DNA from: a virus
Virus record (IMG/VR): IMGVR_UViG_3300045988_154841
Location: 1-64,000 of that record
Direction: 5' to 3' (one strand)
DNA: 64,000 nt
Shown: one piece after another, positions 1 to 64,000 of the stretch
How the letters are laid out: each line of letters begins with the position of its first letter
Position numbering within the stretch: position 1 is the stretch's first letter
Translations under genes and position numbers: made by a program
The notes under the pieces: generated by a model
What the model was told of the DNA's origin: nothing
The model's database searches: none
The model's input: only the letters and a program-made list of their open reading frames with translations

Positions 1-38
1 ATATTAAGAAGATTTTGCATTATTGCATGGGTTGGGAA

Positions 39-55
39 TTGCATATATAATATAT
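39..55 (+). repeat. Partial copy of the upstream half of the conserved early-promoter block (TTGCATATATAATATAT)
   Basis: The 17 nt at 39-55 are identical to 61222-61238. Downstream, the TAATTTTG box of the 61-kb copy is replaced here by GTACATGCACGCG. Confidence 0.6.
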
Positions 56-197
56 GTACATGCACGCGTATAATATTTTATTTTTAATTTTCAAAATTAT
101 TTCTATTAAAAATTTGAAAAATAATTTTTAGAATTAAATTTTTTGATTTAAATCAATAAGAATAATTTTTTTGAAAAATATTCTTGAAAATGCTTGC

Positions 198-217
198 ACG
201 AATAAAATTTTATTCGT
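198..217. promoter_or_regulatory. Perfect 20-bp palindrome ACGAATAAAATTTTATTCGT, a candidate operator
   Basis: The sequence is exactly self-complementary when read directly. Its last base is the first base of the TAACTTTG -7 box. Confidence 0.55.
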
Positions 218-224
218 AACTTTG
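217..224 (+). promoter_or_regulatory. Bacteroidota-type -7 promoter box TAACTTTG
   Basis: It matches the TAnnTTTG consensus and lies in the AT-rich intergenic region upstream of the 339-776 ORF. This implies a leader of about 105 nt. Confidence 0.45.
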
Positions 225-338
225 CAATGTAAATAATAAACAAAGTGTTTAGAAAGTAGTTTTAAAAATCTGATTAGGGTCTACTGAATAACACAAAATA
301 TAATAAATAATAAAACCCTTTTCAGTAATTAATTAATT

Positions 339-776
339 ATGAAAAATAATAATGTAAACAACGAGAGTGCAAAAGTAGTTGAAAATGTAGAAAACAAAAA
401 AGCAGAGAAAAAAAATGCTCTCGAAAACATCTTTAAGAGTTTTAACGAAAATTCAAAGGGTCTTTTGACTACTAATTTAGGTACAAAAAAATCTTCGATA
501 TATAAAGATGAACTTTTCGAGAATATCGAAGAAAAACAAAAAAAATCTTTGAGAAAAAAATTCAGAAATATGTTATTTTCAGTTGCAAAAGCAATTGTAA
601 CAGAGAAAAAAGAAGAAAATAAAAAATCTTTGATTGATACTTTCAATGATTTTTATACTAATGTGTATAAAGTACACGATTATTCTTTAAGTTCTGTTTG
701 CAACGAAAATTTGCAACAAGAAAAGAAAGAAGTACTATTAAAAGCATTAGAAATTGTAAAGAAAGAAAATCAATAA
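339..776 (+). CDS. Hypothetical Lys/Glu/Asn-rich protein
   Basis: This is a 145-aa ORF with an ATG start, followed by a palindromic hairpin. I recognised no motif. Confidence 0.6.
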   Translation: MKNNNVNNESAKVVENVENKKAEKKNALENIFKSFNENSKGLLTTNLGTKKSSIYKDELFENIEEKQKKSLRKKFRNMLFSVAKAIVTEKKEENKKSLIDTFNDFYTNVYKVHDYSLSSVCNENLQQEKKEVLLKALEIVKKENQ

Positions 777-784
777 ACAAAAGT

Positions 785-812
785 ATAGAGAGTGTTTTTA
801 AACACTCTCTAT
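785..812. terminator. 28-nt near-perfect palindrome ATAGAGAGTGTTTTTAAACACTCTCTAT
   Basis: The 13-nt arms 785-797 and 800-812 are complementary. The T-run follows the stem only on the minus strand (ACTTTTGTTT), so the terminator direction is uncertain. Confidence 0.45.
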
Positions 813-865
813 ATAAAAAGAAAATCGAAATTAAAAATATATAACAACTTTAATATAAAAATATT

Positions 866-946
866 ATGGACTTAATTTTTCTTTATAGCATTTTATTAGC
901 TTGTGCAACTTTTAGTGTATCAAATCTTTTAAGTAAAGTATATTAG
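866..946 (+). CDS. Tiny hydrophobic peptide (26 aa) MDLIFLYSILLACATFSVSNLLSKVY
   Basis: ATG at 866 and TAG at 944-946. It is too short for the supplied ORF track. It has a single hydrophobic segment with a lipobox-like LLAC. Confidence 0.35.
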   Translation: MDLIFLYSILLACATFSVSNLLSKVY

Positions 947-947
947 T

Positions 948-1040
948 ATGCAGATAATTGTTATTTCTTTTGCTTGTATCAGTTTAATTTTTGCATGTGC
1001 TGCAATTATTCAAACAATAATAGATAAGTTCAGAAAATAA
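948..1040 (+). CDS. Tiny hydrophobic peptide (30 aa) MQIIVISFACISLIFACAAIIQTIIDKFRK
   Basis: The ATG at 948 lies 1 nt after the previous stop, and the TAA is at 1038-1040. It has one TM-like segment and a basic tail, and a strong hairpin terminator follows. Confidence 0.35.
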   Translation: MQIIVISFACISLIFACAAIIQTIIDKFRK

Positions 1041-1052
1041 AAATAAACAACT

Positions 1053-1099
1053 AAAAATAAGGGATGCAGTTTTTAAATAAAACTTTGTCCCTTATTTTT
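1053..1099. terminator. Bidirectional intrinsic terminator hairpin
   Basis: AAAAATAAGGGA (1053-1064) pairs with TCCCTTATTTTT (1088-1099), and an inner AGTTTT/AAAACT pairing extends the stem. A/T runs lie on both sides, between convergent units. Confidence 0.75.
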
Positions 1100-1160
1100 A
1101 TTTTAAAATTTTAACTTCCCGGGACACCGTGCCCCCCTCCCACAGCCCCAACTTTCCGAG

Positions 1161-1310
1161 CCTCGTATTAAGGGGAATCCCAGAAAGCCTGAATGCCTGA
1201 AATTTTGAATCCCAAATTCCTATCAAACCCCAAACACAATAAATCGGAGATCCCAAAAATTTTACCTACTAGGCCCAAAGCCCCTCGTATTAAGAAGATC
1301 CCCGATCCCA
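1161..1310. repeat. C-rich noncoding island with direct repeats
   Basis: CCTCGTATTAAG occurs at 1161-1172 and 1283-1294. ATCCCA occurs at 1177, 1209, 1250 and 1305, with ATCCCC at 1299. The flanking CCCGGGACACCGTGCCCCCCTCCCACAGCCCC is strikingly GC-rich for this genome. Confidence 0.7.
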
Positions 1311-1311
1311 A

Positions 1312-1557
1312 TTATATACTTATCACCTTATACATAGCCCAGAATATCCCAACTACTACTGAAAGCAATAAATACAGTATACCAAGGAAAGCATAGTTCT
1401 CTATCAACCTCTTAAAGGCAATGCTTGGTACAAACCTAACCTTATTTTCCCTAGACCTAATCCTATACATTCTTATCAAATATATTATAGAATACAGGGT
1501 ATATAGGATTAATAAAAGGCAATATACGATTGCCCACCAGAATAAAACATCTAACAT
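1312..1557 (-). CDS. Small membrane protein (2 predicted TM helices)
   Basis: This 81-aa ORF has hydrophobic stretches LFWWAIVYCLLLILYTLYSIIYL and FLGILYLLLSVVVGIFWAM. It is the last gene of the leftward operon. Confidence 0.6.
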   Translation of the reverse strand: MLDVLFWWAIVYCLLLILYTLYSIIYLIRMYRIRSRENKVRFVPSIAFKRLIENYAFLGILYLLLSVVVGIFWAMYKVISI

Positions 1558-1568
1558 AAGAGTAACAA

Positions 1569-1856
1569 TTAAATTATTAATAAGAATATACTAGAAACTA
1601 GCCTAATTAGGAAATACACCAGTAGAGTAATTCCCCAAGCGATGAGTAGGGTAATCACACTGCCAAAGGTTAGGCCCTTAGCCCAAGTACCAATGGATTC
1701 CCAGAATCTTCTTAGGAAAGACTTCTTAGGCTCCTGATACCTACTATCAAGTAACTCCTGAGTATGGTTAGAATCCTCTGCCATGAAATTTAATACTAGG
1801 CTCAGGAAGATAACCACTATCAGAGCCGAAATCATCTCAATAAAAATCGTTGTCAT
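1569..1856 (-). CDS. Small membrane protein
   Basis: This 95-aa ORF has an N-terminal TM (ISALIVVIFLSLVLNF) and a C-terminal hydrophobic region (VITLLIAWGITLLVYFLIRL). Confidence 0.6.
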   Translation of the reverse strand: MTTIFIEMISALIVVIFLSLVLNFMAEDSNHTQELLDSRYQEPKKSFLRRFWESIGTWAKGLTFGSVITLLIAWGITLLVYFLIRLVSSIFLLII

Positions 1857-1876
1857 ATTGTTGCTTAATTAAAGAT

Positions 1877-2998
1877 TTAACCTTCATAATCTCTTACTGC
1901 TATTGCACTGGGGAACCTGGGGATGCCATAATCACTGAGTTCCTGGTATTTCACGGTACATTGTTTTCCTATTAGGCTTTTTCTATTTACCCAGTAGGAG
2001 GTTCTTAGGGCCTTTGAGCCTTGAGGCCTAGCATTAAATTCCTTACCGTTCTTTGCTTTTAGGACGAATATGCCTGTACCTTTATCCCTGCCAGTTGCCT
2101 CTATCACGTCTATGATTGGGAATTCCTCGTCGAAGAACCTCTTAAGCTTTATCAGGTTGTTGGAACGGTATCCAATTTCATAAAGGCCTTGGAAGTTCCT
2201 TATGATTACTCCCTCATAGCCCTGCTTAACCATCTTATCGTGATATTCATATATCTCTTCTAGATTATTGGCTATGATAGTATCTAAGAACTTAATTGGG
2301 TCATTCTTACCTACCTTCTTCTTATCAGATTTTAATAGCTTGAATTGACGGTCGTAGTTTATTACTCCTTCTACCGGCTTATCATATACGATGATGTTTA
2401 TCTTATCAGTATCTTTGGATAGCCTTTTTACTGCTGAGATGATGCCTTGAAAGGTTAGGTCTCCATGATTATATAGCTCTCCATCCAAGGGAAGTATTTC
2501 TGAATGGTCCTCTAAGTACTTCTGGATGTGAGGTATGTTCAGGTCTTTACCTCTTCTAGATTTGAGATGTACACCCTCAGCATCTTTATACATGATACAC
2601 CTTACGCCGTCTAGTTTAGCTTGAACCATGCAGGGGAATGAAATGCGTTTTTCGTCCCATTTAATTGCTAGCATGGGCTCTGGGCTAGCCTTTTCTTCAA
2701 CCAATTGTTCATTATAACCTTTATCTTTAAGCCTAGCTATAATTGACTTAGCCTCCCTTATTGCTTGTTCCCAAGCCGAAGTTTGATTAGACCTTCCCAG
2801 ATTTTTACCCTCTGTATAAAGGTAGTGGTCGTAGGTGATTTTACCATTTGGCTCTATCTTTTTCTTAGTAGTCATTACTACTTTTTCTGTAGAATAGAAC
2901 CTAACGATTGTCTTGAAAGACCTTACTTGCCCAGACTTAGTCTTATTATATAATTTCTTAAAGGGCTTTCGCTTAACTGGTTTCTTATTTCTCTTCAT
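1877..2998 (-). CDS. ATP-dependent DNA ligase
   Basis: Motif I is KLDGVRC (adenylation Lys), with LDGELY, EGVIIRN and LIKLKRF matching motifs III, IV and V. I prefer the ATG at 2998 (TAAcATG just after the upstream stop) over the track start at 3025. Confidence 0.85.
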   Translation of the reverse strand: MKRNKKPVKRKPFKKLYNKTKSGQVRSFKTIVRFYSTEKVVMTTKKKIEPNGKITYDHYLYTEGKNLGRSNQTSAWEQAIREAKSIIARLKDKGYNEQLVEEKASPEPMLAIKWDEKRISFPCMVQAKLDGVRCIMYKDAEGVHLKSRRGKDLNIPHIQKYLEDHSEILPLDGELYNHGDLTFQGIISAVKRLSKDTDKINIIVYDKPVEGVINYDRQFKLLKSDKKKVGKNDPIKFLDTIIANNLEEIYEYHDKMVKQGYEGVIIRNFQGLYEIGYRSNNLIKLKRFFDEEFPIIDVIEATGRDKGTGIFVLKAKNGKEFNARPQGSKALRTSYWVNRKSLIGKQCTVKYQELSDYGIPRFPSAIAVRDYEG

Positions 2999-2999
2999 G

Positions 3000-3332
3000 T
3001 TAGTAAATCTTTTTATAGAAGCCAAGAAAATAACCTATTGAATATATCAAAGAACTTAATTTGTTCCTATTTTGAATATGTTCTATAGCGTTATCTGTGA
3101 ATTCATATAATATCTCCAGTTTATCCACTAGCCTATTGTAGTGATCTACTTCGGAAGCTTTCTTATAAGACTTATATTCTATGCTTAACATCAATAACCT
3201 TATGTCTCTTGATGTTATATGCTCAAATTCTAGATCTTTTATGCCTGAAGCCTCTTCGTCTAACCTTGCTTCAAACTTATTATCGACAAAACCCACTAAC
3301 CAAACGAGTGAGTATTTCATATCTTTATCCAT
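3000..3332 (-). CDS. Hypothetical protein
   Basis: This is a 110-aa ORF packed tightly within the operon. I recognised no motif. Confidence 0.6.
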   Translation of the reverse strand: MDKDMKYSLVWLVGFVDNKFEARLDEEASGIKDLEFEHITSRDIRLLMLSIEYKSYKKASEVDHYNRLVDKLEILYEFTDNAIEHIQNRNKLSSLIYSIGYFLGFYKKIY

Positions 3333-3343
3333 ATCATTTATAA

Positions 3344-3877
3344 TTATTCATTAAACAATTTAGCTACTATCTCTTTATTTATCCGGTAGCAAGTGAACTC
3401 TTCGTCTACCTTAGTATTTTTACGGGATATTAGGTGCAGTGTTTCATAATCGGTTAAAAACTTGGCATTCACCTTGAATTTAGGGTACCATATAGTGGGT
3501 ATTTCTATACCTGCCCATAGCTCATTTACGGTGTAAAGTTCTCCTTTTCTAGTTAAAATCTTGTGTTTAGGTTGTACTAAGCTTACTGGGTGAAATTCTA
3601 GGTTTGACTTACCGTCTGGCAATTCAAAGGGTATAAACCAATAATATCTTCTGTTTAACTTTGCCGATGGCTCATAATTAGAGCCTGTAACTATGGATAA
3701 ACCAGGTATTTTAGGCTTAATATTATTCTTAGAATCTAGTAATTTCTGCCAAAAAGCACAATCAAAACATAGTTTTTGAGATAACATTAGTTTTGGTACT
3801 TCTAAGTTAGTATCAAACTCTTGTATATTTTCTAGTTCTTTCTTGCAACATTTGCAAATATTATTCCCATACTTCAT
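3344..3877 (-). CDS. Hypothetical protein with an N-terminal Cys4 zinc-ribbon-like motif
   Basis: CKCC (residues 8-11) and CFDC about 25 residues later suggest a zinc ribbon. The ORF is 177 aa. Confidence 0.6.
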   Translation of the reverse strand: MKYGNNICKCCKKELENIQEFDTNLEVPKLMLSQKLCFDCAFWQKLLDSKNNIKPKIPGLSIVTGSNYEPSAKLNRRYYWFIPFELPDGKSNLEFHPVSLVQPKHKILTRKGELYTVNELWAGIEIPTIWYPKFKVNAKFLTDYETLHLISRKNTKVDEEFTCYRINKEIVAKLFNE

Positions 3878-4271
3878 ATTCTTCTCCTTTTAAAGTTCTG
3901 TATTTTCTAAGTCTTGGTTTTTTAGGCTCTTTATCCTCCCATCGATAATCTGTTGGAGGTTGGTAATCCGTTCTAACTTTCTTAAAAGCTTCTCCGGATA
4001 TCATCCAAGCTAAAACTAATACCCATATAATGTTGATGATTACGAAAGGTATTGGGTTTCTATTTGGGTTCCATTGGCTTTTCCAACCGGGGGATTTTTT
4101 GCCCCATTTCTTATAATTCTTGGCTAAATAATATGTAGCAAATGGTGCAATAATAAAGAAGATTACGAAAAATCCCAACTCTGCTCCTAAGAACATATCT
4201 CCAGCAACAACGTTTTCTAGGTTATCTGAGTATCCTCTGAGTTTACCTTTTCTGTCATAATGAAGTCTCAT
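3861..4271 (-). CDS. Membrane protein
   Basis: This 136-aa ORF has TM-like segments FLGAELGFFVIFFIIAPFATYYL and IPFVIINIIWVLVLAWMI. Confidence 0.6.
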   Translation of the reverse strand: MRLHYDRKGKLRGYSDNLENVVAGDMFLGAELGFFVIFFIIAPFATYYLAKNYKKWGKKSPGWKSQWNPNRNPIPFVIINIIWVLVLAWMISGEAFKKVRTDYQPPTDYRWEDKEPKKPRLRKYRTLKGEEYEVWE

Positions 4272-4272
4272 G

Positions 4273-4491
4273 TTATTTTCTGTTTTTAGTTACTAATCTA
4301 TAAAAGAATAAGGGCATTACTACCCATACTGTTAAGAAATGATATAATATTCCTAGCCATTTATTTGGGGCATCTTCTATTTTCATACCAAGCCTTTCTT
4401 GTATATAAGTGAAAAAGAGGGCAGGCAGTATACAAATGGCGTATATCATAATTATAGCCATACCTAACATATCTACTAGACTTGAAATCAT
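4273..4491 (-). CDS. Small two-TM membrane protein (holin-sized)
   Basis: This 72-aa ORF has two hydrophobic helices and a basic C-terminus (KNRK). A holin role is speculative. Confidence 0.55.
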   Translation of the reverse strand: MISSLVDMLGMAIIMIYAICILPALFFTYIQERLGMKIEDAPNKWLGILYHFLTVWVVMPLFFYRLVTKNRK

Positions 4492-4925
4492 ACTAATTTA
4501 TTCATTTTACGTTCTACTTTTTCTATAAATTCTAGAGCTTCTGGTTCAAATATAAGTTCCCGATTAGAGGTGAAGGTCACCTTTTGTTTCAGTTTATCAT
4601 ATACATTTGCAAAGCTCCTTTTGAATTGGTAGGCTTTCCAAATTCTTTCTGTATCTCCTGTACCGTATTTCCAGGATTTAGATATGGGCAAAGCTGTACT
4701 TACAGATTTTCTCTTTCTTTTCTTATTTAATTCTTTCTGTTCGATACTTTCTCGGTAGTCTGCCCGATTATAAGTACCTTCTGAAGAAGGTTTCCTGTAT
4801 AATACTACCCCATTACTTAGTTTTACGGTAGAGTTCTCTTTATTAACCTGAATTACTTCGGTTAATTCTATGGTAGTACTACCATCCCAGTATAGAACTT
4901 TGTCGCTTAAATTTAATTTTTCCAT
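4488..4925 (-). CDS. Hypothetical protein, first gene of the leftward operon
   Basis: This 145-aa ORF has its ATG 31 nt downstream of the conserved TAATTTTG promoter block. Confidence 0.65.
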   Translation of the reverse strand: MEKLNLSDKVLYWDGSTTIELTEVIQVNKENSTVKLSNGVVLYRKPSSEGTYNRADYRESIEQKELNKKRKRKSVSTALPISKSWKYGTGDTERIWKAYQFKRSFANVYDKLKQKVTFTSNRELIFEPEALEFIEKVERKMNKLV

Positions 4926-4939
4926 AATTATCTTTATTG

Positions 4940-4969
4940 TTAAATTTGTTATAGTGCAAAATTAATAAT
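4940..4969 (-). promoter_or_regulatory. Conserved early-promoter block, copy 1 (-7 box TAATTTTG at 4964-4957)
   Basis: The minus strand reads TTATTAATTTTGCACTATAACAAATTTAA. It is nearly identical to the blocks at 40005-40035 (minus) and 61241-61273 (plus). Confidence 0.7.
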
Positions 4970-5126
4970 TTATTTTTAATAAAGAAACTATTTTAAGTAC
5001 TTTCTTTAAAACTTCTGAGGTTGTGGGTAGTTACATACCTCAGTATACATTATTCAATAGTTTAATGGGTAGCATCATTAGTAAGGCCTTTGAGCAATAC
5101 TTATCAGCTTATATAATATAATTATA

Positions 5127-5134
5127 TAACTTTG
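5127..5134 (+). promoter_or_regulatory. -7 box TAACTTTG only 6 nt upstream of the endolysin ATG
   Basis: It matches TAnnTTTG. The spacing implies a leaderless or nearly leaderless mRNA. Confidence 0.4.
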
Positions 5135-5140
5135 TAAGAT

Positions 5141-5683
5141 ATGGAAGTAACAGTAAAACAATTGATTTCATGTGGAGTATCTTCATCAAAAGCTGTGATA
5201 TATGCTCCAATTATCAGCCAATATTCAGGAGATTTTGGTATTAATACTCCTATGAGAATGGCTCATTTTTTAGCTCAGGTATTACATGAGAGTGGATGTT
5301 TTGTGTATGTTAAGGAATTGGCTAGTGGAGCAGCTTATGATACTGGTAAGAAAGCTCAGGCTCTTGGTAATACACCTAAGGCAGATGGTGATGGTCAAAA
5401 GTACAAAGGTAGAGGATTAATACAGGTGACTGGTACTAATAACTATCGAGCTTGTGGTAAATTCTTTGGCCAGGATTTCTTGACACACCCAGAATTATTA
5501 GAGAAACCAGAATGGGCTTTTAGGTCTGCGGGATGGTTTTGGAAAACTGCTAAATGTAATGAATTAGCTGATAAGGACGAATTTACTCAAATAACTCGTA
5601 AAATCAACGGAGGTACCAACGGTCTTAATAGTAGGTTAGCTTTTCTAGCTAAAACTAAAAAAGCTTTTGGTGTAATAAAGTAA
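5141..5683 (+). CDS. Endolysin, glycoside hydrolase family 19 (chitinase-like) type
   Basis: AHFLAQVLHESG and YKGRGLIQVTGTNNY match the GH19 / phage lysozyme signature (HES...GRG-x-IQ-x-T-x-x-x-NY). Confidence 0.8.
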   Translation: MEVTVKQLISCGVSSSKAVIYAPIISQYSGDFGINTPMRMAHFLAQVLHESGCFVYVKELASGAAYDTGKKAQALGNTPKADGDGQKYKGRGLIQVTGTNNYRACGKFFGQDFLTHPELLEKPEWAFRSAGWFWKTAKCNELADKDEFTQITRKINGGTNGLNSRLAFLAKTKKAFGVIK

Positions 5684-5686
5684 TAT

Positions 5687-6784
5687 ATGGGATCTCTAAA
5701 TGTATTAGGTGTTTCAGCAGGGCAGGGAGCCCTGCTGTTCCCATTTATGAAGGAACCTGGTTTTAATGTTTTAGCTAATGTAGAACCGAGAGCTGTATTT
5801 CATACTCCAAAAGACGAACAATGGAAGCTAAATTTCAAAAACATACCCTTTTACAGGGATTTCTCGGAATTGGATAGTCTGACTTCAACGGTAGATATAA
5901 TAGTATCATCTCCAGATTGTGGAGCTTCTTCAATTATGAGATTATCTAAGGTGAAAGAATTAGGCAACCCTGAGAAGAATAAATCTCTAAACCTAACCTT
6001 GCAGGCCATACAAAAGTATCAGCCAAAGGTATTTTTATTAGAGAATTTACCTAGGTTGGTTAACCTACTGCCTGAAGAGTATCTTAGTGAGGCTTTATCA
6101 ACTTACCGATTAGTATATCACCAAAGGTCCGTATCAGATTATGGCAACTCTCAAGTATCTAGGAAAAGGTTAGTTATAATAGGCATTAAAAGAGGCTGTA
6201 AGAAATATTATAATTTGTTCGATGAAGTATTTAAAGTAAATACTCCAAAACTCACTAGAAACATTCTAGAAGTTGCCCAGTATAAAGGTAATATTGATAA
6301 TCATATGATACCGTTAGATAAAAAATTAGCGATGTATGATTATCGTAAATTGCCTGATACAACTACTTTAACGGTAAAGCAAATACACAAGCTATGGAAG
6401 AAAGACTTCAAGTTAGAAAAGAAATGGCCGATTAAGACTGCTAAGATGAGTACTTTACCTGGAGTATATAGGTTAGAGAATGACAAAGCTCCACTTACTT
6501 TAAGACCTGCTGATAGACAGTTTAGACCCGACGGTTGGCCACTTGGTATATTAGATTTCAAAAACATCATGGGATTCCCAAAGGAATTTAAGATTTACAT
6601 TGAACAAGGGGATAGGTATTTATATTGCCTTAATAAGGCAAGGTATACCTTAGCCAAGGGGTCAGTTTTTGAAATTGGGATTTGGTTTTTGGCATGCCTT
6701 AAAGGCCTTAAATTAAATCCTAAAAAGGTTAAAAAGAAACCAAAAGAGGTTAAAGGAATACCAAAAAAAGGTACACTTTTTTAA
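5687..6784 (+). CDS. DNA (cytosine-5)-methyltransferase-like protein
   Basis: Motif I-like GVSAGQG, motif IV-like SSPDCGASS, motif VI FLLENLPRL (ENV-type) and motif VIII QVSRKRLVIIG (QxRxR) are present. The tail is Lys-rich. Confidence 0.6.
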   Translation: MGSLNVLGVSAGQGALLFPFMKEPGFNVLANVEPRAVFHTPKDEQWKLNFKNIPFYRDFSELDSLTSTVDIIVSSPDCGASSIMRLSKVKELGNPEKNKSLNLTLQAIQKYQPKVFLLENLPRLVNLLPEEYLSEALSTYRLVYHQRSVSDYGNSQVSRKRLVIIGIKRGCKKYYNLFDEVFKVNTPKLTRNILEVAQYKGNIDNHMIPLDKKLAMYDYRKLPDTTTLTVKQIHKLWKKDFKLEKKWPIKTAKMSTLPGVYRLENDKAPLTLRPADRQFRPDGWPLGILDFKNIMGFPKEFKIYIEQGDRYLYCLNKARYTLAKGSVFEIGIWFLACLKGLKLNPKKVKKKPKEVKGIPKKGTLF

Positions 6785-6811
6785 GAACATTATCCCTCGT
6801 ATATGCGCGCG

Positions 6812-6847
6812 GTAGTTAATATACCCTAAAGAGTATATATTAACTAC
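6812..6847. other. Stable hairpin in the structured intergenic region
   Basis: GTAGTTAATA (6812-6821) pairs perfectly with TATTAACTAC (6838-6847). An alternative CCCTAAA (6824-6830) / TTTAGGG (6856-6862) pairing exists. GCGCGC lies at 6805-6810. Confidence 0.6.
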
Positions 6848-6919
6848 TATACGCATTTAGGGAGGTAATATTAATCATCATATAGAGAACAAGGAAAAAA
6901 TTATTCAAAACAATTAAGG

Positions 6920-6967
6920 CCTTAGCTCGGTAAACCTCGCTAAGGAAAATCCCGAGTCCGGGATTTT
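6920..6967 (+). terminator. Two tandem hairpins (terminator-like)
   Basis: CCTTAGC (6920-6926) pairs with GCTAAGG (6939-6945). It is followed immediately by AAAATCCCG (6946-6954) pairing with CGGGATTTT (6959-6967) around a tetraloop. Confidence 0.5.
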
Positions 6968-6998
6968 CAGATAAGCCTTATTAAAATTTCGAAGTGAA

Positions 6999-7814
6999 AT
7001 GAAAACATTAAGTCACATCTTGGGGTTTATAAAGAAATTTCCCCTGCTAGTATTTTGCATGTTCATTGGGTTACTAGGAATAACTATATACCTTTGCTTC
7101 AAGATTAAAACTCTGAATCTTCAGCTAAGCAAATATGAGCCGGTTCATAACTCTCGCATAGATGTAACCACATATAACACCGGCTTAAAGGGTAAAAGAA
7201 CTTTTCAAACCACCACTATCGCTGGTACAGAGTCAAAATTCAAAGAAGTACCTCATTATTCAGGGGTTAAGCAACCAGAGAAAATCCTTTACTGGGACTC
7301 TAAAATTTCAGCAGGAACCTCGAGCTCTCAAGTTGGTAAAACATCCTCAATTGATTCATCAATCACTACCAACAAATCTATTTCGGGATTTTATTTCCGA
7401 GACTTTAGCTCAAACACTTATCCAGCAGAATGGAGCCCAAGTAAGGATTCTCTGGTTCAACTTTTATTAGACAGGAACAATATAGCTTTTAGTTTTTACA
7501 ACCGAGGGGCTCAGAAGTATTTGACTAAGTCATACACATTAGACCTAGAGAGGTACAAATACAACTGGGCTCCTTCTTTTGGTTTAACTTACGAAAAAAA
7601 GGTTTTATTCGAAATAAGCCCATACATCTATGGTAGGTATTTGGTTTTTCAAAAGATCTCCACCATAGGTACTGGAATTCAATTCAAGACCAGGAAAATA
7701 GATTATAACCTAGGAGTATCTTGGTCACTGAATGATAGGATAAATACATATTCTAAGTTTAAACCAGATCTAGAATTACAAGTAACTTACAGATTTAAGA
7801 AATGGCTAAAATAG
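6999..7814 (+). CDS. Signal-anchored, Ser/Thr- and beta-strand-rich protein of unknown function
   Basis: The N-terminal TM is FPLLVFCMFIGLLGITIYLCF. The C-terminal half has an alternating hydrophobic pattern ending ELQVTYRF-KKWLK. It occupies the position usually held by the small terminase. Confidence 0.6.
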   Translation: MKTLSHILGFIKKFPLLVFCMFIGLLGITIYLCFKIKTLNLQLSKYEPVHNSRIDVTTYNTGLKGKRTFQTTTIAGTESKFKEVPHYSGVKQPEKILYWDSKISAGTSSSQVGKTSSIDSSITTNKSISGFYFRDFSSNTYPAEWSPSKDSLVQLLLDRNNIAFSFYNRGAQKYLTKSYTLDLERYKYNWAPSFGLTYEKKVLFEISPYIYGRYLVFQKISTIGTGIQFKTRKIDYNLGVSWSLNDRINTYSKFKPDLELQVTYRFKKWLK

Positions 7815-9298
7815 ATTTAAAAAACACTACGGGCTTAAATACCGAGCAAGTAGGTATACTTAATAAAGTAGTACAGGATGTTTTCTTTTTTAGCATTTTC
7901 TGTTTTGTAGTACATCCCGTAAGGGGTAAGGTACATTTTGACCTATACCCTTTTCAAAAATCAGTACTGTACCAATTTATTCTAAATCAGTTCAATATCG
8001 TACTTAAGTTTAGGCAGGCCGGTATAACTGAATTAATATCTATGTACTGTCTCTGGTTAGCAATGTATCATCCAAATAAGAAGATAAATATCATATCGAT
8101 TAAGGACACTACAGCTAAGAAGGTTCTAAAGAAAATCAAATTTATGTATAAGAACCTTCCTTGGTTTTTACAGGTACCTATCGTAAATGGTAGAACTGGG
8201 GAATATGGCTCAGCTTCGATGATAGAGTTTAGTAATGGCTCTTTCATAGAATCAATACCTACTTCATCTGAGGCTGGCCGTTCTGAATCTCTATCTTTAT
8301 TGGTGATAGATGAAGCAGCTATAGTTAGATGGGCTTCTCAAATATGGGCTGCTGCTTTCCCAACATTGTCTACTGGAGGTGCTGCCATAGTTAATTCTAC
8401 ACCCTATGGAGTAGGTAACTTCTATTACTCAACTTGGGTAGATGCTATGTCAGGAGGTAATCCTTTCAACCCAATCAGGCTTTATTGGCGTATGCACCCT
8501 GAAAGAGATGATGATTGGTACAATAACATGTCTTCTGCACTAGGCCCAAAGAGAACTGCCCAAGAAATAGACGGAGACTTCCTATCATCCGGTAATACAG
8601 TATTCGATTTATGGGATATTAAAGCCATAGAGGATTGCTTATCCGATTGGCCAATCATACAACGTAGGTATAATGGCCAATATTTACAATTCTTAGAGCC
8701 TAACCCAAACAAAGAATATTTCATCGGTTCAGATATAGCTACTGGTAGAGCTTCTGACTATTCAACCTTCACTTGTATGGACAAGGAGGGAGAAGAACAA
8801 GCAGTATACAAAGGTAGAATGGCTGTTGATAAATATGCCAGACTATTGGGAGATACAGGAAGATTATTCAACTATGCTACAATAGCTCCTGAATCAAATG
8901 ATATAGGTTTAGCTGTAACTTCTATGCTACAAACAGAAGGTTATCCAAAACTATATTATTATCAGAAGATGATTAAGAAGAAAGGTAGATCTCGTCCAGA
9001 AGTAGATAAATCTCCAGGATGGTTAACCACTTCTAAGAATAGACCAGTTATAATAGATGGGCTAGAATCAGATATTCGTAATGATAATGTTATAATTAAG
9101 GATCCTTTCTTTGTACAGGAAGCCCGAACTTTTATATATGATGGTTTGGGAAGGCCAGTGGCTATGGGAAAACATAAAAGAAACAGTGAAGACGATTCTT
9201 TATCATCCGATGTATATGCTGATGATGATATTATGGGAAAAGCCATCTGCAATCACATACGAAAAGGTAAACAAAATATTATTATACAACCAAGATGA
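7802..9298 (+). CDS. Terminase large subunit (T4 gp17-like family)
   Basis: It has the Walker A-like LKFRQAGITE (RQ-x-G-x-T), Walker B LLVIDEAA, and nuclease-domain acidic motifs GSDIATG and IAPESNDIG. Confidence 0.85.
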   Translation: MAKIDLKNTTGLNTEQVGILNKVVQDVFFFSIFCFVVHPVRGKVHFDLYPFQKSVLYQFILNQFNIVLKFRQAGITELISMYCLWLAMYHPNKKINIISIKDTTAKKVLKKIKFMYKNLPWFLQVPIVNGRTGEYGSASMIEFSNGSFIESIPTSSEAGRSESLSLLVIDEAAIVRWASQIWAAAFPTLSTGGAAIVNSTPYGVGNFYYSTWVDAMSGGNPFNPIRLYWRMHPERDDDWYNNMSSALGPKRTAQEIDGDFLSSGNTVFDLWDIKAIEDCLSDWPIIQRRYNGQYLQFLEPNPNKEYFIGSDIATGRASDYSTFTCMDKEGEEQAVYKGRMAVDKYARLLGDTGRLFNYATIAPESNDIGLAVTSMLQTEGYPKLYYYQKMIKKKGRSRPEVDKSPGWLTTSKNRPVIIDGLESDIRNDNVIIKDPFFVQEARTFIYDGLGRPVAMGKHKRNSEDDSLSSDVYADDDIMGKAICNHIRKGKQNIIIQPR

Positions 9299-10770
9299 AG
9301 ATATTTGGATTCAATTTCTCTATTACTAGAGGAGCTCCAATTATTCAAGAAGAAAAGGAGCAATCTAATAAGAACTCTGTTACTGGCATTGACCCAGGTA
9401 GAGTATCTATCCCTGAAAACCCCTCAGGTATATTATATGGATTGAAGGATTTTACTCAAATGGTAAATCCTTCATTTCGTGTAGAGGTGATAAAATTGAT
9501 AAGGGATCTTTATAAAGTTAATCCTGATGTTAGCAAAGCTCTACAGGATATGTTTGAGTTAACTAACACAGGCCATCAAGTTCAATTCCCAAATAACTCT
9601 GATAAAGAGTCAGAAGCTATGAGCGACCATCTAAAGAGAGTATCAAAGAATTGGTCAAACTATACTGCTGGTATAGATGGGTTAGTGAATAAGATGATTG
9701 TTCAGTATTTCGTAGGTGGAGCAATTTCAGTAGAAGCTGTACCTAATGAAGACTTATCTGGCTTAGCCACTATACTTTTCATAAAGCCTGACTCCATAGT
9801 TTTTAAGAGGGAAGCTAATGGTGTATATCAGCCATATCAACATGTCACTTGCTCTGGTTTATTGGATGGTAAATTGGTAGATTACGTAAAGTTGAATACT
9901 CAGACCTATAAATATGTAGGTATGTATAATGATACCGATGAGCCTTATGGAATACCTCCATTCATGCCTTCTTTAGATTCACTAAAGACTCAGGCAGATA
10001 TGAAAGTTAATATAAAGCATATAATGGAAAATGCTGGTATATTAGGTTTCATGGAAGCTTTGATAGAAAAGCCACAACAACTTGCTAGTGAAAATTCTAG
10101 TATGTATGAAAGGAGGCTAGATTTAAACCTAAGGAGGCTTAAGATACGATTGAAAGAAGGTATGAAAGATGGTTTAGTAGTAGGTTATAAGGATGACCAT
10201 GAGTTTAAATTAAACTCTACCACTAAAGATATGAGCAATCTGGATAAACCTTGGGCAATGAATCAACAATCAGTAGCTAACGGCTTAGGTATAAATAGCT
10301 CACTGATAGGTGTAACTACTCCTACTACTGAAGGTGGGGCAGGTATAAACTTATCTAAGCTTATCTCGCAGTTAAAAGTTATACAAATGATTGTTAGTCA
10401 TACCCTAGAATTTATATACTCTCTAGAACTACGTCTAGCAGGCTTTAATAATAAAGGTATAAACATAGTTTGGTACCCTGCAACGGTATCTGATGATGTA
10501 AAAATACAACAGGCTAAACAATATAAGGTACAAAACTTGAATGCCCTATACAGAGATGGTATAATTTCTATGTTACAGTATGCTCAAGAAATGGGATATG
10601 ACCAACCCGACTTGGATGAGCCCAGAGTACCAATCTCTGAACAACACAAAAATAAACTAGGTATAGACAAAGATAAACGTAAATCAGATAAATCAAAATC
10701 TGACCGTAGGGTTAGAGATAAGAATAATCCACAACCAAAACGGAAAGATCAAAATCCACAACCAAGATGA
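9295..10770 (+). CDS. Portal protein (by position and size)
   Basis: This 491-aa ORF is coupled to the terminase by an ATGA overlap and has a basic C-terminal tail. I recognised no diagnostic motif. Confidence 0.6.
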   Translation: MKIFGFNFSITRGAPIIQEEKEQSNKNSVTGIDPGRVSIPENPSGILYGLKDFTQMVNPSFRVEVIKLIRDLYKVNPDVSKALQDMFELTNTGHQVQFPNNSDKESEAMSDHLKRVSKNWSNYTAGIDGLVNKMIVQYFVGGAISVEAVPNEDLSGLATILFIKPDSIVFKREANGVYQPYQHVTCSGLLDGKLVDYVKLNTQTYKYVGMYNDTDEPYGIPPFMPSLDSLKTQADMKVNIKHIMENAGILGFMEALIEKPQQLASENSSMYERRLDLNLRRLKIRLKEGMKDGLVVGYKDDHEFKLNSTTKDMSNLDKPWAMNQQSVANGLGINSSLIGVTTPTTEGGAGINLSKLISQLKVIQMIVSHTLEFIYSLELRLAGFNNKGINIVWYPATVSDDVKIQQAKQYKVQNLNALYRDGIISMLQYAQEMGYDQPDLDEPRVPISEQHKNKLGIDKDKRKSDKSKSDRRVRDKNNPQPKRKDQNPQPR

Positions 10771-12293
10771 GTAGACCAATAACAACCAGTAACAAGTCCT
10801 ACCTAGATTCGATGGTGATAGGTAGTGGACACTCTATCATGTCCGGTAATATACCGGAGGTAGTACAAGAGAAAAATAAACTAGTACAATTGACTAACAA
10901 CTTCTTCTCTTGGACAAATACCAGTAAAGACTCTGTTCAAGCATTAGGCTTTTGGGGAGGTGATATAGATTATAACACTTATTACCCTGATTTAAAACCC
11001 GATGAACTAACTCCTGCTGATAACGAGTTTATAACTCCGATGTTTAGACTTTTATCAGAGACTATAGTTAGTAAAAACTACAACCCAACTGATTTCAGTA
11101 GAAATGGGGTATTAAAAGCTTCTATGAAACTTCTGCTGGGTCAAACAGTAAACTGTGATCATGAGACAAACATAGGTAATGCTATCGGAGCAGTATCTAA
11201 AGTAGTCTGGCAAGATTCATATAAGGATGGCCAATTCACTATCCCAGGAGGTATAAACGGTATATTAAAAATTGATGGTAAAGCTAATCCTCGTATAGCT
11301 AGAGGTATAATGATGGACCCTCCATCAATACACAGCAATTCAGTAACTGTACAGTTTAAATGGGAGAAGTCACATCCGGAAATGAGTGATGAAGAGTTTT
11401 GGCAAAAACTCGGTACATACGATGAAAATGGAGTATTTATCTGTAGAGTAGTTACTGAAATAGTAAGATATCTAGAAACATCATTAGTCTCACATGGAGC
11501 TGACTATTTTGCTCAGAAGATTGGAGAAGATGGTAAAATTGTAAACCCTGAATTTGCTCATCGTACTTGGAATTCTTTTAAAGAATACGAGAATGATAAA
11601 TCAAAGCAATACTTTTTTATAGATAATAAATCTTGCGGTAACTTTACAGACAACGATACTCAGGTAAACAATAATGTAAATAAGAATCCGAAACCATTTA
11701 AATTAAATGATAATAAAATGAACCAAGAACTGAAAGAATTTTTAGAGAAGCTATTTGGAGACAATATGCTTACTCTCGGTGAAGGTAAAGAGGCCACTCA
11801 GGATGAAGCTTTGTCTTTGGTAAAAGCTTTGGCATCTGATAAGGTTTCTCTAGCCGAAAAGGTTACTAGCCTTACTGCCGAAATCGAAAAATTAACCGAA
11901 AAGGTTACCAGTCTTACTGCCGAGAATACTTCTCTAAAAGAAGTTTCTGAATTTGGTAAGAAATGCCTTGTAAACCTACGTGAAACTGTAGTAGCAAATT
12001 ACAAAAAAATTCAGGGTGATAAGCTGGATGAAAAAGACCCAGTACTTATCATGTTGAATTCAGAAACTACTCCTTTGATTACTTTAGAGGGTTTGAATAA
12101 GAACTATGAGCAAACTCTAAAAGAACTATTCCCTCTTAAGTGTTCTAAATGTGGTTCGAAGGATGTTAGTAGGTCTTCTTCTGTTCAAGACCCCGAAGAT
12201 CCCGATACTACTCAAAATAGTGAAGGTGTAGTGGATAATGCTACTGCAACTAACAATATCCTTGCTCGTAAGAATAAGTATAACAGAGAATAA
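10767..12293 (+). CDS. Putative prohead protease / scaffolding fusion protein
   Basis: It lies between portal and capsid genes. The N-terminal globular part contains CDHETNIGNAIG. The C-terminal part is coiled-coil with a duplicated EKVTSLTAE heptad segment. Confidence 0.45.
   Translation: MSRPITTSNKSYLDSMVIGSGHSIMSGNIPEVVQEKNKLVQLTNNFFSWTNTSKDSVQALGFWGGDIDYNTYYPDLKPDELTPADNEFITPMFRLLSETIVSKNYNPTDFSRNGVLKASMKLLLGQTVNCDHETNIGNAIGAVSKVVWQDSYKDGQFTIPGGINGILKIDGKANPRIARGIMMDPPSIHSNSVTVQFKWEKSHPEMSDEEFWQKLGTYDENGVFICRVVTEIVRYLETSLVSHGADYFAQKIGEDGKIVNPEFAHRTWNSFKEYENDKSKQYFFIDNKSCGNFTDNDTQVNNNVNKNPKPFKLNDNKMNQELKEFLEKLFGDNMLTLGEGKEATQDEALSLVKALASDKVSLAEKVTSLTAEIEKLTEKVTSLTAENTSLKEVSEFGKKCLVNLRETVVANYKKIQGDKLDEKDPVLIMLNSETTPLITLEGLNKNYEQTLKELFPLKCSKCGSKDVSRSSSVQDPEDPDTTQNSEGVVDNATATNNILARKNKYNRE
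11854..11925 (+). repeat. Imperfect 30-nt direct repeat with a 42-nt period
   Basis: CCGAAAAGGTTACTAGCCTTACTGCCGAAA at 11854 and CCGAAAAGGTTACCAGTCTTACTGCCGAGA at 11896 match at 27 of 30 positions. They encode the duplicated coiled-coil segment. Confidence 0.8.
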
Positions 12294-12309
12294 GTAAACT
12301 TTTGAAGAT

Positions 12310-12786
12310 ATGAACAATAACACTCCTCTAACTGTTATGGGAGAGATTACTCCCCGTACAGTACTTTACAAACACGAGTCACACAAGCTTCATCAGGCTT
12401 TTGTACCTAAGGCAAAAACTCCTGGTCAACCAGAAAGGGTAGAAATCTATAAATCTCAACCAGTAGCTATTACTCCAAGCGGAGAGATTGAACCTTTTAC
12501 TGGAGCCACTGATCAGATATATCTTGGCATCGCTGTAACTGATAGTATTAACCCTGCTTATACTGGTGTTAAAGGTTATCCAGTAGAAGTAACTGTAATG
12601 GTAGAAGCTTTTGCTATTTGTAACTATGTAGCTAAGGCAGCTCTCAAATGTGGTTATGTAAAACCCAATGGAGTTATGGTAAATAAACACTTTGTTCAAG
12701 TAGAGACTATGACCACCGAAACCAGGTTTATCAGTATCACTGAAGCTACGGCAGCTAATGATGTTGTTCAGGTACTAATTCGATAA
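12310..12786 (+). CDS. Putative capsid decoration / cement protein
   Basis: This 158-aa ORF lies directly upstream of the capsid gene, like lambda D before E. A beta-rich GIAV...GYPVEVTVMVEAFA pattern is reminiscent of DUF2190-type proteins. Confidence 0.35.
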   Translation: MNNNTPLTVMGEITPRTVLYKHESHKLHQAFVPKAKTPGQPERVEIYKSQPVAITPSGEIEPFTGATDQIYLGIAVTDSINPAYTGVKGYPVEVTVMVEAFAICNYVAKAALKCGYVKPNGVMVNKHFVQVETMTTETRFISITEATAANDVVQVLIR

Positions 12787-12805
12787 TCTATAAATTCATA
12801 TAAAG

Positions 12806-13930
12806 ATGTCACAAAAACAAGTTGATATTTCTAAGCTAAAAAGCGAAGATTTCATTAAAGATCTAAAAGGCATGGTCCAATTTATGGACTCTGCTAGAGC
12901 TGGTAACAAGGACACAGTTTGTACCGATATCTCTCTAGAGGAGATGGTACAAGAGAAATACGGTCTAAGCCAAGCAGACTTCTTCGAGAAGATTGGTATC
13001 AATCCTAGGATGACTACCATGCAGAATATTTTCACGATGCCAAATGAAGGAGTTCGTTGGATTGTTCCTGAAATTATTCGTGCTGCCATCGTAGCTGGTA
13101 TTAGACAAGCTCCGTTCTATCCAGAACTTATCTCACATGATGAGCATGTATCTGGTCTAAAGATCACTATGCCTCACATCAATATGTCTGATGCTGCTCC
13201 GGCAAAAGTAAATGAGGCTGAGACTATTCCTCTCGGAGATATTTCTTATGGTGAAAAGACCGTATCTATCTTTAAGGTAGGTAAGGGCTTTAAGATCACC
13301 GATGAAGTACGGGACTATGTTTCACTTGACGTACTGGGAGTATATCTAAGAGACTTTGGTATTCAATTGGGTTATGCTCTTGATGCCTTGGCTATGGATG
13401 TACTGCTAAACGGTAATATGCTTAATGGTGCAGAATCTGCTCCGGTAGTTGGAGTATATGATACCACAAAAGGTATTCAGTATAAAGACTTGCTAAGGCT
13501 GTGGGTAAGAGCTTCAAGACTTGGCCGTAATTATCAAAATATCGTGGGCGGTGAAAACCTTGCTATTGATATGCTAAACCTTCCTGAATTTAAGGACCGT
13601 AAGTCTGGAACTACGGATGCTACCCTTAACATCAAGTCTCCGGTACCAAGTAAGGCAAATTTCTATATTCATCCTGGAACTCCTGACCAACAGTTGCTAA
13701 TGGTAGATAGGTCTGCAGCACTTATTAAATTGACGGCAAAAGAGCTTATGCTAGAGTCTGAAAGAATTGTTTCTAACCAAACTCAAGCAACTTATGCAAC
13801 TCTTACTACTGGCTTCTGCAAGATGTACCAGGATGCTGCAGTATTGGTAGCAGCTAATAAGGCCTTTACTACTAACGGCTTCCCGGCATTCATGAACATT
13901 GACCCATTCCTACACGTAGGTTTGGAATAA
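12806..13930 (+). CDS. Major capsid protein
   Basis: This 374-aa ORF is in the canonical position after the protease/scaffold and decoration genes. A strong hairpin terminator follows. Confidence 0.7.
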   Translation: MSQKQVDISKLKSEDFIKDLKGMVQFMDSARAGNKDTVCTDISLEEMVQEKYGLSQADFFEKIGINPRMTTMQNIFTMPNEGVRWIVPEIIRAAIVAGIRQAPFYPELISHDEHVSGLKITMPHINMSDAAPAKVNEAETIPLGDISYGEKTVSIFKVGKGFKITDEVRDYVSLDVLGVYLRDFGIQLGYALDALAMDVLLNGNMLNGAESAPVVGVYDTTKGIQYKDLLRLWVRASRLGRNYQNIVGGENLAIDMLNLPEFKDRKSGTTDATLNIKSPVPSKANFYIHPGTPDQQLLMVDRSAALIKLTAKELMLESERIVSNQTQATYATLTTGFCKMYQDAAVLVAANKAFTTNGFPAFMNIDPFLHVGLE

Positions 13931-13935
13931 TACTC

Positions 13936-13962
13936 TAGCAGGCAGATTTAAGCTGCCTGCTA
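13936..13962 (+). terminator. Hairpin after the capsid gene
   Basis: TAGCAGGCAG pairs with CTGCCTGCTA in a 10-bp perfect stem around a 7-nt loop. The T-tract is weak. Confidence 0.6.
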
Positions 13963-13998
13963 CATTCATTAAACAGGTTAAATAAAATATAATATATT

Positions 13999-14412
13999 AT
14001 GGGAAAAAAAGATAAGAAAGTAGAAGGTTACGCTGTCACCGTTGGTGACCAAGCTTATAGCTTTTTCGATGCTTCTACTGGCATTCAAATTACCAGAGGC
14101 GAAGTGAAAGTATTGGACTCACGTCAATACAACTGCCCAAAAATTAAAAGGGCTTTGAGTACTGGCCATTTGCAATTGGCTACTGAAGGTTATAATACTA
14201 TGCAAAACCAATCTGAGATTGACTCTATGGTAGAACGTTTCGAAGATATGGTAAAGTCAGGCATGGAGGCAAGTAAGATAGCCCAGGCATTTACTGATGA
14301 TGAAGTAGACAAAATTGCTGCCGAATATGGTTTAACTCGAGATGAAGGTGAAGACTCTACGGCAGTACTTAACTCTATAATCAAAGCTGAATTCGAAGGT
14401 AAGAAAGATTAA
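13999..14412 (+). CDS. Hypothetical head-associated protein
   Basis: This is a 137-aa acidic ORF in the head module. Confidence 0.6.
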   Translation: MGKKDKKVEGYAVTVGDQAYSFFDASTGIQITRGEVKVLDSRQYNCPKIKRALSTGHLQLATEGYNTMQNQSEIDSMVERFEDMVKSGMEASKIAQAFTDDEVDKIAAEYGLTRDEGEDSTAVLNSIIKAEFEGKKD

Positions 14413-14414
14413 AT

Positions 14415-15320
14415 ATGAATAACCTAGACTTTCAGGTTACAGTAAAAGGTCTAGAAGTTTCTTTCATGATAAATTCCAAAGTCCCAGCCGAAACTACTTT
14501 TGACTGGGACTTTGGTGATGATACTGAATCTGTTCAATTAAAACAGCCAGTACATGTATATGAGAAGCCAGGATTTTACACTGTAACCTTACAGGTTAAA
14601 TCTAGGAGATGTGGCTACATACAAGAGATCCAAAAACTAATAATTCTCTCTACGGTAGTAAAAACTAGATTAACCGATAGCATATATCATCTTATAGACC
14701 GTCTCATACCTGAAGAACTGTCTAAAAAGATGGATAACGACGATAAGTCCCTTTACATAAATAAATGGCAATTATACATTTACCCCTTGGTAGACCGTTC
14801 TAGTGGAGAAGAAATTCCAATAGAAGAATATAATAATGAATTATATTATGAAGGTCTAGAAAACCAATTAATAATGGAATTGGCAGCTTGGGATTACCTA
14901 AATGTAGAAATACTAAAAGTATTAACCAGCACAGCCAATTACCTTAGGGAATTAAACTCTAATAGTAGTTCAGGAGAGGATGACCCAGACGATAGTGGTA
15001 AAGGAGAACGAATAAAGAAAATACAAACTGGGCCTACTGAGGTAGAGTACTATGATTCACTATCAGAATCTAACTCATCACTGTTTAAGGCTTATTCACA
15101 GTTGGTAAAACCCGGTGGCTTCATGGATGAATTGAGAAAAAACCTTTGCATGTTAGCTCAAAGGATAAACATATACCTACCATTCTGTAGTCAGCCTTAT
15201 AGCTTAGTAATACCTGATGTAGTAAATCGTAGAGATCCTGGTATACTAGGTGGACCTAACCCTACAGCTCCTATAAATACTTATGAAGGCGTAACCTATA
15301 CATCAAAAAGACGTAAATGA
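14415..15320 (+). CDS. PKD-domain-containing virion protein
   Basis: FDWDFGDDTESVQLKQPVHVYEKPGFYTVTLQV matches the PKD signature (WDFGDG...H-x-Y...G-x-Y-x-V-x-L). Confidence 0.6.
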   Translation: MNNLDFQVTVKGLEVSFMINSKVPAETTFDWDFGDDTESVQLKQPVHVYEKPGFYTVTLQVKSRRCGYIQEIQKLIILSTVVKTRLTDSIYHLIDRLIPEELSKKMDNDDKSLYINKWQLYIYPLVDRSSGEEIPIEEYNNELYYEGLENQLIMELAAWDYLNVEILKVLTSTANYLRELNSNSSSGEDDPDDSGKGERIKKIQTGPTEVEYYDSLSESNSSLFKAYSQLVKPGGFMDELRKNLCMLAQRINIYLPFCSQPYSLVIPDVVNRRDPGILGGPNPTAPINTYEGVTYTSKRRK

Positions 15321-15826
15321 CTAAACTTGGCAATTATCTAGTAAGTAATAAAGCGTGGGATAGGTATAAGAAAAACATCAAACGCTTTATGGACCAGGAT
15401 GCAGGAAGACAAACTATTATCTGGGCTAAACATGTTAATCAGATGCTTAGTCACGGAGAAGATAGTATTCATAAGTATCATCGGATTGAGATAGAGGCCT
15501 TGTGTTACTACAATGCTTTTAGAAACTGGCCAATAAATGTACCAACAGTATCAGGAGAAACTAACGAAGAAAACCTATCCATATTAATCTCTCGTGATTA
15601 TCTAGAGAACTTACAAGAGGGTAAGTATTGGAAAAAGTTTACTACAGATACTGGAGCTGACACTGACGGATATTGGGATTTCAACTGGTCAGAGGATAGA
15701 TTTGTAATAAACGGTACTGTATATAAGCCTGCTGGAGATACTCCTGTAGCTCAGGCTAAGGATGAAGCTCTGGCTTTCTTACTAATTCTGAAAGTAGACC
15801 AAGGAGCTAAGATAAACTTTTTATAA
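15317..15826 (+). CDS. Hypothetical head-tail joining region protein
   Basis: This 169-aa ORF has an ATGA overlap with the upstream gene. Confidence 0.6.
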   Translation: MTKLGNYLVSNKAWDRYKKNIKRFMDQDAGRQTIIWAKHVNQMLSHGEDSIHKYHRIEIEALCYYNAFRNWPINVPTVSGETNEENLSILISRDYLENLQEGKYWKKFTTDTGADTDGYWDFNWSEDRFVINGTVYKPAGDTPVAQAKDEALAFLLILKVDQGAKINFL

Positions 15827-15834
15827 ACTTTGGT

Positions 15835-16917
15835 ATGAACAAGTGTAACTGTAATAAGAATCAGAAGCTGATACCTTTAAATAGGAAGAACTATAAGGAA
15901 GATTTCTATGTTAGAATTCAACTTATAAAGGATAATGAGCCGGTCAGTTTCCCGAATGGAGATTTTACTATCACCTTTACTAGCAGTGGAGGTGGTAGTT
16001 ATGTGTGTGGTAGGACTAATGGAGTACTAAACAATTGTAAGATAGTAGATGGAATAGCTATTTGTTTTATTATTGGAGGTACTTTAAAGGTAGGTTTAGT
16101 AAAAGCTGAAGTAAAACTAATACAAGAGGATATAAACTTTCCGGATTCTAAACGTAGAGATATATTATTTCCTTGTGGAGTTATAGATATAATCGAAGGT
16201 CCAAGCTCATTTGATGATGCTCAATTGGAGGTAGCTTTGAATTATGCTATTATAACTGCTTATGATATGGCAGTAAAGAAAGGCTATTCTGGCACACAAG
16301 AAGAGTTTTATAATACTTTTTCTAATCTTACTAAAACTTTAAATGATACCAAACTTGCTTATAAAGACCTTAAAACTAAATATGATGATATAGTAGATAG
16401 TTGGGGAACTCTAAAAACCTCTATAACCAACAAGCTAAACACAATCAAGGACGGTAAGAGTGCCTATGAGCTTGCTAATGAACAAGGTTATACCGGCACT
16501 GTACAACAATGGCTAGCATCACTTAAAGGTGAGCGAGGAGAACGAGGACTTCAGGGGATTCAAGGGCAGAAAGGAGACACTGGAGCAAAAGGTGATAGGG
16601 GCTTGAAAGGAGACAAGGGTGACATAGGTTGGCTAGGGCTAGTCAATCATGGCACATCAGATACTACGTTTACTTTAACACCAAATGCTATGCACGTGTG
16701 GGGAGAGGTGGCACAGCTTTCACTAACATTAGGCAATCCAATACCAAACGTGGTGAATGAGTATGTATTTGAGTTTCAGTCGCCTGCTACACCAACAACT
16801 CTATCTCTACCTGCCACGTTGCATTGGTACAAAAACTATATACCAACCATTCGTGCTGGTAAGTTGTATCGGGTATGGATTATAAAGGACTTTATCTTTA
16901 TGTGGGAGGTGAACTGA
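15835..16917 (+). CDS. Collagen-like fibre protein
   Basis: It has the G-X-Y run GERGERGLQGIQGQKGDTGAKGDRGLKGDKGDIG. It is preceded by the duplicated phage-fibre motif AYDMAVKKGYSGTQEEF / AYELANEQGYTGTVQQWLASLKG. Confidence 0.75.
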   Translation: MNKCNCNKNQKLIPLNRKNYKEDFYVRIQLIKDNEPVSFPNGDFTITFTSSGGGSYVCGRTNGVLNNCKIVDGIAICFIIGGTLKVGLVKAEVKLIQEDINFPDSKRRDILFPCGVIDIIEGPSSFDDAQLEVALNYAIITAYDMAVKKGYSGTQEEFYNTFSNLTKTLNDTKLAYKDLKTKYDDIVDSWGTLKTSITNKLNTIKDGKSAYELANEQGYTGTVQQWLASLKGERGERGLQGIQGQKGDTGAKGDRGLKGDKGDIGWLGLVNHGTSDTTFTLTPNAMHVWGEVAQLSLTLGNPIPNVVNEYVFEFQSPATPTTLSLPATLHWYKNYIPTIRAGKLYRVWIIKDFIFMWEVN

Positions 16918-17972
16918 TGTACAGGCAGATAATGGTGATGATGCTGTGTGACCTAGATAGGTTATACATTGATGATGTGAATTACTCTGTACAGCCCAAC
17001 AACGAGATATGGTACACAACCATAGATAATAATAAGGCTGATGCAGCTGCCATACTTAATAGTTATGGTGGCGATAGGGATATTCAGATTTTGGAACATG
17101 TGTTTGAAAAGGGGCTTTGGAAAGTCAAGGCTGACCGACCTATTGTGTATATTCCCGAGAATTATATAAAGCAGGCACCAAACATTGTATCAATATCTTT
17201 ACCCAACCGTGTAATAAGACTAAATGCTTGGACGATGGGCCTTTTAAGAGATCCTCAATATACTCCTAACTTACGTACAGTTATTTTATCTAGTGTACCC
17301 AAGATATTTAATTCGGGATTTCCTCCATTTCAAATCGGTGATTTAGATATATATATTCCAAGAGAGGGTTTAGAAGAATTTACATCCATTGGAATATCTA
17401 AGAACCCAACTAATAGAGTTCACGAATGGGGTAACCCAGAGCCACAATTAAATATAGTAGACCCTTATGCTAGGGAAACATTAGAAAGATTATACGATGG
17501 TAAGATGAGCATGGCTAATGTACTTAGAATAACTGCCTTAAACAATACGTTTAACTCTCCACAATTGCGTACTTTTGAAGAGTTGAAGTATTTCACTAGT
17601 GTGACTTCGATGTATAGAACATTCTCACCTTGTATCAATCTAACTGGTACAATAACAGTTCCAGCTAGTGTAAAAAGTATAAGTGTAGTTTGCTTTTTTC
17701 AAACGCAATTGGAGGGAATTGAATTTTTGGCACAAGATTTTAAATGGGCATCATTAGCTTTAAGGCAGAATAAAAAACTGAAATGGGTAAAGATGCACTC
17801 TATCGAGCCACCTACAAAAATAGGAACGGACCAAGCTAAATTTGACTATGATAGCGGTAACGACACATGGAAGCTATATGTGCCAGACTCAAGTGTGAAT
17901 AAGTATAAGTCTGACTTAAATTTTGCTAATCTTGGTGAACGGATTAGACCACTAAGTGAATTTAATGAATAA
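16917..17972 (+). CDS. Leucine-rich-repeat (BspA-like) protein
   Basis: It has irregular LRR-like units (IVSISLPNRVIRLNAW, LRTVILSSVPKIF, VKSISVVCFFQTQLEGIEF). I prefer the ATG at 16917 (TGATG overlap, GGAGG 7 nt upstream) over the track start at 16875. Confidence 0.5.
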   Translation: MYRQIMVMMLCDLDRLYIDDVNYSVQPNNEIWYTTIDNNKADAAAILNSYGGDRDIQILEHVFEKGLWKVKADRPIVYIPENYIKQAPNIVSISLPNRVIRLNAWTMGLLRDPQYTPNLRTVILSSVPKIFNSGFPPFQIGDLDIYIPREGLEEFTSIGISKNPTNRVHEWGNPEPQLNIVDPYARETLERLYDGKMSMANVLRITALNNTFNSPQLRTFEELKYFTSVTSMYRTFSPCINLTGTITVPASVKSISVVCFFQTQLEGIEFLAQDFKWASLALRQNKKLKWVKMHSIEPPTKIGTDQAKFDYDSGNDTWKLYVPDSSVNKYKSDLNFANLGERIRPLSEFNE

Positions 17973-17974
17973 AT

Positions 17975-18493
17975 ATGAAATACGTAGATAAACAAGGCAA
18001 TTTCGCCCCAAACAACATAGTGATAGACGGTATGATGGTAATCAATCCAACAGCCGAGCAGTACGAACAAGCTGGTTATATGCCGTACATTGAATCAATG
18101 CCGACAGAGGAAGAACTATTGAAACAAGCCATCGAAAATAAGGTGGATGAGATTAAGGAGTACGATAAATCTCCTGCCGTAAACTCGTTCAAATTAAACG
18201 GCATGGATGCGTGGATAAACCGCGAAGACCGCATCGGAACAAGCAGAGCCATCCAACTTGATAAAGAGAATGGCCAAACCAAGAGTGAGATATGGTTAAA
18301 TGGTGTTTGCCTAAATGTAAATTGCGACATGGCCTTGGAAATGCTTGGGAAGGTAGGCTTTTACGCTTACAGGGCATATAACCGTACACAGGCTCACATT
18401 CATGCCGTACGTCAGTTGAAATCAATTGAGGAGGTACAGAAGTACGACTATACAACTGGTTATCCCGAGAAGTTAGACTTAAAGACAATGTAA
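17975..18493 (+). CDS. Hypothetical protein, possibly a fibre-assembly (DUF4376-like) protein
   Basis: The pattern FKLNGMDAWINRED...LNGVCLNV...YAYRAYNRTQAHIHAV...EEVQKYDYTTGYP resembles tail-fibre chaperone domains as I remember them. GC content is visibly higher here. Confidence 0.35.
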   Translation: MKYVDKQGNFAPNNIVIDGMMVINPTAEQYEQAGYMPYIESMPTEEELLKQAIENKVDEIKEYDKSPAVNSFKLNGMDAWINREDRIGTSRAIQLDKENGQTKSEIWLNGVCLNVNCDMALEMLGKVGFYAYRAYNRTQAHIHAVRQLKSIEEVQKYDYTTGYPEKLDLKTM

Positions 18494-18494
18494 T

Positions 18495-18935
18495 ATGGCA
18501 ATAATCAGTTTAATCATTTTGGCTACATACCTAATCGCTATGGCATTAGCCTACGGAGTGAAAGAATATGTAAGTGATAATTATTATATCGGCAAGCATC
18601 CGTGGCTGTTCTCCGTGGTAATGGCGGTAAGCGGTGGGATGATGCTTCCACCTATGTTGGAAAAGGGTGGACATGCTCCATTTTTAGCTTTGTTCTCAGT
18701 ATTTGGTTTACTGATAGTGGCTATTGCTCCTCATTACAAAATAGATAAGATGCACGCTGTAGGAGCTTTCACTGCGTTGATATGTGCAATAATGTGGGCA
18801 GCATCATTCCATATACAGGTAGTAATCTGTGCAGCTTTGTTATGGGGTTGTTATTGGGCAGCTAGACTTCCCAAACCTTATTACATTGGAGAAGTACTAG
18901 CATTCGCTCTGGTATATAGTACAATATTATTTTAA
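18495..18935 (+). CDS. Polytopic membrane protein (about 4-5 TM)
   Basis: This 146-aa ORF is almost entirely hydrophobic and lies in the GC-enriched cassette. Confidence 0.6.
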   Translation: MAIISLIILATYLIAMALAYGVKEYVSDNYYIGKHPWLFSVVMAVSGGMMLPPMLEKGGHAPFLALFSVFGLLIVAIAPHYKIDKMHAVGAFTALICAIMWAASFHIQVVICAALLWGCYWAARLPKPYYIGEVLAFALVYSTILF

Positions 18936-18968
18936 ATAACTTCTAATTACAAATAAATTATAAAGATT

Positions 18969-19286
18969 ATGGAGAATTTCTTGAAAAAGGTTAGTTTGAT
19001 TAAGGTAGTGTTCATTGCTTTAGGTCTAGTATTTGGATTTGTATCTATGCTGACAGAAAAAGAGGCAGAGTACAATTGGGTATTTGCACTTCTAGTATGT
19101 GCTATCACTTGTGCTTTTTTGGAGGGCATGCGTGCAGTTAGTATGGGCCCAAAAATAAAAGTAGAGGAAAATGAAACCCAGGAGGCTGAGAAAAAGAAAG
19201 CTAAGGAACCTAGTTACGATTGGCGTAATCCTGTATTGGCTTTGGTAGCAACTGCAGTATCTATTGGAATTTGCTTATTGCTATGA
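18969..19286 (+). CDS. Membrane protein (about 3 TM) with a charged loop
   Basis: This 105-aa ORF has TM segments VVFIALGLVFGFVSML, WVFALLVCAITCAFL and VLALVATAVSIGICLLL. Confidence 0.6.
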   Translation: MENFLKKVSLIKVVFIALGLVFGFVSMLTEKEAEYNWVFALLVCAITCAFLEGMRAVSMGPKIKVEENETQEAEKKKAKEPSYDWRNPVLALVATAVSIGICLLL

Positions 19287-19555
19287 AGTTAACAGAAAGA
19301 TTGGCTAAATTTGGTACAGATAAGTGGATGCACCTTACTGCATCCCTTATCCTTGCCAATATTATCACGCGATGTTTACGTAGATACAGTGTAGGATGTT
19401 TTCTATCCCTATGTATAGGTTTCAGTGTAAGTTTGGCAATTGGTATTTGTAAGGAATTATATGATAGATACAAGGAAAAAGAAACCTTCGATTGGGGTGA
19501 TATTAAGGCAGATGTAGTTGGTGCTGCTATTGGCTCTGTACTTGGAGTTATATAA
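19283..19555 (+). CDS. Small membrane protein
   Basis: I prefer the ATG at 19283 (ATGA overlap with the upstream stop) over the TTG at 19271. The C-terminal KELYDRY...FDWGDIKADVVGAAIG motif is reminiscent of DUF2279/YfiM-like proteins (weak recollection). Confidence 0.5.
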   Translation: MKLTERLAKFGTDKWMHLTASLILANIITRCLRRYSVGCFLSLCIGFSVSLAIGICKELYDRYKEKETFDWGDIKADVVGAAIGSVLGVI

Positions 19556-19580
19556 GATCTCGATTAATACAATTCATATT

Positions 19581-20138
19581 ATGGTAAAATTATCAGTAAC
19601 CCTGCCTACTGAATTTGGTGAATTAGAGATTTATGCTAATCCTACTAGACTTAAGAAGGCTGAAGAATTAATACGTAAAACACCAAAAATCTTAAACGAT
19701 GCTTATGAAATAGCTGCCAACAAATTTGCTAATAGATTAGTAAGGATGGCTAAATACTGTTTAGCAAATGGCATACCTCCAAGGGGTTCAGGAGTATCTT
19801 GGCCACCTCATGCAGAAAGTACAGTTAGAAAACTAGGCGAACATACTTTACTATATTGGTCCTCTCAATATTATCATCACATACGTGTAATAAAGAGAGG
19901 TAAACATATAGCAGTTGGAGTTCCTCCGGGCCTTAAGAAAACTAGGCCAGACGGAAGAAGGTCTTTTTCAGAATTAACCCTATCTCAGGTAGCTAAGGTA
20001 TTAGAATTCGGAAGTAGGGACGGCAGAATACCTCAAAGACCTCTATGGCAATATTTATGGCCTTCTATTGGTGGCGACGGACCTTATAGGCGGGAGCTAG
20101 TGCAACAAATAAGAAAACAAATAAATAAATATAGATAG
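19581..20138 (+). CDS. Putative tail-completion / HK97 gp10-like protein
   Basis: I prefer the ATG at 19581 over the TTG at 19518. IPQRPLWQYLWP resembles the RPF(L/W) motif of gp10-family proteins. Confidence 0.4.
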   Translation: MVKLSVTLPTEFGELEIYANPTRLKKAEELIRKTPKILNDAYEIAANKFANRLVRMAKYCLANGIPPRGSGVSWPPHAESTVRKLGEHTLLYWSSQYYHHIRVIKRGKHIAVGVPPGLKKTRPDGRRSFSELTLSQVAKVLEFGSRDGRIPQRPLWQYLWPSIGGDGPYRRELVQQIRKQINKYR

Positions 20139-20140
20139 CT

Positions 20141-21865
20141 ATGGCTTTTTCTCTAGATAAGATAGTAGGCAACGGTAATGGCACTGTTACTATTACTGCT
20201 GACCCAAATGATAGTAACCTAAAAAAGAATGCCCATCTTTTAGTTAAGGTGGGCGGTGTAGTAAAACAAAGTATATCTTTGGTACAGGCTGCCGGAGTGG
20301 GATATGAATTGTTTATTCAGACTGACGTAACCGAATTACCTTGGGCTGGAGGTATAGTAAAAGTAACCTATTGGATTACTTTTAATAGTACTATAACTAA
20401 GGAAGTTCCTGTAATCTCTGGTATAAATCAACAGATAGGTTCTGGTATGGACTCAGATGGTAAACACTGGTTCACTGATAAGTTACCCCAGGGTTTTAAC
20501 CAGGTAACCTATACTGCCACTTATCAAAGTTTACAAGAGGAAGTAACAGTCATTGGTAAAGACCAACATGAATTGAGATTACAAATAGACAGGACTTATA
20601 TAGATGAAGAAAACCCAACTGCAAAGATTACTTACTGGGTATTAGTGAATGGTAAAGATATCAATGAAGGCAATCTCGCTCTAAATTATGTAGAGGAAGG
20701 TACTGAAGTAGAGAATTATTGTATTTTCAGCCCAACAGCTAAAGAACCGTCTGGAAAGTTATCTCAAACGGTTACTTTATCAAGACACTTAAAAACCTCT
20801 ATGACATTAACTTTTTATTTAAGAGATTTAAATACTGGTAAAACATCTAACTATGTGGTATTGAATCTGTTGAATAAGCACAGTTCTATATTGACTCTAG
20901 TAGACTTTTTAACTATAAAACCCGTGTGGTCAGATACTGAAGGTAAGTCGCTAGATTCTATGATCACCGTAATAGATTCATCAATAAAGATAAGTACTGA
21001 CGGTAAAACTTTGGACGATTACTTTATAGGTAATGGTGGAGCGGGTAATAGGCTATCTGAAGTTAAAAGATATATAGATAAAACTGGTACACTAAGTAAA
21101 TCTGATAAAGGTAGTTTATCTGTAAACTTAAAGAACATCAAAGAAGCTTGTAAAAAGAGTATAGTAAATATATACTTGTACAGTAACTGGATGGACTACA
21201 AAAACCTTGGTAATGTAACCTTAAATATAAACTCTTACAAAGGGACTAATTTATCTACTAACAACGGAGAGTATGTACCTGAGGGAGATACTATATTGTC
21301 AGGCTCCTTACAAAAGACAGTAAACTGTCATGCTCTGGGACTTCCTAATTTTAATCTCAATGATATAAACTATGTAAAGCAAAATTATTCTTGCGTATTG
21401 AAGATAAGGTTTGATTTAATTAACCTAATAGCTGTAATAGAAGTGAATAATAAGAAAACTGGTAGGAGTGTAGTAGCTGATGTAAAGTTAAACGGAGAAC
21501 TACTGAAATTCAACGGCTTGGGCAATTTATCAAAGAGTATACAAGTATCACCAAATGACCCCAGTAGAGTATATACTTACACTTGGTCAGATGGCAAAGA
21601 AGTTATTGATAATGCTGGTGTAGTAGAAAATAAGCCGATTAAAGTCACTAGATCACCTAGAGTGGATTCAGATTTTATAGAGATAGTAGATATTCTAAAA
21701 AATCCTGGTTCTGAGGATATAGTGGGTATAAGATTTAAAGCTAAGGCTAATCCTAGTGACTTTAGACCTAGATTTGCAAGAATGAGTATAGATTTTACTT
21801 CTAACTTACAACCGCAGGGAGTGAACTTAATGATATTAGAAATTATACAACCTAAATTATCTTAA
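20141..21865 (+). CDS. Virion protein with an N-terminal BACON/Ig-like domain
   Basis: GNGNGTVTITADPNDSNLKKNAHLLVKVGGVVKQSISLVQAA resembles the BACON pattern. The ORF is 574 aa. Confidence 0.4.
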   Translation: MAFSLDKIVGNGNGTVTITADPNDSNLKKNAHLLVKVGGVVKQSISLVQAAGVGYELFIQTDVTELPWAGGIVKVTYWITFNSTITKEVPVISGINQQIGSGMDSDGKHWFTDKLPQGFNQVTYTATYQSLQEEVTVIGKDQHELRLQIDRTYIDEENPTAKITYWVLVNGKDINEGNLALNYVEEGTEVENYCIFSPTAKEPSGKLSQTVTLSRHLKTSMTLTFYLRDLNTGKTSNYVVLNLLNKHSSILTLVDFLTIKPVWSDTEGKSLDSMITVIDSSIKISTDGKTLDDYFIGNGGAGNRLSEVKRYIDKTGTLSKSDKGSLSVNLKNIKEACKKSIVNIYLYSNWMDYKNLGNVTLNINSYKGTNLSTNNGEYVPEGDTILSGSLQKTVNCHALGLPNFNLNDINYVKQNYSCVLKIRFDLINLIAVIEVNNKKTGRSVVADVKLNGELLKFNGLGNLSKSIQVSPNDPSRVYTYTWSDGKEVIDNAGVVENKPIKVTRSPRVDSDFIEIVDILKNPGSEDIVGIRFKAKANPSDFRPRFARMSIDFTSNLQPQGVNLMILEIIQPKLS

Positions 21866-21867
21866 GT

Positions 21868-22602
21868 ATGGGCGTAGAAGATAGTTTGTTTACATTGCAT
21901 GAGATAATAGAAAGAACTTTCTACATAGCTCTGCTACATGAAACTTTAAAAAGAGGTTTAACTTTGAACCCTGAAGATTATTTAGTAGATATTCCTGGAG
22001 AATCAGTACCTTCTCCTACTGCAGAAACAGAGTTAAAATTCTTAGCAGATAAAGAGAAGATAGGGGATAAATTTATCTACATATTCGGGGTAAGTAATAA
22101 TCAATCTAGAGGTATTAAGGAATTACCTAGAATAACTTTAGAATTGAAGGCTTATTATCCAGGAGATATAGGTCTAGAAAAAGAATCCCTAGAATTAAAT
22201 CCCTACGGCACATTTCAAAGTATAGAATACGACTATGAAACAAAACATACCCTAATAGATGTTCATCTATGTGCTAATACTGAAGCTGAGATGAGAGTAT
22301 TACATGATATTATGTATAGGGCCCTACCAGCTAGAGGTTATTTAAAGCCATATCTGAATAATGATTACCAATATTGGAAATCTAAAAACTTAGAACCCAC
22401 TGGGAATTTCTACATTGAGGTAAGTAATCACTATGACCATCCAGATTTAAATCACGGATTTTTAGAAAAGGTATATACTTACGAGGTTAGGGATGGTATG
22501 GTAATTAATAAAGATACTGAGGTAAATTATAAACCGATAAAGGATATAGATTTATTACTAAAGAATAATCAAAGCGACTTAAGCATACATATACCAAATT
22601 AA
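21868..22602 (+). CDS. Hypothetical neck / tail protein
   Basis: This 244-aa ORF lies immediately upstream of the sheath gene. Confidence 0.6.
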   Translation: MGVEDSLFTLHEIIERTFYIALLHETLKRGLTLNPEDYLVDIPGESVPSPTAETELKFLADKEKIGDKFIYIFGVSNNQSRGIKELPRITLELKAYYPGDIGLEKESLELNPYGTFQSIEYDYETKHTLIDVHLCANTEAEMRVLHDIMYRALPARGYLKPYLNNDYQYWKSKNLEPTGNFYIEVSNHYDHPDLNHGFLEKVYTYEVRDGMVINKDTEVNYKPIKDIDLLLKNNQSDLSIHIPN

Positions 22603-22658
22603 CAATACTCTGAAGGATTTTATAACAAGAAGAATATTCACATTTTAAACGTAAACAT

Positions 22659-24302
22659 ATGCCTAATACACCGAGTGTAAAATTCAACTTTATTAATAAT
22701 AATGTTGAAGAAAGTTCTCCTTTACAAGGTATTTCTACTGTATTGGCTAGAACTATCAAGGGTCCAGCTGTAGACCCTTCAATATTAATCAGCTCTATTT
22801 CTCAATTTCGTAGGATCTATGGTAAGGAGTTAGTACCAGATGGTTCTTATTCTAACATAGAACAGGCTCTAAGAGGAGGTTCTAAACTTAGGATTATAAG
22901 AGTGATGGGAGCAACCTCTAAACAAGGAGAAGTTGGTAATTTATTTAAAATTAAGATAGGTAGTAAAGAGGCTTCTTTAAAGTTGGTAACTAGAGGCTTT
23001 GGAGATCCTATTGGTACCGGTAATACTTTTACAGTAACTACTACCAAACAAGGTAATACTCTGTACTATACCGTACTAGACGCAAACCAAACAGTATTGG
23101 AATCTGGCCCAGTATTCTCATATATGACGGCAGATGCTAATAACCCCACTTCAGTAGACTACTTGGCTCTAAGTTTATGGATTAATACTAATCCATATTT
23201 TAAAGCCTCTATAGATACTAAGGCTCCTGAGTTAGGTAGTATAGAAAAGTTTTTAACTTGGATAGCTGGAGTAGATAATACTAAAACTGTAATAGAGGTA
23301 ACTCCTACGGCTTCTTTGACTGGGAGTATAGGTGTAGTGGGGACTCAACCTACTTTGCAATTGTATAAAGATGCTGCAGATACCGTAAGAGACTATACAG
23401 ATTCATATAATATACTAGCTTCTCATGTATCAGATAACCTGAATAGTAGTGATACTTTACAACTTTACAAGTATCTAAAAGATATATGCGATGAGCTAAA
23501 CGAATTCAGATTGTTCATAGAGATACCGAAGTATATAGCTGGTAGTACTACTCCTATGAATGTTGAGAAGATGATAGAGTGGAAAAACCAATGCAATAGT
23601 ACTATCGGTTATTCTAAATGGGTATCTTATTACGGTTCTGGGCTGATATACAACAATGAATTCGGTATACCCCAACCTTCAGATGTTGGAGGAACTGTAC
23701 TAGGTCTAGCTGATTCATCTGCTACGAACTTTGGCTATGATAAATCTTTTGCAGGGTTGAATCGAGGAGTAGTAACTGATGCTCAAGGTCCTGTATCTCC
23801 CAACTATGGTAGTCCTGGTAGAGTTAGTGATTTAGAGAAACTAGCTCAGGCCAATATCAATGTATTTGTGGTTCGAGATACTCCTAGTTTTGGTAAGAGA
23901 GTAGTACTTTGGCATAATTTTACTGACCAAGTAAAACAGGACTCTTTTAGATTCCTAGGTAATATTGGGTTAGTCTTAAACATAAAGAAGACTTTGAGAC
24001 CTATCTTGGAGTCTTATCTAGAAGAGCCCAATATATGGAATACTTGGAGGGCTATTTACCTTAGAGTTAGACCTTATATTGATGCTTGGGTAGATGCCAA
24101 TGCTTTAACAGACCCCAAATGGAATGGTGACCAAGATGCAAACTCCTGGAAAGATCTAAAGGTGAATAACGAGGCTGATTGTAGACAAGGTAAGTACAGA
24201 GTAGTATTCTCTTTCAAAGATGTAGTAGCTCTTCAAGAAATTACTATGGATTTGGTAATAGAGAAGTCTAGTAAATCTGTTGACGTTAGCGTTGGTAAAT
24301 AA
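22659..24302 (+). CDS. Contractile tail sheath protein
   Basis: This 547-aa ORF has the C-terminal sheath-like motif ANINVFVVRDTPSFGKRVVLWHNFT. A tube-sized gene follows. Confidence 0.7.
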   Translation: MPNTPSVKFNFINNNVEESSPLQGISTVLARTIKGPAVDPSILISSISQFRRIYGKELVPDGSYSNIEQALRGGSKLRIIRVMGATSKQGEVGNLFKIKIGSKEASLKLVTRGFGDPIGTGNTFTVTTTKQGNTLYYTVLDANQTVLESGPVFSYMTADANNPTSVDYLALSLWINTNPYFKASIDTKAPELGSIEKFLTWIAGVDNTKTVIEVTPTASLTGSIGVVGTQPTLQLYKDAADTVRDYTDSYNILASHVSDNLNSSDTLQLYKYLKDICDELNEFRLFIEIPKYIAGSTTPMNVEKMIEWKNQCNSTIGYSKWVSYYGSGLIYNNEFGIPQPSDVGGTVLGLADSSATNFGYDKSFAGLNRGVVTDAQGPVSPNYGSPGRVSDLEKLAQANINVFVVRDTPSFGKRVVLWHNFTDQVKQDSFRFLGNIGLVLNIKKTLRPILESYLEEPNIWNTWRAIYLRVRPYIDAWVDANALTDPKWNGDQDANSWKDLKVNNEADCRQGKYRVVFSFKDVVALQEITMDLVIEKSSKSVDVSVGK

Positions 24303-24330
24303 GCGTAAATATTAAAATAAATTCTAGAAC

Positions 24331-24795
24331 ATGGGCGCAAAGATAAAAAACCCTAGGAAAAAATTCCTTTGGAGTATAAATTTTGTAAAACACCCTATAA
24401 ACCCATACCTTTGTCAAAAGTGTACCTTACCTGATATCAGTATAGACCAGGTAAACCATGGAGATGTAAACAGGGATGTAAAAACTGCAGGTAGAGTATC
24501 TATAGGAAACTTGATAGTAGAAAAACTTCTTACTACTGCAGGTTCTGATACATGGGTATGGGACTGGTTGTTTAGTTGTCAAGATCATATCATCGGTGGA
24601 GGACTGGTACCTTCTGATTATTGGGAAACTATCGCTGTAAATGAATTGGCAGAAGATGGTAAAACGGTATTAAATACTCATGTATATACAGAAGTATGGC
24701 CTACTAAAATCGACGGTATAGAATTAGATAGGATGGCTTCTGAGAATACTATAGAAAAAATAGAATTTTCGGTTGGTACCGTAGATAAATATTAA
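24331..24795 (+). CDS. Tail tube protein
   Basis: This 154-aa ORF lies directly after the sheath gene. The N-terminal KFLWSINF...LPDISID pattern is typical of gp19-like tube proteins. Confidence 0.55.
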   Translation: MGAKIKNPRKKFLWSINFVKHPINPYLCQKCTLPDISIDQVNHGDVNRDVKTAGRVSIGNLIVEKLLTTAGSDTWVWDWLFSCQDHIIGGGLVPSDYWETIAVNELAEDGKTVLNTHVYTEVWPTKIDGIELDRMASENTIEKIEFSVGTVDKY

Positions 24796-24813
24796 CCTGT
24801 TTGGGTGATTTTT

Positions 24814-24858
24814 AGGGTAGAGTCTTTGGGTATCTTGAAGATTCTACCCTTTCTTTTT
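24814..24858 (+). terminator. Intrinsic terminator after the tube gene
   Basis: AGGGTAGAGTC pairs with GATTCTACCCT (11 bp with one G-U), followed by TTCTTTTTG. Confidence 0.75.
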
Positions 24859-24893
24859 GAAATCGATTATTAACACATTAAATACATTAAACA

Positions 24894-25679
24894 ATGAACA
24901 TGGAATTAAAACCTAACGTGATTGAGTTTATTGGCCCATCGAGCTATAAATATGTTATTCGTGAAGAGAATGGAGCTGACGAAGAGATAATCTCTAATCA
25001 AGCAGCAGCTAAAAACTTTATGAATATCACTAATTTTATATCAGCTATTGTGGTATCTACTGATGCTACAGAAAGCGGTAAGTTAACTCCACAGGAAGCT
25101 TTGGAATTACCCTTACTAGATAGGTATGTAATACTTATTAAGTCTAGAATATTCTCTCTCGGGGATAAAGTACCTTTTTCATTCATTTGGCCAGGAGAGC
25201 AAACCCCAGTTCACTATGAACAGGACTTAAACGAATTGGTATTAGAGGACTATTCAGAGTATGTAGAATCTGAGGTTTCAGAAAAACCAGAAGCAGTACC
25301 TTTTTATAAAGATAGGGAGCTTCTGAAAAAGATAAACTTTAAAGATTATGAATTGAATCTATCCTCTGGTAAGAAAGTTAAATTTGACTTAGCTACTGGC
25401 AGTACTGAAAGATATGCTGCAATGTTGCCAGAAGAACAAAATACTAGAAATTCAGAATTGTTGGCAAGAAACTTACACGTAGAAATTTCCGGTAAATGGG
25501 AGAAAGTAGAACAATTCTCTATATTTAGTGTTAGAGAGCTGGCCGAGATACGAGCTTCTATTCATGAGGTAGATCCTCTATACTCAGGTTTGGTAGATAT
25601 TGAGAATCCTAAGACTGGAGAAAAGCTTAAATACCCCATATTTGGAGCTCCCCGTTTTTTCTTTCTAACGGAAGCGTAA
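24894..25679 (+). CDS. Tail assembly chaperone (short, frame-0 product)
   Basis: This 261-aa acidic ORF lies between the tube and tape-measure genes. It ends just after a slippery heptamer. Confidence 0.6.
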   Translation: MNMELKPNVIEFIGPSSYKYVIREENGADEEIISNQAAAKNFMNITNFISAIVVSTDATESGKLTPQEALELPLLDRYVILIKSRIFSLGDKVPFSFIWPGEQTPVHYEQDLNELVLEDYSEYVESEVSEKPEAVPFYKDRELLKKINFKDYELNLSSGKKVKFDLATGSTERYAAMLPEEQNTRNSELLARNLHVEISGKWEKVEQFSIFSVRELAEIRASIHEVDPLYSGLVDIENPKTGEKLKYPIFGAPRFFFLTEA

Positions 25680-25933
25680 ATGAAGAATTAGAAGACCTGA
25701 CTAAAAGTCAACTAGAGAAGCGTAGGAAAAACCTAGAAGAACTAGATATTACTTTATACCCGGTAGGTACTCCAGTACCTCTAGTTGACCAAATGATACA
25801 TATAACTAGAGCAGAAATAGTTGTTGGTGACTATTTCTGCTTTTTACGTCTTCCGTTAAGAGTAAGAGAGAGATTTAGAGAAATAGCTAATAGCTATTAT
25901 GAACATCTAAAAAATAATACCTTAAAGAAATAA
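24894..25933 (+). CDS. Tail assembly chaperone, frameshift-extended product (G/GT-like)
   Basis: The -1 frame after 25661 reads LSNGSVNEELEDLTKSQLEKRRKNLEELDITLYPV...EHLKNNTLKK. It has no start codon of its own and ends 3 nt before the tape-measure ATG. Confidence 0.6.
25655..25661 (+). promoter_or_regulatory. -1 programmed frameshift slippery site T TTT TTC
   Basis: This is an X XXY YYZ heptamer in the zero frame (R-F-F codons CGT TTT TTC). The -1 frame is open from 25631 to the TAA at 25931-25933. Confidence 0.65.
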
Positions 25934-25936
25934 GAT

Positions 25937-27952
25937 ATGTTTGGAGGTAATAGTAATCCCCTTGTGGATATAGGTATATCCATGACTTTAAAGGATAAGT
26001 TCTCTGGGCCTGCTGGTGGAGTGCTGTCTAGTTGGAGAAGTCTTCTCCAGAATATGAATACCTATTCTCGAGGAGTACAGCAAATATTTGCTAATTCAGC
26101 TGCTCGGAGTGCTAGTATTCTTCAAGGGATGTATGGAGCTTTTCAATATTCAGCAGCAGTACAAAAGAATGCCTTCCTTACTTCAAAAATGATGAAGAAC
26201 ATAAAGGATGAGCATTTTGATTTCCTAGGTCTAGCTAAGGAGATAAATGAGAGGAACCCTCTAACTGCTATGGATATAACCTCGGGCCAAAAGTTTATGG
26301 CCATGGCGGGTATGACAGCTAATCAAATCAAGAATGCTGCTGAGCCTGCTGCCCAGTTAGCAGCTATTTTTGATATGAGTATGGGCGGTAAAGGAGGTAC
26401 TGCTGACCTCCTAACCAATATCATGGCAACTTTCCAACTGGAAGCCGATAAAGCTAGTAAGGTTGCCGATGTATTATCTGCCGGTACCACTTCTGCTAAT
26501 ATGTCTATGCAGGACTTAGCTCAATCTATCAAATATGTTGGAGCTAATGCTAAGATGTCTGGTATGAGTATAGAAGAGGTTACTGCAGCTATAGGTGTAC
26601 TTGGTAACTATGGTATTCAAGGCTCTATGGCTGGTACTAACTTGGGTCAAGCTTTAAATACTTTAAATAAGGCCATAACTGGAGCTTCTGAAAAAGGAGC
26701 TTCTGCTTTAAAAGCCATAGGATTAAGCCCTAAAGATTTACAGACAGCTAGAGGGGATCTCATACCTATTCATGAGATGTTGACTAAGATAGCTAATGTA
26801 ACTTCTGGTATGGGCGGAGTACAAAAACAAGGAATACTATTCAACCTATTCGGTCAACGTGGTTTACGTGCTATTGTGCCTTTGTTAGAGGATATATCTT
26901 CAGGCTCAAATAAGTACATGGAGATTATGGGCCATATAAATAAGTCTCACGGTTGGCTAGATAAAACTACCAAAGAATATATGGAGTCTCCGGAAGGTAA
27001 GATTAGGGCTCTAACTTCAGCTTGGGAAAACTTTGTAGTCTCTGCCGGTTCTACACTATCGGGTGTATTTACTCCAATATTAACCACCTTAACCAAGATA
27101 ACACATTACTTAAATCAATTTGCTAATGGTGGCTTTGGAGGTATTCTAATTAAGGGTACGGCAGTTTTAGTAGGCATAAGGCTAGCGGTTAAATTAGGTA
27201 CTATGATGGTATATGCTGCTAAAGCTTTTACCAATAACTTAGTGGCTGCTAGTTCTGGGACTAATACCATGGCTTCTGGTTTGGGTAGAGCAAATGTACA
27301 AGCTGCTCAATTAGAAATACATCTAAGGAATATAGTAACTCTATTAGCTGCACAACACCTTGGGCCAGGTCAACAGATAAGATTATGGGGAGGTTATGCT
27401 TACAGAGATGCCAGTGGTAGAATGGGCTTCAATCGAGGTAAGAAAGGTGGAGTAGGTTTAGGACAATCTTTCTTTGGTCCATTTGGAATGGCCGCAGGTC
27501 CAGGAGGAGTAGCTGCCAGAACTACTGCTGCTAATTTCGGTACTCCTCTTTATAGAGGAACTTCTACCTATATGAGTAAGATGGTAGGTCAACATCTGGG
27601 TAGACAAATCGGCTTAGGTGTAGCTAGAGTTGGAGCTAGTGTAGTTGGTGTTGGTAGTAAAGTATTAGGCTTCTTAGGAGGTCCTTGGGGAATGGCTTTG
27701 TCATTGGGTATATCATTCATACCTATGATTTGGGATTGGATTTCAAACAGTTCTGGAGATAAAAAGACTCAGGAAGATATAGCTACTAGGGAAGCTGCTC
27801 AAAGGGCAGAGATGATAAAGGCTATAAGGGAAGGTTCAGCACAAAAGATCTCTATAGACATTAATGGCAATAGTGCAGGGATGTTTGGTGATGGAGACCA
27901 CTTAAATGTAGATATGGGAGGAGATTATGTAAATTATTCATTGGGTGATTAA
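25937..27952 (+). CDS. Tail tape measure protein
   Basis: The TMP core SMQDLAQSIKYVGANAKMSGMSIEEVTAAIGVLGNYGIQGSMAGTNLGQALNTL is present, with Gly/Ala-rich and hydrophobic C-terminal segments. The ORF is 671 aa. Confidence 0.85.
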   Translation: MFGGNSNPLVDIGISMTLKDKFSGPAGGVLSSWRSLLQNMNTYSRGVQQIFANSAARSASILQGMYGAFQYSAAVQKNAFLTSKMMKNIKDEHFDFLGLAKEINERNPLTAMDITSGQKFMAMAGMTANQIKNAAEPAAQLAAIFDMSMGGKGGTADLLTNIMATFQLEADKASKVADVLSAGTTSANMSMQDLAQSIKYVGANAKMSGMSIEEVTAAIGVLGNYGIQGSMAGTNLGQALNTLNKAITGASEKGASALKAIGLSPKDLQTARGDLIPIHEMLTKIANVTSGMGGVQKQGILFNLFGQRGLRAIVPLLEDISSGSNKYMEIMGHINKSHGWLDKTTKEYMESPEGKIRALTSAWENFVVSAGSTLSGVFTPILTTLTKITHYLNQFANGGFGGILIKGTAVLVGIRLAVKLGTMMVYAAKAFTNNLVAASSGTNTMASGLGRANVQAAQLEIHLRNIVTLLAAQHLGPGQQIRLWGGYAYRDASGRMGFNRGKKGGVGLGQSFFGPFGMAAGPGGVAARTTAANFGTPLYRGTSTYMSKMVGQHLGRQIGLGVARVGASVVGVGSKVLGFLGGPWGMALSLGISFIPMIWDWISNSSGDKKTQEDIATREAAQRAEMIKAIREGSAQKISIDINGNSAGMFGDGDHLNVDMGGDYVNYSLGD

Positions 27953-27953
27953 T

Positions 27954-28958
27954 ATGGCTAAGATAATAGACTTTGCTAGTAAAGCTGTTACAGCAGCTAG
28001 AGAGAATATTGGAGATTTGTTGATGGTAAATGATTTTTCTAAGACCGGTAATATCTCTAATATACTTCATTCTAAAGTGAATCAGAAGTGGAGAGCTGCA
28101 ATTTTATTAGACCGGGTAGTTAGACCCGGCCCTAAGAATGTAGACTCTAAGAAGATACCAAATCAGGGCCAGTCAGCTGACTGGCATAAACATGTTTCTA
28201 AAGATCCGAAGGCTAACTCTAATTTCTATGAATATTCAGGAGGTATAAACTCCGGAGTTAACGAAGTAGAAAAAGAACTACGGAATAGAAGAGCACTATC
28301 AGAAGTAATATTTTCACATCCTGATGGTACTGAGCCACACAATTATGATAGGGCTTTTTCTAGAGAAGCTGCTAGGGAGTCTGGTAATGATATCATCTTA
28401 TACAATATGATGGTATCTCCAGTTCAATTTCTAATACTTCAGACAGTACCAAAAGAAATAGAATTTCAGGGAGAGAGTACCTGGGCAGTTATAAACTCCA
28501 TGGGTAGGAATACCCCAATGTATCATTTTACTGGAGCTGAAAGCCTTATACAAATGAACGTATCCTGGTTTTGTAATGATAAAACCAATCCCCAGGAAGT
28601 AGTGGCTAAATGTAGATTGCTTGAGGCTTGGACCAAGGCTAATGGTTATATAGCAGGCCCTCCAGTATTAAAAATACAATGGGGAAGGTCTGAGTTATTC
28701 ACTGACTCTTTATTCATCCTTACTTCAGCTACATACAAGCTTTCAAATTGGAGAGCTGATTCTAAGGTATGGGATTCAAAATCTAAATCTTATAGAAGGC
28801 CCAACGGTTATAAAGACCCTGCTATGTACCCTGCCACAGCTACTCAGGAATTAATTTTTAGGCGGGTAAGTGGGCATAATTTAACTTACGAGGATATAAT
28901 ACCTACTTCTTGGTTAGAAAAGACTAGCGGCTTTGGTAAAGACAATAATAAAGTTTAA
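27954..28958 (+). CDS. Baseplate / tail protein (possibly DNA-circulation-like)
   Basis: This roughly 334-aa ORF lies right after the TMP. I prefer the ATG at 27954 (1 nt after the TMP stop) over the GTG at 27945. The function is assigned by position only. Confidence 0.4.
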   Translation: MAKIIDFASKAVTAARENIGDLLMVNDFSKTGNISNILHSKVNQKWRAAILLDRVVRPGPKNVDSKKIPNQGQSADWHKHVSKDPKANSNFYEYSGGINSGVNEVEKELRNRRALSEVIFSHPDGTEPHNYDRAFSREAARESGNDIILYNMMVSPVQFLILQTVPKEIEFQGESTWAVINSMGRNTPMYHFTGAESLIQMNVSWFCNDKTNPQEVVAKCRLLEAWTKANGYIAGPPVLKIQWGRSELFTDSLFILTSATYKLSNWRADSKVWDSKSKSYRRPNGYKDPAMYPATATQELIFRRVSGHNLTYEDIIPTSWLEKTSGFGKDNNKV

Positions 28959-28959
28959 T

Positions 28960-29223
28960 ATGAGCAATATATCACCCTATAATTCTTCAGATGCGTACAG
29001 GGTAGAATACCCTGATGGAGAATACTCACTAGAAAGAGACGATAAACCCTATAACTTAATTTCCTCAGACGTAGTACATACCGTATTAGAAGGTGAAACT
29101 TTACAGAATATATCCTTTAAATACTTCGGTGATTCAGGTAGATGGGGAGATATAGCAGCTTTGAATGATATAATAGACCCGTTCGATATATCAACAGGCT
29201 TAAATCTATTAATACCCGTATAA
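28960..29223 (+). CDS. LysM-domain tail protein (P2 gpX-like)
   Basis: HTVLEGETLQNISFKYFGDSGRWGDIAALNDIIDPFDISTGLNLLIP is a LysM-like fold motif. I prefer the ATG at 28960 over the TTG at 28933. Confidence 0.65.
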   Translation: MSNISPYNSSDAYRVEYPDGEYSLERDDKPYNLISSDVVHTVLEGETLQNISFKYFGDSGRWGDIAALNDIIDPFDISTGLNLLIPV

Positions 29224-29225
29224 AT

Positions 29226-29756
29226 ATGGCTAACATAAAAGAGAGTAAAAAGAACAATAAGACACAGAAGGAACCTTCTCCTTCTGTGTTATATGAGGGA
29301 ACTGGTACACCTTATATAGCTCTATTCTCAGAAGACGGAGACCCAATATTAAATTCTATAACCGGTATACCATTAGGAGCTTACATGACTTCTTTTGTAG
29401 TAAAGTTAGGAGAAGGTGAAGAGGATGTTGGGAGTATAGTATTAGATACCGGAGATCCTGATACTGTAGATATAGAAGAGATACAGGAGAATAAGAAATT
29501 ATATGTTCAGTGGGGATATATTTATTCAAACGGGCAATCCTTGTCTTCTAAAGTACATGCCTTAGAGATAAAACAGAGGGATGTTACTTTTGATGACCAA
29601 GGTACTCATGTAACTCTATCAGTAAAGGATGCTGTATCTAATTTAAGACAAGATGTACCTTATAGAGCTTCTGGTGATGAAGGTCAAACTTTCGTGGATT
29701 TCTTAGATAATGGTTTAGGTCAAAACCGTAGTGTAATAATAGAAATGTTTGAATGA
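29226..29756 (+). CDS. Hypothetical baseplate-module protein
   Basis: This is a 176-aa ORF in the baseplate cluster. Confidence 0.55.
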   Translation: MANIKESKKNNKTQKEPSPSVLYEGTGTPYIALFSEDGDPILNSITGIPLGAYMTSFVVKLGEGEEDVGSIVLDTGDPDTVDIEEIQENKKLYVQWGYIYSNGQSLSSKVHALEIKQRDVTFDDQGTHVTLSVKDAVSNLRQDVPYRASGDEGQTFVDFLDNGLGQNRSVIIEMFE

Positions 29757-29757
29757 T

Positions 29758-31779
29758 ATGGATAAGAAAATAATTTCAAACCCAGTATACGAAGCTATAC
29801 AACCTGCTACATTAAGTAGAGAGCCGGTGGCAAAAAGTGTTATACTTTATGCTAACCGGTTTTCCGGTGTTGGTGAAAAACATATAGATGATACAGAACT
29901 TTTAGCTGTACTAAATAGTACACTGGGTGGAGCTGGTAATAATGTATTAGTACAGTTAAAGAAGAAGATGGCTTCTTTTAGAAATGGCCCGTGGTATATA
30001 GATTCTCGCAATGGAGCCGTTTATATACACAATAAGAAAATGTCTTCCGAAGCAGTATACACTTACATATATCAATCAGAGAATGGAGAATTATTGGAAG
30101 CATCTTTCAGGACTGTAGAGGTATTTAAACCTTTAGCTGGAGTAGCAGCTGCTTTAAGCGGGCTAACTAAGACTATACTACATCAGCAAAGTCAAATGAT
30201 GGAATTTAATAGTCAGCCTCCAGAAATAAACCTGCCTGTTCCAGGTATAAATCCTAAGTACCCTCATGTTAAAAAATCTGATTATGATAGAATACTCAAG
30301 GTTTATAGGGACCGTCCCGGAGAATACATAGACAGAGAATTACAAAAATTAGAAGCTATAGCTCAGTATAGAGAATCTTTAGCTAACCGACAAAAGAAAA
30401 AGGACCAACTACATAAAACATACCTTAGTCAAACACCAGAAGAACGTTCTCGTAACTTAAACAGCTTAAGAGACCAAGCTTTCGAAGAGAGTAATCAACC
30501 GGCTATGTTTAAGTGGGTTATATCTAAAAACCCGGCAGCCTTGGCAGCTTGGAACAATTATCAGAATTCACTACAGTATTACAGGGATTCAAATAACCCT
30601 CATGTAATATCGGCTTTATCACAAGCCATACAAGAGTTTAAAAAAGTAAATGTAAATACCAAAGACTTACCTGCACACTATTCATACTTTGTCAGAAATA
30701 TTTCTACAAATAAAGTTATAATGCCCACTTATGCAGCAGCTTCTGGTAATACAGAATATGCTAGGGAAGCTTTGGAAAAAGCTAAAGCCGAAGAAGCTCA
30801 GGCAGCTATTCGTAGATTTATAGAATCTCATCCTGATATGCTAATCAGAGAGCCTAAACTAATAAGAGTAACTTGGAGAGATGTAGGTCAGGCTTATGCT
30901 ACCATAGGTTATTCATTAGCTTCTAGGTTATTTGTAGGCACCGTAAGATTTTCTTATTTTGGTTATGGTACTTCTACCAATATGGTAACTGCAGATAGGC
31001 TACTAAAGGATATTAGCGATAGATATGCAGGTTCTAAATATAAACCTATGGGTAATCCTTCTGCTATGGTAAACAATGCTATGTCTAACTTAGGCAGAAA
31101 GAAAAAGGAGAAAAGGCTTCAAGCTAGTATACGAGTAGTAGGTAATCCCATACTAGAATGTATGCAACAAGTAAATGTTCTAAATGTTGGTAAGAAACAT
31201 AGTGGCTTGTGGTATATTACTGCTATAAGCCATAGTCTAGAACACGGTCAAGGTTATATATGTGATATACAGCTTAGTAAACAATTGCCTAAAAATGGTA
31301 GTAAAACCAAAAAATCGGAAATACATACTCAAGCCTATACAGTAGATAATGAAGTACCTAGCCCAAACAACCAGGATAAGAAAAGAGTCAGAAATAAGAA
31401 TACCTCTAAGGGAGTTAGGCCCAAAGCTAATGTGGTACCAGGAAACAATGAATACTCTTATCAGGATGCTCTAAATGAAGATCTTACCTATGCTGAGTCG
31501 GCTTTTATACAAGCTAGAGCTTCTACAGCTAAATCAGATACTGAAGCTGCAGCTATAATATCCTCTGAGTTGCATAACATTGCAGCACATAGGATGAAAC
31601 AAAGAGCTCAGGGAACTAATAATCCTTATGCCGTAGTATCTGGCAAAGATGCTAAAGGTAATACTGTTATAGAAAAGAGGGCTCCAAACACCTATACTCC
31701 ACGGCCTAATAAGAAGTATACTTCTTCTAATTTTGACCGTTGTGTACAAACCTATAAACGTAATAAAAGAGGGAAATGA
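29758..31779 (+). CDS. Baseplate hub protein (late control gene D-like)
   Basis: GLWYITAISHSLEHGQGYICDIQL resembles the conserved gpD C-terminal core. I prefer the ATG at 29758 over the TTG at 29749. Confidence 0.5.
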   Translation: MDKKIISNPVYEAIQPATLSREPVAKSVILYANRFSGVGEKHIDDTELLAVLNSTLGGAGNNVLVQLKKKMASFRNGPWYIDSRNGAVYIHNKKMSSEAVYTYIYQSENGELLEASFRTVEVFKPLAGVAAALSGLTKTILHQQSQMMEFNSQPPEINLPVPGINPKYPHVKKSDYDRILKVYRDRPGEYIDRELQKLEAIAQYRESLANRQKKKDQLHKTYLSQTPEERSRNLNSLRDQAFEESNQPAMFKWVISKNPAALAAWNNYQNSLQYYRDSNNPHVISALSQAIQEFKKVNVNTKDLPAHYSYFVRNISTNKVIMPTYAAASGNTEYAREALEKAKAEEAQAAIRRFIESHPDMLIREPKLIRVTWRDVGQAYATIGYSLASRLFVGTVRFSYFGYGTSTNMVTADRLLKDISDRYAGSKYKPMGNPSAMVNNAMSNLGRKKKEKRLQASIRVVGNPILECMQQVNVLNVGKKHSGLWYITAISHSLEHGQGYICDIQLSKQLPKNGSKTKKSEIHTQAYTVDNEVPSPNNQDKKRVRNKNTSKGVRPKANVVPGNNEYSYQDALNEDLTYAESAFIQARASTAKSDTEAAAIISSELHNIAAHRMKQRAQGTNNPYAVVSGKDAKGNTVIEKRAPNTYTPRPNKKYTSSNFDRCVQTYKRNKRGK

Positions 31780-32492
31780 TGGAAGAAGGATTTATAAGCC
31801 AAGTAGTAGATTCTGGTATAGAAGCTCTTGGCAGATTTTATTCAATATACCGAGGAGTTGTAGTAGATATTGATGATTTTTTAAACATAGACCGTATCAA
31901 GGTTTATGTCCCAGAATTAAATTTGACAGACTGGGCATTGCCGAAAAATAATCATGGTTCACACAACTGTGGATTTAGATTACACCCGTTGCCAAAAGAG
32001 CAAGATATAGTATATATAACTTTTGAATATGGTAATCCTGCTAAACCCTTATGGGAATGGCATTCTTGGGGAGAAGACCAAAAGCCAGCTGATTTCAATG
32101 ATCCAGATGTATGTGGATTAGTTACTCCAAAGGGTACTAAAATACTAGTGAATGACCGTACCGGGGAGATATACATAGGGGCTAAAACTCAACTAGCTAT
32201 ACGAGCAGATGGCCCTGGAATAGTAATCTCAGCTGATAACGTAATGATAAACGCCAACAGTACAAAAGTACATCACGGAGAAAACGGAGGAGTAATAAAC
32301 ATATCTGAATTAACCGATAAACTTAATAAGCTGGTAAGTGAGGTAGAAACTCTCAAGTCTAGTTTCAATTCACATACTCATGGGGGAGTAACTTCTGGAC
32401 CAGGTATAACTAGTGTACCTAATAATCCAGTAACGAAACCAATTTCTACTTTTAATAAAGAAGATTACGAAGATGAAACTTTTCTGCATTAA
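31776..32492 (+). CDS. Baseplate spike / assembly protein V-like
   Basis: It has an OB-fold-like N-terminus (YRGVVVDIDDFLNIDRIKVYVPELNLTDWALP) and a C-terminal HTHGGVTSGPGIT motif. Confidence 0.6.
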   Translation: MMEEGFISQVVDSGIEALGRFYSIYRGVVVDIDDFLNIDRIKVYVPELNLTDWALPKNNHGSHNCGFRLHPLPKEQDIVYITFEYGNPAKPLWEWHSWGEDQKPADFNDPDVCGLVTPKGTKILVNDRTGEIYIGAKTQLAIRADGPGIVISADNVMINANSTKVHHGENGGVINISELTDKLNKLVSEVETLKSSFNSHTHGGVTSGPGITSVPNNPVTKPISTFNKEDYEDETFLH

Positions 32493-32494
32493 TC

Positions 32495-32908
32495 ATGGAC
32501 AATAAAAATACTTATAATCACAACATAGAGACTATTGGTACTGGAGCTATATTTCCTATAACTTTATCAAAGAATAAGGATGGTTTAGTTGGTTGGTACC
32601 CAGTACAAGGTAGCCCAAGTCTTATAGAGAATAATCTAAGAGCTCTCATTGAACATTCTTTAGGTCAACGTTTAAGGGAGGAATCTTTTGGTACTAGACT
32701 ATGGGAATGTATAGAAGAGCCTAATACTCAGGCTCTTACTTTTATGGTACGAGAGTTTTTAAATCAAGCTATAACTCAGTTTGAACCACGAGTTAAGATA
32801 CATAATGTTACAACTGTACGTAATGGTACCAAACTAAGTATAGTAATGGAATATTCTGTATCTAATACGAATCAACAATCTTTCATGGAATTAATATTTA
32901 ATCAATAA
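32495..32908 (+). CDS. Baseplate wedge protein, gp25 / GPW family
   Basis: GTGAIFPI and IENNLRALIEHSLGQRLREESFGTRLWECIEEPN match the GPW_gp25 pattern. The ORF is 137 aa. Confidence 0.7.
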   Translation: MDNKNTYNHNIETIGTGAIFPITLSKNKDGLVGWYPVQGSPSLIENNLRALIEHSLGQRLREESFGTRLWECIEEPNTQALTFMVREFLNQAITQFEPRVKIHNVTTVRNGTKLSIVMEYSVSNTNQQSFMELIFNQ

Positions 32909-32913
32909 ACAAT

Positions 32914-34620
32914 ATGGCTTTAACTAATAAATGGACTAATCCTTTTAGGAGATCCTACCAAGACATTAAAAATGATCTTATAGAGGGACTGCAAAAAATA
33001 TCTGGAGAAAATGGTAAACCATTAATCACTGATATCTCTGAGGGTAATATATTGGTAATGATATTATCTCTATTTGCAGCGATAGCAGAAACTTTACACT
33101 ACTACATAGATAATATGGCCAGAGAGTGTTTCATAAGCACTGCTAGAAAATATAGCTCAGTTGTAAAACAGGGCTTACTAGTAGATTATCTACCAAGAGG
33201 TGCTAATGCTGCTACGGTAGATGTAATACTGACCCGAGAGTTGGAAGGAGCAAATTCAGGAGCAGAGATCCTTATACCAAAGGACACGGTATTCACCGAT
33301 TCGAATAATAACACTTGGTTGTCTGCTAAGGATATAGTATGGGGTAAAAATTCTTCTTCTGTAGTGGTGCCATTAATACAACATGAGTTATTTACTGACT
33401 CTACTTTAAATGACACTAAACTAACCGACCAATCATATTTAGACCTAGATTCAGACTTATCTGGCAAGTACATAGAACGTGGTACTGTAGATTTATCCTT
33501 GAATGGTGAAAAATGGGTATTAGTAGACACTTTCGCATACTCTTCACCTACTGATAAACATTATAGGTTTAGTGCTGCTGAAGGTGAAGTACCTGTTATC
33601 GAATTCGGAGACGGCAGGTTTGGTAAACAGCCTACTGTAGGTAGTACTATAAAGGTACAATTTTATATAACTTCTGGTAAGTCTGGGAACGTATATGAGA
33701 ATTCTATTACTAAGGCACCTGCTGTAGTTACTTCAGTTATACCTACTGCTACTTGCAATAACCCCTTTGCTTCTGGAGATGGCTTTAATTATGAGTCTTT
33801 GGAAATATTGCGTAGGAATATACCTCTTCACGCTAGAACTATGGCGGTAGCTATAACAAAACAAGATTTTATAGATTGTGCTAAGTTAGTACCTGGTATA
33901 AAAGACGTATCTATAGAGTATATATGCGGGCGTAAACTAAATCTATATGTTTCACCCGTGGGTGGAGGTATAGCTTCTACCACTTTACTGAATAAGGTGG
34001 AAGATTATTTACTTAAGCATGCTCCCATGACTACTTGGTTAAACGTATTACCAGCAGGTATATCAAAGATTAACCTTGGTATGGAAGTGACAGGTAAGCC
34101 CTCATTTAATCTTCCTGAAATACAAAAAGCTATAATCAGGGTTTTATATGATACTTATTCTTCAGAGAAAGCTAGTATAGGCGGTAAAGTAAGAATCTCA
34201 GATATATACGCTCTAATAGACAATCTTCAAGAAGTTGACTTTCTACAGATTAAAAAATTCTATGTAACCCCGTGGCCAAAAATAATATATGGTAATACTC
34301 AACTAGATATTGAGATAACTGCCTTGAGCAAAGCTAAGGGTAGGATGTCTTATATCCTGAGTTTTGAAAGTGAATCTGTTTTCTCTATCTATTCTACTGA
34401 AAACAGGTTTGAACTAGAACATCAGTCAGTTGGACAGGTTACTGTAGATGATACTATAAATGGTTTTAATTTCTCTATTAAGGTAAAGGGTACCTATGCT
34501 TTGGGTAATAAATATCAAATAACTCTATCGGAACCAAACTTGGACTACGAAGAGCCCGGATATAATCAGGTGATATTTGACCATAACTTGTTAACTCTAG
34601 ATATACATGAAACGTTATGA
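32914..34620 (+). CDS. Baseplate J-like protein
   Basis: This 568-aa ORF lies directly after the gp25-like gene, in the conserved W-J-I order. Confidence 0.55.
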   Translation: MALTNKWTNPFRRSYQDIKNDLIEGLQKISGENGKPLITDISEGNILVMILSLFAAIAETLHYYIDNMARECFISTARKYSSVVKQGLLVDYLPRGANAATVDVILTRELEGANSGAEILIPKDTVFTDSNNNTWLSAKDIVWGKNSSSVVVPLIQHELFTDSTLNDTKLTDQSYLDLDSDLSGKYIERGTVDLSLNGEKWVLVDTFAYSSPTDKHYRFSAAEGEVPVIEFGDGRFGKQPTVGSTIKVQFYITSGKSGNVYENSITKAPAVVTSVIPTATCNNPFASGDGFNYESLEILRRNIPLHARTMAVAITKQDFIDCAKLVPGIKDVSIEYICGRKLNLYVSPVGGGIASTTLLNKVEDYLLKHAPMTTWLNVLPAGISKINLGMEVTGKPSFNLPEIQKAIIRVLYDTYSSEKASIGGKVRISDIYALIDNLQEVDFLQIKKFYVTPWPKIIYGNTQLDIEITALSKAKGRMSYILSFESESVFSIYSTENRFELEHQSVGQVTVDDTINGFNFSIKVKGTYALGNKYQITLSEPNLDYEEPGYNQVIFDHNLLTLDIHETL

Positions 34621-37274
34621 TAAACATTAGGAATTTAATAGAATTTTTACCCAATTACTTTAAAGTTAAAGACACTTATAAAGTAAATGGTAAGGGCATC
34701 CTAGAAAGATTTCTAGAAATATGTGGAAACTATTTTGTTGATAACATTAAAACTCCAATAGATAATTCTCTAGACGTAATTAATCTAAGGACCACTAGTT
34801 CTCAATATCTTTCTTGGTTGAGTGACATTTTAGGCCAATTGCCTTTTATAAAGATAACTGGAGTTTCTCCTCTATTTTTGACCGAAGACCAACAGAGAGA
34901 CTTAGTAAAATACGGTAATAGTTTAATCAAAATAAGGGGCACTCAAAAGTTCTTTGATGTAATCTTTAAACTATACTCGAATCCCATAAATAAATTAGAA
35001 TTAGTAAGTGTAGAATATAGTAATTTCGGATGGGTACAATCTAAACTATCTCCTCGAGAGTATATAAAACGTAGGGTAGGTAATGTAGAAACTAAAGCTA
35101 CTCAGACAGACCCGAATGTTCTATGGCCTTATTTAGATGTAGATAACCTAGATAATGATGGGATACGTTTTGATGAGTACTATTCAATTAAGCAATGCGT
35201 AGAAGTAACTTTCAATATAAAGGGTGAATTTGGTGGCAGTGGTCCTACAGAACAGGTTAAAATACCCTTAAAAACTTTTATAGAACGGTTTGTACCCTAC
35301 AATGTAAAGCCTATTGTTAAACTGAATGGCGAGATTATCACTGAAGTATATTCCTTGATTCTAGAGGTTCAGAAGAATGGCAAATGGGTATCAGTACAAA
35401 ATGAAATTCTGAACTTAGAGTCTGGTAGTATATTTAAGGCTAGAGTATATGTAGTGAATAATACCGGAGATAAAATGGATAATATACCTTTCAATTCTTC
35501 CTTAAATGGAGGACAAGCCATAGAAAGGTCCGGTATATATCAGTTTAATATATCCAGTGTATTAAAGTCAGAGGATACTTACAAATTTACATTGGGTTCT
35601 GATACAAAAACTTTAAGGGTAAAAGCTGTAGTAGAAATACCCAAGACCTATTTCATAGGTTTAAACCCCACAACCTTTACTCAATCAAGTGTAAATCAAC
35701 AAGGTACTTGTTTAGTAACTTCTTATTATACACAAGGCACTAAGAAAGTAGCTACTTCTGTAATGTGTTTGGAAACGGGAGAAATTAAGACTCCAATCTC
35801 TGGAGAATATAGTACCGGATGGCTATTTAAAAATCCAGGTAAATATACTTTCCTAGTAGTGGGCCATACTTCAACTCAAGCTGTTTATGATTTTAAGCCT
35901 TTTAAGTTAAAGTATAGTGTAAAACTTGCAGAAGCTATTCAAGATACTAAAACTTCTCCTCTAAAACCTGGGACTTATACGGATGATCTGATAATCAAAA
36001 TAGGCTCTGATAAAATTCCTAAGGTTTTTGTGAAAGTAGAATGTAATGACCCCTCGGTACCCAATGATAAACTATCTTGCTTTATACATGGCTATGATAT
36101 TAGTAAGATATATACAGGTCTTATATCGGCTCCGGGTTTAGGTACTTATACCTTTATACCTTCTGAAGCTAAGGCAGGTGATGATAGTACTAATGCTAAC
36201 TTAACGGTTATATCTGCTAGTTTAGCTTTTTCTGTAGAATTACACGCTTATGAGACTTATCCTAAAGATAGTGAAATAACTAATGAGAAATCATCTACTT
36301 GGGCAGAGTTTCGTGCAATACCTCTTTCACCAGAGGCCCGAGATCTACTAGATGGAGGTCTAGCTTTTATGGTAAAATTGCCTAGCGGTGAAATAATAGA
36401 AGTACCTTATGAGCAATTGATTAAAAGGCCTAGCTTCACTATGCAATCTGGTAGATTCGATGAATTAACGATAACTACTAGTGATCCTGGTACTTATACC
36501 GTTTGGGTAAAGGTATACCCCATAAATAAGGTTTCTTGGGTAGTACGAGATAATAGGCATGAAGAAGTGATACCTGAAGGTATAATGATAGTGCCTGTGG
36601 GCTCAAATGTTGGTTGGTCTGGAGTAGATACCCAAGATACTATTTATCAACTATCTCCTACAGAGATACAGGCTAAATTCAGTATAGAAGCTTATGGTAC
36701 TCTAAACGGTAAAAAAACTATAGTTAGTTTAAGTAAATATGAGCTAGAGTCAAGCAATGGTAAGAGATATAATCTATCCACTGAATATATCGAAAAAGAT
36801 CCCGGTGAGATAACCTTCAGAGCGTTAGCAATCTTTAAGGACGGTTATACTCATAAAGAAGCTAAGTTAACTATAAAGGATTTTGATACTGTAGTAGATC
36901 TTAGGTGTACTCCTTCATATAGTTACTTGATAAACGGTCAAGCTATAACTAGGCTAAATATAACTATCAATAAGCCAAAGGCATCTCTAGAGATTGTAAA
37001 TAAAGATAATGATGATATATACGTAAACGGTAGTATATTCACTGCATACGAGCCAAAAATATATACTTTTATGGCTCTGGTAGATGGTAAACCTGTTATG
37101 GATGGTTCTGGTAATCCAGTATCTTGTACCTTTGAGGTAATAGATCCTTCTGTAATAAAGGTTTCACCTGCTCGTATAGAATTTAAATCCGACGGTACTC
37201 CAGTGAAAGAACATGGTAATATAATCACTATAGAAGCTGGAGAAAGTACTGAGTGGTCCTTGGAGATTGTATAA
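34617..37274 (+). CDS. Baseplate / tail fibre protein (gpI-like N-terminus plus Ig-like repeats)
   Basis: This 885-aa ORF has an ATGA overlap with the J-like gene. Its N-terminus is LPNYFKVKDTYKVNGKGILERFLEICGNYF. Confidence 0.45.
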   Translation: MINIRNLIEFLPNYFKVKDTYKVNGKGILERFLEICGNYFVDNIKTPIDNSLDVINLRTTSSQYLSWLSDILGQLPFIKITGVSPLFLTEDQQRDLVKYGNSLIKIRGTQKFFDVIFKLYSNPINKLELVSVEYSNFGWVQSKLSPREYIKRRVGNVETKATQTDPNVLWPYLDVDNLDNDGIRFDEYYSIKQCVEVTFNIKGEFGGSGPTEQVKIPLKTFIERFVPYNVKPIVKLNGEIITEVYSLILEVQKNGKWVSVQNEILNLESGSIFKARVYVVNNTGDKMDNIPFNSSLNGGQAIERSGIYQFNISSVLKSEDTYKFTLGSDTKTLRVKAVVEIPKTYFIGLNPTTFTQSSVNQQGTCLVTSYYTQGTKKVATSVMCLETGEIKTPISGEYSTGWLFKNPGKYTFLVVGHTSTQAVYDFKPFKLKYSVKLAEAIQDTKTSPLKPGTYTDDLIIKIGSDKIPKVFVKVECNDPSVPNDKLSCFIHGYDISKIYTGLISAPGLGTYTFIPSEAKAGDDSTNANLTVISASLAFSVELHAYETYPKDSEITNEKSSTWAEFRAIPLSPEARDLLDGGLAFMVKLPSGEIIEVPYEQLIKRPSFTMQSGRFDELTITTSDPGTYTVWVKVYPINKVSWVVRDNRHEEVIPEGIMIVPVGSNVGWSGVDTQDTIYQLSPTEIQAKFSIEAYGTLNGKKTIVSLSKYELESSNGKRYNLSTEYIEKDPGEITFRALAIFKDGYTHKEAKLTIKDFDTVVDLRCTPSYSYLINGQAITRLNITINKPKASLEIVNKDNDDIYVNGSIFTAYEPKIYTFMALVDGKPVMDGSGNPVSCTFEVIDPSVIKVSPARIEFKSDGTPVKEHGNIITIEAGESTEWSLEIV

Positions 37275-37303
37275 CTAATTAATCACTAATTAATATTACT
37301 AAG

Positions 37304-37762
37304 ATGGAAGCAAATACAATTATCGAAGTACTAGGTTTGGTTATTGGGGGCGGCGGTATGGGCTGCCTATTTACTCTAAGTTATGCTAGAAGGAAAGCTA
37401 GAGGTGAAGCTAGGTCTGCTGAAAATGAGGCCACTAAAGCAGTTCAAGATGTATACCAAGAATTAATAGAGGATATTAAAAGGGACCGAGAAGACCAAAG
37501 GGCTTACATCACTGAACTAAAAGAGGACCGCAATCACTTACGTACTGATAGAGATGAATTGAGGAAAGAGAATCTAAGGATGCGTAAAGCTACTAAACAA
37601 TTACAAGAAGATTTTCAAGAAATGAAAAGAGAAGTAGCAAGGCAAGGTAGAAAACTTGGAGATCTTTCCCCTTTTATATGTAGCCGTATGGGATGTACTG
37701 ATAGGATAAAGTCTAGTATATCTGAGATTACGGCACAACCCACAAAGAAGTCTAAAGATTAA
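37304..37762 (+). CDS. Membrane-anchored coiled-coil protein
   Basis: It has an N-terminal TM (IIEVLGLVIGGGGMGCLFTL), then a charged heptad-rich region of about 90 aa, then a Cys pair (FICSRMGC). Confidence 0.6.
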   Translation: MEANTIIEVLGLVIGGGGMGCLFTLSYARRKARGEARSAENEATKAVQDVYQELIEDIKRDREDQRAYITELKEDRNHLRTDRDELRKENLRMRKATKQLQEDFQEMKREVARQGRKLGDLSPFICSRMGCTDRIKSSISEITAQPTKKSKD

Positions 37763-37783
37763 ACAATTTAAAAAACAATAACT

Positions 37784-39253
37784 ATGGCATCAGGAGATGT
37801 ATATTTTAACTATGGTAGTAGGATAGAGTCTAAAAGATTATCCGAGGCTATTTCTATGCCCTTTGGTACAGGGCCCATCTGTGGATTTGGTTCAGCAGAT
37901 ATAAACGGTAATATGCTAAAGGTATACCCTTGGGCAGTAGGTGATGAAAATGGAGCAGGCTCTAATAACTTTACAGACCCTGCAAAATATTTCATAAGAG
38001 ACTTGATAAGAAATCACCATTTACCTAGAGCTGAAGATGCAGATATATCTGCATATCGTATTACTTTCGGCTGTATAGCTAAGGATGGTATCTTATTCCG
38101 TTCAGGAGAAGCTTCTATAAACAACATACCCATTGAGGGTAGTAAGGGATCCCACAATCAAGTACTTTTATTCGCTGAACATAAACATGTTTCAGAACCT
38201 GTTCAGAACTTAGTATCTTTCAGGGCTTTTTGGAATGAGTCTAACTTCGACTTCTTTAATCTTTACAAAGAGTCTTTGGATATATATTATCCAATACAAC
38301 ACAGTATTCGTAAACAGAGTATCTCTGACAAGTATGACCCAACTTTATCAGATAAGATGTCTTATGATTATCTAATGAATAAAGTAGAAGCTGCTTGTTC
38401 TACCTACCAGAGTAATCAAAAGACTATGGTACTAATAGGTATATACGGAGACGGTACTAATCTAGATCCAGAAAACGGTAAAGTAGAGAAGTTTGCTATT
38501 GTACCTTATGGAGGTAAGTTCCCAACACCCATAAACTACAACTCAGCTATACATTCCTATTTCAAGGAATCACTTAAGCGAATGGAAGCTTTCTTAGACT
38601 ACTCATATATAGAACAAGCTACTGACCCTAAAACTAGAGCTAGATTAAATTTCAATTCCTTGCCTCAGTATTTAAATTGGCTCTTAGACCAAAGGGAGAG
38701 AGATATTCAGAAACAAATTGAGGCTGTAGCTTTACCTCCTGGAAGTATCATTTTATACGATGGAGTAGATATACCCAAAGGCTGGAGTGTATATGACCGT
38801 GCTGCTGGCAGGATAGTTATAGGCTATAATGTAGGAGGTATTCAACTAAATACTACTGCTACAGGAGAACAAACTATCCTAAAAAACATCGGAGATACTT
38901 ATGATGTTAGTAGGCCGGAGGATAGGTATCAAATAACTATTAGAGGAGTAGAGTTACCTAAGCATGTACATGGTATAGGTCTTCTACATGGCCATGGAGA
39001 TAATGCTAAGGATGTATGGACTCCAGATATTTGTAATTTTGACAATCGTTGTGGAGATAATGGTAACTTCGGAAACTCAGTAGATTTTGAGTATCATCCC
39101 CTAACAGGGATAAGGGATGGATCTGTATTATCAGGGCCTAATACTACTGATTTAAATAACCCTGTAGCAAAGGCTACTAAGGATTCTTTAATATTATCTA
39201 AACTACCTCCAGCTATAACTCTAAGATATATAAAGAGAATAACTTCTAAGTAA
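37784..39253 (+). CDS. Tail fibre protein with a tail-collar-like C-terminal domain
   Basis: LPPGSIILYDGVDIPKGWSVYDRAAGRIVIG and ELPKHVHG resemble the phage tail collar / MdpB-type domain. Confidence 0.6.
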   Translation: MASGDVYFNYGSRIESKRLSEAISMPFGTGPICGFGSADINGNMLKVYPWAVGDENGAGSNNFTDPAKYFIRDLIRNHHLPRAEDADISAYRITFGCIAKDGILFRSGEASINNIPIEGSKGSHNQVLLFAEHKHVSEPVQNLVSFRAFWNESNFDFFNLYKESLDIYYPIQHSIRKQSISDKYDPTLSDKMSYDYLMNKVEAACSTYQSNQKTMVLIGIYGDGTNLDPENGKVEKFAIVPYGGKFPTPINYNSAIHSYFKESLKRMEAFLDYSYIEQATDPKTRARLNFNSLPQYLNWLLDQRERDIQKQIEAVALPPGSIILYDGVDIPKGWSVYDRAAGRIVIGYNVGGIQLNTTATGEQTILKNIGDTYDVSRPEDRYQITIRGVELPKHVHGIGLLHGHGDNAKDVWTPDICNFDNRCGDNGNFGNSVDFEYHPLTGIRDGSVLSGPNTTDLNNPVAKATKDSLILSKLPPAITLRYIKRITSK

Positions 39254-39296
39254 TCATGTTTGGTACATTTGTTTAATGTAATTTTTGTTTTGTAGG

Positions 39297-39325
39297 GAGG
39301 GCAGGCCTAAGGTCTGCCCTTTTTG
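39297..39325 (+). terminator. Intrinsic terminator at the end of the structural operon
   Basis: GGGCAG (39299-39304) pairs with CTGCCC (39314-39319), with flanking pairs, followed by TTTTTG. It lies between convergent genes. Confidence 0.75.
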
Positions 39326-39328
39326 TGA

Positions 39329-39991
39329 CTAAACATAGTGTAATTCCTCTCTGGCTCTATTTACCCAGTAATCTATATCTTCTTTTAATTCTCCGATAAA
39401 TCTTACAGAGTTTCTATTCCTGGGTAAATCAAAAAACTCTACTAATAAAGTGTTAGTTATTTTACCAAACTTAGCATTATTTTCTATATAAGGTGGAGGA
39501 GTAGTTATACATTCCCAAACTAATAGAGCATCAGGAGATAACTTATCCCTCATATAATTATTCACCATGGTTAACATTTCCTCTTTAGCAAGAGCCTCTG
39601 TTCCATCATCCTCGATATCTCCTTTATCATTATCAAATAAATCTTCGAAAGATTTAAGACTCTGGTTAAATTCGGCCCTATCATTATAGGCATATTTTAG
39701 TAAGTGATTCTTATAGGTAGCTAAAGCTCTAAAGATGTTAGCCTTTAAATGTTCTTCATCAACTTTACCATAGTACTTGTTGAAGACATATAACATTTTA
39801 TCGTAGAACTGAGAAGTTATAATATCAGAAGAGATATTAAATCTTCTTGAGTCTATGCTTCTAACCAAATTTCGAATTACAGGTTTTACTAACTTATATA
39901 ACTTCAGGAAAAGTTTTTCATCATAGTTTTCCTGCATTACCTTCAGTCTGTGGATTTCACTTCCACTACTGATTTCACTTCTAGTTTCCAT
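39329..39991 (-). CDS. Putative sigma-70/ECF-like transcription factor
   Basis: Region-2-like LFLKLYKLVKPVIRNLVRS...DIITSQFYDKMLYVFNKYY...FRALATYKNHLLKYAYNDR is present. I prefer the ATG at 39991 (METRSE), which lies 30 nt downstream of the conserved promoter. The track TTG start at 40024 falls inside that promoter. Confidence 0.35.
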   Translation of the reverse strand: METRSEISSGSEIHRLKVMQENYDEKLFLKLYKLVKPVIRNLVRSIDSRRFNISSDIITSQFYDKMLYVFNKYYGKVDEEHLKANIFRALATYKNHLLKYAYNDRAEFNQSLKSFEDLFDNDKGDIEDDGTEALAKEEMLTMVNNYMRDKLSPDALLVWECITTPPPYIENNAKFGKITNTLLVEFFDLPRNRNSVRFIGELKEDIDYWVNRAREELHYV

Positions 39992-40004
39992 AAGCTTATT
40001 TTTA

Positions 40005-40053
40005 TTTAAATTGTTATAGTGCAAAATTAATAATAATATTTCATATATGCAAA
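40005..40053 (-). promoter_or_regulatory. Conserved early-promoter block, copy 2
   Basis: The minus strand reads TTTGCATATAT-13 nt-TAATTTTGCACTATAACAATTTAAATAA. The -7 box is at 40029-40022 and the -33-like TTTG at 40053-40050. Confidence 0.7.
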
Positions 40054-40169
40054 TTAAAAGTTATTGGGTTATACTAACAACTGAGGATAGGTATGAGGAA
40101 GCTACAAAAGTTACCTTCATTAACCGTACGGAACTAGTATAATCTATATATTAGAAACAAGTTTATAAA

Positions 40170-41606
40170 ATGAGAAAGAATCAGTACAAATTTACTTTTG
40201 ACCCTGAATTTCAACTAGAAATTCTAAGGTTTATTATTCAAGATAAAGAGGGTGGATTAGTGTTAAAAAGAATTAAGTCTAGTTACTTAACTCTGATAGA
40301 GCATTCAATTATTGCTGAAGGTATAATTAAATACTACAAGAGATGCAATAAGATACCTTCTAAGAGTGTTTTAAAAGAGGTTATCAAAGAACTGCTCGAG
40401 AGTAAAGAATACGTGGATTTAATAACTAAAGATGATATACCCACAGTACACAATTTAATAGATAATTTATACGAAATACCCTTAAAGGATAGGGACTTCA
40501 TACAAGAGAAGGTTTATCAGTTTACTACTTATGTAGAAATGAGAAATCTAAATGAGTCGTTTGACCTAAATGATTTCAATCAGTATGAAGAATATAATAA
40601 GAAGATGGATAAGATTTTGCAAAAATCTAAGCCAAAAAAAGATGATGAACCCTTATTTCTAATACGGGGAGTAGTAGAAAGACAATTTAAAAGGCAAGCT
40701 TCTCCTGCAATAATACCCTCTCCTTATAGGCAAATGAATAGGCTCACTAATGCCGGAGGGTTCCCCGCCCATTCAGTGGGAGTACTTCTTGATAAACCTA
40801 AGGCTCGAAAAACATTTTTCTTAGTGAACTTAGCTCTTGGTTATTTACGTATGAAAAAATCAGTATTATATATAGATACTGAAAATGGTAAGGACCAAAT
40901 CATGGACCGTGTTATTCAAGCTTCAATAGGTAAAACTAAGAAAGAAGTATATTCAGGGGAGTTTGACGGTCTAGAAGCTAAACATTTACGTAAGTTACAA
41001 CGCTTTGGAGTAGAAATGGTAGTAGAAAGAGTACCTGCTATGATAACCGATTGTAATTACATAACTGGGTTAATTAGGAAGCTTAAACAATCTGGTATAA
41101 AGATAGATGTAGTAATGATAGACTATGCTGCAAAGTTAGCTTCTATTCAACGAGATAAAGAGGATACCGAACGAATATCAAATGTATACATAGATATTCA
41201 AAATATGGCTGAGTCTGAAGACCTGGATGTGGTATGGACTGCTAATCATATTACTAGAGAGGGTAAGAAACACCGGTCTACTAGATATGATGAAAATGAT
41301 ATAGCCGGTTGTATAGGTATCATTAGGCATGTTCAAATGGTATATGGTCTGAATGCTACAGAACAGGAGGATAAGGAAGGTATACAAAGATTAGAATTAG
41401 TGGTACAACGAGACGGTCAACCCTCCGGTAGATGCTTGTTTAAAGTAGATGTAGATAAACAAAAAGCTAAAGAGTTTACTATAGAAGAGCGTAAAGCTTA
41501 TGATAAGATATATGGTGAAAAACTAGACCAAGCTATATCAAAGGGCTCTAATAAAAACCCTGATGCTGACCCAGAAAAACGTAAACATACTACAGGAGAT
41601 ATTTGA
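40170..41606 (+). CDS. DnaB-like replicative helicase
   Basis: The RecA-fold C-terminal domain has a P-loop-like GVLLDKPKARKT, Walker B VVMIDYAAKL and ANHITREG. The N-terminal domain is helical. Confidence 0.55.
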   Translation: MRKNQYKFTFDPEFQLEILRFIIQDKEGGLVLKRIKSSYLTLIEHSIIAEGIIKYYKRCNKIPSKSVLKEVIKELLESKEYVDLITKDDIPTVHNLIDNLYEIPLKDRDFIQEKVYQFTTYVEMRNLNESFDLNDFNQYEEYNKKMDKILQKSKPKKDDEPLFLIRGVVERQFKRQASPAIIPSPYRQMNRLTNAGGFPAHSVGVLLDKPKARKTFFLVNLALGYLRMKKSVLYIDTENGKDQIMDRVIQASIGKTKKEVYSGEFDGLEAKHLRKLQRFGVEMVVERVPAMITDCNYITGLIRKLKQSGIKIDVVMIDYAAKLASIQRDKEDTERISNVYIDIQNMAESEDLDVVWTANHITREGKKHRSTRYDENDIAGCIGIIRHVQMVYGLNATEQEDKEGIQRLELVVQRDGQPSGRCLFKVDVDKQKAKEFTIEERKAYDKIYGEKLDQAISKGSNKNPDADPEKRKHTTGDI

Positions 41607-41607
41607 T

Positions 41608-41877
41608 ATGAAACATACTTATAATCTCAGATTTCACAAAAGGTTTAAGATTGTTGGTAGTGAAGCTAGAATGATTAAACATTTTCCTCTTGGTTGTAAA
41701 AACTTCGAGGCTAGAGAATGGGCCGTAAAGTTAAATATAGAGGCAGCTGAAGGTAATACTTTGGTTGGGCCTTTCACCCTAACCGATTTAATACGGTTAA
41801 AGAGGGTTATAAACCGGTCTATAAAAATAGTACAAAACAAAGATAAACATAATACTAAACTGCTATGGGAAAAATAA
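41608..41877 (+). CDS. Hypothetical protein
   Basis: I prefer the ATG at 41608 (1 nt after the helicase stop) over the internal overlapping ATG at 41563. Confidence 0.5.
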   Translation: MKHTYNLRFHKRFKIVGSEARMIKHFPLGCKNFEAREWAVKLNIEAAEGNTLVGPFTLTDLIRLKRVINRSIKIVQNKDKHNTKLLWEK

Positions 41878-42821
41878 CCTCAAAATTTAAATCCCAGTTG
41901 TATACCTATTTTACTAAACGCTTGGGAGCTTTTCAATATAAACATGGGTGGCTTAGAGTTCCTGTGTGCCCCTATTGCGGTAGGTCTGAGAAATTAGGCA
42001 TAAACCTATCCCTATATAGGACTAACTGTTTTAGGTGTGGAGAACATCCTTCTCCTGCTCAATTAGTTATGGATGTAGAAAACTTAGACACTTGGTCAGA
42101 GTTAACTTCTCTACTAAACAATGGAGATTATAATGAATTAGAATTTCACGAAGAAAAGATAGAATTGCCTGAACGTAAAGAAGTAACTTTGCCAGAAGGC
42201 TTTCAGAATATAAAGTTTGGCACTTCACAATTAGCTAAGTCTATGAGAGGTTATATGGTTAAAAGAGGCTTTGATATAGATCATCTTTCTAGGCTCGGAA
42301 TAGGTTATTGCAATGACGGTAATTTATTCGGTTACCTCATAATACCCTTTTATTATAACTCAGAATTAAGATATTATAATGCTCGAAATGTATTAGGTTC
42401 TGGTCCTAGGTATAATAATCCTAACAAAGATAATACTGGATTAGGTAAAGAGTTTCTAATTTATAACTTTGATGCCTTATCTATGTACAGGACCATATAC
42501 TTATGTGAAGGTGCCTTGAATGCTTTAACTATGGGTGAACAGGGTATAGCTACTATGGGTAAATCAGTATCTGCTTATCAAGTGAATCAAATGATTAAGT
42601 CACCCGTAGAACATATAATAATATTGCTTGACCCAGATGCTAAAGCTTATGCCATTAACTTAGCTTTAAAACTAGTAAACTATAAAAAGGTAAAGGTTGT
42701 CTTTTTGCCAGAGGGTAAAGATGTTAACGACTTAGGCAAAAATAAAACCCTAAGTTATGTATGGGCTACAAGATACCAAACCTATACTGATTTAATTTCA
42801 TTACGTAACTCATTAACTTAA
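41865..42821 (+). CDS. DNA primase (zinc finger plus TOPRIM)
   Basis: It has the CPYCG...CFRCG zinc finger, the TOPRIM Glu in IYLCEGALNALT, and the DxD in ILLDPDA. Confidence 0.8.
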   Translation: MGKITSKFKSQLYTYFTKRLGAFQYKHGWLRVPVCPYCGRSEKLGINLSLYRTNCFRCGEHPSPAQLVMDVENLDTWSELTSLLNNGDYNELEFHEEKIELPERKEVTLPEGFQNIKFGTSQLAKSMRGYMVKRGFDIDHLSRLGIGYCNDGNLFGYLIIPFYYNSELRYYNARNVLGSGPRYNNPNKDNTGLGKEFLIYNFDALSMYRTIYLCEGALNALTMGEQGIATMGKSVSAYQVNQMIKSPVEHIIILLDPDAKAYAINLALKLVNYKKVKVVFLPEGKDVNDLGKNKTLSYVWATRYQTYTDLISLRNSLT

Positions 42822-42830
42822 AACATATAG

Positions 42831-43655
42831 ATGAAAAGAGATCCTTCAATTCATTTGCTAAAAAGTTCTTTTATAAACATACTAAATGATTTAGAGATAC
42901 ATAAGTTTCCAGTAGAAGAATTTTTTATAAAAGCTAGAGCCTGTAGCGTAGATTCTAGAAACATTTTTACCAATACTGTTAAAAGTAATAAGCGAGCAAA
43001 TAATATAACTCTAGCTAGTAACGGAGATGCTAATTTAGCAGCAGATATACTCTATTCAGTTCAGATACAACTTAAACATAGAGGCGTAAAGAAAATAGAT
43101 GAGAACAATCGTCAGTGGCCTTTATGTAAAAAATTAGCCGAGGTTTGTAATACTTTTTGTACCGACTTTAACCTAGATTTAAGGGCTGGTTATATCAAGT
43201 ATATTAAGATGGGTTTTAGTAGAATGCAGGGTAATAACCGGAACTACCTAAACCGGTTAATCTCTATGGCTCAAAATATCAGTGATTCTTTTCAGGCTAT
43301 CGAGGAAATTAACCATGATTCCAGTCCACTTGAAACAGCGGTTATTCATGATTACTATTGTAAAGTAATAGCTGATAGGGTAGGCTTTAAAGTTAATTAT
43401 AACAATCAACCTGAAACCTATGTTTATTTTACAAGGGCTAGGGAATTTTGTTTAAATAATCATATAGAACCAGAAGAATGGATAGATGCTCAATTTGAAG
43501 GCTTAGCTTGGTGTAATGGTATACCTGAACCCGACAAATTATTGGGTGATAAAGCTAATAGCTACTATGCTAAATTTAAGTTTAAAAATAACAAAACCGA
43601 TGGTGAACCAAAGATACATGGTTCACTATGGGATAAAATTAAGGAAGATGACTAG
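42831..43655 (+). CDS. Hypothetical protein
   Basis: This is a 274-aa ORF between the primase and helicase genes. I recognised no motif. Confidence 0.6.
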   Translation: MKRDPSIHLLKSSFINILNDLEIHKFPVEEFFIKARACSVDSRNIFTNTVKSNKRANNITLASNGDANLAADILYSVQIQLKHRGVKKIDENNRQWPLCKKLAEVCNTFCTDFNLDLRAGYIKYIKMGFSRMQGNNRNYLNRLISMAQNISDSFQAIEEINHDSSPLETAVIHDYYCKVIADRVGFKVNYNNQPETYVYFTRAREFCLNNHIEPEEWIDAQFEGLAWCNGIPEPDKLLGDKANSYYAKFKFKNNKTDGEPKIHGSLWDKIKEDD

Positions 43656-45150
43656 ATTAATAATTAAAAACTGTAATGAGGTAGAATTAGATATACCTCA
43701 AAAGTATGGAGTTAAGTTGTATGAACAATTATCCATAAGACACCCACAAGCTTTTTATCTTCGTAGAAGTATAAAGAACTGGGATGGTAAGGTACATTTC
43801 CTAAGTAAATATGGCCGATTTAAAATAGGACTATTGCCAAGGGTATATCAAATACTAACAGAAGAGTATGGCCTTAAAGTAAAGGTGATAGACCAACGAA
43901 GAAATATAGAAATACCTAGAAAACCAATAACTAAAATGGGTAATTTTAAACTTAGGCCAGAACAAGTAGAAGCTTTAACCTCTATCATTAAATATAAGGT
44001 AGCTGGAATGCCTTTTCAGGTTGGTGTTATAGATGCAACTGTGAACTTTGGTAAATCATTATTAATGTCTGCCCTATATTATTCATTCGGTAAGAAACTT
44101 AAAACTCTACTTATAACCAATGACTCAGATTGGTTTAATCAATCAAAAGAAGAATTTAAGGAATATGTACCCAATGAAAAGGTGACCTTTATCAGGGGCA
44201 GTAAGGTGAATAATTGGACGGGGTTTAACATAGCTATGGTTCAATCTTTGGCAAGGAATATAAAAACCTATCAGAAAGAATTATCCATGATAGATATGGT
44301 ATTAGTAGATGAAGCTGACTTAGCTGGTAGTAAGATGTATCAATCAGTTCTAACCCATCTATATAATACTAGAGTACGATTAGGTTTGTCAGGTACAATT
44401 TATATGTCTAAGTTAAAGAAGGATTTATTGAAAAACATGAATCTAGAATCTTTCTTTGGTCAACGTATGTATGAGTTTAGACTAGCTGAATCCATAAAAG
44501 CAGGTTACTCAACCAAGACTATAGTAAAGTTAATTGATACTGAGCCTTGGTATAAGGATTATGTAAACTCTACAGAAGGCTCCTATAAAGAAATTTATGA
44601 TAAGGTTATAACTAAAAGCTATTACTGTTGTGAATTAATTCACAGTAGGTTAAAGTTTAATTTAAAATATGGCAGGTTACCGGCTCTCATAGTATGCAAG
44701 CATATTGCACACTGTGAAAATATATATAAATATATAAAAGCAGTACTAGAGGGTAATTTAAATATAGCATACGTTCATGTTAATACACCTGAACGTGCTC
44801 GTAGAGAAATAATGAAACAATTTAGGTCTGGTGAAATAGATATCCTTGTATCAACTACAATAATCGCTAGAGGTAAGAACTTCCCTAAACTAAGGTATAT
44901 GATAAATGCTGCTGGTATGAACTCTCAAGAAAAATCTATACAATTCCTAGGTAGATTGGTTCGTACTTTTAAAGGTAAGGATAGGGCATACCTAGATGAT
45001 ATTCAATATAAGGGTAATTATTTAAGTAGGCATTCAAAAAGAAGATCTAGATATTATAAAGAAGAGAAACTAAAAGTAATAGATATGAGTAAGCTTTGGA
45101 ATAAGTATCAAAAACATTATCCTAATGAAGATGATTCATTACCTTTCTAA
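43648..45150 (+). CDS. Superfamily 2 DEAD/DEAH-box helicase
   Basis: It has Walker A NFGKS, motif II LVDEAD, motif III LSGT, and motifs V/VI TTIIARGKNF and GRLVR. I prefer the ATG at 43648 over 43516. Confidence 0.8.
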   Translation: MTRLIIKNCNEVELDIPQKYGVKLYEQLSIRHPQAFYLRRSIKNWDGKVHFLSKYGRFKIGLLPRVYQILTEEYGLKVKVIDQRRNIEIPRKPITKMGNFKLRPEQVEALTSIIKYKVAGMPFQVGVIDATVNFGKSLLMSALYYSFGKKLKTLLITNDSDWFNQSKEEFKEYVPNEKVTFIRGSKVNNWTGFNIAMVQSLARNIKTYQKELSMIDMVLVDEADLAGSKMYQSVLTHLYNTRVRLGLSGTIYMSKLKKDLLKNMNLESFFGQRMYEFRLAESIKAGYSTKTIVKLIDTEPWYKDYVNSTEGSYKEIYDKVITKSYYCCELIHSRLKFNLKYGRLPALIVCKHIAHCENIYKYIKAVLEGNLNIAYVHVNTPERARREIMKQFRSGEIDILVSTTIIARGKNFPKLRYMINAAGMNSQEKSIQFLGRLVRTFKGKDRAYLDDIQYKGNYLSRHSKRRSRYYKEEKLKVIDMSKLWNKYQKHYPNEDDSLPF

Positions 45151-45193
45151 GAAGGCAATATAAACTACTAGAAGTATATACTTTTCTTCGTAG

Positions 45194-45256
45194 GAGATAA
45201 AGTATATTGCTTAAAGGGCAATAAGGCACTAAGGCTTAAGCAATATACTTTATCTC
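45194..45256. other. Large perfect hairpin (21-bp stem, 21-nt loop)
   Basis: GAGATAAAGTATATTGCTTAA (45194-45214) is the exact reverse complement of TTAAGCAATATACTTTATCTC (45236-45256). No T-tract follows. Confidence 0.85.
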
Positions 45257-45309
45257 TAACACTCAAATAGAAAGTAAACTATTCATATGTAACATAAACA
45301 AAAATACAA

Positions 45310-45696
45310 ATGGCTAAAGGTAAACAGAAAAAGATTGACTTAAAGAATCATGACCCTCTCTCACCATTAGAGGTAGACTTCCAATCAATAGGTTCTAAAA
45401 TGGACCCATGCTTTGGAAAAGGATATGACTTAAGTACTAAAGAATGCAAACAATGCGGAGACTCTGAGCTATGTGCTTTCAGGATGGCCCAAGTCTTAGG
45501 TAAAACCCGAAAAGAACTGGAAGCTAAGAAACATTATAAAGATCTTGACGTCTTAGAAGACGTAGACGGTATAAAGAAATTTATGAGGAAACTAAAACGT
45601 TCAGGTTTAAAAAGGAGAGAAATAGTAAAGAAAGCCTCCCTTAAATTTGAAGTACCCTCTGCAGATATACGACAAATATACAGAACTCTAAGATGA
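45310..45696 (+). CDS. Hypothetical basic protein with a Cys cluster
   Basis: This 128-aa ORF contains CFGKGYDLSTKECKQCGDSELC. Confidence 0.6.
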   Translation: MAKGKQKKIDLKNHDPLSPLEVDFQSIGSKMDPCFGKGYDLSTKECKQCGDSELCAFRMAQVLGKTRKELEAKKHYKDLDVLEDVDGIKKFMRKLKRSGLKRREIVKKASLKFEVPSADIRQIYRTLR

Positions 45697-45941
45697 AAAA
45701 TCTACTTAATTGCTTTTGGTACTATGTACGTATATGGATGAACAATCCAGAAGAAGGAATTTATCTTCAGGATGATATTTCTTCAAAACTCGGTAGGAAA
45801 GAGGATATACATCGAGTACTAAATAAGTTAGACCAGGAATTACAAAATCAAGGTATAAGTAAGGTATTTGCCAGAAAACAAGGCATGACCCTACAAGATT
45901 TAATAACACAAATAAACAACTTTACAAATGGAAAGAATTAG
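45693..45941 (+). CDS. Hypothetical protein
   Basis: This 82-aa ORF has an ATGA overlap with the upstream gene. Confidence 0.5.
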   Translation: MKNLLNCFWYYVRIWMNNPEEGIYLQDDISSKLGRKEDIHRVLNKLDQELQNQGISKVFARKQGMTLQDLITQINNFTNGKN

Positions 45942-46500
45942 ATGTACAAGAGTAAGAGAGGTAGAATTACCCTCACGTAACAACCCCGGTGATGCAGGCT
46001 TAGATTTTTATATGCCAACAGACCTAACCATCAGTGACCTTATCAATGCAAACTCTAAGGTAGAGGATGTATGCTATAGTCAAAACTTTGCAGGAGTAGG
46101 TAACTTTTCATGTATCATCAACGATGAAAAGGTCCATCAACTGATTATCGGACCCAGGACAAGGATTATCATACCATCAGGTATCAAGGTACTGCTAGAA
46201 CCAGAAGCTTCAATGATGATGGCAGCTAATAAGTCAGGACGTTCTACCAAACAAGGATTGATATTCACTGCTGAGATCTGTGATTCACCATATAATGGAG
46301 AATATCACTTGGGCATCTACAACACAACTAGCCGTCAACAGGTAATCACGGCTGGAGAAGCGGTAGTACAATTCATCCACACTCCGGTATACCTATCTCA
46401 GGTAGAAGAGATCTCTAACGAAGAATATAAGGAAGAAGCTGAAACCTGGGGCACCAGAGGTGAAAAGGGAATGGGCTCAGGCAACAACAAAAAGAAATAA
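45928..46500 (+). CDS. dut: Trimeric dUTPase
   Basis: It has motif 1 PGDAGLDF, motif 3 CDSPYNGEYHLGIYN (D-x-x-Y-x-G-E) and motif 5 RGEKGMGSG. Confidence 0.85.
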   Translation: MERIRCTRVREVELPSRNNPGDAGLDFYMPTDLTISDLINANSKVEDVCYSQNFAGVGNFSCIINDEKVHQLIIGPRTRIIIPSGIKVLLEPEASMMMAANKSGRSTKQGLIFTAEICDSPYNGEYHLGIYNTTSRQQVITAGEAVVQFIHTPVYLSQVEEISNEEYKEEAETWGTRGEKGMGSGNNKKK

Positions 46501-46503
46501 CTC

Positions 46504-47373
46504 ATGGACGTAAGAAACATAAAAGAAGAAGCCCCTATTATTCAAGATGGTAAATATCTAGAGGGAATCTGGGAACTACAAAAGAAATTACTATCAGGCT
46601 ACATAGGTAAGATAGAAAAAGATCTGCCCATGTACCCAATAGATATGCACTCATATAAAGGCCAACAGGTACTAAAAGATTTCTCAGCTAGAGTTGTAGA
46701 AGAAACTGCTGAAGGTTATGAATCTACCTCTGCTGCTTTGAACTTAGCTGAAAAATATGGCTACAATATACATTCAATGGCTGATTCTGATTTTGAGATG
46801 CTGCTGAATCATCTGCAGAATTCAAACGAAGAACAGGCAGATGCTGTAGCTTTCTATGTAAGTCTGTTCCTCTATGCAAACGTAGATATACAGGATATCT
46901 ATGACTATTGTAATGATAGATTTGCAAAAGGAACTAACAAATATAAAGACCTAAACTCTATCATGTCTTTGGGACTAAGTCTACATCACAGAGAAGGTTA
47001 TCTCATGGAGGTTGAAAACCTATTCCCCTTGCTATCAGATGATGACTTAGAAGATCATGAGAAGGATGTAAATCATGTGAGAGGCTACATACCTGCCTTT
47101 ACAAAGATATGTTCAAAATCACACAGCCTAGAAGATCACATGCTTTGGTCAGTAACCTATCACATAAATGTTGCAAGGAATTTCTTAAAGAATAAACCTT
47201 GGAAGCAAACCCAGGAATTGACCGATATCACAAGGTATGATGAACAAATAGTATTGGGCTTTATAAAATATATGGGTTATCTGGCAGCTGTAGGATTTAC
47301 TGCAGAGTCCTTATATAACCTTTTCTATAAGAAACATAGAGTAAACATTTTTAGACAAACTAGCGGCTATTAA
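46504..47373 (+). CDS. All-alpha NTP pyrophosphohydrolase (MazG / dimeric dUTPase-like)
   Basis: It has the EExxE motif in ARVVEETAEGYE and the ExxD motif in NEEQADAVAFYVSLF. The ORF is 289 aa. Confidence 0.5.
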   Translation: MDVRNIKEEAPIIQDGKYLEGIWELQKKLLSGYIGKIEKDLPMYPIDMHSYKGQQVLKDFSARVVEETAEGYESTSAALNLAEKYGYNIHSMADSDFEMLLNHLQNSNEEQADAVAFYVSLFLYANVDIQDIYDYCNDRFAKGTNKYKDLNSIMSLGLSLHHREGYLMEVENLFPLLSDDDLEDHEKDVNHVRGYIPAFTKICSKSHSLEDHMLWSVTYHINVARNFLKNKPWKQTQELTDITRYDEQIVLGFIKYMGYLAAVGFTAESLYNLFYKKHRVNIFRQTSGY

Positions 47374-47375
47374 AT

Positions 47376-48311
47376 ATGTCAGGATTCAATAAAGCAATTC
47401 CGGGTATAACTGATAAGATGCACTCGGGAGATGAAACTGTACATGCCTTAGAATTCGCTACATCTCAGGAGGCTTGGGAAAAACTCAATGAGGCTTTCAT
47501 TAGGTTGGACCCAATCCTCTTTGAGAGAGGGGCAGTGGCTAATGCAGGAGTAGCAGTATCATATAATGTATTCGTAAAGATACGTAAAGCTTGGATAGAC
47601 CCAGAATTTGATTATGGTAGGCATTTCAATTACAAGGAGGCTAAGTGGACAAGCTTACTTAACAACTATCTAGACTTCAATCAGCTTGACTTGGTAAAGT
47701 CTCAAGTAAAGGTAAGGAAGGCTACCTATAATCAAAACTACAACATAAGCTATATATTCAACAACTCCCATAATAATGGTAAGCAATGTTTATTGTCTGC
47801 TACCTTCTCAAAGAGATTTCAGGAAGATGTGCCAGTAATAACTATGGTAATCCGAGCTTCAGAGATCACTAAGAGGTTGATTTTTGACTTCTTGCTTATT
47901 CAAAGAATGGCTGAATATGTATATGGAGTAAATCAAACGGTACAGATAAACTTGTTTGCTACTCAAATGTTTGGCAATCTTGAAACTTTGTTGATGTATG
48001 GAGCTCATAAGAAATTGAAGAAAGTAATCAAAGGCCTTGACCCAAATAACCCCTGGATTAAGAGGGTTATGGAAGTAAACGAAAAATTCTTGAAAGGCAC
48101 TGAAAAAGATTTCTCAAGCTATAAGGTATTCCTAAGAGCTTTCAAAGTATTAAGGCCAGACTTATATACCTATACTCCCCTATTGGCAAAGAATCTAATC
48201 ATAGAAGAGGATGATATAGAATACCCTGAGGATTATATAACCTATTCTCAAAGGAAGAAATATAAGAAAAAATACTTATCCAAAGCCAAACAAGTGAAAG
48301 ATGTTCAATAA
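47376..48311 (+). CDS. Divergent thymidylate-synthase-fold-like protein (tentative)
   Basis: GKQCLLSATFSKR...VITMVIRASEITKRLIFDFLLIQRMAEYV can be aligned by eye on the TS core (Cys...QRS-D...F-N/D). The terminal H-x-Y motif is absent. Confidence 0.3.
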   Translation: MSGFNKAIPGITDKMHSGDETVHALEFATSQEAWEKLNEAFIRLDPILFERGAVANAGVAVSYNVFVKIRKAWIDPEFDYGRHFNYKEAKWTSLLNNYLDFNQLDLVKSQVKVRKATYNQNYNISYIFNNSHNNGKQCLLSATFSKRFQEDVPVITMVIRASEITKRLIFDFLLIQRMAEYVYGVNQTVQINLFATQMFGNLETLLMYGAHKKLKKVIKGLDPNNPWIKRVMEVNEKFLKGTEKDFSSYKVFLRAFKVLRPDLYTYTPLLAKNLIIEEDDIEYPEDYITYSQRKKYKKKYLSKAKQVKDVQ

Positions 48312-48341
48312 GAATTTATAACAACATTAAAAATTTAAAAT

Positions 48342-49145
48342 ATGCGAATCTACAGTAGTTCAAGAGAATTGATGTCAGAAATGGGCAGAGACTTATGGGA
48401 GATGGGCCATGAAGTAAAACCCAAGACTTATCAGAATAAGGTTATCGAGGGTGATGAGAACTTTATCACCAAAGAGGAGTTCTGTAAGCAATATTGCTTG
48501 ACAAGTCTAAATGACCCTGAATTCCTATTTATCTTCACGAAGGCTAAAGAATGGGCAGATGCTGAACTTAAAGAAAGGCTATCTGGTGAATGTATAAATC
48601 CTGGAAAAGCTTGGGAATTGAGAAAAGAAGTATGGCAACAATTTTTGGTAGAAGATGACGAACCTACTCCGGATATGATAGAGCCTTATTACTTTGATTA
48701 TACTTACTCAGGTAGGATAAACAGTTCTGTGATAAATCCCGTATTTGATGAGAACGAAAGATATGATGTAGAAAGGAAATCGTATATTCCTACTATAGAG
48801 GCTTTAATTAAATTGTTGAAGTTTGACCCAGATACTAGGAAAGCAGTTTTACCAATTTTTACAGATCAGGACTGTGATTATTATGATGGTAGCCGAAGAA
48901 TACCCTGTTCAATGTATTACGGGTTTTTCATCAGAGAAGGTAAATTAAACATTACCTATCATCAGAGAAGTTCAGATTTTGTATGTCACTTCGGTAATGA
49001 TGTATACTTGGCCTGGAGAACAATGGAATATGTAGCTGATAGAGTTGGTGTTAAACCTGGACACCTTATTCATACTATAGATTCCTTGCATTGCTATAAG
49101 AAAGACTGGCATTTATTGAAAACCTCGGTAGATGATCTTATTTAA
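48342..49145 (+). CDS. Thymidylate synthase / dCMP hydroxymethylase family enzyme
   Basis: DPDTRKAVLPIF, IPCSMYYGFFIREGKLNITYHQRSSDFVCHFGNDVYLAW and DSLHCY align without gaps to E. coli ThyA [51 protein letters not shown] and GDTHLY. Confidence 0.8.
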   Translation: MRIYSSSRELMSEMGRDLWEMGHEVKPKTYQNKVIEGDENFITKEEFCKQYCLTSLNDPEFLFIFTKAKEWADAELKERLSGECINPGKAWELRKEVWQQFLVEDDEPTPDMIEPYYFDYTYSGRINSSVINPVFDENERYDVERKSYIPTIEALIKLLKFDPDTRKAVLPIFTDQDCDYYDGSRRIPCSMYYGFFIREGKLNITYHQRSSDFVCHFGNDVYLAWRTMEYVADRVGVKPGHLIHTIDSLHCYKKDWHLLKTSVDDLI

Positions 49146-49161
49146 TTGAGTTAAGTGTGAT

Positions 49162-49210
49162 GGGCAACTATCTTAAGTAGTAATACTTATGGGTAGTTGC
49201 CTTTTATAAT
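49162..49210 (+). terminator. Long hairpin intrinsic terminator
   Basis: GGCAACTA pairs with TAGTTGCC, and an inner TAAGTA/TACTTA pairing extends the stem around a GTAA loop. It is followed by TTTTATAATTT. Confidence 0.8.
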
Positions 49211-49222
49211 TTATACCCCGAT

Positions 49223-51487
49223 ATGAGAACAAGATATAAGATAATAAAGAACTATACAGAACTAGACAGATTAATAGACTTATGTATTAAAACTGGAGTA
49301 GCATGTGTAGACTTCGAAACTAATGCTGTACCAATACATAACGAGGACTTCAGGCCTACTATATTATCCGTAACCTGTATGCCTGGTTTTGGTTGTTCTA
49401 TACCCTTGAGTCACTCAGAAACTAAAGCCTATACAGATAAGGGATGGTCCTGGAAAAGGGCTTTAAAAAAATTCAGTAGGAAGGTTATAGAAAATAGGTC
49501 AGTAGTAAAGATAGCTTGGAATGCCAAGTTTGACTTCGCTATATTTCAAAAATATGGCTTGTTCTATAGAGGTACTCTGTTAGATGGTATGCTTGCTAAG
49601 TATCTACTAAATGAAGAGAGGCCTAATGATCTAAAGGAGATGGTTAAAAGGTATATACCTGAGGCTGCTGGTTATGAATCAGATAAAGGCTTTGATAGAT
49701 TACCTTGGGATAAAAAGCCTCTAAAAGAACTTTGTAGATATGGCTGTCAAGATACAGATTATACATATAGGCTCATGATATTTTTTGAAAAGAAGCTGTT
49801 AGATATTAATATGTATGATTTATACCGTAATCTTATTATGCCCGCTAGCAGAGTACTACAAACTGTAGAATTTAATGGGTTATACCTAGATAGGGAGTTT
49901 AATCAAAAACTCCTTAGAGAATACGGTCCAAAAATAGAACAGGCTAAAAATACTTGTTTAAACTTACCAGTAGTAAAAAGGTTTCAGACTTGGTATAATA
50001 AACAGAAGATAGATAACTACATAAAAAACATTGAAAAAGAATTAGAGGAGTTAGACTACAATGATCCTAAGGACTCAAGAAAAATAGCTACTAGGGAAGC
50101 GAAAATAACCAATATAAGAGCAGGAATATTCTCTACTAAAAAGGAAAAAGAACTAAATCGAGATATAAACCTGGGCAGTCCCGTTGATCTACCAAAATTA
50201 CTATTCAGTGAAGAAGGTTTTAACTTCACACCTATAAAACAAACAGACTCAGGTAAGGACTCTACTGATGAAGAATCTTTAGTTGAGTTGCGTATGAAAA
50301 TAAAAAACCCAAAATCACCAAAAGCTATATTCTTAGATTCTTTACTAGAATTAAGGGGCTTAGAAAAAATGTATAAGACCTACATATTAGGTTGGTCAGA
50401 GAAAGTTCAGGATGATAGTTGCTTACATGGTAGGTTTAATATTGTTGGTACTACTAGCGGTAGGTTAAGTTCATCTGAGCCTAATATGCAACAGATACCA
50501 AAAACATCCGTAGACCCAAACATAAAGAAACAACTTATAGCTAGGCCAGGAACCTTATATATGGCTATGGACTTTAGTCAAGCTGAGTTAAGGATAATGG
50601 CTCATTTATCCGGAGATGAAACTTATTTGAGAGCTTTTGCAAATAACGAAGATCCTCACTTAGCTATTGCTGCAAAGAAATATGGAGTACCTTATAAAGA
50701 AGCTCTAGCTATTTACGAAGATGAAGATCATCCTGAACACAAGTTATGGAAGAATCGTAGAAAACAAGCAAAACAGATTGCCTTTGGTATCATATATGGT
50801 ATTCAAGCAAAGCTTTTATCTCAGAAACTATCCGATGTAAAAGAGGGCTTGATTGTTACACCCGAAGAAGCCCAACAACAGTTGGATGAGTTTTTTGAGG
50901 ATCACCCAAAGATAAAAAAATTCATGGCTAAACAAGAAAGGCTATTAAGGAAACACGGCTATATAACTTCCTTGTTTGGTAGAAGACGTAGATTACCTCA
51001 AGTATATTCAGATGACCGTTCTGAAGCTGCTTATGCTGTAAGGCTAAGCATAAATATGCCTTGTCAGAGTAGTGCATCCGATTTATGTTTATTTGGTTCG
51101 GTATTATTATATTGGCTAATGCACCAAGGTAAATTTCCTAAGATGGATTCTGTATGTTTGGTACATGATGCCAATTATTTTAATGTTGACCCAGGTACCA
51201 TAAATGTATGGACTGTATATCAAATGTGGGATATATTTAGAAACCCAAAAACTAAAAAGTATTTTGGTTTCAGTATAGATGATGTAGATATGTCTATGGA
51301 TTTTGGTATCGGTAGGTCTATGGCTGAAGAATTGCCCTTTATCCCTGGTTATGATTATAATAAAATGCTAGAGCCTGATTTTTCTGTTGAAGAATATATG
51401 TTAGAGCATAAGAAATACAAACATGTACAGATAAAGGACTTCCCTAAACTATTTAAAAAAGACTTTGATTATTATAATAAAAAATAG
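49223..51487 (+). CDS. Family A DNA polymerase with 3'-5' exonuclease domain
   Basis: The exonuclease motifs are Exo I VDFETN, Exo II NAKFDF and Exo III YGCQDTDYTY. The polymerase motifs are A MAMDFSQAELRIMAHLS, B RRKQAKQIAFGIIYG and C LVHDA. Confidence 0.95.
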   Translation: MRTRYKIIKNYTELDRLIDLCIKTGVACVDFETNAVPIHNEDFRPTILSVTCMPGFGCSIPLSHSETKAYTDKGWSWKRALKKFSRKVIENRSVVKIAWNAKFDFAIFQKYGLFYRGTLLDGMLAKYLLNEERPNDLKEMVKRYIPEAAGYESDKGFDRLPWDKKPLKELCRYGCQDTDYTYRLMIFFEKKLLDINMYDLYRNLIMPASRVLQTVEFNGLYLDREFNQKLLREYGPKIEQAKNTCLNLPVVKRFQTWYNKQKIDNYIKNIEKELEELDYNDPKDSRKIATREAKITNIRAGIFSTKKEKELNRDINLGSPVDLPKLLFSEEGFNFTPIKQTDSGKDSTDEESLVELRMKIKNPKSPKAIFLDSLLELRGLEKMYKTYILGWSEKVQDDSCLHGRFNIVGTTSGRLSSSEPNMQQIPKTSVDPNIKKQLIARPGTLYMAMDFSQAELRIMAHLSGDETYLRAFANNEDPHLAIAAKKYGVPYKEALAIYEDEDHPEHKLWKNRRKQAKQIAFGIIYGIQAKLLSQKLSDVKEGLIVTPEEAQQQLDEFFEDHPKIKKFMAKQERLLRKHGYITSLFGRRRRLPQVYSDDRSEAAYAVRLSINMPCQSSASDLCLFGSVLLYWLMHQGKFPKMDSVCLVHDANYFNVDPGTINVWTVYQMWDIFRNPKTKKYFGFSIDDVDMSMDFGIGRSMAEELPFIPGYDYNKMLEPDFSVEEYMLEHKKYKHVQIKDFPKLFKKDFDYYNKK

Positions 51488-51490
51488 ATT

Positions 51491-51736
51491 ATGAAAAAGG
51501 TATTAGTACACGGCTCACACATCCTTATACATAAATGGGTAGCTAATTGCCCAAGCTGTGGTTGCCAATTCGAGTATGATAAATATGAGATACTTGGAGT
51601 TTTAAATGATTCGGTACCCTTATTTGTTAAATGCCCTGAATGTGAACAATATGTTAGGCATGATGATTCTCAAAAAAGTAAAATAAACGGAGGTTTACAG
51701 GATAGAGATAACATGGATACTATGGAGCTTAGATAA
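51491..51736 (+). CDS. Zinc-ribbon protein
   Basis: CPSCGC and CPECEQ pairs lie about 25 residues apart. The ORF is 81 aa. Confidence 0.55.
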   Translation: MKKVLVHGSHILIHKWVANCPSCGCQFEYDKYEILGVLNDSVPLFVKCPECEQYVRHDDSQKSKINGGLQDRDNMDTMELR

Positions 51737-51737
51737 T

Positions 51738-52154
51738 ATGGAAGTTAGTTTAAATTCTTTAGTAGTAAGGTATCAGGGTAAGAAGATAAAGATAGATATT
51801 CAAAAAGAGTTATCTATAAACCCTAATAAATTAGATTCTCAGCTGAGAGAAGTACCTTCAAGTTATTATATATTATGTAACCTTAGAGACAAGTATATAA
51901 GGAAAAGGGACACTCTAGCAAGGCAAAAGGATGAAGCCTACAGCAAAGCTTGGGTATACTATAAAGATAGCAACCCATCTTGGAATAATGACTATGTTTC
52001 AAATAAAGCTAATACAAACAACAAGTATGTTTCTCTGTACAATAGGTATCTCAAGTCGGTAGAGAAAGCAGCAAAATTTATAGCTATATGTAAGGCTTAT
52101 GAGTCTAAGGAGAACATAATGAGGACTTTATCTGCCAATCTAAGAAGACAGTAA
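51738..52154 (+). CDS. Hypothetical protein
   Basis: This is a 138-aa basic ORF. Confidence 0.6.
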   Translation: MEVSLNSLVVRYQGKKIKIDIQKELSINPNKLDSQLREVPSSYYILCNLRDKYIRKRDTLARQKDEAYSKAWVYYKDSNPSWNNDYVSNKANTNNKYVSLYNRYLKSVEKAAKFIAICKAYESKENIMRTLSANLRRQ

Positions 52155-52199
52155 GAAAACTATAGAAATATGAAAGTTTAACATTAATACATTAAATAT

Positions 52200-52604
52200 A
52201 TGTACGTACCATTAAAGTTTATAACAAAAGAAGCTTCAGAAAAAATAGCATTTGCTATAGCTTCTAATGGAGGCTTTCCTACTGAAAATAGGGTATTGAT
52301 AGTAAGCCCCAAGAATCAGGAGGTTAAAGTTGGAAATATCTTGCTACCTCAAAATACTTCCAAGGAGAATATTCCAAATAAGGGAGTAGTTATATTAAAA
52401 GGTGAGATCTCTGAAGAGTATAAATCATACAAGGGTATTATTAATACCGGTACCATAGTAACTTATGGCTTATATGCCGGTAAAAAGATAGATTTTGATC
52501 CCAAAATATTCGAAGAACTAGATAATGACTTATTTAATGCCGAAGAGAATGAATTCTCGGTATTATCTCTAACTGAAATCATATTTACAGAACTTAATAA
52601 ATAA
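52200..52604 (+). CDS. GroES-like co-chaperonin
   Basis: NRVLIVSPKNQEVKVGNILLPQNTSKENIPNKGVVILKGE and TGTIVTYGLYAGKKIDF align by eye to GroES [39 protein letters not shown] and VGDIVIFNDGYGVKSEKID. Confidence 0.5.
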   Translation: MYVPLKFITKEASEKIAFAIASNGGFPTENRVLIVSPKNQEVKVGNILLPQNTSKENIPNKGVVILKGEISEEYKSYKGIINTGTIVTYGLYAGKKIDFDPKIFEELDNDLFNAEENEFSVLSLTEIIFTELNK

Positions 52605-52612
52605 CATAAGAT

Positions 52613-53395
52613 ATGGTAAAGGAAATGAAAAAGAAGAAACTATCTACGGAAGGTACTTCAGTAAGAGAAAAATTAATGGCTAGAAAAAAGAAGCTAGCCG
52701 AGAAAGGAACTGGTAATGGTTTTGTTTTCCCGAAAAATGGAACTACTCGTATTCGCATAGTAAGTGCAGGAGCTAATGAAGAGTTCGGTGTAGAGATCAT
52801 AAGATTTTATCTTGGGGATCATTCAATATATTCCCCGGCTACTTTTGGTGAAGCATGCCCTTTCATGGAAAAATATGATGAGTTGAAAAACTCAAAAGAC
52901 GAAGATGATAAGAGGCTAGCAAAGAAACTGGTACCCTCTAGAAGATTTGCTATCCCTGCCCTAGTATATAAAGATGATAAGGGTAAAGAACTTGACTATG
53001 ACAATAAACCTAGATTGGTACTAATACCCAGTTCTGTATATCAGGATATTATTGAACTTTATCTAGATGAAGATGAAGCAGGAGATATGACTGATCCTAA
53101 GACTGGGTATGATATCAAGATTGAAAGAACAGGTACTGGGCAATTTGATACTAGTTATTCAGTTAGACAATGCAAACCTACTAAGCTAGATAAGTCACTG
53201 TTAAAGCCCGTAGATTTAGAAAGTATGGTAAAAGCTCAAATTAAAAGTTATGATGAGCTAGAAGATGAATTGGATAAATTCCTGAATACCAGGGCAGACG
53301 ATGACGATGAAGACGATGAGATGCCTAAGAAAAAGAAAAAAAGTCTAGACAAGGATAAAAAGAAGAAGAAGAAGAGTAAAAACGGCGATATTTAA
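52613..53395 (+). CDS. Putative single-stranded DNA-binding protein
   Basis: It lies in the replication module and has an acidic tail (DDDDEDDEM) followed by a poly-Lys run. I recognised no diagnostic motif. Confidence 0.3.
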   Translation: MVKEMKKKKLSTEGTSVREKLMARKKKLAEKGTGNGFVFPKNGTTRIRIVSAGANEEFGVEIIRFYLGDHSIYSPATFGEACPFMEKYDELKNSKDEDDKRLAKKLVPSRRFAIPALVYKDDKGKELDYDNKPRLVLIPSSVYQDIIELYLDEDEAGDMTDPKTGYDIKIERTGTGQFDTSYSVRQCKPTKLDKSLLKPVDLESMVKAQIKSYDELEDELDKFLNTRADDDDEDDEMPKKKKKSLDKDKKKKKKSKNGDI

Positions 53396-53427
53396 ACCGC
53401 TGCTTTTAAATACTTACTGTATAACTC

Positions 53428-53457
53428 AAGGAGCAGCTATTTAGTTGCTCCTTTTTA
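53428..53457 (+). terminator. Intrinsic terminator
   Basis: AAGGAGCA pairs with TGCTCCTT, extended by inner pairs around an ATTT loop, then a T-run. Confidence 0.65.
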
Positions 53458-54600
53458 ATGAAAATAAAAATCCTTATGGCAAGAAAGAAAATTAAAGTAC
53501 CCAGTTTAAGGGATATTCAGAAGAAATTTCCTGGACAATATATACCTTCTCAAATAGATGAAGATAAGATGCCTTGGCTTCCTTCTAGGTCTATAGCTTT
53601 AAATAAAGTATTAGGAGGAGGTATACCTTTCGGAAAAATACTAGAACTGTTCGGAGAAGAGAGTAGTGGTAAAACTCTATTGGCATATGATTTTGCATAC
53701 TGTGCTCAATATCTGGGAGGAGTAGTACTATGGGTAGATGCAGAACAATCGTTTACCAATGGATGGGCAGAAGCGAATGGCTTAGATCTATCAAAGATAG
53801 TAGTATATAGAGACACATCTATAGAAAAAATCTCTGATTGGATAGCAATGCAGGCTCTATATTGGAGATCCCAACTTACTCACAATGAGCCTATATTATT
53901 GGTATTGGATTCTATCTCTGCTTTAGATACCGATAATAACATAAACTCAGAAATGGACCAAGCTTCAGCTGATATGGGTAATAGGGCAAAGGCCATATAT
54001 AAATATTTTAGGATTAGAAATGAAATGTTATATTCTCTAGGAATTACTCAGGTATATATAAACCAATTACGTAAGAACCTGAAAGCTGGTATGTTTGAAG
54101 ACCCGGATACAACGCCCGGAGGAAAAGCTTTAGCTTTCTATGCTCACATTCGTATAGGTATGTATGGAGGTAAACAAATCACTAAGAAGATTAAGGGTAA
54201 AGAAAGAAAGATTGGCAGAGTAACTTCAATACGTACTAAAAAGAATAAAGTTGCTCCTCCTGGGCCTACTATGAAAGGTACTCCCATTTACAATAATAAA
54301 AAGTATGTAGATGTTGGTATAGACCGTTTACACTTCCTGGATGAAATTCTAATAGAGGAAGAGATTGTAGAAAAAAGCAAGGCAGGTGTATTCACTTTCA
54401 AGGGTAAAACTTTATGCAGAGGAGCTGAAAAATTTACCCATCTTTTGGCAGAGAATGACGAGCTTCGTAGAAAGTTAATAAAGAAAGCAGGAATAAATAC
54501 TCTTGGTAGTACTAAAAAGTTACTAGAATCATTAAATGAAAATTTATATCCCGTAGAGGGAGTTGGAGGAGATATAGAAGATGATGAAACAGATGAATAG
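53458..54600 (+). CDS. RecA-like recombinase
   Basis: It has Walker A GEESSGKT, Walker B LLVLDSISAL and the INQLR motif. The ATG at 53476 (MARKK) is an alternative start downstream of the terminator. Confidence 0.85.
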   Translation: MKIKILMARKKIKVPSLRDIQKKFPGQYIPSQIDEDKMPWLPSRSIALNKVLGGGIPFGKILELFGEESSGKTLLAYDFAYCAQYLGGVVLWVDAEQSFTNGWAEANGLDLSKIVVYRDTSIEKISDWIAMQALYWRSQLTHNEPILLVLDSISALDTDNNINSEMDQASADMGNRAKAIYKYFRIRNEMLYSLGITQVYINQLRKNLKAGMFEDPDTTPGGKALAFYAHIRIGMYGGKQITKKIKGKERKIGRVTSIRTKKNKVAPPGPTMKGTPIYNNKKYVDVGIDRLHFLDEILIEEEIVEKSKAGVFTFKGKTLCRGAEKFTHLLAENDELRRKLIKKAGINTLGSTKKLLESLNENLYPVEGVGGDIEDDETDE

Positions 54601-55513
54601 AAAACATTACTTACTGGTGGATGGAGAGGGTCTCCTCCACCAGTCTTTTCATAAGTTTAAAAACTTAAGTTCACACGGTTGTCCGACTGGAGCTATATTT
54701 GGGTTTTTTAAATCACTAAGAACCTATCTGTATAGATTTCAGCCAGATGATGTATACATAGTATTTGATAACGGTCACTCTAAATATCGAGATAATATAT
54801 TGCCTTCATATAAAGAGCATCGGAAAAGAATAGATATAGATTATGAATCTCTAAGTAATCAAAAGAGAGAGATAATGAGGTTACTAAAAGCCTTTAATAT
54901 CAAATACATCTATGACCGTAAGAAGAAATGTAATTTTGAGGGAGATGACTTTATTGCTTGGTTGGTTTTAAAAGAACTACCTCGAAAACAAAAGATAACT
55001 ATAATAACAGCAGATAAGGATTTTAATCAGTTACTAAGGGGCCAATCTATAAAGATATATAATCCTAGGAAAGACCAATTGATATACGAAAGTAATTGCC
55101 AAACCATATATGGTTATAGGGCTAGTGAAACGGTTGATTTCTTAAGTTTAGTTGGAGATACCTCCGATGATATACCTGGTTATAAGGGTATAGGTGAAAA
55201 GAAAGCTAAGCTTTTCTTGGATAAATATGGCTCAATTGAAAATTACCTAAATCAGGATGAATGTTTACCTGATGATGAAGGCCACTCAAAGATGAAAGAA
55301 GTATGGAGTAGAAATAGACAATTAATAGACCTTAAATGGTTCTGTAATAACTATAAACCTGGGAAACTACCCTTAGTTGAATCTCAAAAAGGTGTAAGAC
55401 TAAAGGTAATCCAAAAGAAAGCAAAGCTTTATCAACTATATTCTTTTGTAGAAGATGCTTTTCTAAATGAGTTTAACAATCAATACAACAGGACTTATGA
55501 ACAAGGAAAATAA
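54581..55513 (+). CDS. 5'-3' exonuclease / flap endonuclease
   Basis: It has LLVDGEGLLH, VFDNGHSKYR, EGDDFIAW, ITADKDFNQL and the H3TH motif GDTSDDIPGYKGIGEKKA. Alternative starts are at 54584 and 54593. Confidence 0.9.
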   Translation: MMKQMNRKHYLLVDGEGLLHQSFHKFKNLSSHGCPTGAIFGFFKSLRTYLYRFQPDDVYIVFDNGHSKYRDNILPSYKEHRKRIDIDYESLSNQKREIMRLLKAFNIKYIYDRKKKCNFEGDDFIAWLVLKELPRKQKITIITADKDFNQLLRGQSIKIYNPRKDQLIYESNCQTIYGYRASETVDFLSLVGDTSDDIPGYKGIGEKKAKLFLDKYGSIENYLNQDECLPDDEGHSKMKEVWSRNRQLIDLKWFCNNYKPGKLPLVESQKGVRLKVIQKKAKLYQLYSFVEDAFLNEFNNQYNRTYEQGK

Positions 55514-56225
55514 AAAATTGATTATGTTTGCTGGGCCTTCGGGAATAGGTAAAACTACTTTGGCAAAAGGCGTAGAGGAATTATATTCAAGTCAATCCGT
55601 TGATATACCCTTTATATCTGGCTCAGTTTCTGATTTAGTAGAGTCTACTAGAGAAATGTCCCATAAAGATATGTTGAATAGAGACTCTATGACTCTGCAA
55701 ATGGAAGATTATCAGATATTAAATCTGAGAAAGAAGAAATTTAGCAATCAAATTGCCTCGGGTAAGAATTTTGTTTGTGACCGTAGTTTTTTAGATTCGG
55801 CTGCTTACTTTATATACAAACAGGCCGAAGTTATTGCAAAGTGCGAAGTAGAACACTTCCTTGCACTTAGTAAGTTATTAAGTGCAAACCATTGTACTCA
55901 CTTGATACTGTTGGATTTTACACCAAACATGATACAAGAATGGGTAACTGAAAACAATAATAAACGGATAACTAACAATTATTTTCAGATGGAGATAGCC
56001 CGTATTATGAATATGGTATTAGATCTTTGGGGTATAAGGTATACAGAAGATATATTTAGTTTAAAGGGTAAAAATATTTTCTCTGTACCAACCTCTCTAA
56101 AGTATGGAGCTAAAAGAGGTATTATAGACTCACCTTATGGGAAAGTAAATGTACTAGTTATACGTGAAAGTGTAAAAGAAATTAGAGAAAAACTAATAGA
56201 AAGGTTTATAGATGGAAAAATCTAG
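55497..56225 (+). CDS. P-loop deoxynucleoside / deoxynucleotide kinase
   Basis: It has the P-loop FAGPSGIGKTT and a dNK-like CDRSFLDSAAYF. The start is ambiguous (55467, 55497 or 55524). Confidence 0.65.
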   Translation: MNKENKKLIMFAGPSGIGKTTLAKGVEELYSSQSVDIPFISGSVSDLVESTREMSHKDMLNRDSMTLQMEDYQILNLRKKKFSNQIASGKNFVCDRSFLDSAAYFIYKQAEVIAKCEVEHFLALSKLLSANHCTHLILLDFTPNMIQEWVTENNNKRITNNYFQMEIARIMNMVLDLWGIRYTEDIFSLKGKNIFSVPTSLKYGAKRGIIDSPYGKVNVLVIRESVKEIREKLIERFIDGKI

Positions 56226-57228
56226 AGTTATAGCTATAGTGTTTTCGGACCTTCATTTAAATATGTGGGCTAAGTATAACGATAACAACGAGAGGACCTT
56301 GAAAGGTTTTAAGGTCCTCTCAATAGTTTCTGAAGTATGTACTAAATTAAGGGTACCAGCTTTGTTTTGTGGAGACCTATTCCATAAACCAGAAAACCTA
56401 GATTCTGACTTAGCCTTGATGATGAAGGATTGGTTACACGAAATATATTTAAAACGCCCTAGCTTTACAATGTATTGCATAAACGGCAATCATGACTTAA
56501 AGCATGCTAATAGGTTAAATCCTAAGGACCCAAAGGATTTTTCAAATCTTCATAGAGGTCTTATAGATTTATATGAAAGGTATACTGGAAATAATTCTAA
56601 TATAAAGGTACTCTCTCCTGAGAAACCTCCTATTTTTTTAGGGGATGATTGTTTAGTGTATGGAGTGCCTTATATAGACCATAATGTAGGTTTAACAGAA
56701 TATTTAAAGAGTTTGAAGTTAAGGGATAAGTATAAGAACGTATTGATGCTTCATACTGATTATCCTGGAGCAAAAGATACCGATAATCGTCCAGTAGATT
56801 CGGTAGAGAACCTAAACATAAACATACTGAAAAAGTTTGACCTAGTATTATGTGGCCATATTCATAAACCACAAAGGTTAAGTAAAAAGGTATATATGGT
56901 AGGTGCTCCTTGCCAACAAAGAAGAACTGATAAAAACTGTGAAATGGGGTATTGGGAATTGTATTCAGATTTGAGTATGAAATTTATACCCTTGAAAGGT
57001 TTTCCTAGATTTATTGATGTAGAAACTCCAGAGGAAATAAAGGATGATGGTAATTATTATACTGTATTACCTAAATCTAATAATGTAGAAGCTTTAGTAA
57101 AACATAGGATAACTAAACAACTATCTAAGAAGAAATTAGCCCATAAATACTTGAAAGCTAGTGGCATAAATGATAAAGATAAAGAATCACTTTTAGTAAA
57201 GGTACTTAAACAATCCGAAGATATATGA
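56212..57228 (+). CDS. Mre11/SbcD-like nuclease
   Basis: The phosphoesterase motifs SDLHLN, GDLFH, NGNHD, MLHTD and CGHIH are present. Confidence 0.9.
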   Translation: MEKSRVIAIVFSDLHLNMWAKYNDNNERTLKGFKVLSIVSEVCTKLRVPALFCGDLFHKPENLDSDLALMMKDWLHEIYLKRPSFTMYCINGNHDLKHANRLNPKDPKDFSNLHRGLIDLYERYTGNNSNIKVLSPEKPPIFLGDDCLVYGVPYIDHNVGLTEYLKSLKLRDKYKNVLMLHTDYPGAKDTDNRPVDSVENLNINILKKFDLVLCGHIHKPQRLSKKVYMVGAPCQQRRTDKNCEMGYWELYSDLSMKFIPLKGFPRFIDVETPEEIKDDGNYYTVLPKSNNVEALVKHRITKQLSKKKLAHKYLKASGINDKDKESLLVKVLKQSEDI

Positions 57229-58940
57229 TAACATTTTTAAGAATAAGAATAAAGGGCTTTTGTTCATATGAAGGTGATACAACCATAGAGCTCAATCAAA
57301 AACAACCCGTCTTAATAAAATCCCCAAATGGTTCGGGTAAAAGTACTATATTTGCAGCTTTAGTGTGGGCATTATATGGTAAAACTCCAAAAGAAGTTTC
57401 AGATGTAAATACTTGGAAAAATCTTAGGTCTAAAAACTATAAGGGTACTTTAGTAGAAGTGTTTTTTCAAAAAGGCTCAAAGGTATTCAAGGTAATACGT
57501 TGTCAAAATTATACTGACGTATTAGACGATGGTGTAAAGGGTAAAGACCGATTGGTAATATATGAAGATGCTGAGACTTTAAACATAAAAGGTAAAGTAT
57601 CTCTACAAAATTTCTTAGAACAGGAACTGGGCATGTCTTTTAGGGTTTTCATAAATTCTATTATGTTTGGTCAAGGATTGAGGAGATTGATAAATGAATC
57701 TAATTCTGATAAGAAGAAAATCTTTGAAGAAGTTTTTAACTTAGGATTTCTAAACATAGCTAAAAACTTAGTATCTAAGGAAAAATCAGATTTACAAGCT
57801 AAGTTTAAAGAGTCTAAGTTAGAATTAGACCATATCAATAGTGAATATGTTTCTACTAAGGAAGCTTTTAAGGACTTAAAAGAAAAAGAGAGTAGCTTTA
57901 AGGATAGTCTGATTAAAAAGAAAAGAAAGCTAAAACTAAAATGTACAGAACTAACCAAGAAGCTAATAGAAGCAAAAAAAGAATATTCTGAAGAAAAAGT
58001 ACAGCTAGTAGAAGTAAAATTACAAAGGTTAAGAAAACAATTAGAAGTTGTAAAAGTTAAACTAGCTGACGCTAGGATGATTTCTAATATGCCTCTATTA
58101 GAAGTAATAAATAAAGTTATCAAGCTTTTAGAGAAAGGCAAAGTATTAAAAGCCATAAAGGTAATGAAAGATATACGTAAGGCTTTTAGAGATATCGAAA
58201 AATTAACCAATGAGAAAGAAGAGATAGTAGAAAAGATATATTCATTAGAAGATAAAAGTAGGCTATTGAAAAAATCCCTGAGATATTGTGATGAGTTATC
58301 CAGGGATATAGTTTGTGTAGATAATGAGATAAAGGATCTTAAACATGAGAAGTTAAAGATAATATCCCCAAAATATAAAAAGAAATACTTAAAGTTAAAA
58401 CAAGAGGCTAGAGAATTAGAAGCAGTATTATCTAGTAAAAAAGCATACCTAGATAATTTAGATTGGTTATTAACAGACCCTTTATCTAATAAGGGTATAA
58501 AGGCCTTCCTATTTGATTCTAGTCTGGAGGCTCTAAATAAAACATTAGAAGGTTATTCAGAGATACTTGGTTTTAGAATATCCTTTGAGGTAGACTTAGA
58601 ATCGACTAAAAAAGATTTTGTAACCCTTATTGAAAGAGATGGGCAAATAATAGATTACCGAGAACTATCCGGAGGAGAAAAACAATTATGTGATGTGGCT
58701 ATGGCATTCGCAATGAATGAATCTCTAACTTCATCAAAGGGTTTAAATATAACTTTCCTAGATGAAGTATTTGAGAGCTTAGACTCAGAGAATATAGATT
58801 TAGTATTATCCTTGATAAACTCTATATATGAGGATAAATCTCTGTTTTTAATCACTCATCAGGAATCCTTGCCTCTGTCAAATGTAAAGACTTTACAAGT
58901 GATTAAAGATAAGGGTATAAGTTCTGTTAAAGTACTATAA
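57225..58940 (+). CDS. Rad50/SbcC-like ATPase
   Basis: It has Walker A SPNGSGKST, a central coiled coil, the signature LSGGEKQ and Walker B FLDEVF. Confidence 0.9.
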   Translation: MITFLRIRIKGFCSYEGDTTIELNQKQPVLIKSPNGSGKSTIFAALVWALYGKTPKEVSDVNTWKNLRSKNYKGTLVEVFFQKGSKVFKVIRCQNYTDVLDDGVKGKDRLVIYEDAETLNIKGKVSLQNFLEQELGMSFRVFINSIMFGQGLRRLINESNSDKKKIFEEVFNLGFLNIAKNLVSKEKSDLQAKFKESKLELDHINSEYVSTKEAFKDLKEKESSFKDSLIKKKRKLKLKCTELTKKLIEAKKEYSEEKVQLVEVKLQRLRKQLEVVKVKLADARMISNMPLLEVINKVIKLLEKGKVLKAIKVMKDIRKAFRDIEKLTNEKEEIVEKIYSLEDKSRLLKKSLRYCDELSRDIVCVDNEIKDLKHEKLKIISPKYKKKYLKLKQEARELEAVLSSKKAYLDNLDWLLTDPLSNKGIKAFLFDSSLEALNKTLEGYSEILGFRISFEVDLESTKKDFVTLIERDGQIIDYRELSGGEKQLCDVAMAFAMNESLTSSKGLNITFLDEVFESLDSENIDLVLSLINSIYEDKSLFLITHQESLPLSNVKTLQVIKDKGISSVKVL

Positions 58941-58962
58941 GATAAAAACAAGACAATATATT

Positions 58963-59490
58963 ATGAACTCTAAGAGAAAGGGAAATAGATTTGAAAGGGT
59001 AGTATCTCAATGGTTATCCGAATGGACCGGTTTCAAGTTTGAAAGGAACCGGTTAGGTAGTGGAGCATGGCATTCAAATAAGGATGCAGGGGCTGATATC
59101 ACTTGTACTGACCAGAAACATGCCCATCGTTGTAAATTATCTGTAGAGTGTAAATCTTACAAGGATATAAAATTTGAACATATACTACTTGGTACAAAGG
59201 GCAGTGAAATAGAAAAGTTTTGGAAACAGGCTAAAATAGATGCTGACAGAACTTCAAAGGTACCCATATTAATCATGAGGTATAACTCTATGCCGAAAGA
59301 TGAATTCTTCTTGGTAGTAGACTCAGAATTAGCTGAAGCGTTTCTAACAGACCACATGTATGATAATAGGTATATGGCTATAAACACTGAAGACCTATGC
59401 CTGTACATATTTATGGCAAGTGCCATAAAGAAATCGGTTAATTATATAGAGGTACATAAATTAGCTAAAAGCCTACTAAAAGATAAATAA
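58963..59490 (+). CDS. PD-(D/E)xK nuclease, Holliday junction resolvase-like
   Basis: The N-terminus is KRKGNRFERVVSQWL, with GADITC and VECKSYK (D...E-x-K). It lies next to the recombination genes. Confidence 0.55.
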   Translation: MNSKRKGNRFERVVSQWLSEWTGFKFERNRLGSGAWHSNKDAGADITCTDQKHAHRCKLSVECKSYKDIKFEHILLGTKGSEIEKFWKQAKIDADRTSKVPILIMRYNSMPKDEFFLVVDSELAEAFLTDHMYDNRYMAINTEDLCLYIFMASAIKKSVNYIEVHKLAKSLLKDK

Positions 59491-59491
59491 C

Positions 59492-60211
59492 ATGAAAACT
59501 AAGAGAAAGAAATACACTTATTGCATATTCTACTTAGAAAAGAAGAGATGGAAAGACATCTCTTCTCAACTTGTAGACGAGGGATATGTAAAATTGAAGG
59601 CTATCATACCCACTGTGAATATATTAAAGAAAACTATAAAGGGTAAGATGATATTTACCGAAGAGCCAATATTATTCAATTTCGGATTTATTAAGATGCC
59701 CACTGAGTGTGCTTTCTCTAGACCTTTTCTTAACAAGCTAAAGCGAAAGATACCAGGAATACACTCATGGTTAAAAGATACCAATGTATTACATCCTAGA
59801 AAGAAAAAAGCTAGGATAGACAATATGGAAGATTTCGATGATTTTTCATTGGTAGCTACTTGCCCTAGAAAAGAAGTCAAACGATTTTTAAAACTAGCCA
59901 AAGAAAATAAGAAGTACTCTCTAGACGACCTAGTAAACATAAAGCCCGGAGACTTTGTTCAATTAAAGGGTTATCCTTATGAGGGTCAAGGTGCTACAGT
60001 GAAAGACGTAAATTATAAGGAGAGGACTATAAAAGTAGAATTAGTAGTTTTACAAGGTATTATGAAACTTACACTACCCTTTGATAATGTACTGTACAGT
60101 GTATATATGAATTATGACCCAGATGTATTACATGCTAGTTTTTTGGACCAAGACCCAAACACCATAACTCAAGAAGCTATAGATAAGATTATTTACCGTA
60201 AAACTTACTAA
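59492..60211 (+). CDS. NusG/RfaH/UpxY-like transcription elongation factor
   Basis: It has an NGN-like YCIFYLEKKRWKDISSQL...IIPTVNIL...EEPILFNFGFIKMP and a KOW-like GDFVQLKGYPYEGQGATVKDVNYKERTIKVELVVLQG. Confidence 0.6.
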   Translation: MKTKRKKYTYCIFYLEKKRWKDISSQLVDEGYVKLKAIIPTVNILKKTIKGKMIFTEEPILFNFGFIKMPTECAFSRPFLNKLKRKIPGIHSWLKDTNVLHPRKKKARIDNMEDFDDFSLVATCPRKEVKRFLKLAKENKKYSLDDLVNIKPGDFVQLKGYPYEGQGATVKDVNYKERTIKVELVVLQGIMKLTLPFDNVLYSVYMNYDPDVLHASFLDQDPNTITQEAIDKIIYRKTY

Positions 60212-60212
60212 T

Positions 60213-61214
60213 ATGGACCACATTCAACAACAAGCTTGGAATTGGTTATTACCCAATGAACAAAACTCTTTGTATTTAACCCTAGGTACAGGCAAGTCTT
60301 CCTGGGAAGTAGGGGAAATGATGAAAATATCCCACTATAAATACTTAGAGATAAAAGAGAGATCCGAAGAATTATTTAAGATGTTCACTAATTTCTTGAA
60401 TAAATACCCATCTCTATTCAGGCCAGATGGACCCTGCCAAGAAGATTTTAAAGATTATATGGAAGCTGTTATCTGTCACCGTAAGACTAGAAAAGAGGCA
60501 GCTAAATATACTGGAATATCTTCTAACTTACTTAATGAGATAAACACTAAAAAGATAGAGTTGAATATCAATAGGCTAAAAGGCTCAGATAATCCTTGGG
60601 ATATAGCAACTTTAGAACTAATACAAGAATTTGACAGGTGGAATAACTTCAGAATTCTACCATTGCTACTACAAAGACCATCAGCTTACAAGAGGAGACT
60701 AAATAAAAAGCATAAGATATATATAAAATATTTACTAGACTCTAGAAAGATGCCCGAATGGCTCTTAATTAAACTAAAAGAACGGTTTTATTTTAAAACC
60801 CGTAAGAAAGAGAACAAATACTATGTAGCTTTAATAAATAAGGATTTGTATGAAGAAGGTTATATGGTATTACCTATCAAAAAAGAAGAGGCTATTGTTA
60901 AGGAAATAAGTAATTTTTACTTATATGTTTTTAAGAATAAAGCTGAAGCCGATGCTTTTGGATTTAAGGTAGCTAACTATAATATACAAACTTCTAGAGT
61001 TAGACTAGGATTAAAGTTTTGGCCTGAGTACAGGGCTATTGTAGAAAAAGCTATAAACTACAATTTGATAAATAATCTAGACTTTAATATTAAGATACTC
61101 GACAAGGCTTATGTAGAGATAAAAGATAAGGCCAAAGCCAAAAAGGCTAGTAAAACATCTCCAAACTCTAATATCTCTAGAGCTAAAGCCTCAGATTTTT
61201 ATAAAAAGAAATAG
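60213..61214 (+). CDS. Hypothetical protein with an N-terminal sigma region-4/LuxR-like HTH
   Basis: LYLTLGTGKSSWEVGEMMKISHYKYLEIKERSEELF resembles a region 4.2 helix-turn-helix. Confidence 0.35.
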   Translation: MDHIQQQAWNWLLPNEQNSLYLTLGTGKSSWEVGEMMKISHYKYLEIKERSEELFKMFTNFLNKYPSLFRPDGPCQEDFKDYMEAVICHRKTRKEAAKYTGISSNLLNEINTKKIELNINRLKGSDNPWDIATLELIQEFDRWNNFRILPLLLQRPSAYKRRLNKKHKIYIKYLLDSRKMPEWLLIKLKERFYFKTRKKENKYYVALINKDLYEEGYMVLPIKKEEAIVKEISNFYLYVFKNKAEADAFGFKVANYNIQTSRVRLGLKFWPEYRAIVEKAINYNLINNLDFNIKILDKAYVEIKDKAKAKKASKTSPNSNISRAKASDFYKKK

Positions 61215-61221
61215 AGTTTTA

Positions 61222-61273
61222 TTGCATATATAATATATTATATGTAATTTTGCATTATAACAATTTAAATAAT
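61222..61273 (+). promoter_or_regulatory. Conserved early-promoter block, copy 3
   Basis: It reads TTGCATATAT-13 nt-TAATTTTGCATTATAACAATTTAAATAA, with the -7 box at 61245-61252 and the ATG 29 nt downstream. Confidence 0.7.
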
Positions 61274-61281
61274 AAAATAAG

Positions 61282-61839
61282 ATGGCTAAAAGAAAAAACC
61301 AAGAGGTGAAAACAGGAGGATTAAAGGATCCTTGCCACCATGATACTTATAAGGATTTACAGAGGAAAGCAATTATGTATGGTATGCCTTTCCCAGATGT
61401 TCCTGCTTCAGGAGTATTTGACCTAATAAGGTTTATCAACCGGTCGGATAATCCTGAACCAAACCCCGAACTAATAAAGGAATATGATAAATGGGTATTG
61501 AAACAATTAGACCTATCAGGAGTACCAGAAAATGATCCTTTGAGAAATTCAAGATTAAGGTTAAGTTTCATAGAGGATAAGGATGAAAACGGTAACGTTG
61601 TAAAAAAGAGAAACATATCACTAAGAAAAGAAGATAAAAAACCTCCAAAGGAAAGAGACGAATTCAACTTGGTAAAGGGGACTAAAAAATCATACACTTG
61701 GGAATTAACCAAGAAAGGCTATGATGTAGAACGCATCATACGCAGGGTACTCAAGAAATTTCCTGATGCTAATGAGAAATCAATTAGGCTCTGGAATAGA
61801 GCTTGTTTAAGAGATATAAAGAAAAATGGTAAAGGTTAA
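61282..61839 (+). CDS. Hypothetical basic protein
   Basis: This 185-aa ORF is the first gene after promoter copy 3. Confidence 0.6.
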   Translation: MAKRKNQEVKTGGLKDPCHHDTYKDLQRKAIMYGMPFPDVPASGVFDLIRFINRSDNPEPNPELIKEYDKWVLKQLDLSGVPENDPLRNSRLRLSFIEDKDENGNVVKKRNISLRKEDKKPPKERDEFNLVKGTKKSYTWELTKKGYDVERIIRRVLKKFPDANEKSIRLWNRACLRDIKKNGKG

Positions 61840-62656
61840 AAGAGATCAGCATTTTGTTTGGCCAGACCGATATTATGTATGGACCTATTTTCCTAAAAAA
61901 TATCGTAAGTCAGTCAATAAAGTGAATAAAAACACTTTATATGCTAAGCATTATACTTGCGTACCTTACATGACTAGACAACACGCTAAGCATGTAATAA
62001 CCTATTATTATGGAGTACGAGCCTTACACTATATACACATCATACATGGTAGTAGACTTATAAAGAAAGGTATTACTACCTTTAATAAAGCAAATGGCCA
62101 AAAGGATTTTCAAAAATACTGCTTTCTTAAAGATAGCAAGGGAGAATGGTTTCATGCTTATTTAAAACAGTGGGCTTACCCTCCAGAATACCTATACGAC
62201 TCTCATCGGAGAAGAAGATATATAGTAAAACTAAACCAAAAACTTGGCAATGGCAAAAAATTAGGCCGAAAGAGATTTAACCGAATGTATGCCAAACTAA
62301 ACTTAGGCAACAAATATAGAAGGATAAGCTCTATACATTTCAGGCATAGTTATATAATCACTCGTAGAAAAGTTAATACCGAAGTGTACCTAGAAGATTT
62401 AAAATCTAGGATAGAAGATAACCTTTCTAGATACCCTATAACTCTATTTAAATGTATTTTCAAAGGCTTGAAGGATAGGATATCAGAAGATACTTTAATT
62501 ATTAATTCTAGCGAAGAGTTAGATACTCTACTAGAAGATGTAAAACAATTCAATCATGATCCTTTCAATATAGGAAAAGAAATTCATATAATTATAAAAG
62601 AAGTTTCATTTAAAAGTAAAAAACAATGGCAAAGAAAAAAAAGACTCAGGAAGTAA
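61826..62656 (+). CDS. Hypothetical highly basic Tyr/Arg/Lys-rich protein
   Basis: This is a 276-aa ORF. I recognised no motif. Confidence 0.55.
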   Translation: MVKVKRDQHFVWPDRYYVWTYFPKKYRKSVNKVNKNTLYAKHYTCVPYMTRQHAKHVITYYYGVRALHYIHIIHGSRLIKKGITTFNKANGQKDFQKYCFLKDSKGEWFHAYLKQWAYPPEYLYDSHRRRRYIVKLNQKLGNGKKLGRKRFNRMYAKLNLGNKYRRISSIHFRHSYIITRRKVNTEVYLEDLKSRIEDNLSRYPITLFKCIFKGLKDRISEDTLIINSSEELDTLLEDVKQFNHDPFNIGKEIHIIIKEVSFKSKKQWQRKKRLRK

Positions 62657-63198
62657 AAGAGGTTAGTCGTTTTGAATTGGGAAACGGTACAGTCCTTGTA
62701 AAATATGAGGATGGTAGTTATGAAATCATTTCAAAGGCCTCTATTTCTCCAGAACAGGTAGAAGAGATTTTCGGTTCTGAAGACGAAGAAGACGAAGACG
62801 ACGACGAAGAAGACGAAGAAGAGGAAGAAGACGACGAAGAAGACGACGAAGAAGAGGAAGAAGAAGACGAAGAAGAAGACGAAGAAGAAGAGGAAGAGGA
62901 AGAAGACGACGAAGAAGAGGAAGAAGACGAAGAAGAAGAGGAAGAGGAAGAAGACGACGAAGAAGAGGAAGAGGAAGAAGACGACGAAGAAGAGGAAGAA
63001 GAAGAGGAAGAAGAAATAACTGCTGAAACTCTATCTGCAATGGACTTCGAAGAATTGGAGGATGTTTGCGACGAAAAAGAGTTGAATACCGACCCCGATG
63101 ATTTTGATGAAGACGATGTTGAAAAACTAAGGGCTTCAGTAGCAAAGGAACTTGGTATTAAGTTGCCCTCTAAAAAGGGTAAAGGTAAAAAGAAGTAA
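62626..63198 (+). CDS. Poly-acidic protein (about 79 consecutive Asp/Glu)
   Basis: This 190-aa ORF has a short structured N-terminus, an uninterrupted D/E tract, an acidic C-terminal region and a basic KKGKGKKK end. Confidence 0.65.
   Translation: MAKKKKTQEVKEVSRFELGNGTVLVKYEDGSYEIISKASISPEQVEEIFGSEDEEDEDDDEEDEEEEEDDEEDDEEEEEEDEEEDEEEEEEEEDDEEEEEDEEEEEEEEDDEEEEEEEDDEEEEEEEEEEITAETLSAMDFEELEDVCDEKELNTDPDDFDEDDVEKLRASVAKELGIKLPSKKGKGKKK
62779..63015 (+). repeat. GAA/GAC/GAG trinucleotide low-complexity tract
   Basis: The 237 nt are composed only of GAA, GAG and GAC codons, with internal repeats of about 30 nt such as GAAGAGGAAGAGGAAGAAGACGACGAAGAA. Confidence 0.9.
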
Positions 63199-63216
63199 TA
63201 GGTATAACAATTGAGT

Positions 63217-63248
63217 AAAGGGCAAATTCATAGAATTAAATGCCCTTT
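63217..63248 (+). terminator. Hairpin terminator
   Basis: AAAGGGCA (63217-63224) pairs with TGCCCTTT (63241-63248) around a 16-nt loop, followed by ACTTTTC. Confidence 0.6.
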
Positions 63249-63311
63249 ACTTTTCAAGTACTTCTATAAAGTATCAAACAAGTTTAGTAAACAATATAAA
63301 AATCAATTCAC

Positions 63312-63722
63312 ATGGCAACTAAAAAAGAAAAGAAGGTAACTGCCGAAAAGGTAGAAAAGAAAGTAATGACTGCTGAAGAGAAGGCTGCAAAACGTAAAGC
63401 AAGAGCAGAAGCTCTAAAGAATCGCCCCGAAGGACAAAGACCTAACGGTAAGCAAATGGACGTAATCCATATTAGTGAGAAATCAGAAGTTCGTAAATAT
63501 GCTTCAGTAGTAAAGGTAAATGGTAAATCTTTGGGATGCCTGGTAACTACCGTAGGTTTGGTAAATGGAGAAGTTGTTTCAGTAGCTGAAGAATTTGTTC
63601 CTGGAGAATTGACCGTTAAGTCAAAGAAAGGTCACGGAACTATCACTGGCCAAAAACATAAGAAGGATAAGAATTCTAAAGAAGACTCAGAAGAGGAAGA
63701 AGAAGATGGTGATGAAGATTAA
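63312..63722 (+). CDS. Hypothetical protein with a basic N-terminus and acidic tail
   Basis: This 136-aa ORF ends in SEEEEEDGDED. Confidence 0.6.
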   Translation: MATKKEKKVTAEKVEKKVMTAEEKAAKRKARAEALKNRPEGQRPNGKQMDVIHISEKSEVRKYASVVKVNGKSLGCLVTTVGLVNGEVVSVAEEFVPGELTVKSKKGHGTITGQKHKKDKNSKEDSEEEEEDGDED

Positions 63723-63759
63723 GTAGTACATAATTTTTTCATACATATATCTATCCTTA

Positions 63760-63790
63760 GCCGACTGCCCAAAAGGGTAGCCGGCTTTTT
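63760..63790 (+). terminator. Intrinsic terminator
   Basis: GCCGACTGCCC pairs with GGGTAGCCGGC (one mismatch, one G-U) around an AAAA loop, followed by TTTTT. Confidence 0.75.
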
Positions 63791-63809
63791 ATTTATATAA
63801 GGCAACACT

Positions 63810-64000
63810 ATGAGAGAAGATATCAAGAATAATATTATTATCTTAGCCTTAGATAATCTTATAAAAGATTATTCTATTGCACTAGAAGATAAGGAAGCTG
63901 CCCTTAATAAAGAAGATAAGGAAGCTGCCCAATTTATAATTGATTCAGCTGCTTTAATCTTAGGTGAATATGCCGATTCAGTTAAAAATCAAAAACCAAA
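63810..64000 (+). CDS. Partial CDS (5' end only), hypothetical
   Basis: It starts at the ATG at 63810 and stays open to the window edge. It contains a 20-nt direct repeat AGAAGATAAGGAAGCTGCCC at 63884 and 63911, encoding EDKEAA twice. Confidence 0.5.
   Translation, partial: MREDIKNNIIILALDNLIKDYSIALEDKEAALNKEDKEAAQFIIDSAALILGEYADSVKNQKP

Follow-up and report, generated by a model that had tools for sequence, protein, structure and literature searches.

A conserved, multipartite intergenic element with fixed internal spacing in phages related to the "Flandersviridae"

Organization of the locus

The DNA analysed here, a 64-kb stretch of a viral genome (hereafter the window), carries near its left end an element at 1087-1311 that lies between convergent gene units. 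This position, proposed earlier for the segment 1100-1311 from the sequence alone, is confirmed: on the left are the plus-strand ORF 339-776, a pair of tiny ORFs and the hairpin 1052-1100, and on the right lies the stop codon (1312-1314) of a minus-strand ORF of 81 aa, which core b of the element adjoins. The features of the region are the following:

1-1100, plus strand: AT-rich (~21% GC) operon of early type, defined by composition and ORFs, which always precedes the element
1052-1100, no strand: long hairpin with T-runs on both sides, read from its folding as a bidirectional intrinsic terminator
1087-1094: box 1, GTCCCTTA, in the 3′ arm of the 1052-1100 hairpin
1095-1125, no strand: spacer 1, 31 nt here and 31-32 nt in every clade
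1126-1137, plus strand: box 2, by alignment ACCGT (1126-1130), which is invariant, and then a C-rich heptamer that varies (GCCCCCC here)
1138-1160, plus strand: rest of spacer 2, including a variable A/T-tract cassette (AACTTTCCGAG here)
1161-1184, plus strand: core unit a, CCTCGTATTAAG + GGGG + AATCCCAGA, from alignments and an nhmmer match at 1095-1221 (E 1.6e-17)
1185-1282, plus strand: spacer between the two units, which contains (A/G)CCTGAA repeats and, at 1209 and 1250, ATCCCAAA boxes
1243-1251: within the inter-unit spacer, left arm, ATCGGAGAT, of an inverted repeat (9 bp) around core b
1283-1311, plus strand: core unit b, CCTCGTATTAAG + AAG + ATCCCCGAT + ATCCCAAT, the second nhmmer hit (1279-1306)
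1298-1306: right arm, ATCCCCGAT, of the same inverted repeat, within core b

In most relatives the single core aligns with core a of the window. As the core of the element is present twice in the window, the 12-mer direct repeat noticed earlier corresponds to the two cores. In regard to the anatomy shared by the clades, box 1, (G/A)TCCC(T/C)TA, is usually the 3′ arm of a bidirectional terminator and is followed, after 31-32 nt, by ACCGT with its variable C-rich heptamer, then by 33-34 nt that include a YNYYCC box and an A/T tract, and finally by the core, in which CGTATTAA is followed by 3-4 purines and (T/A)(A/T)CC, in one or two copies. The distance from ACCGT to CGTATTAA is 33 nt in the window and 33-34 nt in all clades. 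The ATCCCAGA at 1177 is the counterpart of a ATCCCACAA box conserved in relatives, the other ATCCCA copies being clade-specific. In most clades, but not in that of the window, a CA-rich run and a second hairpin close the element, the hairpin being followed by TTCTTTGTGTG on the minus strand. The stem of the left terminator co-varies between clades (GGGAC/GTCCC vs GGGAT/ATCCC in L139), and in L140 the hairpin is rebuilt with box 1 in its loop, the distance to ACCGT still being 31 nt. The inverted repeat around core b is perfect in L133 and L137, and similar GCCTGAAA repeats are found in L141 and L142. The right-hand hairpin, GCCAGAGACC-TAATA-TCCCTGGC, is reverse-complemented (GCCAGGGATGTTAGGTCTCTGGC) in some genomes (L028, L034 and L076, as compared with most relatives) and is thus a flipped quasi-palindrome.

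The operon on the left is an island of ~21% GC, 1.15 kb long, in a genome of 35% GC (L001 10760-11900, starting ~50 nt left of the window). It has promoters and terminators of its own (hairpins 784-813 and 1052-1100), resembles an immediate-early or host-takeover cassette and is retained in every clade. ORF 339-776 encodes a lysine-rich, basic, all-helical protein of 145 aa, and is followed on the same strand by the tiny hydrophobic ORFs 866-946 (26 aa) and 948-1040 (30 aa). The 145-aa protein has 287 homologues, shows 44-54% identity in 62 related loci and gives a structure model with a pLDDT of 82; outside its own family, comparisons with Pfam, PHROG, NCBIfam, PDB sequences and known folds gave no match. 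This left synteny, the 145-aa gene and then one or two tiny hydrophobic ORFs, is invariant, while the right-hand genes differ even between phages whose large terminases (TerL) are >99% identical. From its invariant adjacency to the element we infer that the 145-aa protein is the first candidate for a protein that binds it.

Several other repeats were observed around the island. Upstream of it, ~750 gene-free nucleotides (L001 11518-12272, window ~-416 to 338) are packed with repeats, among them seven copies of TTGCAT in 105 nt, a pair of 20-nt direct repeats GCTTATCA(G/A)AGTTAC(C/A)TAAG, and TTGGGA(A/T) four times on the plus strand, a box also present on the minus strand inside the 1100-1311 stretch. 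An exact 12-mer, TATTAAGAAGAT, is directly repeated at 2-13 and 1288-1299, flanking the AT-rich island together with core a. An insertion of the island between these repeats was considered and set aside on weak support (local E 0.007, the corresponding pair in L014, a 9-mer, being at chance level). A sequence of ~55 nt in the divergent promoter gap (4919-4979) recurs at L001 17979-18030 and 19658-19716 with 83-85% identity and is probably a repeated phage promoter.

To the right, between the element and a minus-strand gene for an ATP-dependent DNA ligase (1877-2998), two minus-strand ORFs, 1312-1557 (81 aa) and 1569-1856 (95 aa), encode strongly hydrophobic products; they are conserved in the clade of the window and are missed by gene callers in several relatives.

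The phage and its family

The window comes from a virulent-type phage of ~78 kb from human oral metagenomes, two 78-kb contigs from such metagenomes carrying DNA identical to it, and the GC content of the genome, as given by the composition of the window, is ~35%. The window encodes a putative small terminase (terS, 6999-7814) and TerL (7802-9298), an endolysin, a cytosine methyltransferase, a capsid protein and a tape-measure protein, as well as a T4-style replication and recombination set consisting of a DnaB-like helicase, a Toprim primase, an SF2 helicase, DNA polymerase A, gp32, a RecA-like protein, a flap endonuclease, an SbcCD-like pair and Cpn10. Boxes of the form TAnnTTTG, the published promoter consensus of Bacteroidota, precede genes at 218-225 and 5128-5135 and agree with a host of that phylum.

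TerL is ~81% identical at the amino acid level to that of a large set of viral contigs of 84-88 kb, and the window belongs to an oral relative of the gut Bacteroidota phages termed "Flandersviridae". The family as a whole, oral relatives included, has genomes of 78-88 kb. The element-bearing gut contig OLVZ01000110.1 is classified in this group in supplementary file 2 of Benler et al. 2021 (PMC8008677), as are OFMV01000080.1 and OJQF01000028.1, two element-bearing contigs of the OHUU01000016.1 cluster. According to the same study, the hosts are Bacteroides, Parabacteroides and Prevotella, and phages of the Flandersviridae type rank with those assembled most often from the human gut (PMC8008677). 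The nearest deposited relative is MT121964 (TerL 71%), where no recognisable copy of the element was found in the first 8 kb and the last 5 kb. At the start of the MT121964.1 sequence (L085 1-100) are TTTAGGGTACCCTAAA, a palindrome of 16 bp without mismatch, and three TTAAGG boxes; this start echoes TTAAGGGGTACC of the element and is not alignable to it. Some IMG/VR contigs (e.g. L047, L050, L053) measure 163-172 kb, about twice the genome length, and may be head-to-tail dimers or concatemers that were assembled as such.

Composition and repeats of the 1100-1311 stretch

The sequence-only reading described the stretch largely correctly. The C-rich string it quoted is found at 1118-1149. The composition of 1100-1311 (A.32, C.32, G.14, T.22, C/G 2.3) shows the strongest skew of C over G in the window, and the five 212-nt segments with the greatest C skew in the 64 kb all start between 1101 and 1301. 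The description as GC-rich holds in relative terms only (45% GC vs ~35% for the genome), the sharper contrast in GC being that of the 21% GC island at 1-1100.

The exact 12-mer CCTCGTATTAAG does occur at 1161 and 1283 and only there, with no third copy in the window at up to 1 mismatch. Its chance expectation is 0.36, 6 of 100 shuffles reach two copies, and at up to 2 mismatches the count is at chance level; the pair extends to 21 nt with 81% identity. Three of the four reported copies of ATCCCA(A/G)A (1177, 1209, 1250) were recovered, the one at 1305 reading ATCCCAAT instead. Window-wide, six copies against 5.1 expected correspond to chance, and what is not random is that three of the six fall within 80 nt. 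The additional ATCCCC is present, starting at 1298 rather than 1299. The copy of CCTCGTAT at 6795, reported as recurring upstream of the packaging genes, is likewise real, but a second one is found at 11289, and the spacer 6785-6998 is not conserved in relatives, so the match at 6795 is best read as chance and the link of the element to this unconserved 8-mer was dropped. That spacer, which is 215 nt long and lies directly upstream of the putative terS, contains two strong hairpins and shows no conservation at the DNA level in relatives.

Conservation across the family

With positions 1-5200 of the window as a blastn query against 80 TerL-related loci, two segments recurred in many loci, namely 155-256, a promoter region, and 1043-1185, which corresponds to the hairpin and the first part of the stretch under study. 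Segment 4848-4978 recurred in one locus (L035), one long match was to L005, and the neighbouring genes remained unaligned. An nhmmer profile made from these matches located the element in ~66 of 84 loci, in constant orientation, 5-7 kb upstream of TerL and sometimes as a two-unit tandem. An exact-pattern search of IMG/VR yielded 47 contigs with the element, and its left part as a query retrieved at least 120 contigs from human-gut metagenomes (ACCGT and the core in 110 of 120, two cores in 20 of 120). Further genomes were reached through the neighbouring 145-aa protein, among them closer relatives (L133-L138) and further clades (L006/L007, L035, L139-L142), and all of them carry the element. 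Altogether, more than 200 related contigs hold it, in single copy, and its motifs occur elsewhere in the 64 kb at no more than chance level.

Comparison with related phages, which had been suggested as a check, thus found the core repeats conserved, so that the lack of conservation named beforehand as grounds for abandoning the packaging or origin proposal does not apply. The same comparison narrowed the claim of several ATCCCA repeats, of which a single box is kept in relatives. A second core follows the first after 100-122 nt in several clades including that of the window; the second unit is present in L141, L142 and L028-type loci, and core b is kept in all six genomes of the window's clade. 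Spacer lengths stay within 1 nt across seven clades (31-32 and 33-34 nt), with spacings of (31,31) or (31,30) in 105 of 108 instances, while spacer 1 beyond the T-run is only ~30% identical. No DNA similarity was found to 50,697 deposited phages, and the composite pattern of the element had 0 hits in 185,579 bacterial genomes. The element is a real, conserved and previously undescribed cis element of a prevalent phage family.

As its boxes and spacing are kept while the spacers drift, we think on sequence grounds that the element is functional. It could also have no function of its own and be a spacer that separates convergent terminators where a hypervariable gene region begins, a recombination linker that stays similar through hitch-hiking and frequent homologous exchange between co-circulating phages. 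Indeed, the element marks exactly the point where a conserved module gives way to genes that, among near-identical phages, are 53-66% identical or absent, the cassette types are shuffled relative to all neighbouring genes, and the units can be duplicated or combined. On the other hand, neutral spacers would gain indels, whereas here boxes and spacer lengths are kept although the spacers are ~30% and the 145-aa proteins 44-54% identical, and in L140 the distance of box 1 is retained despite the rebuilt hairpin. We regard the lack of a function of its own as unlikely. If the element were nevertheless only a terminator spacer, this would still be worth knowing, since it would otherwise be annotated as an origin or a pac site.

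Coding potential and other identities

The earlier claim that the stretch holds no convincing ATG-initiated ORF needs one amendment, as an ATG ORF of 67 aa on the plus strand (1193-1396) does overlap it. Its ATG falls in a 7-nt deletion of the close relative L133, so that it is not a gene. The segment can indeed be considered untranslated: a minus-strand open frame (PLNTR...VK...*) meets stops in cassette types A (L074), D, E and F as well as 1-nt length differences, and coding potential was consequently rejected on both strands, the frame being broken in relatives and the plus-strand ATG lost in L133.

Known RNA classes gave no better account of the stretch. ARAGORN found no tRNA or tmRNA in it, and Rfam 15 returned nothing at gathering scores or with permissive cut-offs, the best E-values (0.26-2.8) being far below threshold and centred on the terminator. 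Tandem RNA repeat arrays of the CRISPR-like or ToxI-like kind, with at least 2-3 head-to-tail units of ~28-45 nt, were excluded because the units here are 100-122 nt apart and number at most two, usually one. An intragenomic antisense target was rejected as well, as complementary matches are limited to 11-mers at chance level and the core has no second copy beyond the element. An attenuator in which box 1 pairs with TAAGGG of the core would have only 5-6 bp and shows no co-variation. Host-derived sequence or an attachment site was dismissed on the basis of 0 hits in 185,579 bacterial genomes and of the gene tables of the neighbouring loci, which list no integrase family. By eye, some clades seemed to hold a dif/XerD arm, a DnaA box, an ECF-type promoter or the Bacteroidota TAnnTTTG promoter, but none of these likenesses extends to every clade, and all were dropped.

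A possible packaging site or origin

The stretch had been put forward as a packaging site or origin, a possible role, none of whose specific predictions found support here. Several boxes at fixed spacing and in single copy, as found here, are what a cos or pac site would have. The more specific forms of the proposal fared worse. An iteron array would hold at least three phased direct repeats (~17-22 bp). The window has two cores, separated by 122 nt, and a single one is present in most relatives, so that the repeats are not iterons. A terminase-binding array in the usual sense is not borne out either, with one core in most relatives and cores 100-122 nt apart where there are two. An origin would also be expected to adjoin AT-rich DNA for unwinding and a gene for an initiator; the AT-rich neighbour of the element (21% GC) is a coding operon, and its 145-aa product has no recognisable fold.

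GC skew is a weak guide in phages. The cumulative GC-skew analysis suggested earlier places the minimum at ~4600-5000, in the divergent promoter gap 3.5 kb away, with no inflection at 1100-1311. It was also observed that the cumulative curve has its maximum near -7900 and that the skew is negative on the plus strand over 12 kb (~-7400 to 4900, L001 and window together). The genes left of the window are on the plus strand, and the skew there is thus not following transcription.

In regard to physical ends, none of 44 whole short gut metagenome contigs with box 1 ended up to 90 nt downstream of it, that is, inside the element. Contig break points do cluster 670-760 nt upstream of the element. 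As evidence of physical ends they were rejected: they fall in tandem AT-rich promoter repeats, at differing bases, and 2 of 9 contig starts examined (L196, L210) carry adapter remnants. We read these clustered break points as assembly artefacts. Such remnants (Nextera or TruSeq) are fused to phage sequence in the AT-rich island of three contigs (L007 1-28, L210 1-35, L196 1-27).

The packaging genes give no support to a packaging site. Between the element and the putative terS/terL pair lie 5.7 kb that include an opposite-strand module, and the element is thus not beside the small-terminase gene. Cassette type does not co-vary with the TerS-like protein or with any protein within 10 kb on either side of TerL: TerS-like identity to the reference is 95.3% in type D and 94.3% in non-D genomes, and the same boxes occur with TerS-like proteins that are only 28-48% identical between clades. 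The nearest characterised relatives of TerL are T4-like headful enzymes.

Taken literally, the earlier proposal would make the element either an iteron origin of the classical type or a cos site whose fixed ends fall in the C-rich heptamer. The two direct cores do adjoin a very AT-rich kilobase, the G+C-rich variable heptamer between invariant bases resembles a cohesive-end segment, and the multipartite fixed spacing recalls lambda cosQ-cosN-cosB. However, most relatives have a single core and the skew minimum is elsewhere, every assembled contig runs through the heptamer, and full-length contigs are circular permutations with scattered break points, those that do cluster lying upstream at differing bases and partly carrying adapters. 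Even virome coverage is also reported for one family member (PMC8008677). This literal form, already weakened, is in our view highly improbable.

Transcript-level explanations

A role in RNA has to be weighed for each strand. For the leftward transcript, the G/U-rich minus-strand RNA could be the 3′ UTR of the accessory operon or a 3′-derived small RNA that ends at the bidirectional terminator, with the invariant CCCCUUAAUACGAGG and ACGGU as sites for binding a protein or a target. The left hairpin has a T-run on its minus side too and so looks built to stop leftward transcripts, and in the clade of the window nothing terminates between the stop of the 81-aa ORF and this hairpin. Also in agreement, the minus strand of the window folds with a z of -4.4, and the 9-bp inverted repeat around core b has a G.U pair on the minus strand. 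The z value, however, includes the terminator itself, RNAalifold finds no shared helix, the core flanks show no excess of minus-strand pairing (z +0.07), and most clades have a leftward terminator (hairpin and TTCTTTGTGTG) before the core. Moreover, no promoter motif was seen, no complementary target of at least 12 nt is present within 20 kb or in the window, and there is no match to an Rfam family. We hold a function of the leftward RNA to be rather unlikely, without being far-fetched.

For the rightward transcript, C-rich, G-poor RNA produced by read-through on the plus strand could form a Rho-loading (rut) site, or a nut-like linear box with a small hairpin, and would determine how far early transcription extends antisense to the accessory genes. 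No other stretch of the window is as C-skewed, the plus strand has a C/G of 1.3-2.3 in every clade and no consensus structure, and by composition and fold the stretch would give, downstream of a gene, an RNA of at least 80 nt that is rich in C, poor in G and unstructured, as in a rut site. There is also a small stem round the loop GUAUUAA, where U.G is replaced by U-A or C-G on the plus strand (CCTC/GGGG, CCTC/GAGG, CCCC/GGGG) with a modest excess of plus-strand pairing, and plus-strand genes follow the element in L051-type genomes. Against this, rut sites require neither invariant 9-12-mers nor nucleotide-exact spacing, many variants (GGAA, GGAG, GAAG, type D) have the 4-bp small stem disrupted or in another register, and the element comes after a strong terminator, not before it. 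Since C exceeds G over the whole 12 kb (-7400 to 4900) regardless of gene direction, the skew may also be regional. We consider a rightward RNA signal improbable.

A proposed protein-read site on DNA

The explanation that we tentatively prefer, while giving it somewhat less than an even chance, is that the element is a cis site on DNA, recognised by a protein, for packaging or for replication and maintenance; roles at the level of RNA are serious rivals to it. A protein or complex would read three boxes at fixed distances, namely TCCC(T/C)TA, ACCGT with the C-rich heptamer, and CGTATTAA followed by purines and (T/A)(A/T)CC. Binding would most likely take place on duplex DNA, in a gap shielded from transcription by the terminators, and the job would most likely be one at the level of the genome, such as the initiation of packaging, or replication and maintenance. 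Within this explanation we would roughly give packaging about half of the weight and replication or maintenance about a third, with other DNA transactions taking the rest. That the reader of the boxes is a protein, that its substrate is DNA rather than RNA, and which process it serves, we infer from the following observations.

RNAalifold gives 0 shared pairs on either strand, and the cassette always includes an A/T tract, in the form of a T-run, an A-run or A3T4; such flipping is tolerable for DNA and scrambles an RNA. In most clades, a terminator-like hairpin lies on each side of the core. A cis-acting genome site is further suggested by an element that is single-copy and multipartite and whose right-hand genes vary while the left synteny does not. 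Other observations fit less well. The clade of the window has no right-hand terminator, which places the element there in the 3′ UTR of the leftward operon, where it is probably transcribed. C exceeds G on the plus strand in all clades (C/G 1.3-2.3), and the core flanks fold better than shuffled flanks on the plus strand only (mean z -1.1 vs +0.07), which is weak evidence as the instances are phylogenetically related. Together, this asymmetry and one-strand folding hint at a strand-specific role, in RNA or in single-stranded DNA. Inverted repeats flank the core in clade-specific registers (CCTC/GAGG, CCCC/GGGG, ATCC/GGAT, GTACC/GGTAC, ATCGGGGAT/ATCCCCGAT). The skew minimum elsewhere, the lack of a contig-end pile-up, TerS-like proteins ~95% identical between cassette types, the distance from terS, and the kinship of TerL with headful enzymes, which need no pac site, also count against such a site.

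To our knowledge, Flandersviridae are found as closed circles in hundreds of gut metagenomes, yet carry no recognisable partition, lysogeny, ori or pac functions, and we know of no account of how these and similar phages replicate, package or persist. An element that is single-copy, with invariant boxes and nucleotide-exact spacing in every examined clade, is an obvious place to look for such a function. The boldest possibility, which we hold to be rather doubtful, is that the element, perhaps together with the adjacent 145-aa gene, is the long-missing maintenance, replication or packaging signal of the Flandersviridae, or that it is a new kind of protein-read hairpin-loop signal on single-stranded nucleic acid, with a conserved loop (UCGUAUUAAG) and a free stem. 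The element can in any case serve as a compact marker of the family, and its one-unit and two-unit forms and cassette types are natural variants for the study of specificity.

Comparison with known systems

Among known systems, lambda cosQ-cosN-cosB and SPP1 pacL-pacC-pacR resemble the element in being single-copy, with short boxes at fixed distances, an A/T tract between boxes and recognition boxes that can be duplicated. It differs from them in sequence, in its position away from the small-terminase gene, and in having neither mapped ends nor co-variation with the TerS-like protein, as well as by a TerL nearest to the T4-type headful enzymes. Iteron origins such as lambda ori, P1 oriR and T4 oriE likewise have direct repeats by very AT-rich DNA, and the adjacent small basic protein could be a binder. 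Those origins, however, hold a phased array of 3-5 or more repeats, while the element has one or two cores 100-122 nt apart and no skew inflection, and its AT-rich neighbour is a coding operon.

On the side of RNA signals, lambdoid nut sites (a linear boxA and a boxB hairpin) are similar in combining a linear box, a set distance and a small hairpin whose loop is conserved while its stem varies, and Rho rut sites are similar in their C-rich, G-poor, unstructured plus-strand RNA. In contrast to both, the element lies downstream, not upstream, of a strong terminator, its stem is inconsistent across variants, and no N-like or Q-like protein was identified. PeSL elements of T4-type phages are multi-copy units of a promoter and a stem-loop that act as mobile regulatory cassettes at module borders. 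The element differs from PeSLs in being single-copy, in having no recognisable promoter and in its strict internal spacing, and shares with them the organization of a conserved intergenic sequence with stem-loops that borders a hypervariable gene region in which gene cassettes are exchanged.

Follow-up and report, generated by a model that had tools for sequence, protein, structure and literature searches.

A conserved phage gene cassette with two thymidylate synthase-fold proteins is predicted to alter cytosine at the nucleotide-pool level

Four closely packed genes in a viral genome (IMG/VR record IMGVR_UViG_3300045988_154841, positions 1 to 64,000, hereafter the window) raise the question of whether a phage rewires its pyrimidine pool to change a base of its own DNA. 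The original prediction likened them to the hydroxymethylcytosine (hmC) pathway of phage T4. All four open reading frames proved genuine and lie exactly where they had been placed (Table 1), with gaps of 3, 2 and 30 nt between successive genes. The fold proposed for each was likewise borne out, by Pfam for genes 1, 2 and 4 and by an AlphaFold2 model for gene 3. A strong terminator had been claimed 3′ of the cassette, and a stable hairpin followed by a U-run was indeed found there: the hairpin at 49162–49202 has a ΔG of −26.4 kcal/mol (z = −5.63), and none of 200 shuffled sequences was equally stable. A consensus terminator scan did not pick up this element. The genome has a GC content of 35%, and the window also encodes tail tube, baseplate, DnaB and primase genes.

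Table 1. Positions and assignments of the cassette genes and of the window features discussed with them
Feature	Position	Strand	Size and basis of assignment
Gene 1, trimeric dUTPase	45928–46500	+	190 aa; PF00692, PHROG 135
Gene 2, all-alpha NTP pyrophosphatase (dimeric dUTPase/dCTPase, T4 gp56 family)	46504–47373	+	289 aa; PF08761
Gene 3, TSL3, very divergent TS-fold protein	47376–48311	+	311 aa; predicted structure
Gene 4, TS homologue, predicted cytosine-type subfamily	48342–49145	+	267 aa; PF00303
Intrinsic-terminator-like hairpin and U-run, between gene 4 and polA	49162–49212	+	sequence, RNA fold
Family A DNA polymerase (PolA)	49223–51487	+	neighbour 3′ of the module
P-loop kinase-like protein	55467–56225	+	AAA_28, 2e-8; PHROG 761, 7e-12
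C5-cytosine DNA methyltransferase homologue, outside the cassette	5687–6784	+	PF00145

The residues of gene 4 point to cytosine as its substrate base. Gene 4 matched the thymidylate synthase (TS) model PF00303 (E = 1.7e-13; 50.7 bits, cutoff 24.3), and its sequence was compared by alignment with E. coli ThyA, T4 gp42, the TS homologue of Xanthomonas phage Xp12 and 15 partner TS. C189, R209, S210 and D212 correspond to E. coli C146, R166, S167 and D169, and the nucleophile Cys189 is encoded at 48906–48908. Gene 4 had been called an Asp-type TS, a designation confirmed by Asp220 (48999–49001) at the position of E. coli N177. Ser190 stands at the position of E. coli H147 and Arg186 (48897–48899) at that of E. 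coli L143 and T4 D145. Only 15 residues follow Tyr252, compared with 55 after the equivalent Tyr209 in E. coli and 28 in T4 gp42. All 15 partner TS examined showed R143, S/T147, D169, D177 and a tail of 8–18 aa. Because of Asp177, the Ser at the His147 position and the missing TS C-terminal tail, gene 4 is classed from its sequence as a putative cytosine-type TS homologue.

The residues of gene 4 depart from the signatures of four better-known activities. A canonical ThyA does not agree with Asp220 for Asn177, Ser190 for His147, the short tail and the absence of Arg21, which is replaced by Glu or by no residue. The T4-type dCMP hydroxymethylase signature consists of an Asp or Glu three residues before the catalytic Cys and a Ser or Thr two residues before the catalytic Tyr (PMC6400193); Asp177 and the short C-terminus of gene 4 fit that enzyme, but Arg186 replaces Asp145 and Tyr120 replaces Ser94. 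In T4, Asp145 activates the substrate water, and the D145N enzyme is inactive (PMC6400193). The Xp12-type dCMP methyltransferase retains R21, RR126/127 and a 61-residue tail, where gene 4 has Glu, Arg-Lys and 15 residues. Finally, flavin-dependent 5-hydroxy-dCMP synthases are recognised by Asn replacing Asp169 (PMC13326640). Those of RB69 (gp48), DLP3 (gp80) and HY126 (AfhB; PDB 9iqu/9iqc) are, like gene 4, short TS homologues with Asp177, and they gave its best PDB sequence match (8.5e-13); unlike them, gene 4 keeps Asp212 and carries Arg186 in place of their E143, and gene 3 has Glu163 at the Asn169 position. Since the Asp and Ser of T4, the C-terminal tail and R21 are all absent, neither T4 nor Xp12 chemistry is cleanly predicted for gene 4.

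The second TS-like protein, TSL3 (gene 3), had been described as divergent and TS-fold-like. None of the 79 members of its family matched any relevant Pfam model, a search of PDB sequences gave no match even at E = 10, and BLASTP detected no similarity to gene 4. The AlphaFold2 model built from the 79-sequence alignment had a pLDDT of 93.3, and every PDB structure that it matched at E ≤ 0.001 belonged to the TS superfamily (E = 2e-5 to 9e-4), including MilA, the dCMP hydroxylase of phage HY126 and T4 dCMP hydroxymethylase, with modest TM-scores of 0.35–0.55. The highest target-normalised score among these fold matches (0.55) was to 9iqu. The top structural match was the CMP hydroxymethylase MilA (PDB 5jnh/5b6d), itself a cytosine-specific TS-fold enzyme; unlike the cassette proteins, it has Asp at both 143 and 177 and plays its part in antibiotic biosynthesis, with a ribonucleotide as substrate, and it shares 13% identity with gene 3 at a TM-score of about 0.37. 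Moreover, hhalign related gene 3 to the TS family (E = 5.7e-5, probability 66%) and placed C138 (47787–47789), R160, E163 and D171 (47886–47888) on E. coli C146, R166, D169 and N177. K90, Y98, C138, R160 and D171 are invariant across the 79 members. With TS-superfamily structures as its matches and Cys, Arg and Asp in TS register, the earlier call stands, and the model assigns gene 3 to the TS fold as an uncharacterised family lacking a Pfam entry.

Different roles are proposed for the two pyrophosphatases. Gene 1 matched the dUTPase model PF00692 (2e-11, 44.1 bits) and 56 trimeric dUTPases in the PDB (best 3c3i, 3e-8), and the five dUTPase motifs are legible in its translation, including motif III (CDSPYNGE) and motif V (RGEKGMGSG). 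Compared by eye with the E. coli motif of the dCTP deaminase Dcd, it has Gly in place of the catalytic Glu. Gene 2 matched PF08761 (dUTPase_2; 24.1 bits, cutoff 22.9) and, among the NTP pyrophosphohydrolases of PHROG, families 12184 and 173. T4 gp56 scored 25.4 bits with the same Pfam model, through its C-terminus, and BLASTP aligned gene 2 with this region (E = 4e-5). The alignment of the two shows KxWK, D..HF, Y..K..N..RQ..GY and acidic EExxE/EExxD motifs in common, and gene 2 additionally carries an insertion of about 100 aa. The placement of the second pyrophosphatase in the gp56 class thus holds, through both the Pfam family and the C-terminal RQxxGY motif, and gene 2 is a candidate dCTPase that may remove dCTP and supply dCMP to the TS homologue.

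Outside the cassette, the original prediction had seen no DNA-level tailoring enzyme. This did not hold, as a C5-cytosine DNA methyltransferase homologue is present in the window (7e-14, 52.4 bits, cutoff 22) with the motifs AGQG, PDC, ENL and SRKR in its translation and 47% identity to a protein annotated as DNA cytosine methyltransferase in the close relative MT121964. A C5-methyltransferase bears on the state of the DNA because it needs cytosines with a free C5. In addition, GATC is strongly avoided (80 observed vs. 200 expected, z = −8.5), which suggests that the phage DNA remains open to restriction. The homologue and the avoidance together argue against a complete, protective replacement of cytosine.

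Comparative genomics had been proposed as a check on co-occurrence, and it revealed a conserved functional unit. The order dUTPase–NTPase–TSL3–TS–PolA is kept in all of about 75 related gut-virome (IMG/VR) loci with enough flank; such an arrangement is not one of chance, since it recurs in every relative that reaches far enough. TSL3 is the most conserved cassette protein among these loci (71–83% identity). The core of NTPase, TSL3 and TS was also found in phages of Clostridium perfringens, Pseudomonas, Serratia, Yersinia and Gordonia, and in the IMG/VR loci L084–L094, where TSL3 identity falls to about 20%. Yersinia phage P744 and Manatee Spring MW202455 carry this core. CPD4, one of the C. 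perfringens phages with the core, and Gordonia phage Gibbous hold a kinase inside the module, and Pseudomonas phage PMBT14 has the order kinase–NTPase–TSL3–TS–dCMP deaminase–PolA. Every lineage examined has PolA as the invariable 3′ neighbour of this gene set. The conserved core consists of NTPase, TSL3 and TS beside PolA, in most cases joined by a P-loop kinase, and TSL3 is a constant partner of the gene 4 TS subtype and not a side detail. Gene 1 had been counted as a full cassette member. It is one in the gut clade and is absent from the modules of CPD4, PMBT14 and Gibbous; the trimeric dUTPase is an accessory gene restricted to the gut-phage clade.

The same distribution bears on the possibility that the genes merely keep house, the pyrophosphatases cleaning up dUTP or non-canonical NTPs and the TS homologue or homologues making dTMP for canonical DNA. 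The families of genes 1 and 2 both bear the dUTPase name, a genome of 35% GC has a high dTTP demand and no further TS or ThyX was found in the window; the methyltransferase homologue and the GATC avoidance would also agree with canonical DNA. Against this, loci L092 and L093 carry the TSL3–TS pair besides a canonical TS (N177, H147, 61-aa tail), and MW202455 carries it besides ThyX, which means that the pair does not serve as the dTMP synthase. Asp177, Ser147 and the lack of R21 and of the C-terminal tail are conserved throughout the gene 4 subfamily. Furthermore, a metavirome study reports Asp177, non-His147 TS homologues as enriched on cytosine-modified contigs, where they co-occur with all-alpha NTP-PPases (PMC8670742). 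We regard housekeeping as very unlikely.

The open reading frame at 55467–56225 had been named a P-loop nucleotide kinase starting at 55497. The P-loop is clear, and the proposed start is an internal ATG of a frame that begins at 55467. The kinase call itself is weak: the dNK and Tmk matches in Pfam fall under cutoff, PDB matches cover the P-loop only, and the matching PHROG 761 bears the label thymidylate kinase. No homology was detectable between this protein and the in-module kinases of CPD4, PMBT14 and Gibbous, to which it would be a functional analogue. In distant phages a P-loop kinase stands directly inside the module, which upholds the kinase as part of the pathway, and a homologue of the window protein lies directly 3′ of PolA in locus L088. 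It is a candidate (modified) dNMP kinase, and PolA presumably uses the resulting dNTP. TS homologues together with a cognate dNMP kinase are known to lead to modified dC in DNA (PMC13326640).

These neighbours also weigh on a reading in which the pool is manipulated and nothing is incorporated, that is, dCTP depletion or a modified nucleotide blocks host replication or defence and the phage DNA stays canonical. The weakly assigned window kinase would suit it, as would the largely canonical cytosine suggested by the methyltransferase homologue and GATC avoidance. The module, however, always adjoins the replicative PolA, and most lineages have a dedicated kinase in it, as expected if the product must reach the triphosphate. 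We consider such a role improbable.

Taken together, the evidence is best read as a new two-TS-fold variant of dCMP C5-modification, and we hold with somewhat better than even confidence that the cassette alters phage cytosine before replication, at the level of the nucleotide pool. The gene 2 NTPase would convert dCTP (and dCDP) to dCMP, excluding canonical dCTP and supplying the substrate. Cys189 of gene 4 would then attack C6 of dCMP, with Asp220 reading the cytosine, and a one-carbon-derived group would be placed at C5. Gene 4 may act jointly or sequentially with its constant partner TSL3, which has a Cys/Arg/Asp constellation of its own. The P-loop kinase would phosphorylate the product and the adjoining PolA would incorporate it. 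Gene 1 would keep dUTP from the pool, given that gene 2 may have become a dCTP specialist. By analogy with known systems, 5-methyl-dC (the Xp12 logic) and 5-hydroxymethyl-dC (the T4 logic) would be the likeliest products, and a substituent of a new kind is also a serious candidate. We tentatively favour methyl, place hydroxymethyl and any other group level with each other behind it, and rate the absence of a modified product lowest; replacement of cytosine would probably be incomplete.

How closely this proposed pathway follows T4 can be judged from its parts. The analogy originally drawn survives in the kinds of activity, T4 using gp56 (dCTPase/dUTPase), gp42 (dCMP hydroxymethylase) and gp1 (dNMP kinase). 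Gene 2 belongs with gp56 as described above, and gene 4 and gp42 both have the Cys nucleophile, a cytosine-reading Asp and a short C-terminus. It fails at the hydroxymethylase signature and at TSL3, an obligatory extra TS-fold protein for which T4 has no counterpart. Moreover, unlike T4, the gut cassette has a separate trimeric dUTPase, its genes are clustered beside a family A polymerase, and the window contains the C5-methyltransferase homologue and no glucosyltransferase among the open reading frames scanned. A strictly T4-like outcome, with gene 4 acting as dCMP hydroxymethylase and all cytosine replaced by 5hmC without further tailoring, is supported by the shared residues and short C-terminus, by the gp56-family NTPase and by MT121964, where IspD and LicD genes are inserted between TS and PolA. 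For a phospho-alcohol transferase to act, a hydroxyl group, for instance that of 5hmC, would have to serve as acceptor. The invariant Arg at the position of Asp145, whose loss in D145N abolishes T4 dCH activity, and the Tyr for Ser94 (PMC6400193) speak against it, as do TSL3 and, with regard to full replacement, the methyltransferase homologue and GATC avoidance. We judge this outcome unlikely. Because gene 4 fails the hydroxymethylase signature, hmC is no better supported than 5mC or another group.

The 5mC pathway of Xp12 combines a TS-homologue dCMP methylase with dCMP deaminase and DHFR, and the cassette shares its Asp177, non-acidic residue 143 and pool-level logic. In a pathway of this type the pair would make 5-methyl-dCMP, 5mC would enter DNA via the pool and the C5-methyltransferase would top up residual cytosine; deamination may turn part of the pool into dTTP, and both routes yield the same base. 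TS homologues that give methyl products tend to have a non-acidic residue at 143 (PMC13326640), and in another study 5mdCMP was the product of five out of seven deaminase-associated Asp177 TS in E. coli (10.1101/2024.12.05.627091). Like Xp12, several module-bearing phages place a deaminase beside the TS; in PMBT14, Gibbous and P744 a dCMP/cytidine deaminase sits between TS and PolA, resembling the neighbourhoods of those enzymes. 5mC is chemically compatible with the co-encoded C5-methyltransferase. With this base in the DNA, enzymes indifferent to C5-methylation would, moreover, still have access to GATC. On the other hand, the R21, RR126/127 and tail of the Xp12 enzyme are all missing from gene 4, and TS hydride transfer needs a closed, tail-sealed site (PMC6400193). 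A search of Xp12 for a TSL3 homologue found none, and neither deaminase nor DHFR, nor any glycosyltransferase, was seen among the window open reading frames scanned. This route remains a tentative candidate, ahead of the strictly T4-like one.

The gene kinds beside PolA also recall the modified-cytosine neighbourhoods of MetaGPA studies, with an Asp177 TS, PRA-PH, dCMP deaminase and PolA; a set of this composition is given as typical of modified contigs in one report (10.1101/2024.12.05.627091). Metavirome publications thereby tie the combination of Asp177 TS homologues and all-alpha NTP-PPases beside PolA to modified cytosine (PMC8670742; 10.1101/2024.12.05.627091). The window NTPase differs in belonging to PF08761 and not to PRA-PH, and the passages searched in the MetaGPA studies hold no description of a second TS-fold family or of the Arg143, short-tail subtype.

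The module is carried by a phage family that is very common in the human gut, and TSL3 is an unstudied second TS-like enzyme; several culturable phages share the module, among them CPD4/CP3, PMBT14/Almagne, Serbin, Gibbous and P744, which opens the pathway to testing there. ‘Flandersviridae’ have been described with genomes of about 85 kb, a contractile-tail module, DnaB, DnaG and PolA, and licD and ispD in some members (Benler et al., 2021). The contigs of the relatives are 75–90 kb, tail tube, baseplate, DnaB, primase and PolA genes are present in the window, and MT121964 carries licD and ispD.

The four-gene cassette was confirmed as a whole, with all four open reading frames on the plus strand at exactly the predicted positions and separated by 3, 2 and 30 nt. 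In the translation of gene 1, the trimeric dUTPase, motif III (CDSPYNGE) and motif V (RGEKGMGSG) were recognisable, and a Gly stood at the position of the catalytic Glu of dCTP deaminases; the dUTPase motif V and the missing Glu ruled out a dCTP deaminase. Gene 2, the NTPase, scored barely over the curated cutoff of PF08761. The T4 dCTPase/dUTPase gp56 matched the same model over the same C-terminal stretch, and the gene 2 C-terminus aligned to gp56 with an E-value of 4e-5. Multiple alignment showed the KxWK, D..HF and terminal Y..K..N..RQ..GY motifs to be common to both proteins, with extra EExxE/EExxD acidic motifs in gene 2. The shared model, C-terminal motifs and alignment therefore bore out the assignment of gp56 to this NTPase class. 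Gene 2 had no match among PDB sequences. In gene 2 and the orthologues from the gut clade, ~100 additional residues lie between the acidic motifs and KxWK, an insertion that the CPD4, Gibbous and T4 gp56 homologues lack. The hairpin downstream of the cassette was not picked up by a consensus terminator scan. Directly upstream of the cassette lies a small Cys-rich ORF with ~60% identity across the clade.

Coordinates of features in the window and in related loci
Record	Feature	Position	Strand	Evidence or remark
Window	Gene 1, trimeric dUTPase	45928-46500	+	Pfam PF00692 2e-11; PHROG 135; 56 PDB dUTPases
Window	Gene 2, NTPase	46504-47373	+	PF08761 (dimeric dUTPase); two PHROG NTP-pyrophosphohydrolase families
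Window	Gene 3, TSL3	47376-48311	+	
Window	Gene 4, TS homologue	48342-49145	+	PF00303 1.7e-13
Window	Hairpin with U-run	49162-49202		Between cassette and polA; -26.4 kcal/mol, z -5.6
Window	Small ORF	45310-45696	+	CxxC...C motif
Window	C5-cytosine DNA methyltransferase homologue	5687-6784	+	PF00145, 52 bits; motifs AGQG, PDC, ENL, SRKR
Window	ATP-dependent DNA ligase	1877-3025	-	PF01068 + PF14743
Window	GroES/Cpn10-like ORF	52200-52604		PF00166, 2.7e-7
Window	T4 gp32-like ssDNA-binding protein	52613-53395		PF08804, 1.2e-13
L001 (MT121964)	Tandem TSL3 copies	6000-6989, 6982-7767		
L094 (IMG/VR)	Tandem TSL3 copies	4971-6002, 6065-6871		
L001 (MT121964)	IspD-family and LicD-family pair	9154-10774		PF01128, 1.4e-26; PF04991, 8e-39
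L001 (MT121964)	Interrupted PolA gene	10895-14173		
MT121960	Interrupted PolA gene	33101-37309		
L092/L093 (IMG/VR)	Extra canonical TS	4008-4973		N177, H147, V143, 61-aa tail
L084 (IMG/VR)	Short extra TS-fold homologue	3454-4098		N177 + D143
L102 (MW202455)	TSL3 homologue	2909-3679		Labelled 'pyrimidine hmase synthase'
L103 (PP693299)	TSL3 homologue	4992-5825		Labelled 'pyrimidine hmase synthase'

Gene 3, whose family we named TSL3, belonged to no Pfam family, found no relative when its profile was searched against PDB sequences, and showed no similarity to gene 4 in pairwise BLASTP. Its profile retrieved 152 clusters at E ≤ 0.001 from 1.84 billion cluster representatives. None of 79 diverse members (0/79) matched a relevant Pfam model, and a Pfam check of the longest members for informative domain fusions returned low-complexity tails only. 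A first AlphaFold2 model from 16 close homologues (pLDDT 62) was superseded by one from the 79-sequence alignment (pLDDT 93.3). Every significant Foldseek match of this model in the PDB was a member of the TS superfamily (E 2e-5 to 9e-4; TM-scores modest, 0.35-0.55), and the top matches were the cytosine-specific MilA, phage HY126 dCMP hydroxylase and T4 dCMP hydroxymethylase. Moreover, when the families of genes 3 and 4 were aligned profile to profile (E 5.7e-5, probability 66%), Cys138, Arg160, Glu163 and Asp171 of gene 3 fell on Cys146, Arg166, Asp169 and Asn177 of E. coli TS. K90, Y98, C138, R160 and D171 were invariant in all 79 members, and N38, Y86, W91, E163, R167 and R254 were nearly so. 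The fold matches, the profile alignment and the conserved residues thus indicated that the description of gene 3 as divergent TS-fold-like in the original prediction was correct, and the predicted TSL3 looks more like an active, cytosine-reading enzyme than a decayed paralogue.

In TS, each subunit donates an Arg-Arg loop to the active site of the other. Gene 4 keeps this loop, whereas TSL3 has YNQN in its place, as judged from the secondary structure of the model; the difference would be compatible with an asymmetric heterodimer, without demonstrating one. Candidate modes of cooperation between TSL3 and TS are a heterodimer, sequential steps and parallel substrates. Two TSL3 homologues, from Yersinia phage P744 and a Manatee Spring virus, bear the untested GenBank label 'pyrimidine hmase synthase', which is neither used nor explained in the literature searched.

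The active site of gene 4 was aligned with those of E. coli ThyA and T4 gp42, the latter sequence being verified against PDB 1b49. The nucleophile is kept (Cys189), as are Arg209, Ser210 and Asp212 (R166, S167 and D169 of ThyA), Glu78 (E58), Trp98 (W80), Tyr122 (Y94), Arg166/Lys167 (R126/R127) and His250/Tyr252 (H207/Y209). Asp220 stands at N177 and Ser190 at H147; in a metavirome study, Asp177 and non-His147 states are enriched on cytosine-modified contigs (PMC8670742). The tail after Tyr252 is only 15 residues long, whereas ThyA has 55 and T4 gp42 has 28. Three types of enzyme are known to replace cytosine at the pool level, those of T4 (hydroxymethyl), Xp12 (methyl) and RB69 (hydroxyl), and on alignment gene 4 fits none of the three dCMP-modifying signatures. 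The DNA of Xp12 is fully 5mC, and its TS homologue has Asp177, Arg21, Arg126/127 and a 61-residue tail; gene 4 shares Asp177 with this enzyme but fails the Xp12-type signature. In T4 dCMP hydroxymethylase, the substrate water is activated by Asp145, which lies three residues ahead of the Cys; D145N is dead, and Ser94-x-Tyr96 belongs to the signature of hydroxymethylases (PMC6400193). At the positions of Asp145 and Ser94, gene 4 has Arg186 and Tyr120, respectively. Furthermore, a 5-hydroxy-dCMP synthase was ruled out because Asp169 is kept, D169N being diagnostic of these enzymes (PMC13326640), although such synthases (9iqu/9iqc) gave its best PDB sequence matches. All 15 partner TS examined combined Arg143, Ser/Thr147, Asp169 and Asp177 with a tail of 8-18 residues. 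The interpretation proposed for the cassette was thus supported in part: the analogy to T4 held for the architecture, but not for the chemistry, as gene 4 fails the T4 signature. By comparison, the 5mC pathway of Xp12, which has no TSL3, is at least as good an analogue.

The module was then compared across 80 IMG/VR loci of the same clade, in which the order dUTPase-NTPase-TSL3-TS-PolA was kept wherever the sequence extends far enough. TSL3 was the best conserved product (71-83% identity), compared with 63-80% for PolA, 54-70% for TS, 46-56% for dUTPase and 36-60% for NTPase. The examined loci with distant TSL3 (down to ~20% identity) all had NTPase-TSL3-TS adjoining PolA, most with a P-loop kinase directly upstream or downstream, and the trimeric dUTPase was confined to the gut clade. 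The C. perfringens phages CPD4, CP3, Clo-PEP-1, CPAS-15, P21 and A2-H1 carry kinase-NTPase-TSL3-TS, three small ORFs and PolA, and Pseudomonas phage PMBT14 carries kinase-PRA-PH NTPase-TSL3-TS-dCMP deaminase-PolA. The module was also present in Gordonia phage Gibbous, Yersinia phage P744 and a Manatee Spring virus (MW202455); Pseudomonas Almagne and Lebethron, Serratia Serbin and relatives, and Brevundimonas phages yielded only partly annotated TSL3 homologues. Phages of Bacillota, Pseudomonadota and Actinomycetota all have the pair, which therefore spans at least three bacterial phyla, with Bacteroidota as a further one if the predicted gut host is right. TSL3 standing in for a dCMP deaminase was ruled out, as PMBT14, Gibbous and P744 encode both. 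Moreover, two loci have an extra canonical TS beside the module and MW202455 has ThyX besides the pair, indicating that the TSL3/TS pair is not the phage's dTMP synthase. In the two loci with tandem TSL3, three TS-fold genes stand in a row and neither TSL3 copy has lost the Cys, Arg, Glu or Asp. The short extra homologue beside one module would fit a dUMP hydroxymethylase signature by its residues at 177 and 143. In related gut phages the PolA gene is interrupted, the tblastn match falling into 2-3 pieces, and the 1092-aa PolA of MT121964 has an HNH/intein-like insert.

The closest records were the human-faecal phages MT121964, MT121960 and MT836181, with no cultured close relative. The source phage probably belongs to the 'Flandersviridae', in agreement with the 75-90 kb contigs of its relatives, the contractile-tail structural module, the DnaB/primase/PolA replication module and the IspD+LicD pair inserted into that module in MT121964. 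In the family's description, the hosts are Bacteroides and Parabacteroides, detection in human guts is about as frequent as that of crAss-like phages, and the text searched makes no mention of thymidylate, dUTPase, MazG or hydroxymethyl (Benler et al. 2021; PMC8008677).

The best-supported reading of these data is a pool-level pathway for C5 modification of dCMP. The NTPase would clear dCTP and provide dCMP, the Arg143/Asp177 TS together with TSL3 would modify C5, the kinase would take the product to the diphosphate, and the adjacent PolA would incorporate it. This reading is supported by an NEB preprint, which describes modified contigs on which Asp177 TS, PRA-PH, deaminase and PolA are neighbours, and 5mdCMP production in E. 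coli by five of seven such Asp177 TS (10.1101/2024.12.05.627091). A methyl substituent is favoured by the non-acidic residue at 143, the deaminase association in relatives and its compatibility with the C5-cytosine DNA methyltransferase homologue encoded in the window. The open, tail-less site speaks for a hydroxymethyl substituent, as does an IspD/LicD pair that lies between the TS homologue and polA in MT121964 and would require a hydroxyl acceptor. From its position, this pair could place a phospho-alcohol onto a hydroxyl-bearing modified base in DNA; Benler et al. read it as isoprenoid or teichoic-acid enzymes (PMC8008677).

The methyltransferase homologue is 47% identical to a protein of MT121964 annotated 'DNA cytosine methyltransferase', its phage-database relatives were two gut-virome records only, and it had no match among PDB sequences. 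Its catalytic motif is an unusual PDC, not PPC. C5-cytosine DNA methyltransferases require cytosines with a free C5, which speaks against a complete exchange of cytosine for a 5-substituted base, unless the pool pathway itself makes 5mC. In addition, GATC was strongly under-represented in the 64 kb window (80 observed vs 200 expected, z -8.5), suggesting that the phage DNA still meets restriction. The CpG odds ratio was 0.47. CATATG (5 vs 21 expected) and ATGCAT (0 vs 7 expected) were also scarce over the whole 64 kb. The window ORFs scanned yielded no glycosyltransferase, 2OG oxygenase, dCMP deaminase or DHFR, ~15-25 kb of the genome lying outside the window. The literature searched held no base-composition data for CPD4-like phages, PMBT14, Knuthellervirus or other module carriers.

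Since all three signatures fail and the TSL3 partnership is invariant, catalysis by two components or a novel product is conceivable. We therefore raise, as a tentative and rather unlikely proposal, that TSL3 and the short-tailed Arg143/Asp177 TS, whose obligatory partner it is, form an unrecognised two-component dCMP-modifying system, in which TSL3 restores a step lost by the TS (water activation or reduction) or the 5-substituent is neither methyl, hydroxymethyl nor hydroxyl. The original prediction underplayed TSL3, an obligatory and uncharacterised second TS-fold enzyme beside a new TS active-site subtype. The module signature matches none of the three known types, this second, unstudied enzyme is always present, and a very widespread gut phage family conserves the pair. 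If the two-component proposal were true, a human-gut phage family that ranks among the commonest would have non-canonical DNA, as would culturable phages of Clostridium, Pseudomonas, Serratia, Yersinia and Gordonia, and in some relatives IspD/LicD would add a phospho-alcohol to the modified base. DNA modification in these phages would influence their escape from restriction and CRISPR in the gut as well as genome recovery by sequencing and cloning, and would bear on the availability of new enzymes as tools for epigenetic sequencing; the module is also carried by easily grown phages.

The window further encodes an ATP-dependent DNA ligase, and MW202455 has a ligase between TS and PolA; in the MetaGPA work, PF01068/PF14743 ligase domains are among those associated with cytosine-modified contigs. 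In the replication module, the GroES/Cpn10-like ORF directly precedes the gene of the T4 gp32-like ssDNA-binding protein.

Follow-up and report, generated by a model that had tools for sequence, protein, structure and literature searches.

Does the thymidylate synthase-like gene of this phage supply thymidylate, or does it prepare a modified cytosine for the phage DNA? The first-pass annotation had read it as a candidate dCMP 'hydroxymethylase or methylase', from which a 5-substituted dCMP and modified cytosine in the DNA would follow. In this work, the gene (Y) was analysed together with the gene directly upstream of it (X) and with the other genes of the window, which is the whole stretch of 64,000 nucleotides under analysis. 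The two genes are as follows.

48342..49145, plus strand: Y, thymidylate synthase (TS)-superfamily enzyme of the 'R143 clade', ATG start, 267 aa
47376..48311, plus strand: X, 311 aa, very divergent TS-fold paralog without annotation, recognised by structure model and deep profile

Fold and specificity position of Y

Y was confirmed as a member of the TS superfamily, far above chance. Its translation, which includes ...RRIPCSMYYGFFIREGKLNITYHQRSSDFVCHFGNDVYLAW...DSLHCY, matches Pfam PF00303 with E=1.7e-13 and 50.7 bits (cutoff 24.3), the match ending at model position 221 of 266, and PHROG 160 'thymidylate synthase' with E=1.3e-28. The AF2 model (pLDDT 92.4) returned TS-fold matches exclusively when it was compared with the PDB by Foldseek (E~1e-13, TM 0.6-0.78). 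The homologs of Y carry the database label 'thymidylate synthase'. Against the NCBIfam TS equivalogs, Y scored at best 53.1 bits (TIGR03283, cutoff 174.55) and at most 42 bits in the others, the cutoffs of which are 108-427.

The catalytic set of the superfamily is present in Y as C189 (=C146 of E. coli ThyA), R209-S210 (=R166-S167), Y122 (=Y94), and H250/Y252 (=H207-x-Y209). The key residues of the chain are K28, W98, Y120-T121-Y122, R166-K167, R186-I-P-C189-S190, Q208-R-S-S-D212, D220, and H250-x-Y252; C189, R166, Q208, R209, S210, D212, D220, H250, and Y252 are invariant across 51 homologs. The string of Y quoted in the first-pass annotation, with the conserved Cys, the QRS-x-D motif, and the H-x-Y, was found as described (C189, Q208–D212, H250/Y252), and the E. 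coli ThyA string quoted beside it is correct against the b2827 translation. The same annotation placed an Asp at the position of ThyA Asn177. This residue is D220, which lies opposite N177 by phmmer against PDB TS chains, by the 51-member family HMM against ThyA, and by MAFFT, and opposite D179 of T4 gp42 by hhalign, with which MAFFT agrees. The profile comparison and the AlphaFold/Foldseek comparison proposed as a check returned the TS fold and the Asp, and the statements about gp42 were accurate: it naturally carries Asp there and truly contains the strings F-R-N-D and S-L-H-V-Y. One hhalign run against ThyA, in which a 2-residue helix shift put G218 at N177, was rejected: position 177 lies at +8 from D169 in ThyA, gp42, the RB69-type enzyme, and Y alike, and three other methods disagree with the shift. 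The exchange of Asn177 for Asp has been established by experiment as the switch that turns the preference from dUMP to dCMP, as had been stated (Hardy & Nalivaika 1992; Liu & Santi 1992; cited in PMC13326640, PMC8670742). Asp177 in Y therefore predicts dCMP, and not dUMP, as the substrate.

By its sequence, Y belongs to a distinct, previously uncharacterised clade that combines R143, Q/K127, S/T147, D169, and D177 (ThyA numbering) and is without the C-terminal tail. Arg186, three residues before the nucleophile (Cys-3, ThyA position 143), is invariant in the 51 homologs and in 8/8 X-linked clade members, and so is Asp212 (=D169). Compared with ThyA, positions 127 and 147 show R127K and H147S; Tyr120 of Y is replaced by His in the other sub-clade. 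The folate-type features D212, W98 (=W80), and Y122 (=Y94) are retained, and R166 (=R126') with S210 (=S167) make up a deoxyribose signature. The chain of Y stops 15 residues past Y252, and 8-18 residues follow the H-x-Y/F in 8/8 clade members, compared with 55 in ThyA and 61 in Bosa, an enzyme of the Xp12 subfamily. In TS, the C-terminal tail closes the site and has a role in hydride transfer (PMC6400193). E75 of Y is also invariant; by its spacing from G82 it fits Glu60/ThyA E58, but hhalign and MAFFT place that helix differently. In the N-terminal half of Y, the positions that MAFFT gave to R21 and E58 conflict with hhalign and were discarded as unreliable.

The clade is carried by phages of Clostridium, Pseudomonas, Microbacterium, and Gordonia, with cultured carriers in all four (those of Clostridium being C. 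perfringens phages), and by uncultured phages; more than 1,200 relatives occur in gut metagenomes. In GTDB, a search for hosts turned up six MAG contigs only; these were binned to unrelated taxa, and no host was assignable. Literature searches by PDB code, isolate name, and motif string returned no DNA-composition data for any carrier.

The paralog X and the surrounding genes

X matched nothing in Pfam or NCBIfam. BLASTP of X against Y gave nothing, phmmer of X against the PDB returned Rab noise only, and hhalign with a shallow alignment of X reached 0.3%. The kinship of X and Y became visible only with a structure model and a deeper profile. The top 12 Foldseek matches of the X model (AF2, pLDDT 70.7) in the PDB were all MilA, AfhB, or T4 dCH, and in BFVD its own X family came first and TS/dCH next. 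By hhalign, the X family matched the Y family at 29.8% (E 5.6e-4), with C/R/E/D of X on C146/R166/D169/N177, and the deeper X profile matched only 9iqc/9iqu among the PDB sequences. The invariant residues of X are K90, Y98, C138, R160, and D171. X thus appears to keep the Cys (C138), the cis phosphate-binding Arg (R160), and the cytosine-recognising Asp (D171); the trans-acting Arg pair is absent.

In every case tested, X was the next or next-but-one gene upstream of Y. In four lineages, the end of X runs into the start of Y, with an overlap of 1-4 nt (translational coupling); in L096 and Huwbert one more gene lies between the two. Conservation is about 70% for X vs about 60% for Y. X alone was detected by tblastn in phages of Serratia, Yersinia, Stutzerimonas, and Brevundimonas, and in the distant member P0357, a contig of only 3.6 kb, X is followed by a metallophosphatase and no TS homolog. 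The label 'colanic acid glycosyltransferase WcaC' in CPAS-15 was considered as a sign of a glycosylated base and rejected, as it is without Pfam support and belongs to an X homolog. MetaGPA is Pfam-domain-based and could not detect X, because X has no Pfam domain; the family goes unseen in domain-based surveys of this kind.

The other genes of the window that bear on the question are:

45928..46500, plus strand: trimeric dUTPase homolog (PF00692 E 2e-11; PDB dUTPases E 3e-8; PHROG 135; NCBIfam dut below cutoff)
46504..47373, plus strand: all-alpha NTP pyrophosphohydrolase (NTP-PPase; dimeric-dUTPase/MazG-like), candidate dCTPase like T4 gp56 (PF08761 E 5e-5; PHROG 12184/173)
49223..51487, plus strand: family A DNA polymerase (PolA) with 3'-5' exonuclease (PF00476 E 1e-72, PF01612)
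55467..56225, plus strand: P-loop dNMP/thymidylate-kinase-like protein (PF13521; weak dNK/Thymidylate_kin; PHROG 761/2107, thymidylate kinase; PHROG 139, dNMP kinase; TIGR00041 weak)
1877..3025, minus strand: ATP-dependent DNA ligase (PF01068, PF14743)
5687..6784, plus strand: C5-cytosine DNA methyltransferase homolog (PF00145 E 7e-14; TIGR00675)

The stop of the NTP-PPase gene ends 2 nt ahead of the X start. Its product is homologous to the dUTPase_2 protein of CPAS-15 (E 1e-18) and has a C-terminal motif in common with T4 gp56 (E 4e-5); on distant contigs, a dUTPase_2 protein stands directly upstream of X or one gene off. The gene order NTP-PPase, X, Y, PolA together with the kinase was found in 78/80 gut-myovirus loci, and the same module in C. 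perfringens phages, in L094 and L096, in Pseudomonas, Microbacterium, and Gordonia phages, and in one spring-water phage. In each lineage examined, PolA was located downstream of Y; it presumably uses the modified dNTP, and the kinase-like protein is the candidate kinase for modified dCMP. A dCMP deaminase occurs in cis with Y in the L094, Almagne, Huwbert, and Cleo lineages, canonical ThyA stands beside Y in Huwbert, and the Manatee phage has ThyX. A ligase adjoins Y in L094 and the Manatee phage, and for the pair of domains in the ligase of the window, MetaGPA shows a statistical association with modified-cytosine contigs (PMC8670742). Furthermore, Asp177 TS homologs are enriched on modified-cytosine metavirome contigs (PMC8670742), and an association with such contigs holds for these homologs as well as for NTP-PPase and PolA domains (PMC8670742; preprint 10.1101/2024.12.05.627091). 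The neighbours of Y, namely the gp56-like NTP-PPase, the dUTPase, the dNMP-kinase-like protein, and PolA, fit a base-substitution kit.

In the 64-kb window, no glycosyl-, carbamoyl-, or amino-acid transferases, no TET/JBP dioxygenases, and no DHFR, ThyX, or zinc dCMP deaminase were detected, and no other ThyA was seen. The 10 kb past the 3' end of the window gave no informative Pfam match; about 14 kb of the genome lie outside the window. The C5-cytosine DNA methyltransferase homolog has the motifs VSAGQG, SPDCG, LENL, and QVSRKR and is 47% identical to the MT121964 MTase. It belongs to the core genes of the phage group: 1145 homologs, about 68% identical, were found on contigs of 75-88 kb. 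A conserved gene of this kind implies unsubstituted C5 in the DNA and is thus in tension with complete cytosine replacement. The earlier expectation of a 5-substituted dCMP and modified cytosine in the DNA is supported in part, by Asp177 and the neighbour kit, and weakened in the strict form in which all cytosine would be modified.

Proposed pathway and competing explanations

We hypothesize that Y is a dCMP-specific TS-superfamily enzyme that modifies C5 at the mononucleotide level, with 5-hydroxymethyl-dCMP or a derivative as its likely product, a reading to which we give about even credence. The phage probably puts the modified cytosine into its own DNA. The gp56-like NTP-PPase, perhaps together with the dUTPase, would convert dCTP and dUTP to the monophosphates. 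Cys189 of Y would then attack C6 of dCMP while Asp220 grips N3/N4 of the cytosine, and a one-carbon unit would pass from methylene-tetrahydrofolate to C5, a step for which Asp212, Trp98, and Tyr122 may have been kept. The exocyclic methylene intermediate would most likely not be reduced, because Y is without the tail that closes the site for hydride transfer and has a polar Arg at Leu143; it would most likely be trapped by water or another nucleophile, giving 5-hydroxymethyl-dCMP or a derivative. Arg186 paired with Tyr120/His may stand in for the pair of Asp145 and Ser94 in T4 dCH. X would work with Y, forming a heterodimer with it or carrying out a second C5-directed step. The kinase-like protein and the host NDP kinase would produce the triphosphate, which PolA would incorporate. 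Observations that run against this reading are the failed T4 signature, a flavin hydroxylase as the nearest characterised relative by sequence, the disagreement of hhalign and MAFFT over the Glu58 equivalent, the lack of hydroxymethyl-using transferases in the 64 kb, and the conserved C5-methyltransferase. As regards the pair of functions named in the first-pass annotation, the TS fold, Asp177, and the gene context suit it, but Y shows neither the T4 signature nor the marks of the reductive type (Leu143 and a C-terminal tail in ThyA, the tail also in Bosa), and hydroxylation has become a third known chemistry.

A divergent thymidylate synthase converting dUMP to dTMP, with the DNA left unmodified, would agree with the annotation of the homologs, with the lack of another ThyA or ThyX in the 64-kb window, and with the conserved C5 DNA methyltransferase, which fits canonical cytosine. 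However, Asp is invariant where a real TS excludes dCMP, the scores are far under all TS equivalog cutoffs, Y departs from TS at H147, L143, and R127 and in the C-terminal tail, and relatives hold a canonical ThyA (Huwbert) or ThyX (Manatee phage) besides Y. This explanation is very improbable, and Y is unlikely to be the thymidylate supplier. A flavin/O2-dependent dCMP 5-hydroxylase (5-hydroxy-dCMP synthase) like RB69 gp48/HY126 AfhB is improbable, even though this type is the nearest characterised relative of Y by sequence (54.7 bits vs 26 bits for gp42), with the best phmmer match in the PDB (9iqu/9iqc, E 8.5e-13) and the strongest match by profile (98.1% in hhalign, over 202 columns), and both are short tail-less chains with Asp177. 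The hydroxylase signature is D169N with N177D and L143E, and 9/9 D169N homologs tested made 5hoC (PMC13326640). Y has N177D, but D169N is absent, Asp212 being invariant, position 143 is Arg and not Glu, W80 is kept where the hydroxylase misses it, and neither arabinose/hexose activation genes nor glycosyltransferases were found in the window.

A role of Y as dCMP methylase (5-methyl-dCMP synthase) of the Xp12/PaMx74 kind, with C becoming 5mC and part of the pool being deaminated to dTTP, is rather unlikely. Asp177 with D169 kept is also the signature of Bosa, and ordinary TS methylates dCMP once it is mutated to N229D/N177D (cited in PMC8670742). Moreover, 5/7 tested TS homologs made 5mdCMP, and the dCMP deaminase in cis with Y elsewhere is an arrangement tied to 5mC phages (preprint 10.1101/2024.12.05.627091); the window, in which no transferase that would use a hydroxymethyl handle was detected, also suits a methylase. 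On the other hand, Y is without the entire TS-like C-terminal segment kept by Bosa, which serves hydride transfer (PMC6400193), neither a zinc dCMP deaminase nor DHFR was found in the window, and fully 5-methylated C would leave the conserved C5-methyltransferase without use. It is possible, though doubtful, that X and Y carry out chemistry new to the superfamily and yield a new dC derivative, as an obligate heterodimer or in two steps, in which the Cys of X would add at C6 of the Y product, re-activating it, and a different nucleophile would be installed. The active-site signature (R143, Q/K127, S/T147, Y/H at S94) matches no characterised class, and X keeps the covalent-catalysis residues C138, R160, D171, and perhaps Y98 and W91. 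In a heterodimer, the cis Arg143 of Y, which lost R127, may replace the trans arginines that X cannot supply, and the two changes could be compensatory. The translational coupling in four lineages and the higher conservation of X point the same way. Still, the case is purely inferential; X precedes a metallophosphatase in P0357, another gene parts X from Y in L096 and Huwbert, and Y, with its catalytic residues complete, could act alone as a homodimer. Tentatively, NTP-PPase, X, and Y may then form an unrecognised, widespread phage pathway, with X–Y probably a heterodimer and a product other than 5mC, 5hmC, and 5hoC, and the C5-methyltransferase-like core gene may act on the new base or on residual C. 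If true, it would mean a fourth chemistry for dCMP-modifying TS homologs.

Every known pre-replicative cytosine modification of phages, i.e., 5mC, 5hmC, and, since 2025-26, 5hoC, starts with an Asp177 TS homolog. Residue signatures now serve to predict the product from sequence, but the Y clade does not follow these rules, and labelling its members automatically as 'thymidylate synthase' or 'dCMP hydroxymethylase' is therefore unsafe. Since several carriers are in culture, the product is directly determinable. It bears on phage resistance to restriction and CRISPR, on the sequencing bias against these gut phages, and on enzymes for modified DNA.

Comparison with known dCMP-modifying enzymes

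Of the three characterised dCMP-modifying classes, none appears to fit Y by its residue signature, and these signatures do not assign its product. RB69 gp48/HY126 AfhB was reportedly described as a 5-hydroxy-dCMP synthase by He et al. in Nat Chem Biol in 2026. Flavin/O2-dependent 5-hydroxylation by RB69 gp48 and HY126 AfhB is the third chemistry of Asp177 TS homologs (PMC13326640). These enzymes have the TS fold, the Cys nucleophile, Asp177, the short tail-less chain, and the phage replication-module context in common with Y. They differ in having Asn169 instead of Asp and Glu143 instead of Arg, in the absence of W80, and in linked sugar-activation or glycosyltransferase genes; X stands beside Y, whereas the p000v locus showed none next to its RB69-type gene.

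T4 gp42 (PDB 1b5d, 6a9a; PMC6400193) is like Y in the Asp179 equivalent, F-x-N-D, S-L-H-x-Y, Trp82 ('IWQQV' against 'VWQQF'), Lys28-Thr29, and the missing C-terminal tail, and both genomes hold a gp56-like NTP-PPase and a dNMP kinase. The gp42-like local motifs of Y are thus real, but the likeness does not reach the residues by which hydroxymethylation is defined. The T4-type signature requires Asp/Glu at Cys-3 and Ser/Thr at Tyr-2, and D145N alone kills T4 dCH (PMC6400193). Y has Arg186 in place of the water-activating Asp145, Tyr120 in place of Ser94, and Lys167 in place of the second trans Arg. By hhalign, gp42 matches Y at 92.7% over 103 columns, which is weaker than the flavin hydroxylase, and the window is without the glucosyltransferases of T4.

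The Xp12/PaMx74-type 5-methyl-dCMP synthase, for which Xanthomonas phage Bosa of the same subfamily served as reference, combines Asp177 and Asp169 as Y does. Both kinds of lineage have NTP-PPase and PolA, and several X-Y lineages also the dCMP deaminase (preprint 10.1101/2024.12.05.627091); no Xp12-type dCMP/dCTP deaminase in cis was found in the Y window. Unlike Y, Bosa has the TS-like C-terminal domain of 61 residues after H-x-Y, both trans arginines, Asn143, and Pro147, and its neighbours include no annotated X paralog. Asp177 with a C-terminal domain as the mark of this type was read from the one reference, Bosa, and is not a published rule; the domain is absent in Y. E. coli ThyA is like Y in the fold and in C146, R166, S167, D169, W80, Y94, H207, and Y209. 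In contrast, Y has Asp220 for Asn177, Arg186 for Leu143, Ser190 for His147, Lys for R127, no C-terminal tail, and sub-cutoff equivalog scores. The CMP hydroxymethylases MilA/BcmA show their ribose preference by Lys at TS-R126' and Ala at TS-S167 (PMC5175136), where Y has R166 and S210. The MetaGPA network (PMC8670742) differs from the Y locus in the carbamoyltransferase and zinc deaminase, neither of which was found in the window, and shares with it an Asp177 TS homolog, an NTP pyrophosphohydrolase, PolA, and a DNA ligase on uncultured phage contigs.

Active-site signature of the TS homolog

The ORF at 48342..49145 (+) has an ATG start and encodes a thymidylate synthase (TS)-superfamily protein of 267 aa (Y), the translation of which contains the peptide quoted in the first-pass annotation. 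Y matched Pfam Thymidylat_synt (E 1.7e-13, exceeding the gathering score) and PHROG 160 (E 1.3e-28), and a Foldseek search of its structure model, built from 51 homologs (pLDDT 92.4, pTM 0.91), against the PDB returned TS-fold enzymes only (E about 1e-13). In the 51-sequence alignment of the family, C189, R166, Q208-R209-S210, D212, D220, H250, and Y252 (Y numbering) are invariant, which bears out the nucleophilic Cys, QRS-x-D, and H-x-Y elements previously aligned by eye. The Asp proposed in the register of E. coli ThyA Asn177 was likewise recovered: D220 lies opposite N177 by phmmer against the PDB, by the family HMM against ThyA, and by MAFFT, and opposite D179 of T4 gp42 by hhalign. One hhalign run of Y against ThyA moved the helix by two residues and was dropped because the spacing from D169 to 177 is +8 in every reference. 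The strings F-R-N-D and S-L-H-V-Y, previously given for gp42, agree with the gp42 sequence. The stretch before the Y ATG (48312..48341) is A/T-rich only (aaaatttaaaat ATG), with no Shine-Dalgarno-like purine run; this one start, the only one inspected, would be compatible with a host in which initiation is independent of SD pairing.

In E. coli numbering, N177D leads to dCMP specificity, a hydrophobic L143 accompanies methylation, and Asp/Glu143 accompanies hydroxymethylation or hydroxylation, while D169N is the mark of flavin/O2-dependent 5-hydroxy-dCMP synthases, 5hoC being made by 9/9 D169N homologs assayed (PMC13326640). According to a ternary-complex study of T4 dCMP hydroxymethylase (dCH), the hydroxymethylase signature includes Asp/Glu at Cys-3, which activates the substrate water (D145N is dead), Ser/Thr at catalytic Tyr-2, and no C-terminal tail (PMC6400193). 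Reference sequences for T4 gp42, E. coli ThyA, an RB69-like Mosigvirus enzyme, Bosa, and PAKlein3 were taken from annotated records. PAKlein3 represents the dUMP-hydroxymethylase pattern, and Bosa, which from ICTV taxonomy we take to belong to the subfamily including PaMx74, has a dCMP deaminase in cis.

Residues at four diagnostic positions (E. coli ThyA numbering)
ThyA: 143 L, 147 H, 169 D, 177 N
PAKlein3: 143 D, 147 N, 169 D, 177 N
T4 gp42: 143 D, 147 T, 169 D, 177 D
Bosa: 143 N, 147 P, 169 D, 177 D
RB69-like: 143 E, 147 T, 169 N, 177 D
Window protein Y: 143 R, 147 S, 169 D, 177 D

Furthermore, Y has Tyr at the T4 S94 position and Lys at R127, and 15 residues follow its H-x-Y motif to the chain end (55 in ThyA and 61 in Bosa). 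Y is an enzyme of the TS fold that retains the complete covalent-catalysis set and carries the cytosine switch, and its active-site signature is distinct: it departs from that of the T4 hydroxymethylase at two sites (position 143 and the S94 position), from the hydroxylase signature by Asp instead of Asn at 169, and from the reductive enzymes by lacking their tail and Leu143. Of the earlier proposal of a candidate dCMP hydroxymethylase or methylase, the Asp177 cytosine switch stands, but neither the T4 hydroxymethylase signature nor the reductive tail and Leu143 was found. Y also scores far under every NCBIfam thymidylate-synthase equivalog cutoff. Among characterised enzymes, those nearest to Y in profile similarity are the hydroxylase class (54.7 bits versus about 26 for ThyA and gp42; hhalign 98% over 202 columns), and its best PDB sequence matches are 9iqu and 9iqc, described as HY126 dCMP hydroxylase AfhB and a riboflavin-dependent monooxygenase with dCMP and FAD. 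Y nevertheless keeps Asp169, Trp80, and Tyr94, the residues of folate-type chemistry. By MilA criteria, R126' and S167 give Y a deoxyribose pattern. A Mosigvirus gene of Escherichia phage p000v (MK047717, 1300..2016) is labelled 'deoxycytidylate 5-hydroxymethyltransferase' yet carries a D169N/L143E signature; judged from these residues, which are those of 5-hydroxy-dCMP synthases, the label is probably outdated.

A probable second TS-fold protein in the replication module

The Y ORF is located within a replication module with the following order:
5' of the dUTPase: DnaB-like helicase, primase, SNF2-type helicase
45928..46500: trimeric dUTPase
46504..47373: all-alpha NTP pyrophosphatase
47376..48311 (+): X, 311 aa
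48342..49145 (+): Y
After Y: PolA, gp32-like protein, RecA/UvsX-like protein, 5'-3' exonuclease
55467..56225: thymidylate/dNMP-kinase-like P-loop protein
Last: Mre11/Rad50-like proteins

Along its full length the NTP pyrophosphatase is homologous to the dimeric-dUTPase-like protein of Clostridium phage CPAS-15 (E 1e-18), and it has its extreme C-terminal motif in common with T4 gp56 dCTPase. The interval from PolA to the gp32-like ssDNA-binding protein includes a Cpn10/GroES-like co-chaperonin homolog (52200..52604 (+), PF00166, E 2.7e-7). Elsewhere, at 1877..3025 (-), the window encodes an ATP-dependent DNA ligase with PF01068 and PF14743, a domain pair among the top associations with modified-cytosine contigs in the MetaGPA survey (PMC8670742); such a ligase adjoins the TS homolog in the distant locus L094 and in the Manatee Spring phage.

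X had no Pfam or NCBIfam match, and none of 79 diverse members of its family had a Pfam match. The family is small: searched exhaustively by profile, 1.84 billion representatives gave just 157 clusters. Nevertheless, X is very probably a highly divergent TS-fold protein. The top 12 PDB structure matches of its model (pLDDT 70.7) were all MilA, AfhB, or T4 dCH, AfhB entries were the only PDB sequences matched by its profile, and among viral models its own uncharacterised family ranked first, followed by TS/dCH proteins. K90, Y98, C138, R160, and D171 are invariant in the 79 members and E163 nearly so. The deeper X profile from these members raised the hhalign match with the Y family to 29.8% (E 5.6e-4), pairing C138/R160/E163/D171 with Y C189/R209/D212/D220, that is, TS C146/R166/D169/N177. 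With the same high confidence as the fold, X is considered to retain the nucleophile, the cis phosphate-binding Arg, and the cytosine-recognising Asp, and to lack the trans Arg pair.

X lies just 5' of Y in 78 of 80 IMG/VR loci, and the remaining two contigs stop too early to tell. The nearest cultured carriers of Y are C. perfringens phages (38% identity), with the order kinase, dUTPase_2, a 249 aa protein, TS, and PolA; the 249 aa protein is an X homolog (hhalign 96.4%, E 1e-9). Its label in CPAS-15 (MN417334, 5208..5957), 'colanic acid biosynthesis glycosyltransferase WcaC', is without Pfam support and appears wrong. In records MW202455 and PP693299, X is labelled 'pyrimidine hmase synthase'. 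X followed by Y was likewise seen in Pseudomonas phage Almagne, Microbacterium phage Huwbert, Gordonia phage Cleo, and the spring-water (Manatee) myovirus, whose upstream 'hypothetical' proteins scored 71.8, 48.5, 33.2, and 17.9 bits against the X HMM, and tblastn with X added carriers among Pseudomonas (PMBT14), Serratia, Stutzerimonas, Yersinia, and Brevundimonas phages. Distant members show the orders dUTPase_2, X, TS, ligase, dCMP deaminase, PolA (L094); 230 aa protein, X, 203 aa protein, TS, PolA, kinase (L096); dUTPase_2, 163 aa protein, X; and, on a short contig, dUTPase_2, X, metallophosphatase. X is always encoded beside the NTP pyrophosphatase and usually directly upstream of an Asp177 TS homolog, and its stop overlaps the Y start by 1-4 nt in four lineages. 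All 8 aligned X-linked TS homologs share R126, Q/K127, R143, C146, S/T147, R166, S167, D169, D177, and H207, as well as an S94 position occupied by Tyr or His and a short C-terminus. Genetically, Y is obligately associated with the NTP pyrophosphatase and a second TS-fold protein, beside the replicative polymerase.

Predicted product and the cytosine methyltransferase homolog

Y would act on dCMP; its retention of D169, W80, and Y94 points to methylene-THF as the predicted one-carbon donor. Without the closing tail, and with a polar residue at 143, Y would leave the exocyclic methylene intermediate unreduced, to be captured by water or a different nucleophile, Arg186 and Tyr120/His perhaps standing in for the Asp145 and Ser94 pair. 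X may be a heterodimer partner of Y or perform a second step; a heterodimer would be in keeping with Y having lost R127 and acquired Arg143 and with X lacking the Arg pair. A 5-hydroxymethyl-type product is tentatively favoured. Something new, possibly X-dependent, is rather unlikely, 5-methyl is unlikely, and 5-hydroxy is improbable. Plain dTMP synthesis is very improbable: Huwbert has a canonical ThyA (L143/H147/N177, 54-residue tail) adjoining Y and the spring-water phage has ThyX, which means that supplying thymidylate is not the role of Y. In Huwbert (OR521080, 3410..7199), X (gp65), the R143-clade Asp177 TS homolog (gp67), ThyA (gp68), and a dCMP deaminase (gp70) stand side by side, which would make this phage a good experimental system for telling their roles apart. 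A literature search for experiments on DNA of any carrier phage found none.

The window represents the greater part of the genome (about 78 kb, roughly 35% GC) of a phage with a contractile tail, and has terminase, portal, major head protein, sheath, tape measure, and baseplate genes. The phage is known from metagenomes only; near-identical 76-78 kb contigs exist, and in GenBank its closest matches are uncultured phages of the human gut (<70% nucleotide identity). Relatives of Y number >1,200 and are found for the most part on contigs of 75-88 kb. A GTDB genome scan found the gene on only six MAG contigs (L102-L107), binned to unrelated taxa (Clostridium, Collinsella, Dysosmobacter, Mycoplasma, an archaeon, and Pirellulales), and therefore no host can be assigned; these look like mis-binned viral contigs.

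The window also encodes a C5-cytosine DNA methyltransferase homolog:
5687..6784 (+): PF00145, E 7e-14

Equivalents of motifs I, IV, VI, and VIII are recognisable, motif IV being SPDCG (SP[DS]CG) rather than PC. It is a core gene of the phage group (1,145 homologs, about 68% identity, on 75-88 kb contigs) and is 47% identical to the MT121964 copy. Directly 5' of it, a glycoside hydrolase family 19 (chitinase-like) protein (5141..5683 (+)) is a probable endolysin. A conserved homolog of this kind is odd in a phage predicted to substitute cytosine C5 before replication, because a genome with every cytosine already C5-substituted would offer a C5-methyltransferase no substrate. Possibly the replacement is partial; the homolog may have another target, or may have been co-opted to work on the modified base. 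Given this tension, some C5-modified cytosine in virion DNA is considered likely, and complete replacement doubtful.

Asp177 TS homologs carried by contigs of uncultured phages were already an established indicator of modified cytosine (MetaGPA, PMC8670742). What is new is that the Y signature, as read from sequence, fits none of the three characterised dCMP-modifying classes, and that Y is coupled invariably to an unannotated TS-fold paralog invisible to domain-based surveys. The NTP pyrophosphatase, Y, and the kinase-like protein follow the same logic as the T4 kit of gp56, gp42, and gp1.
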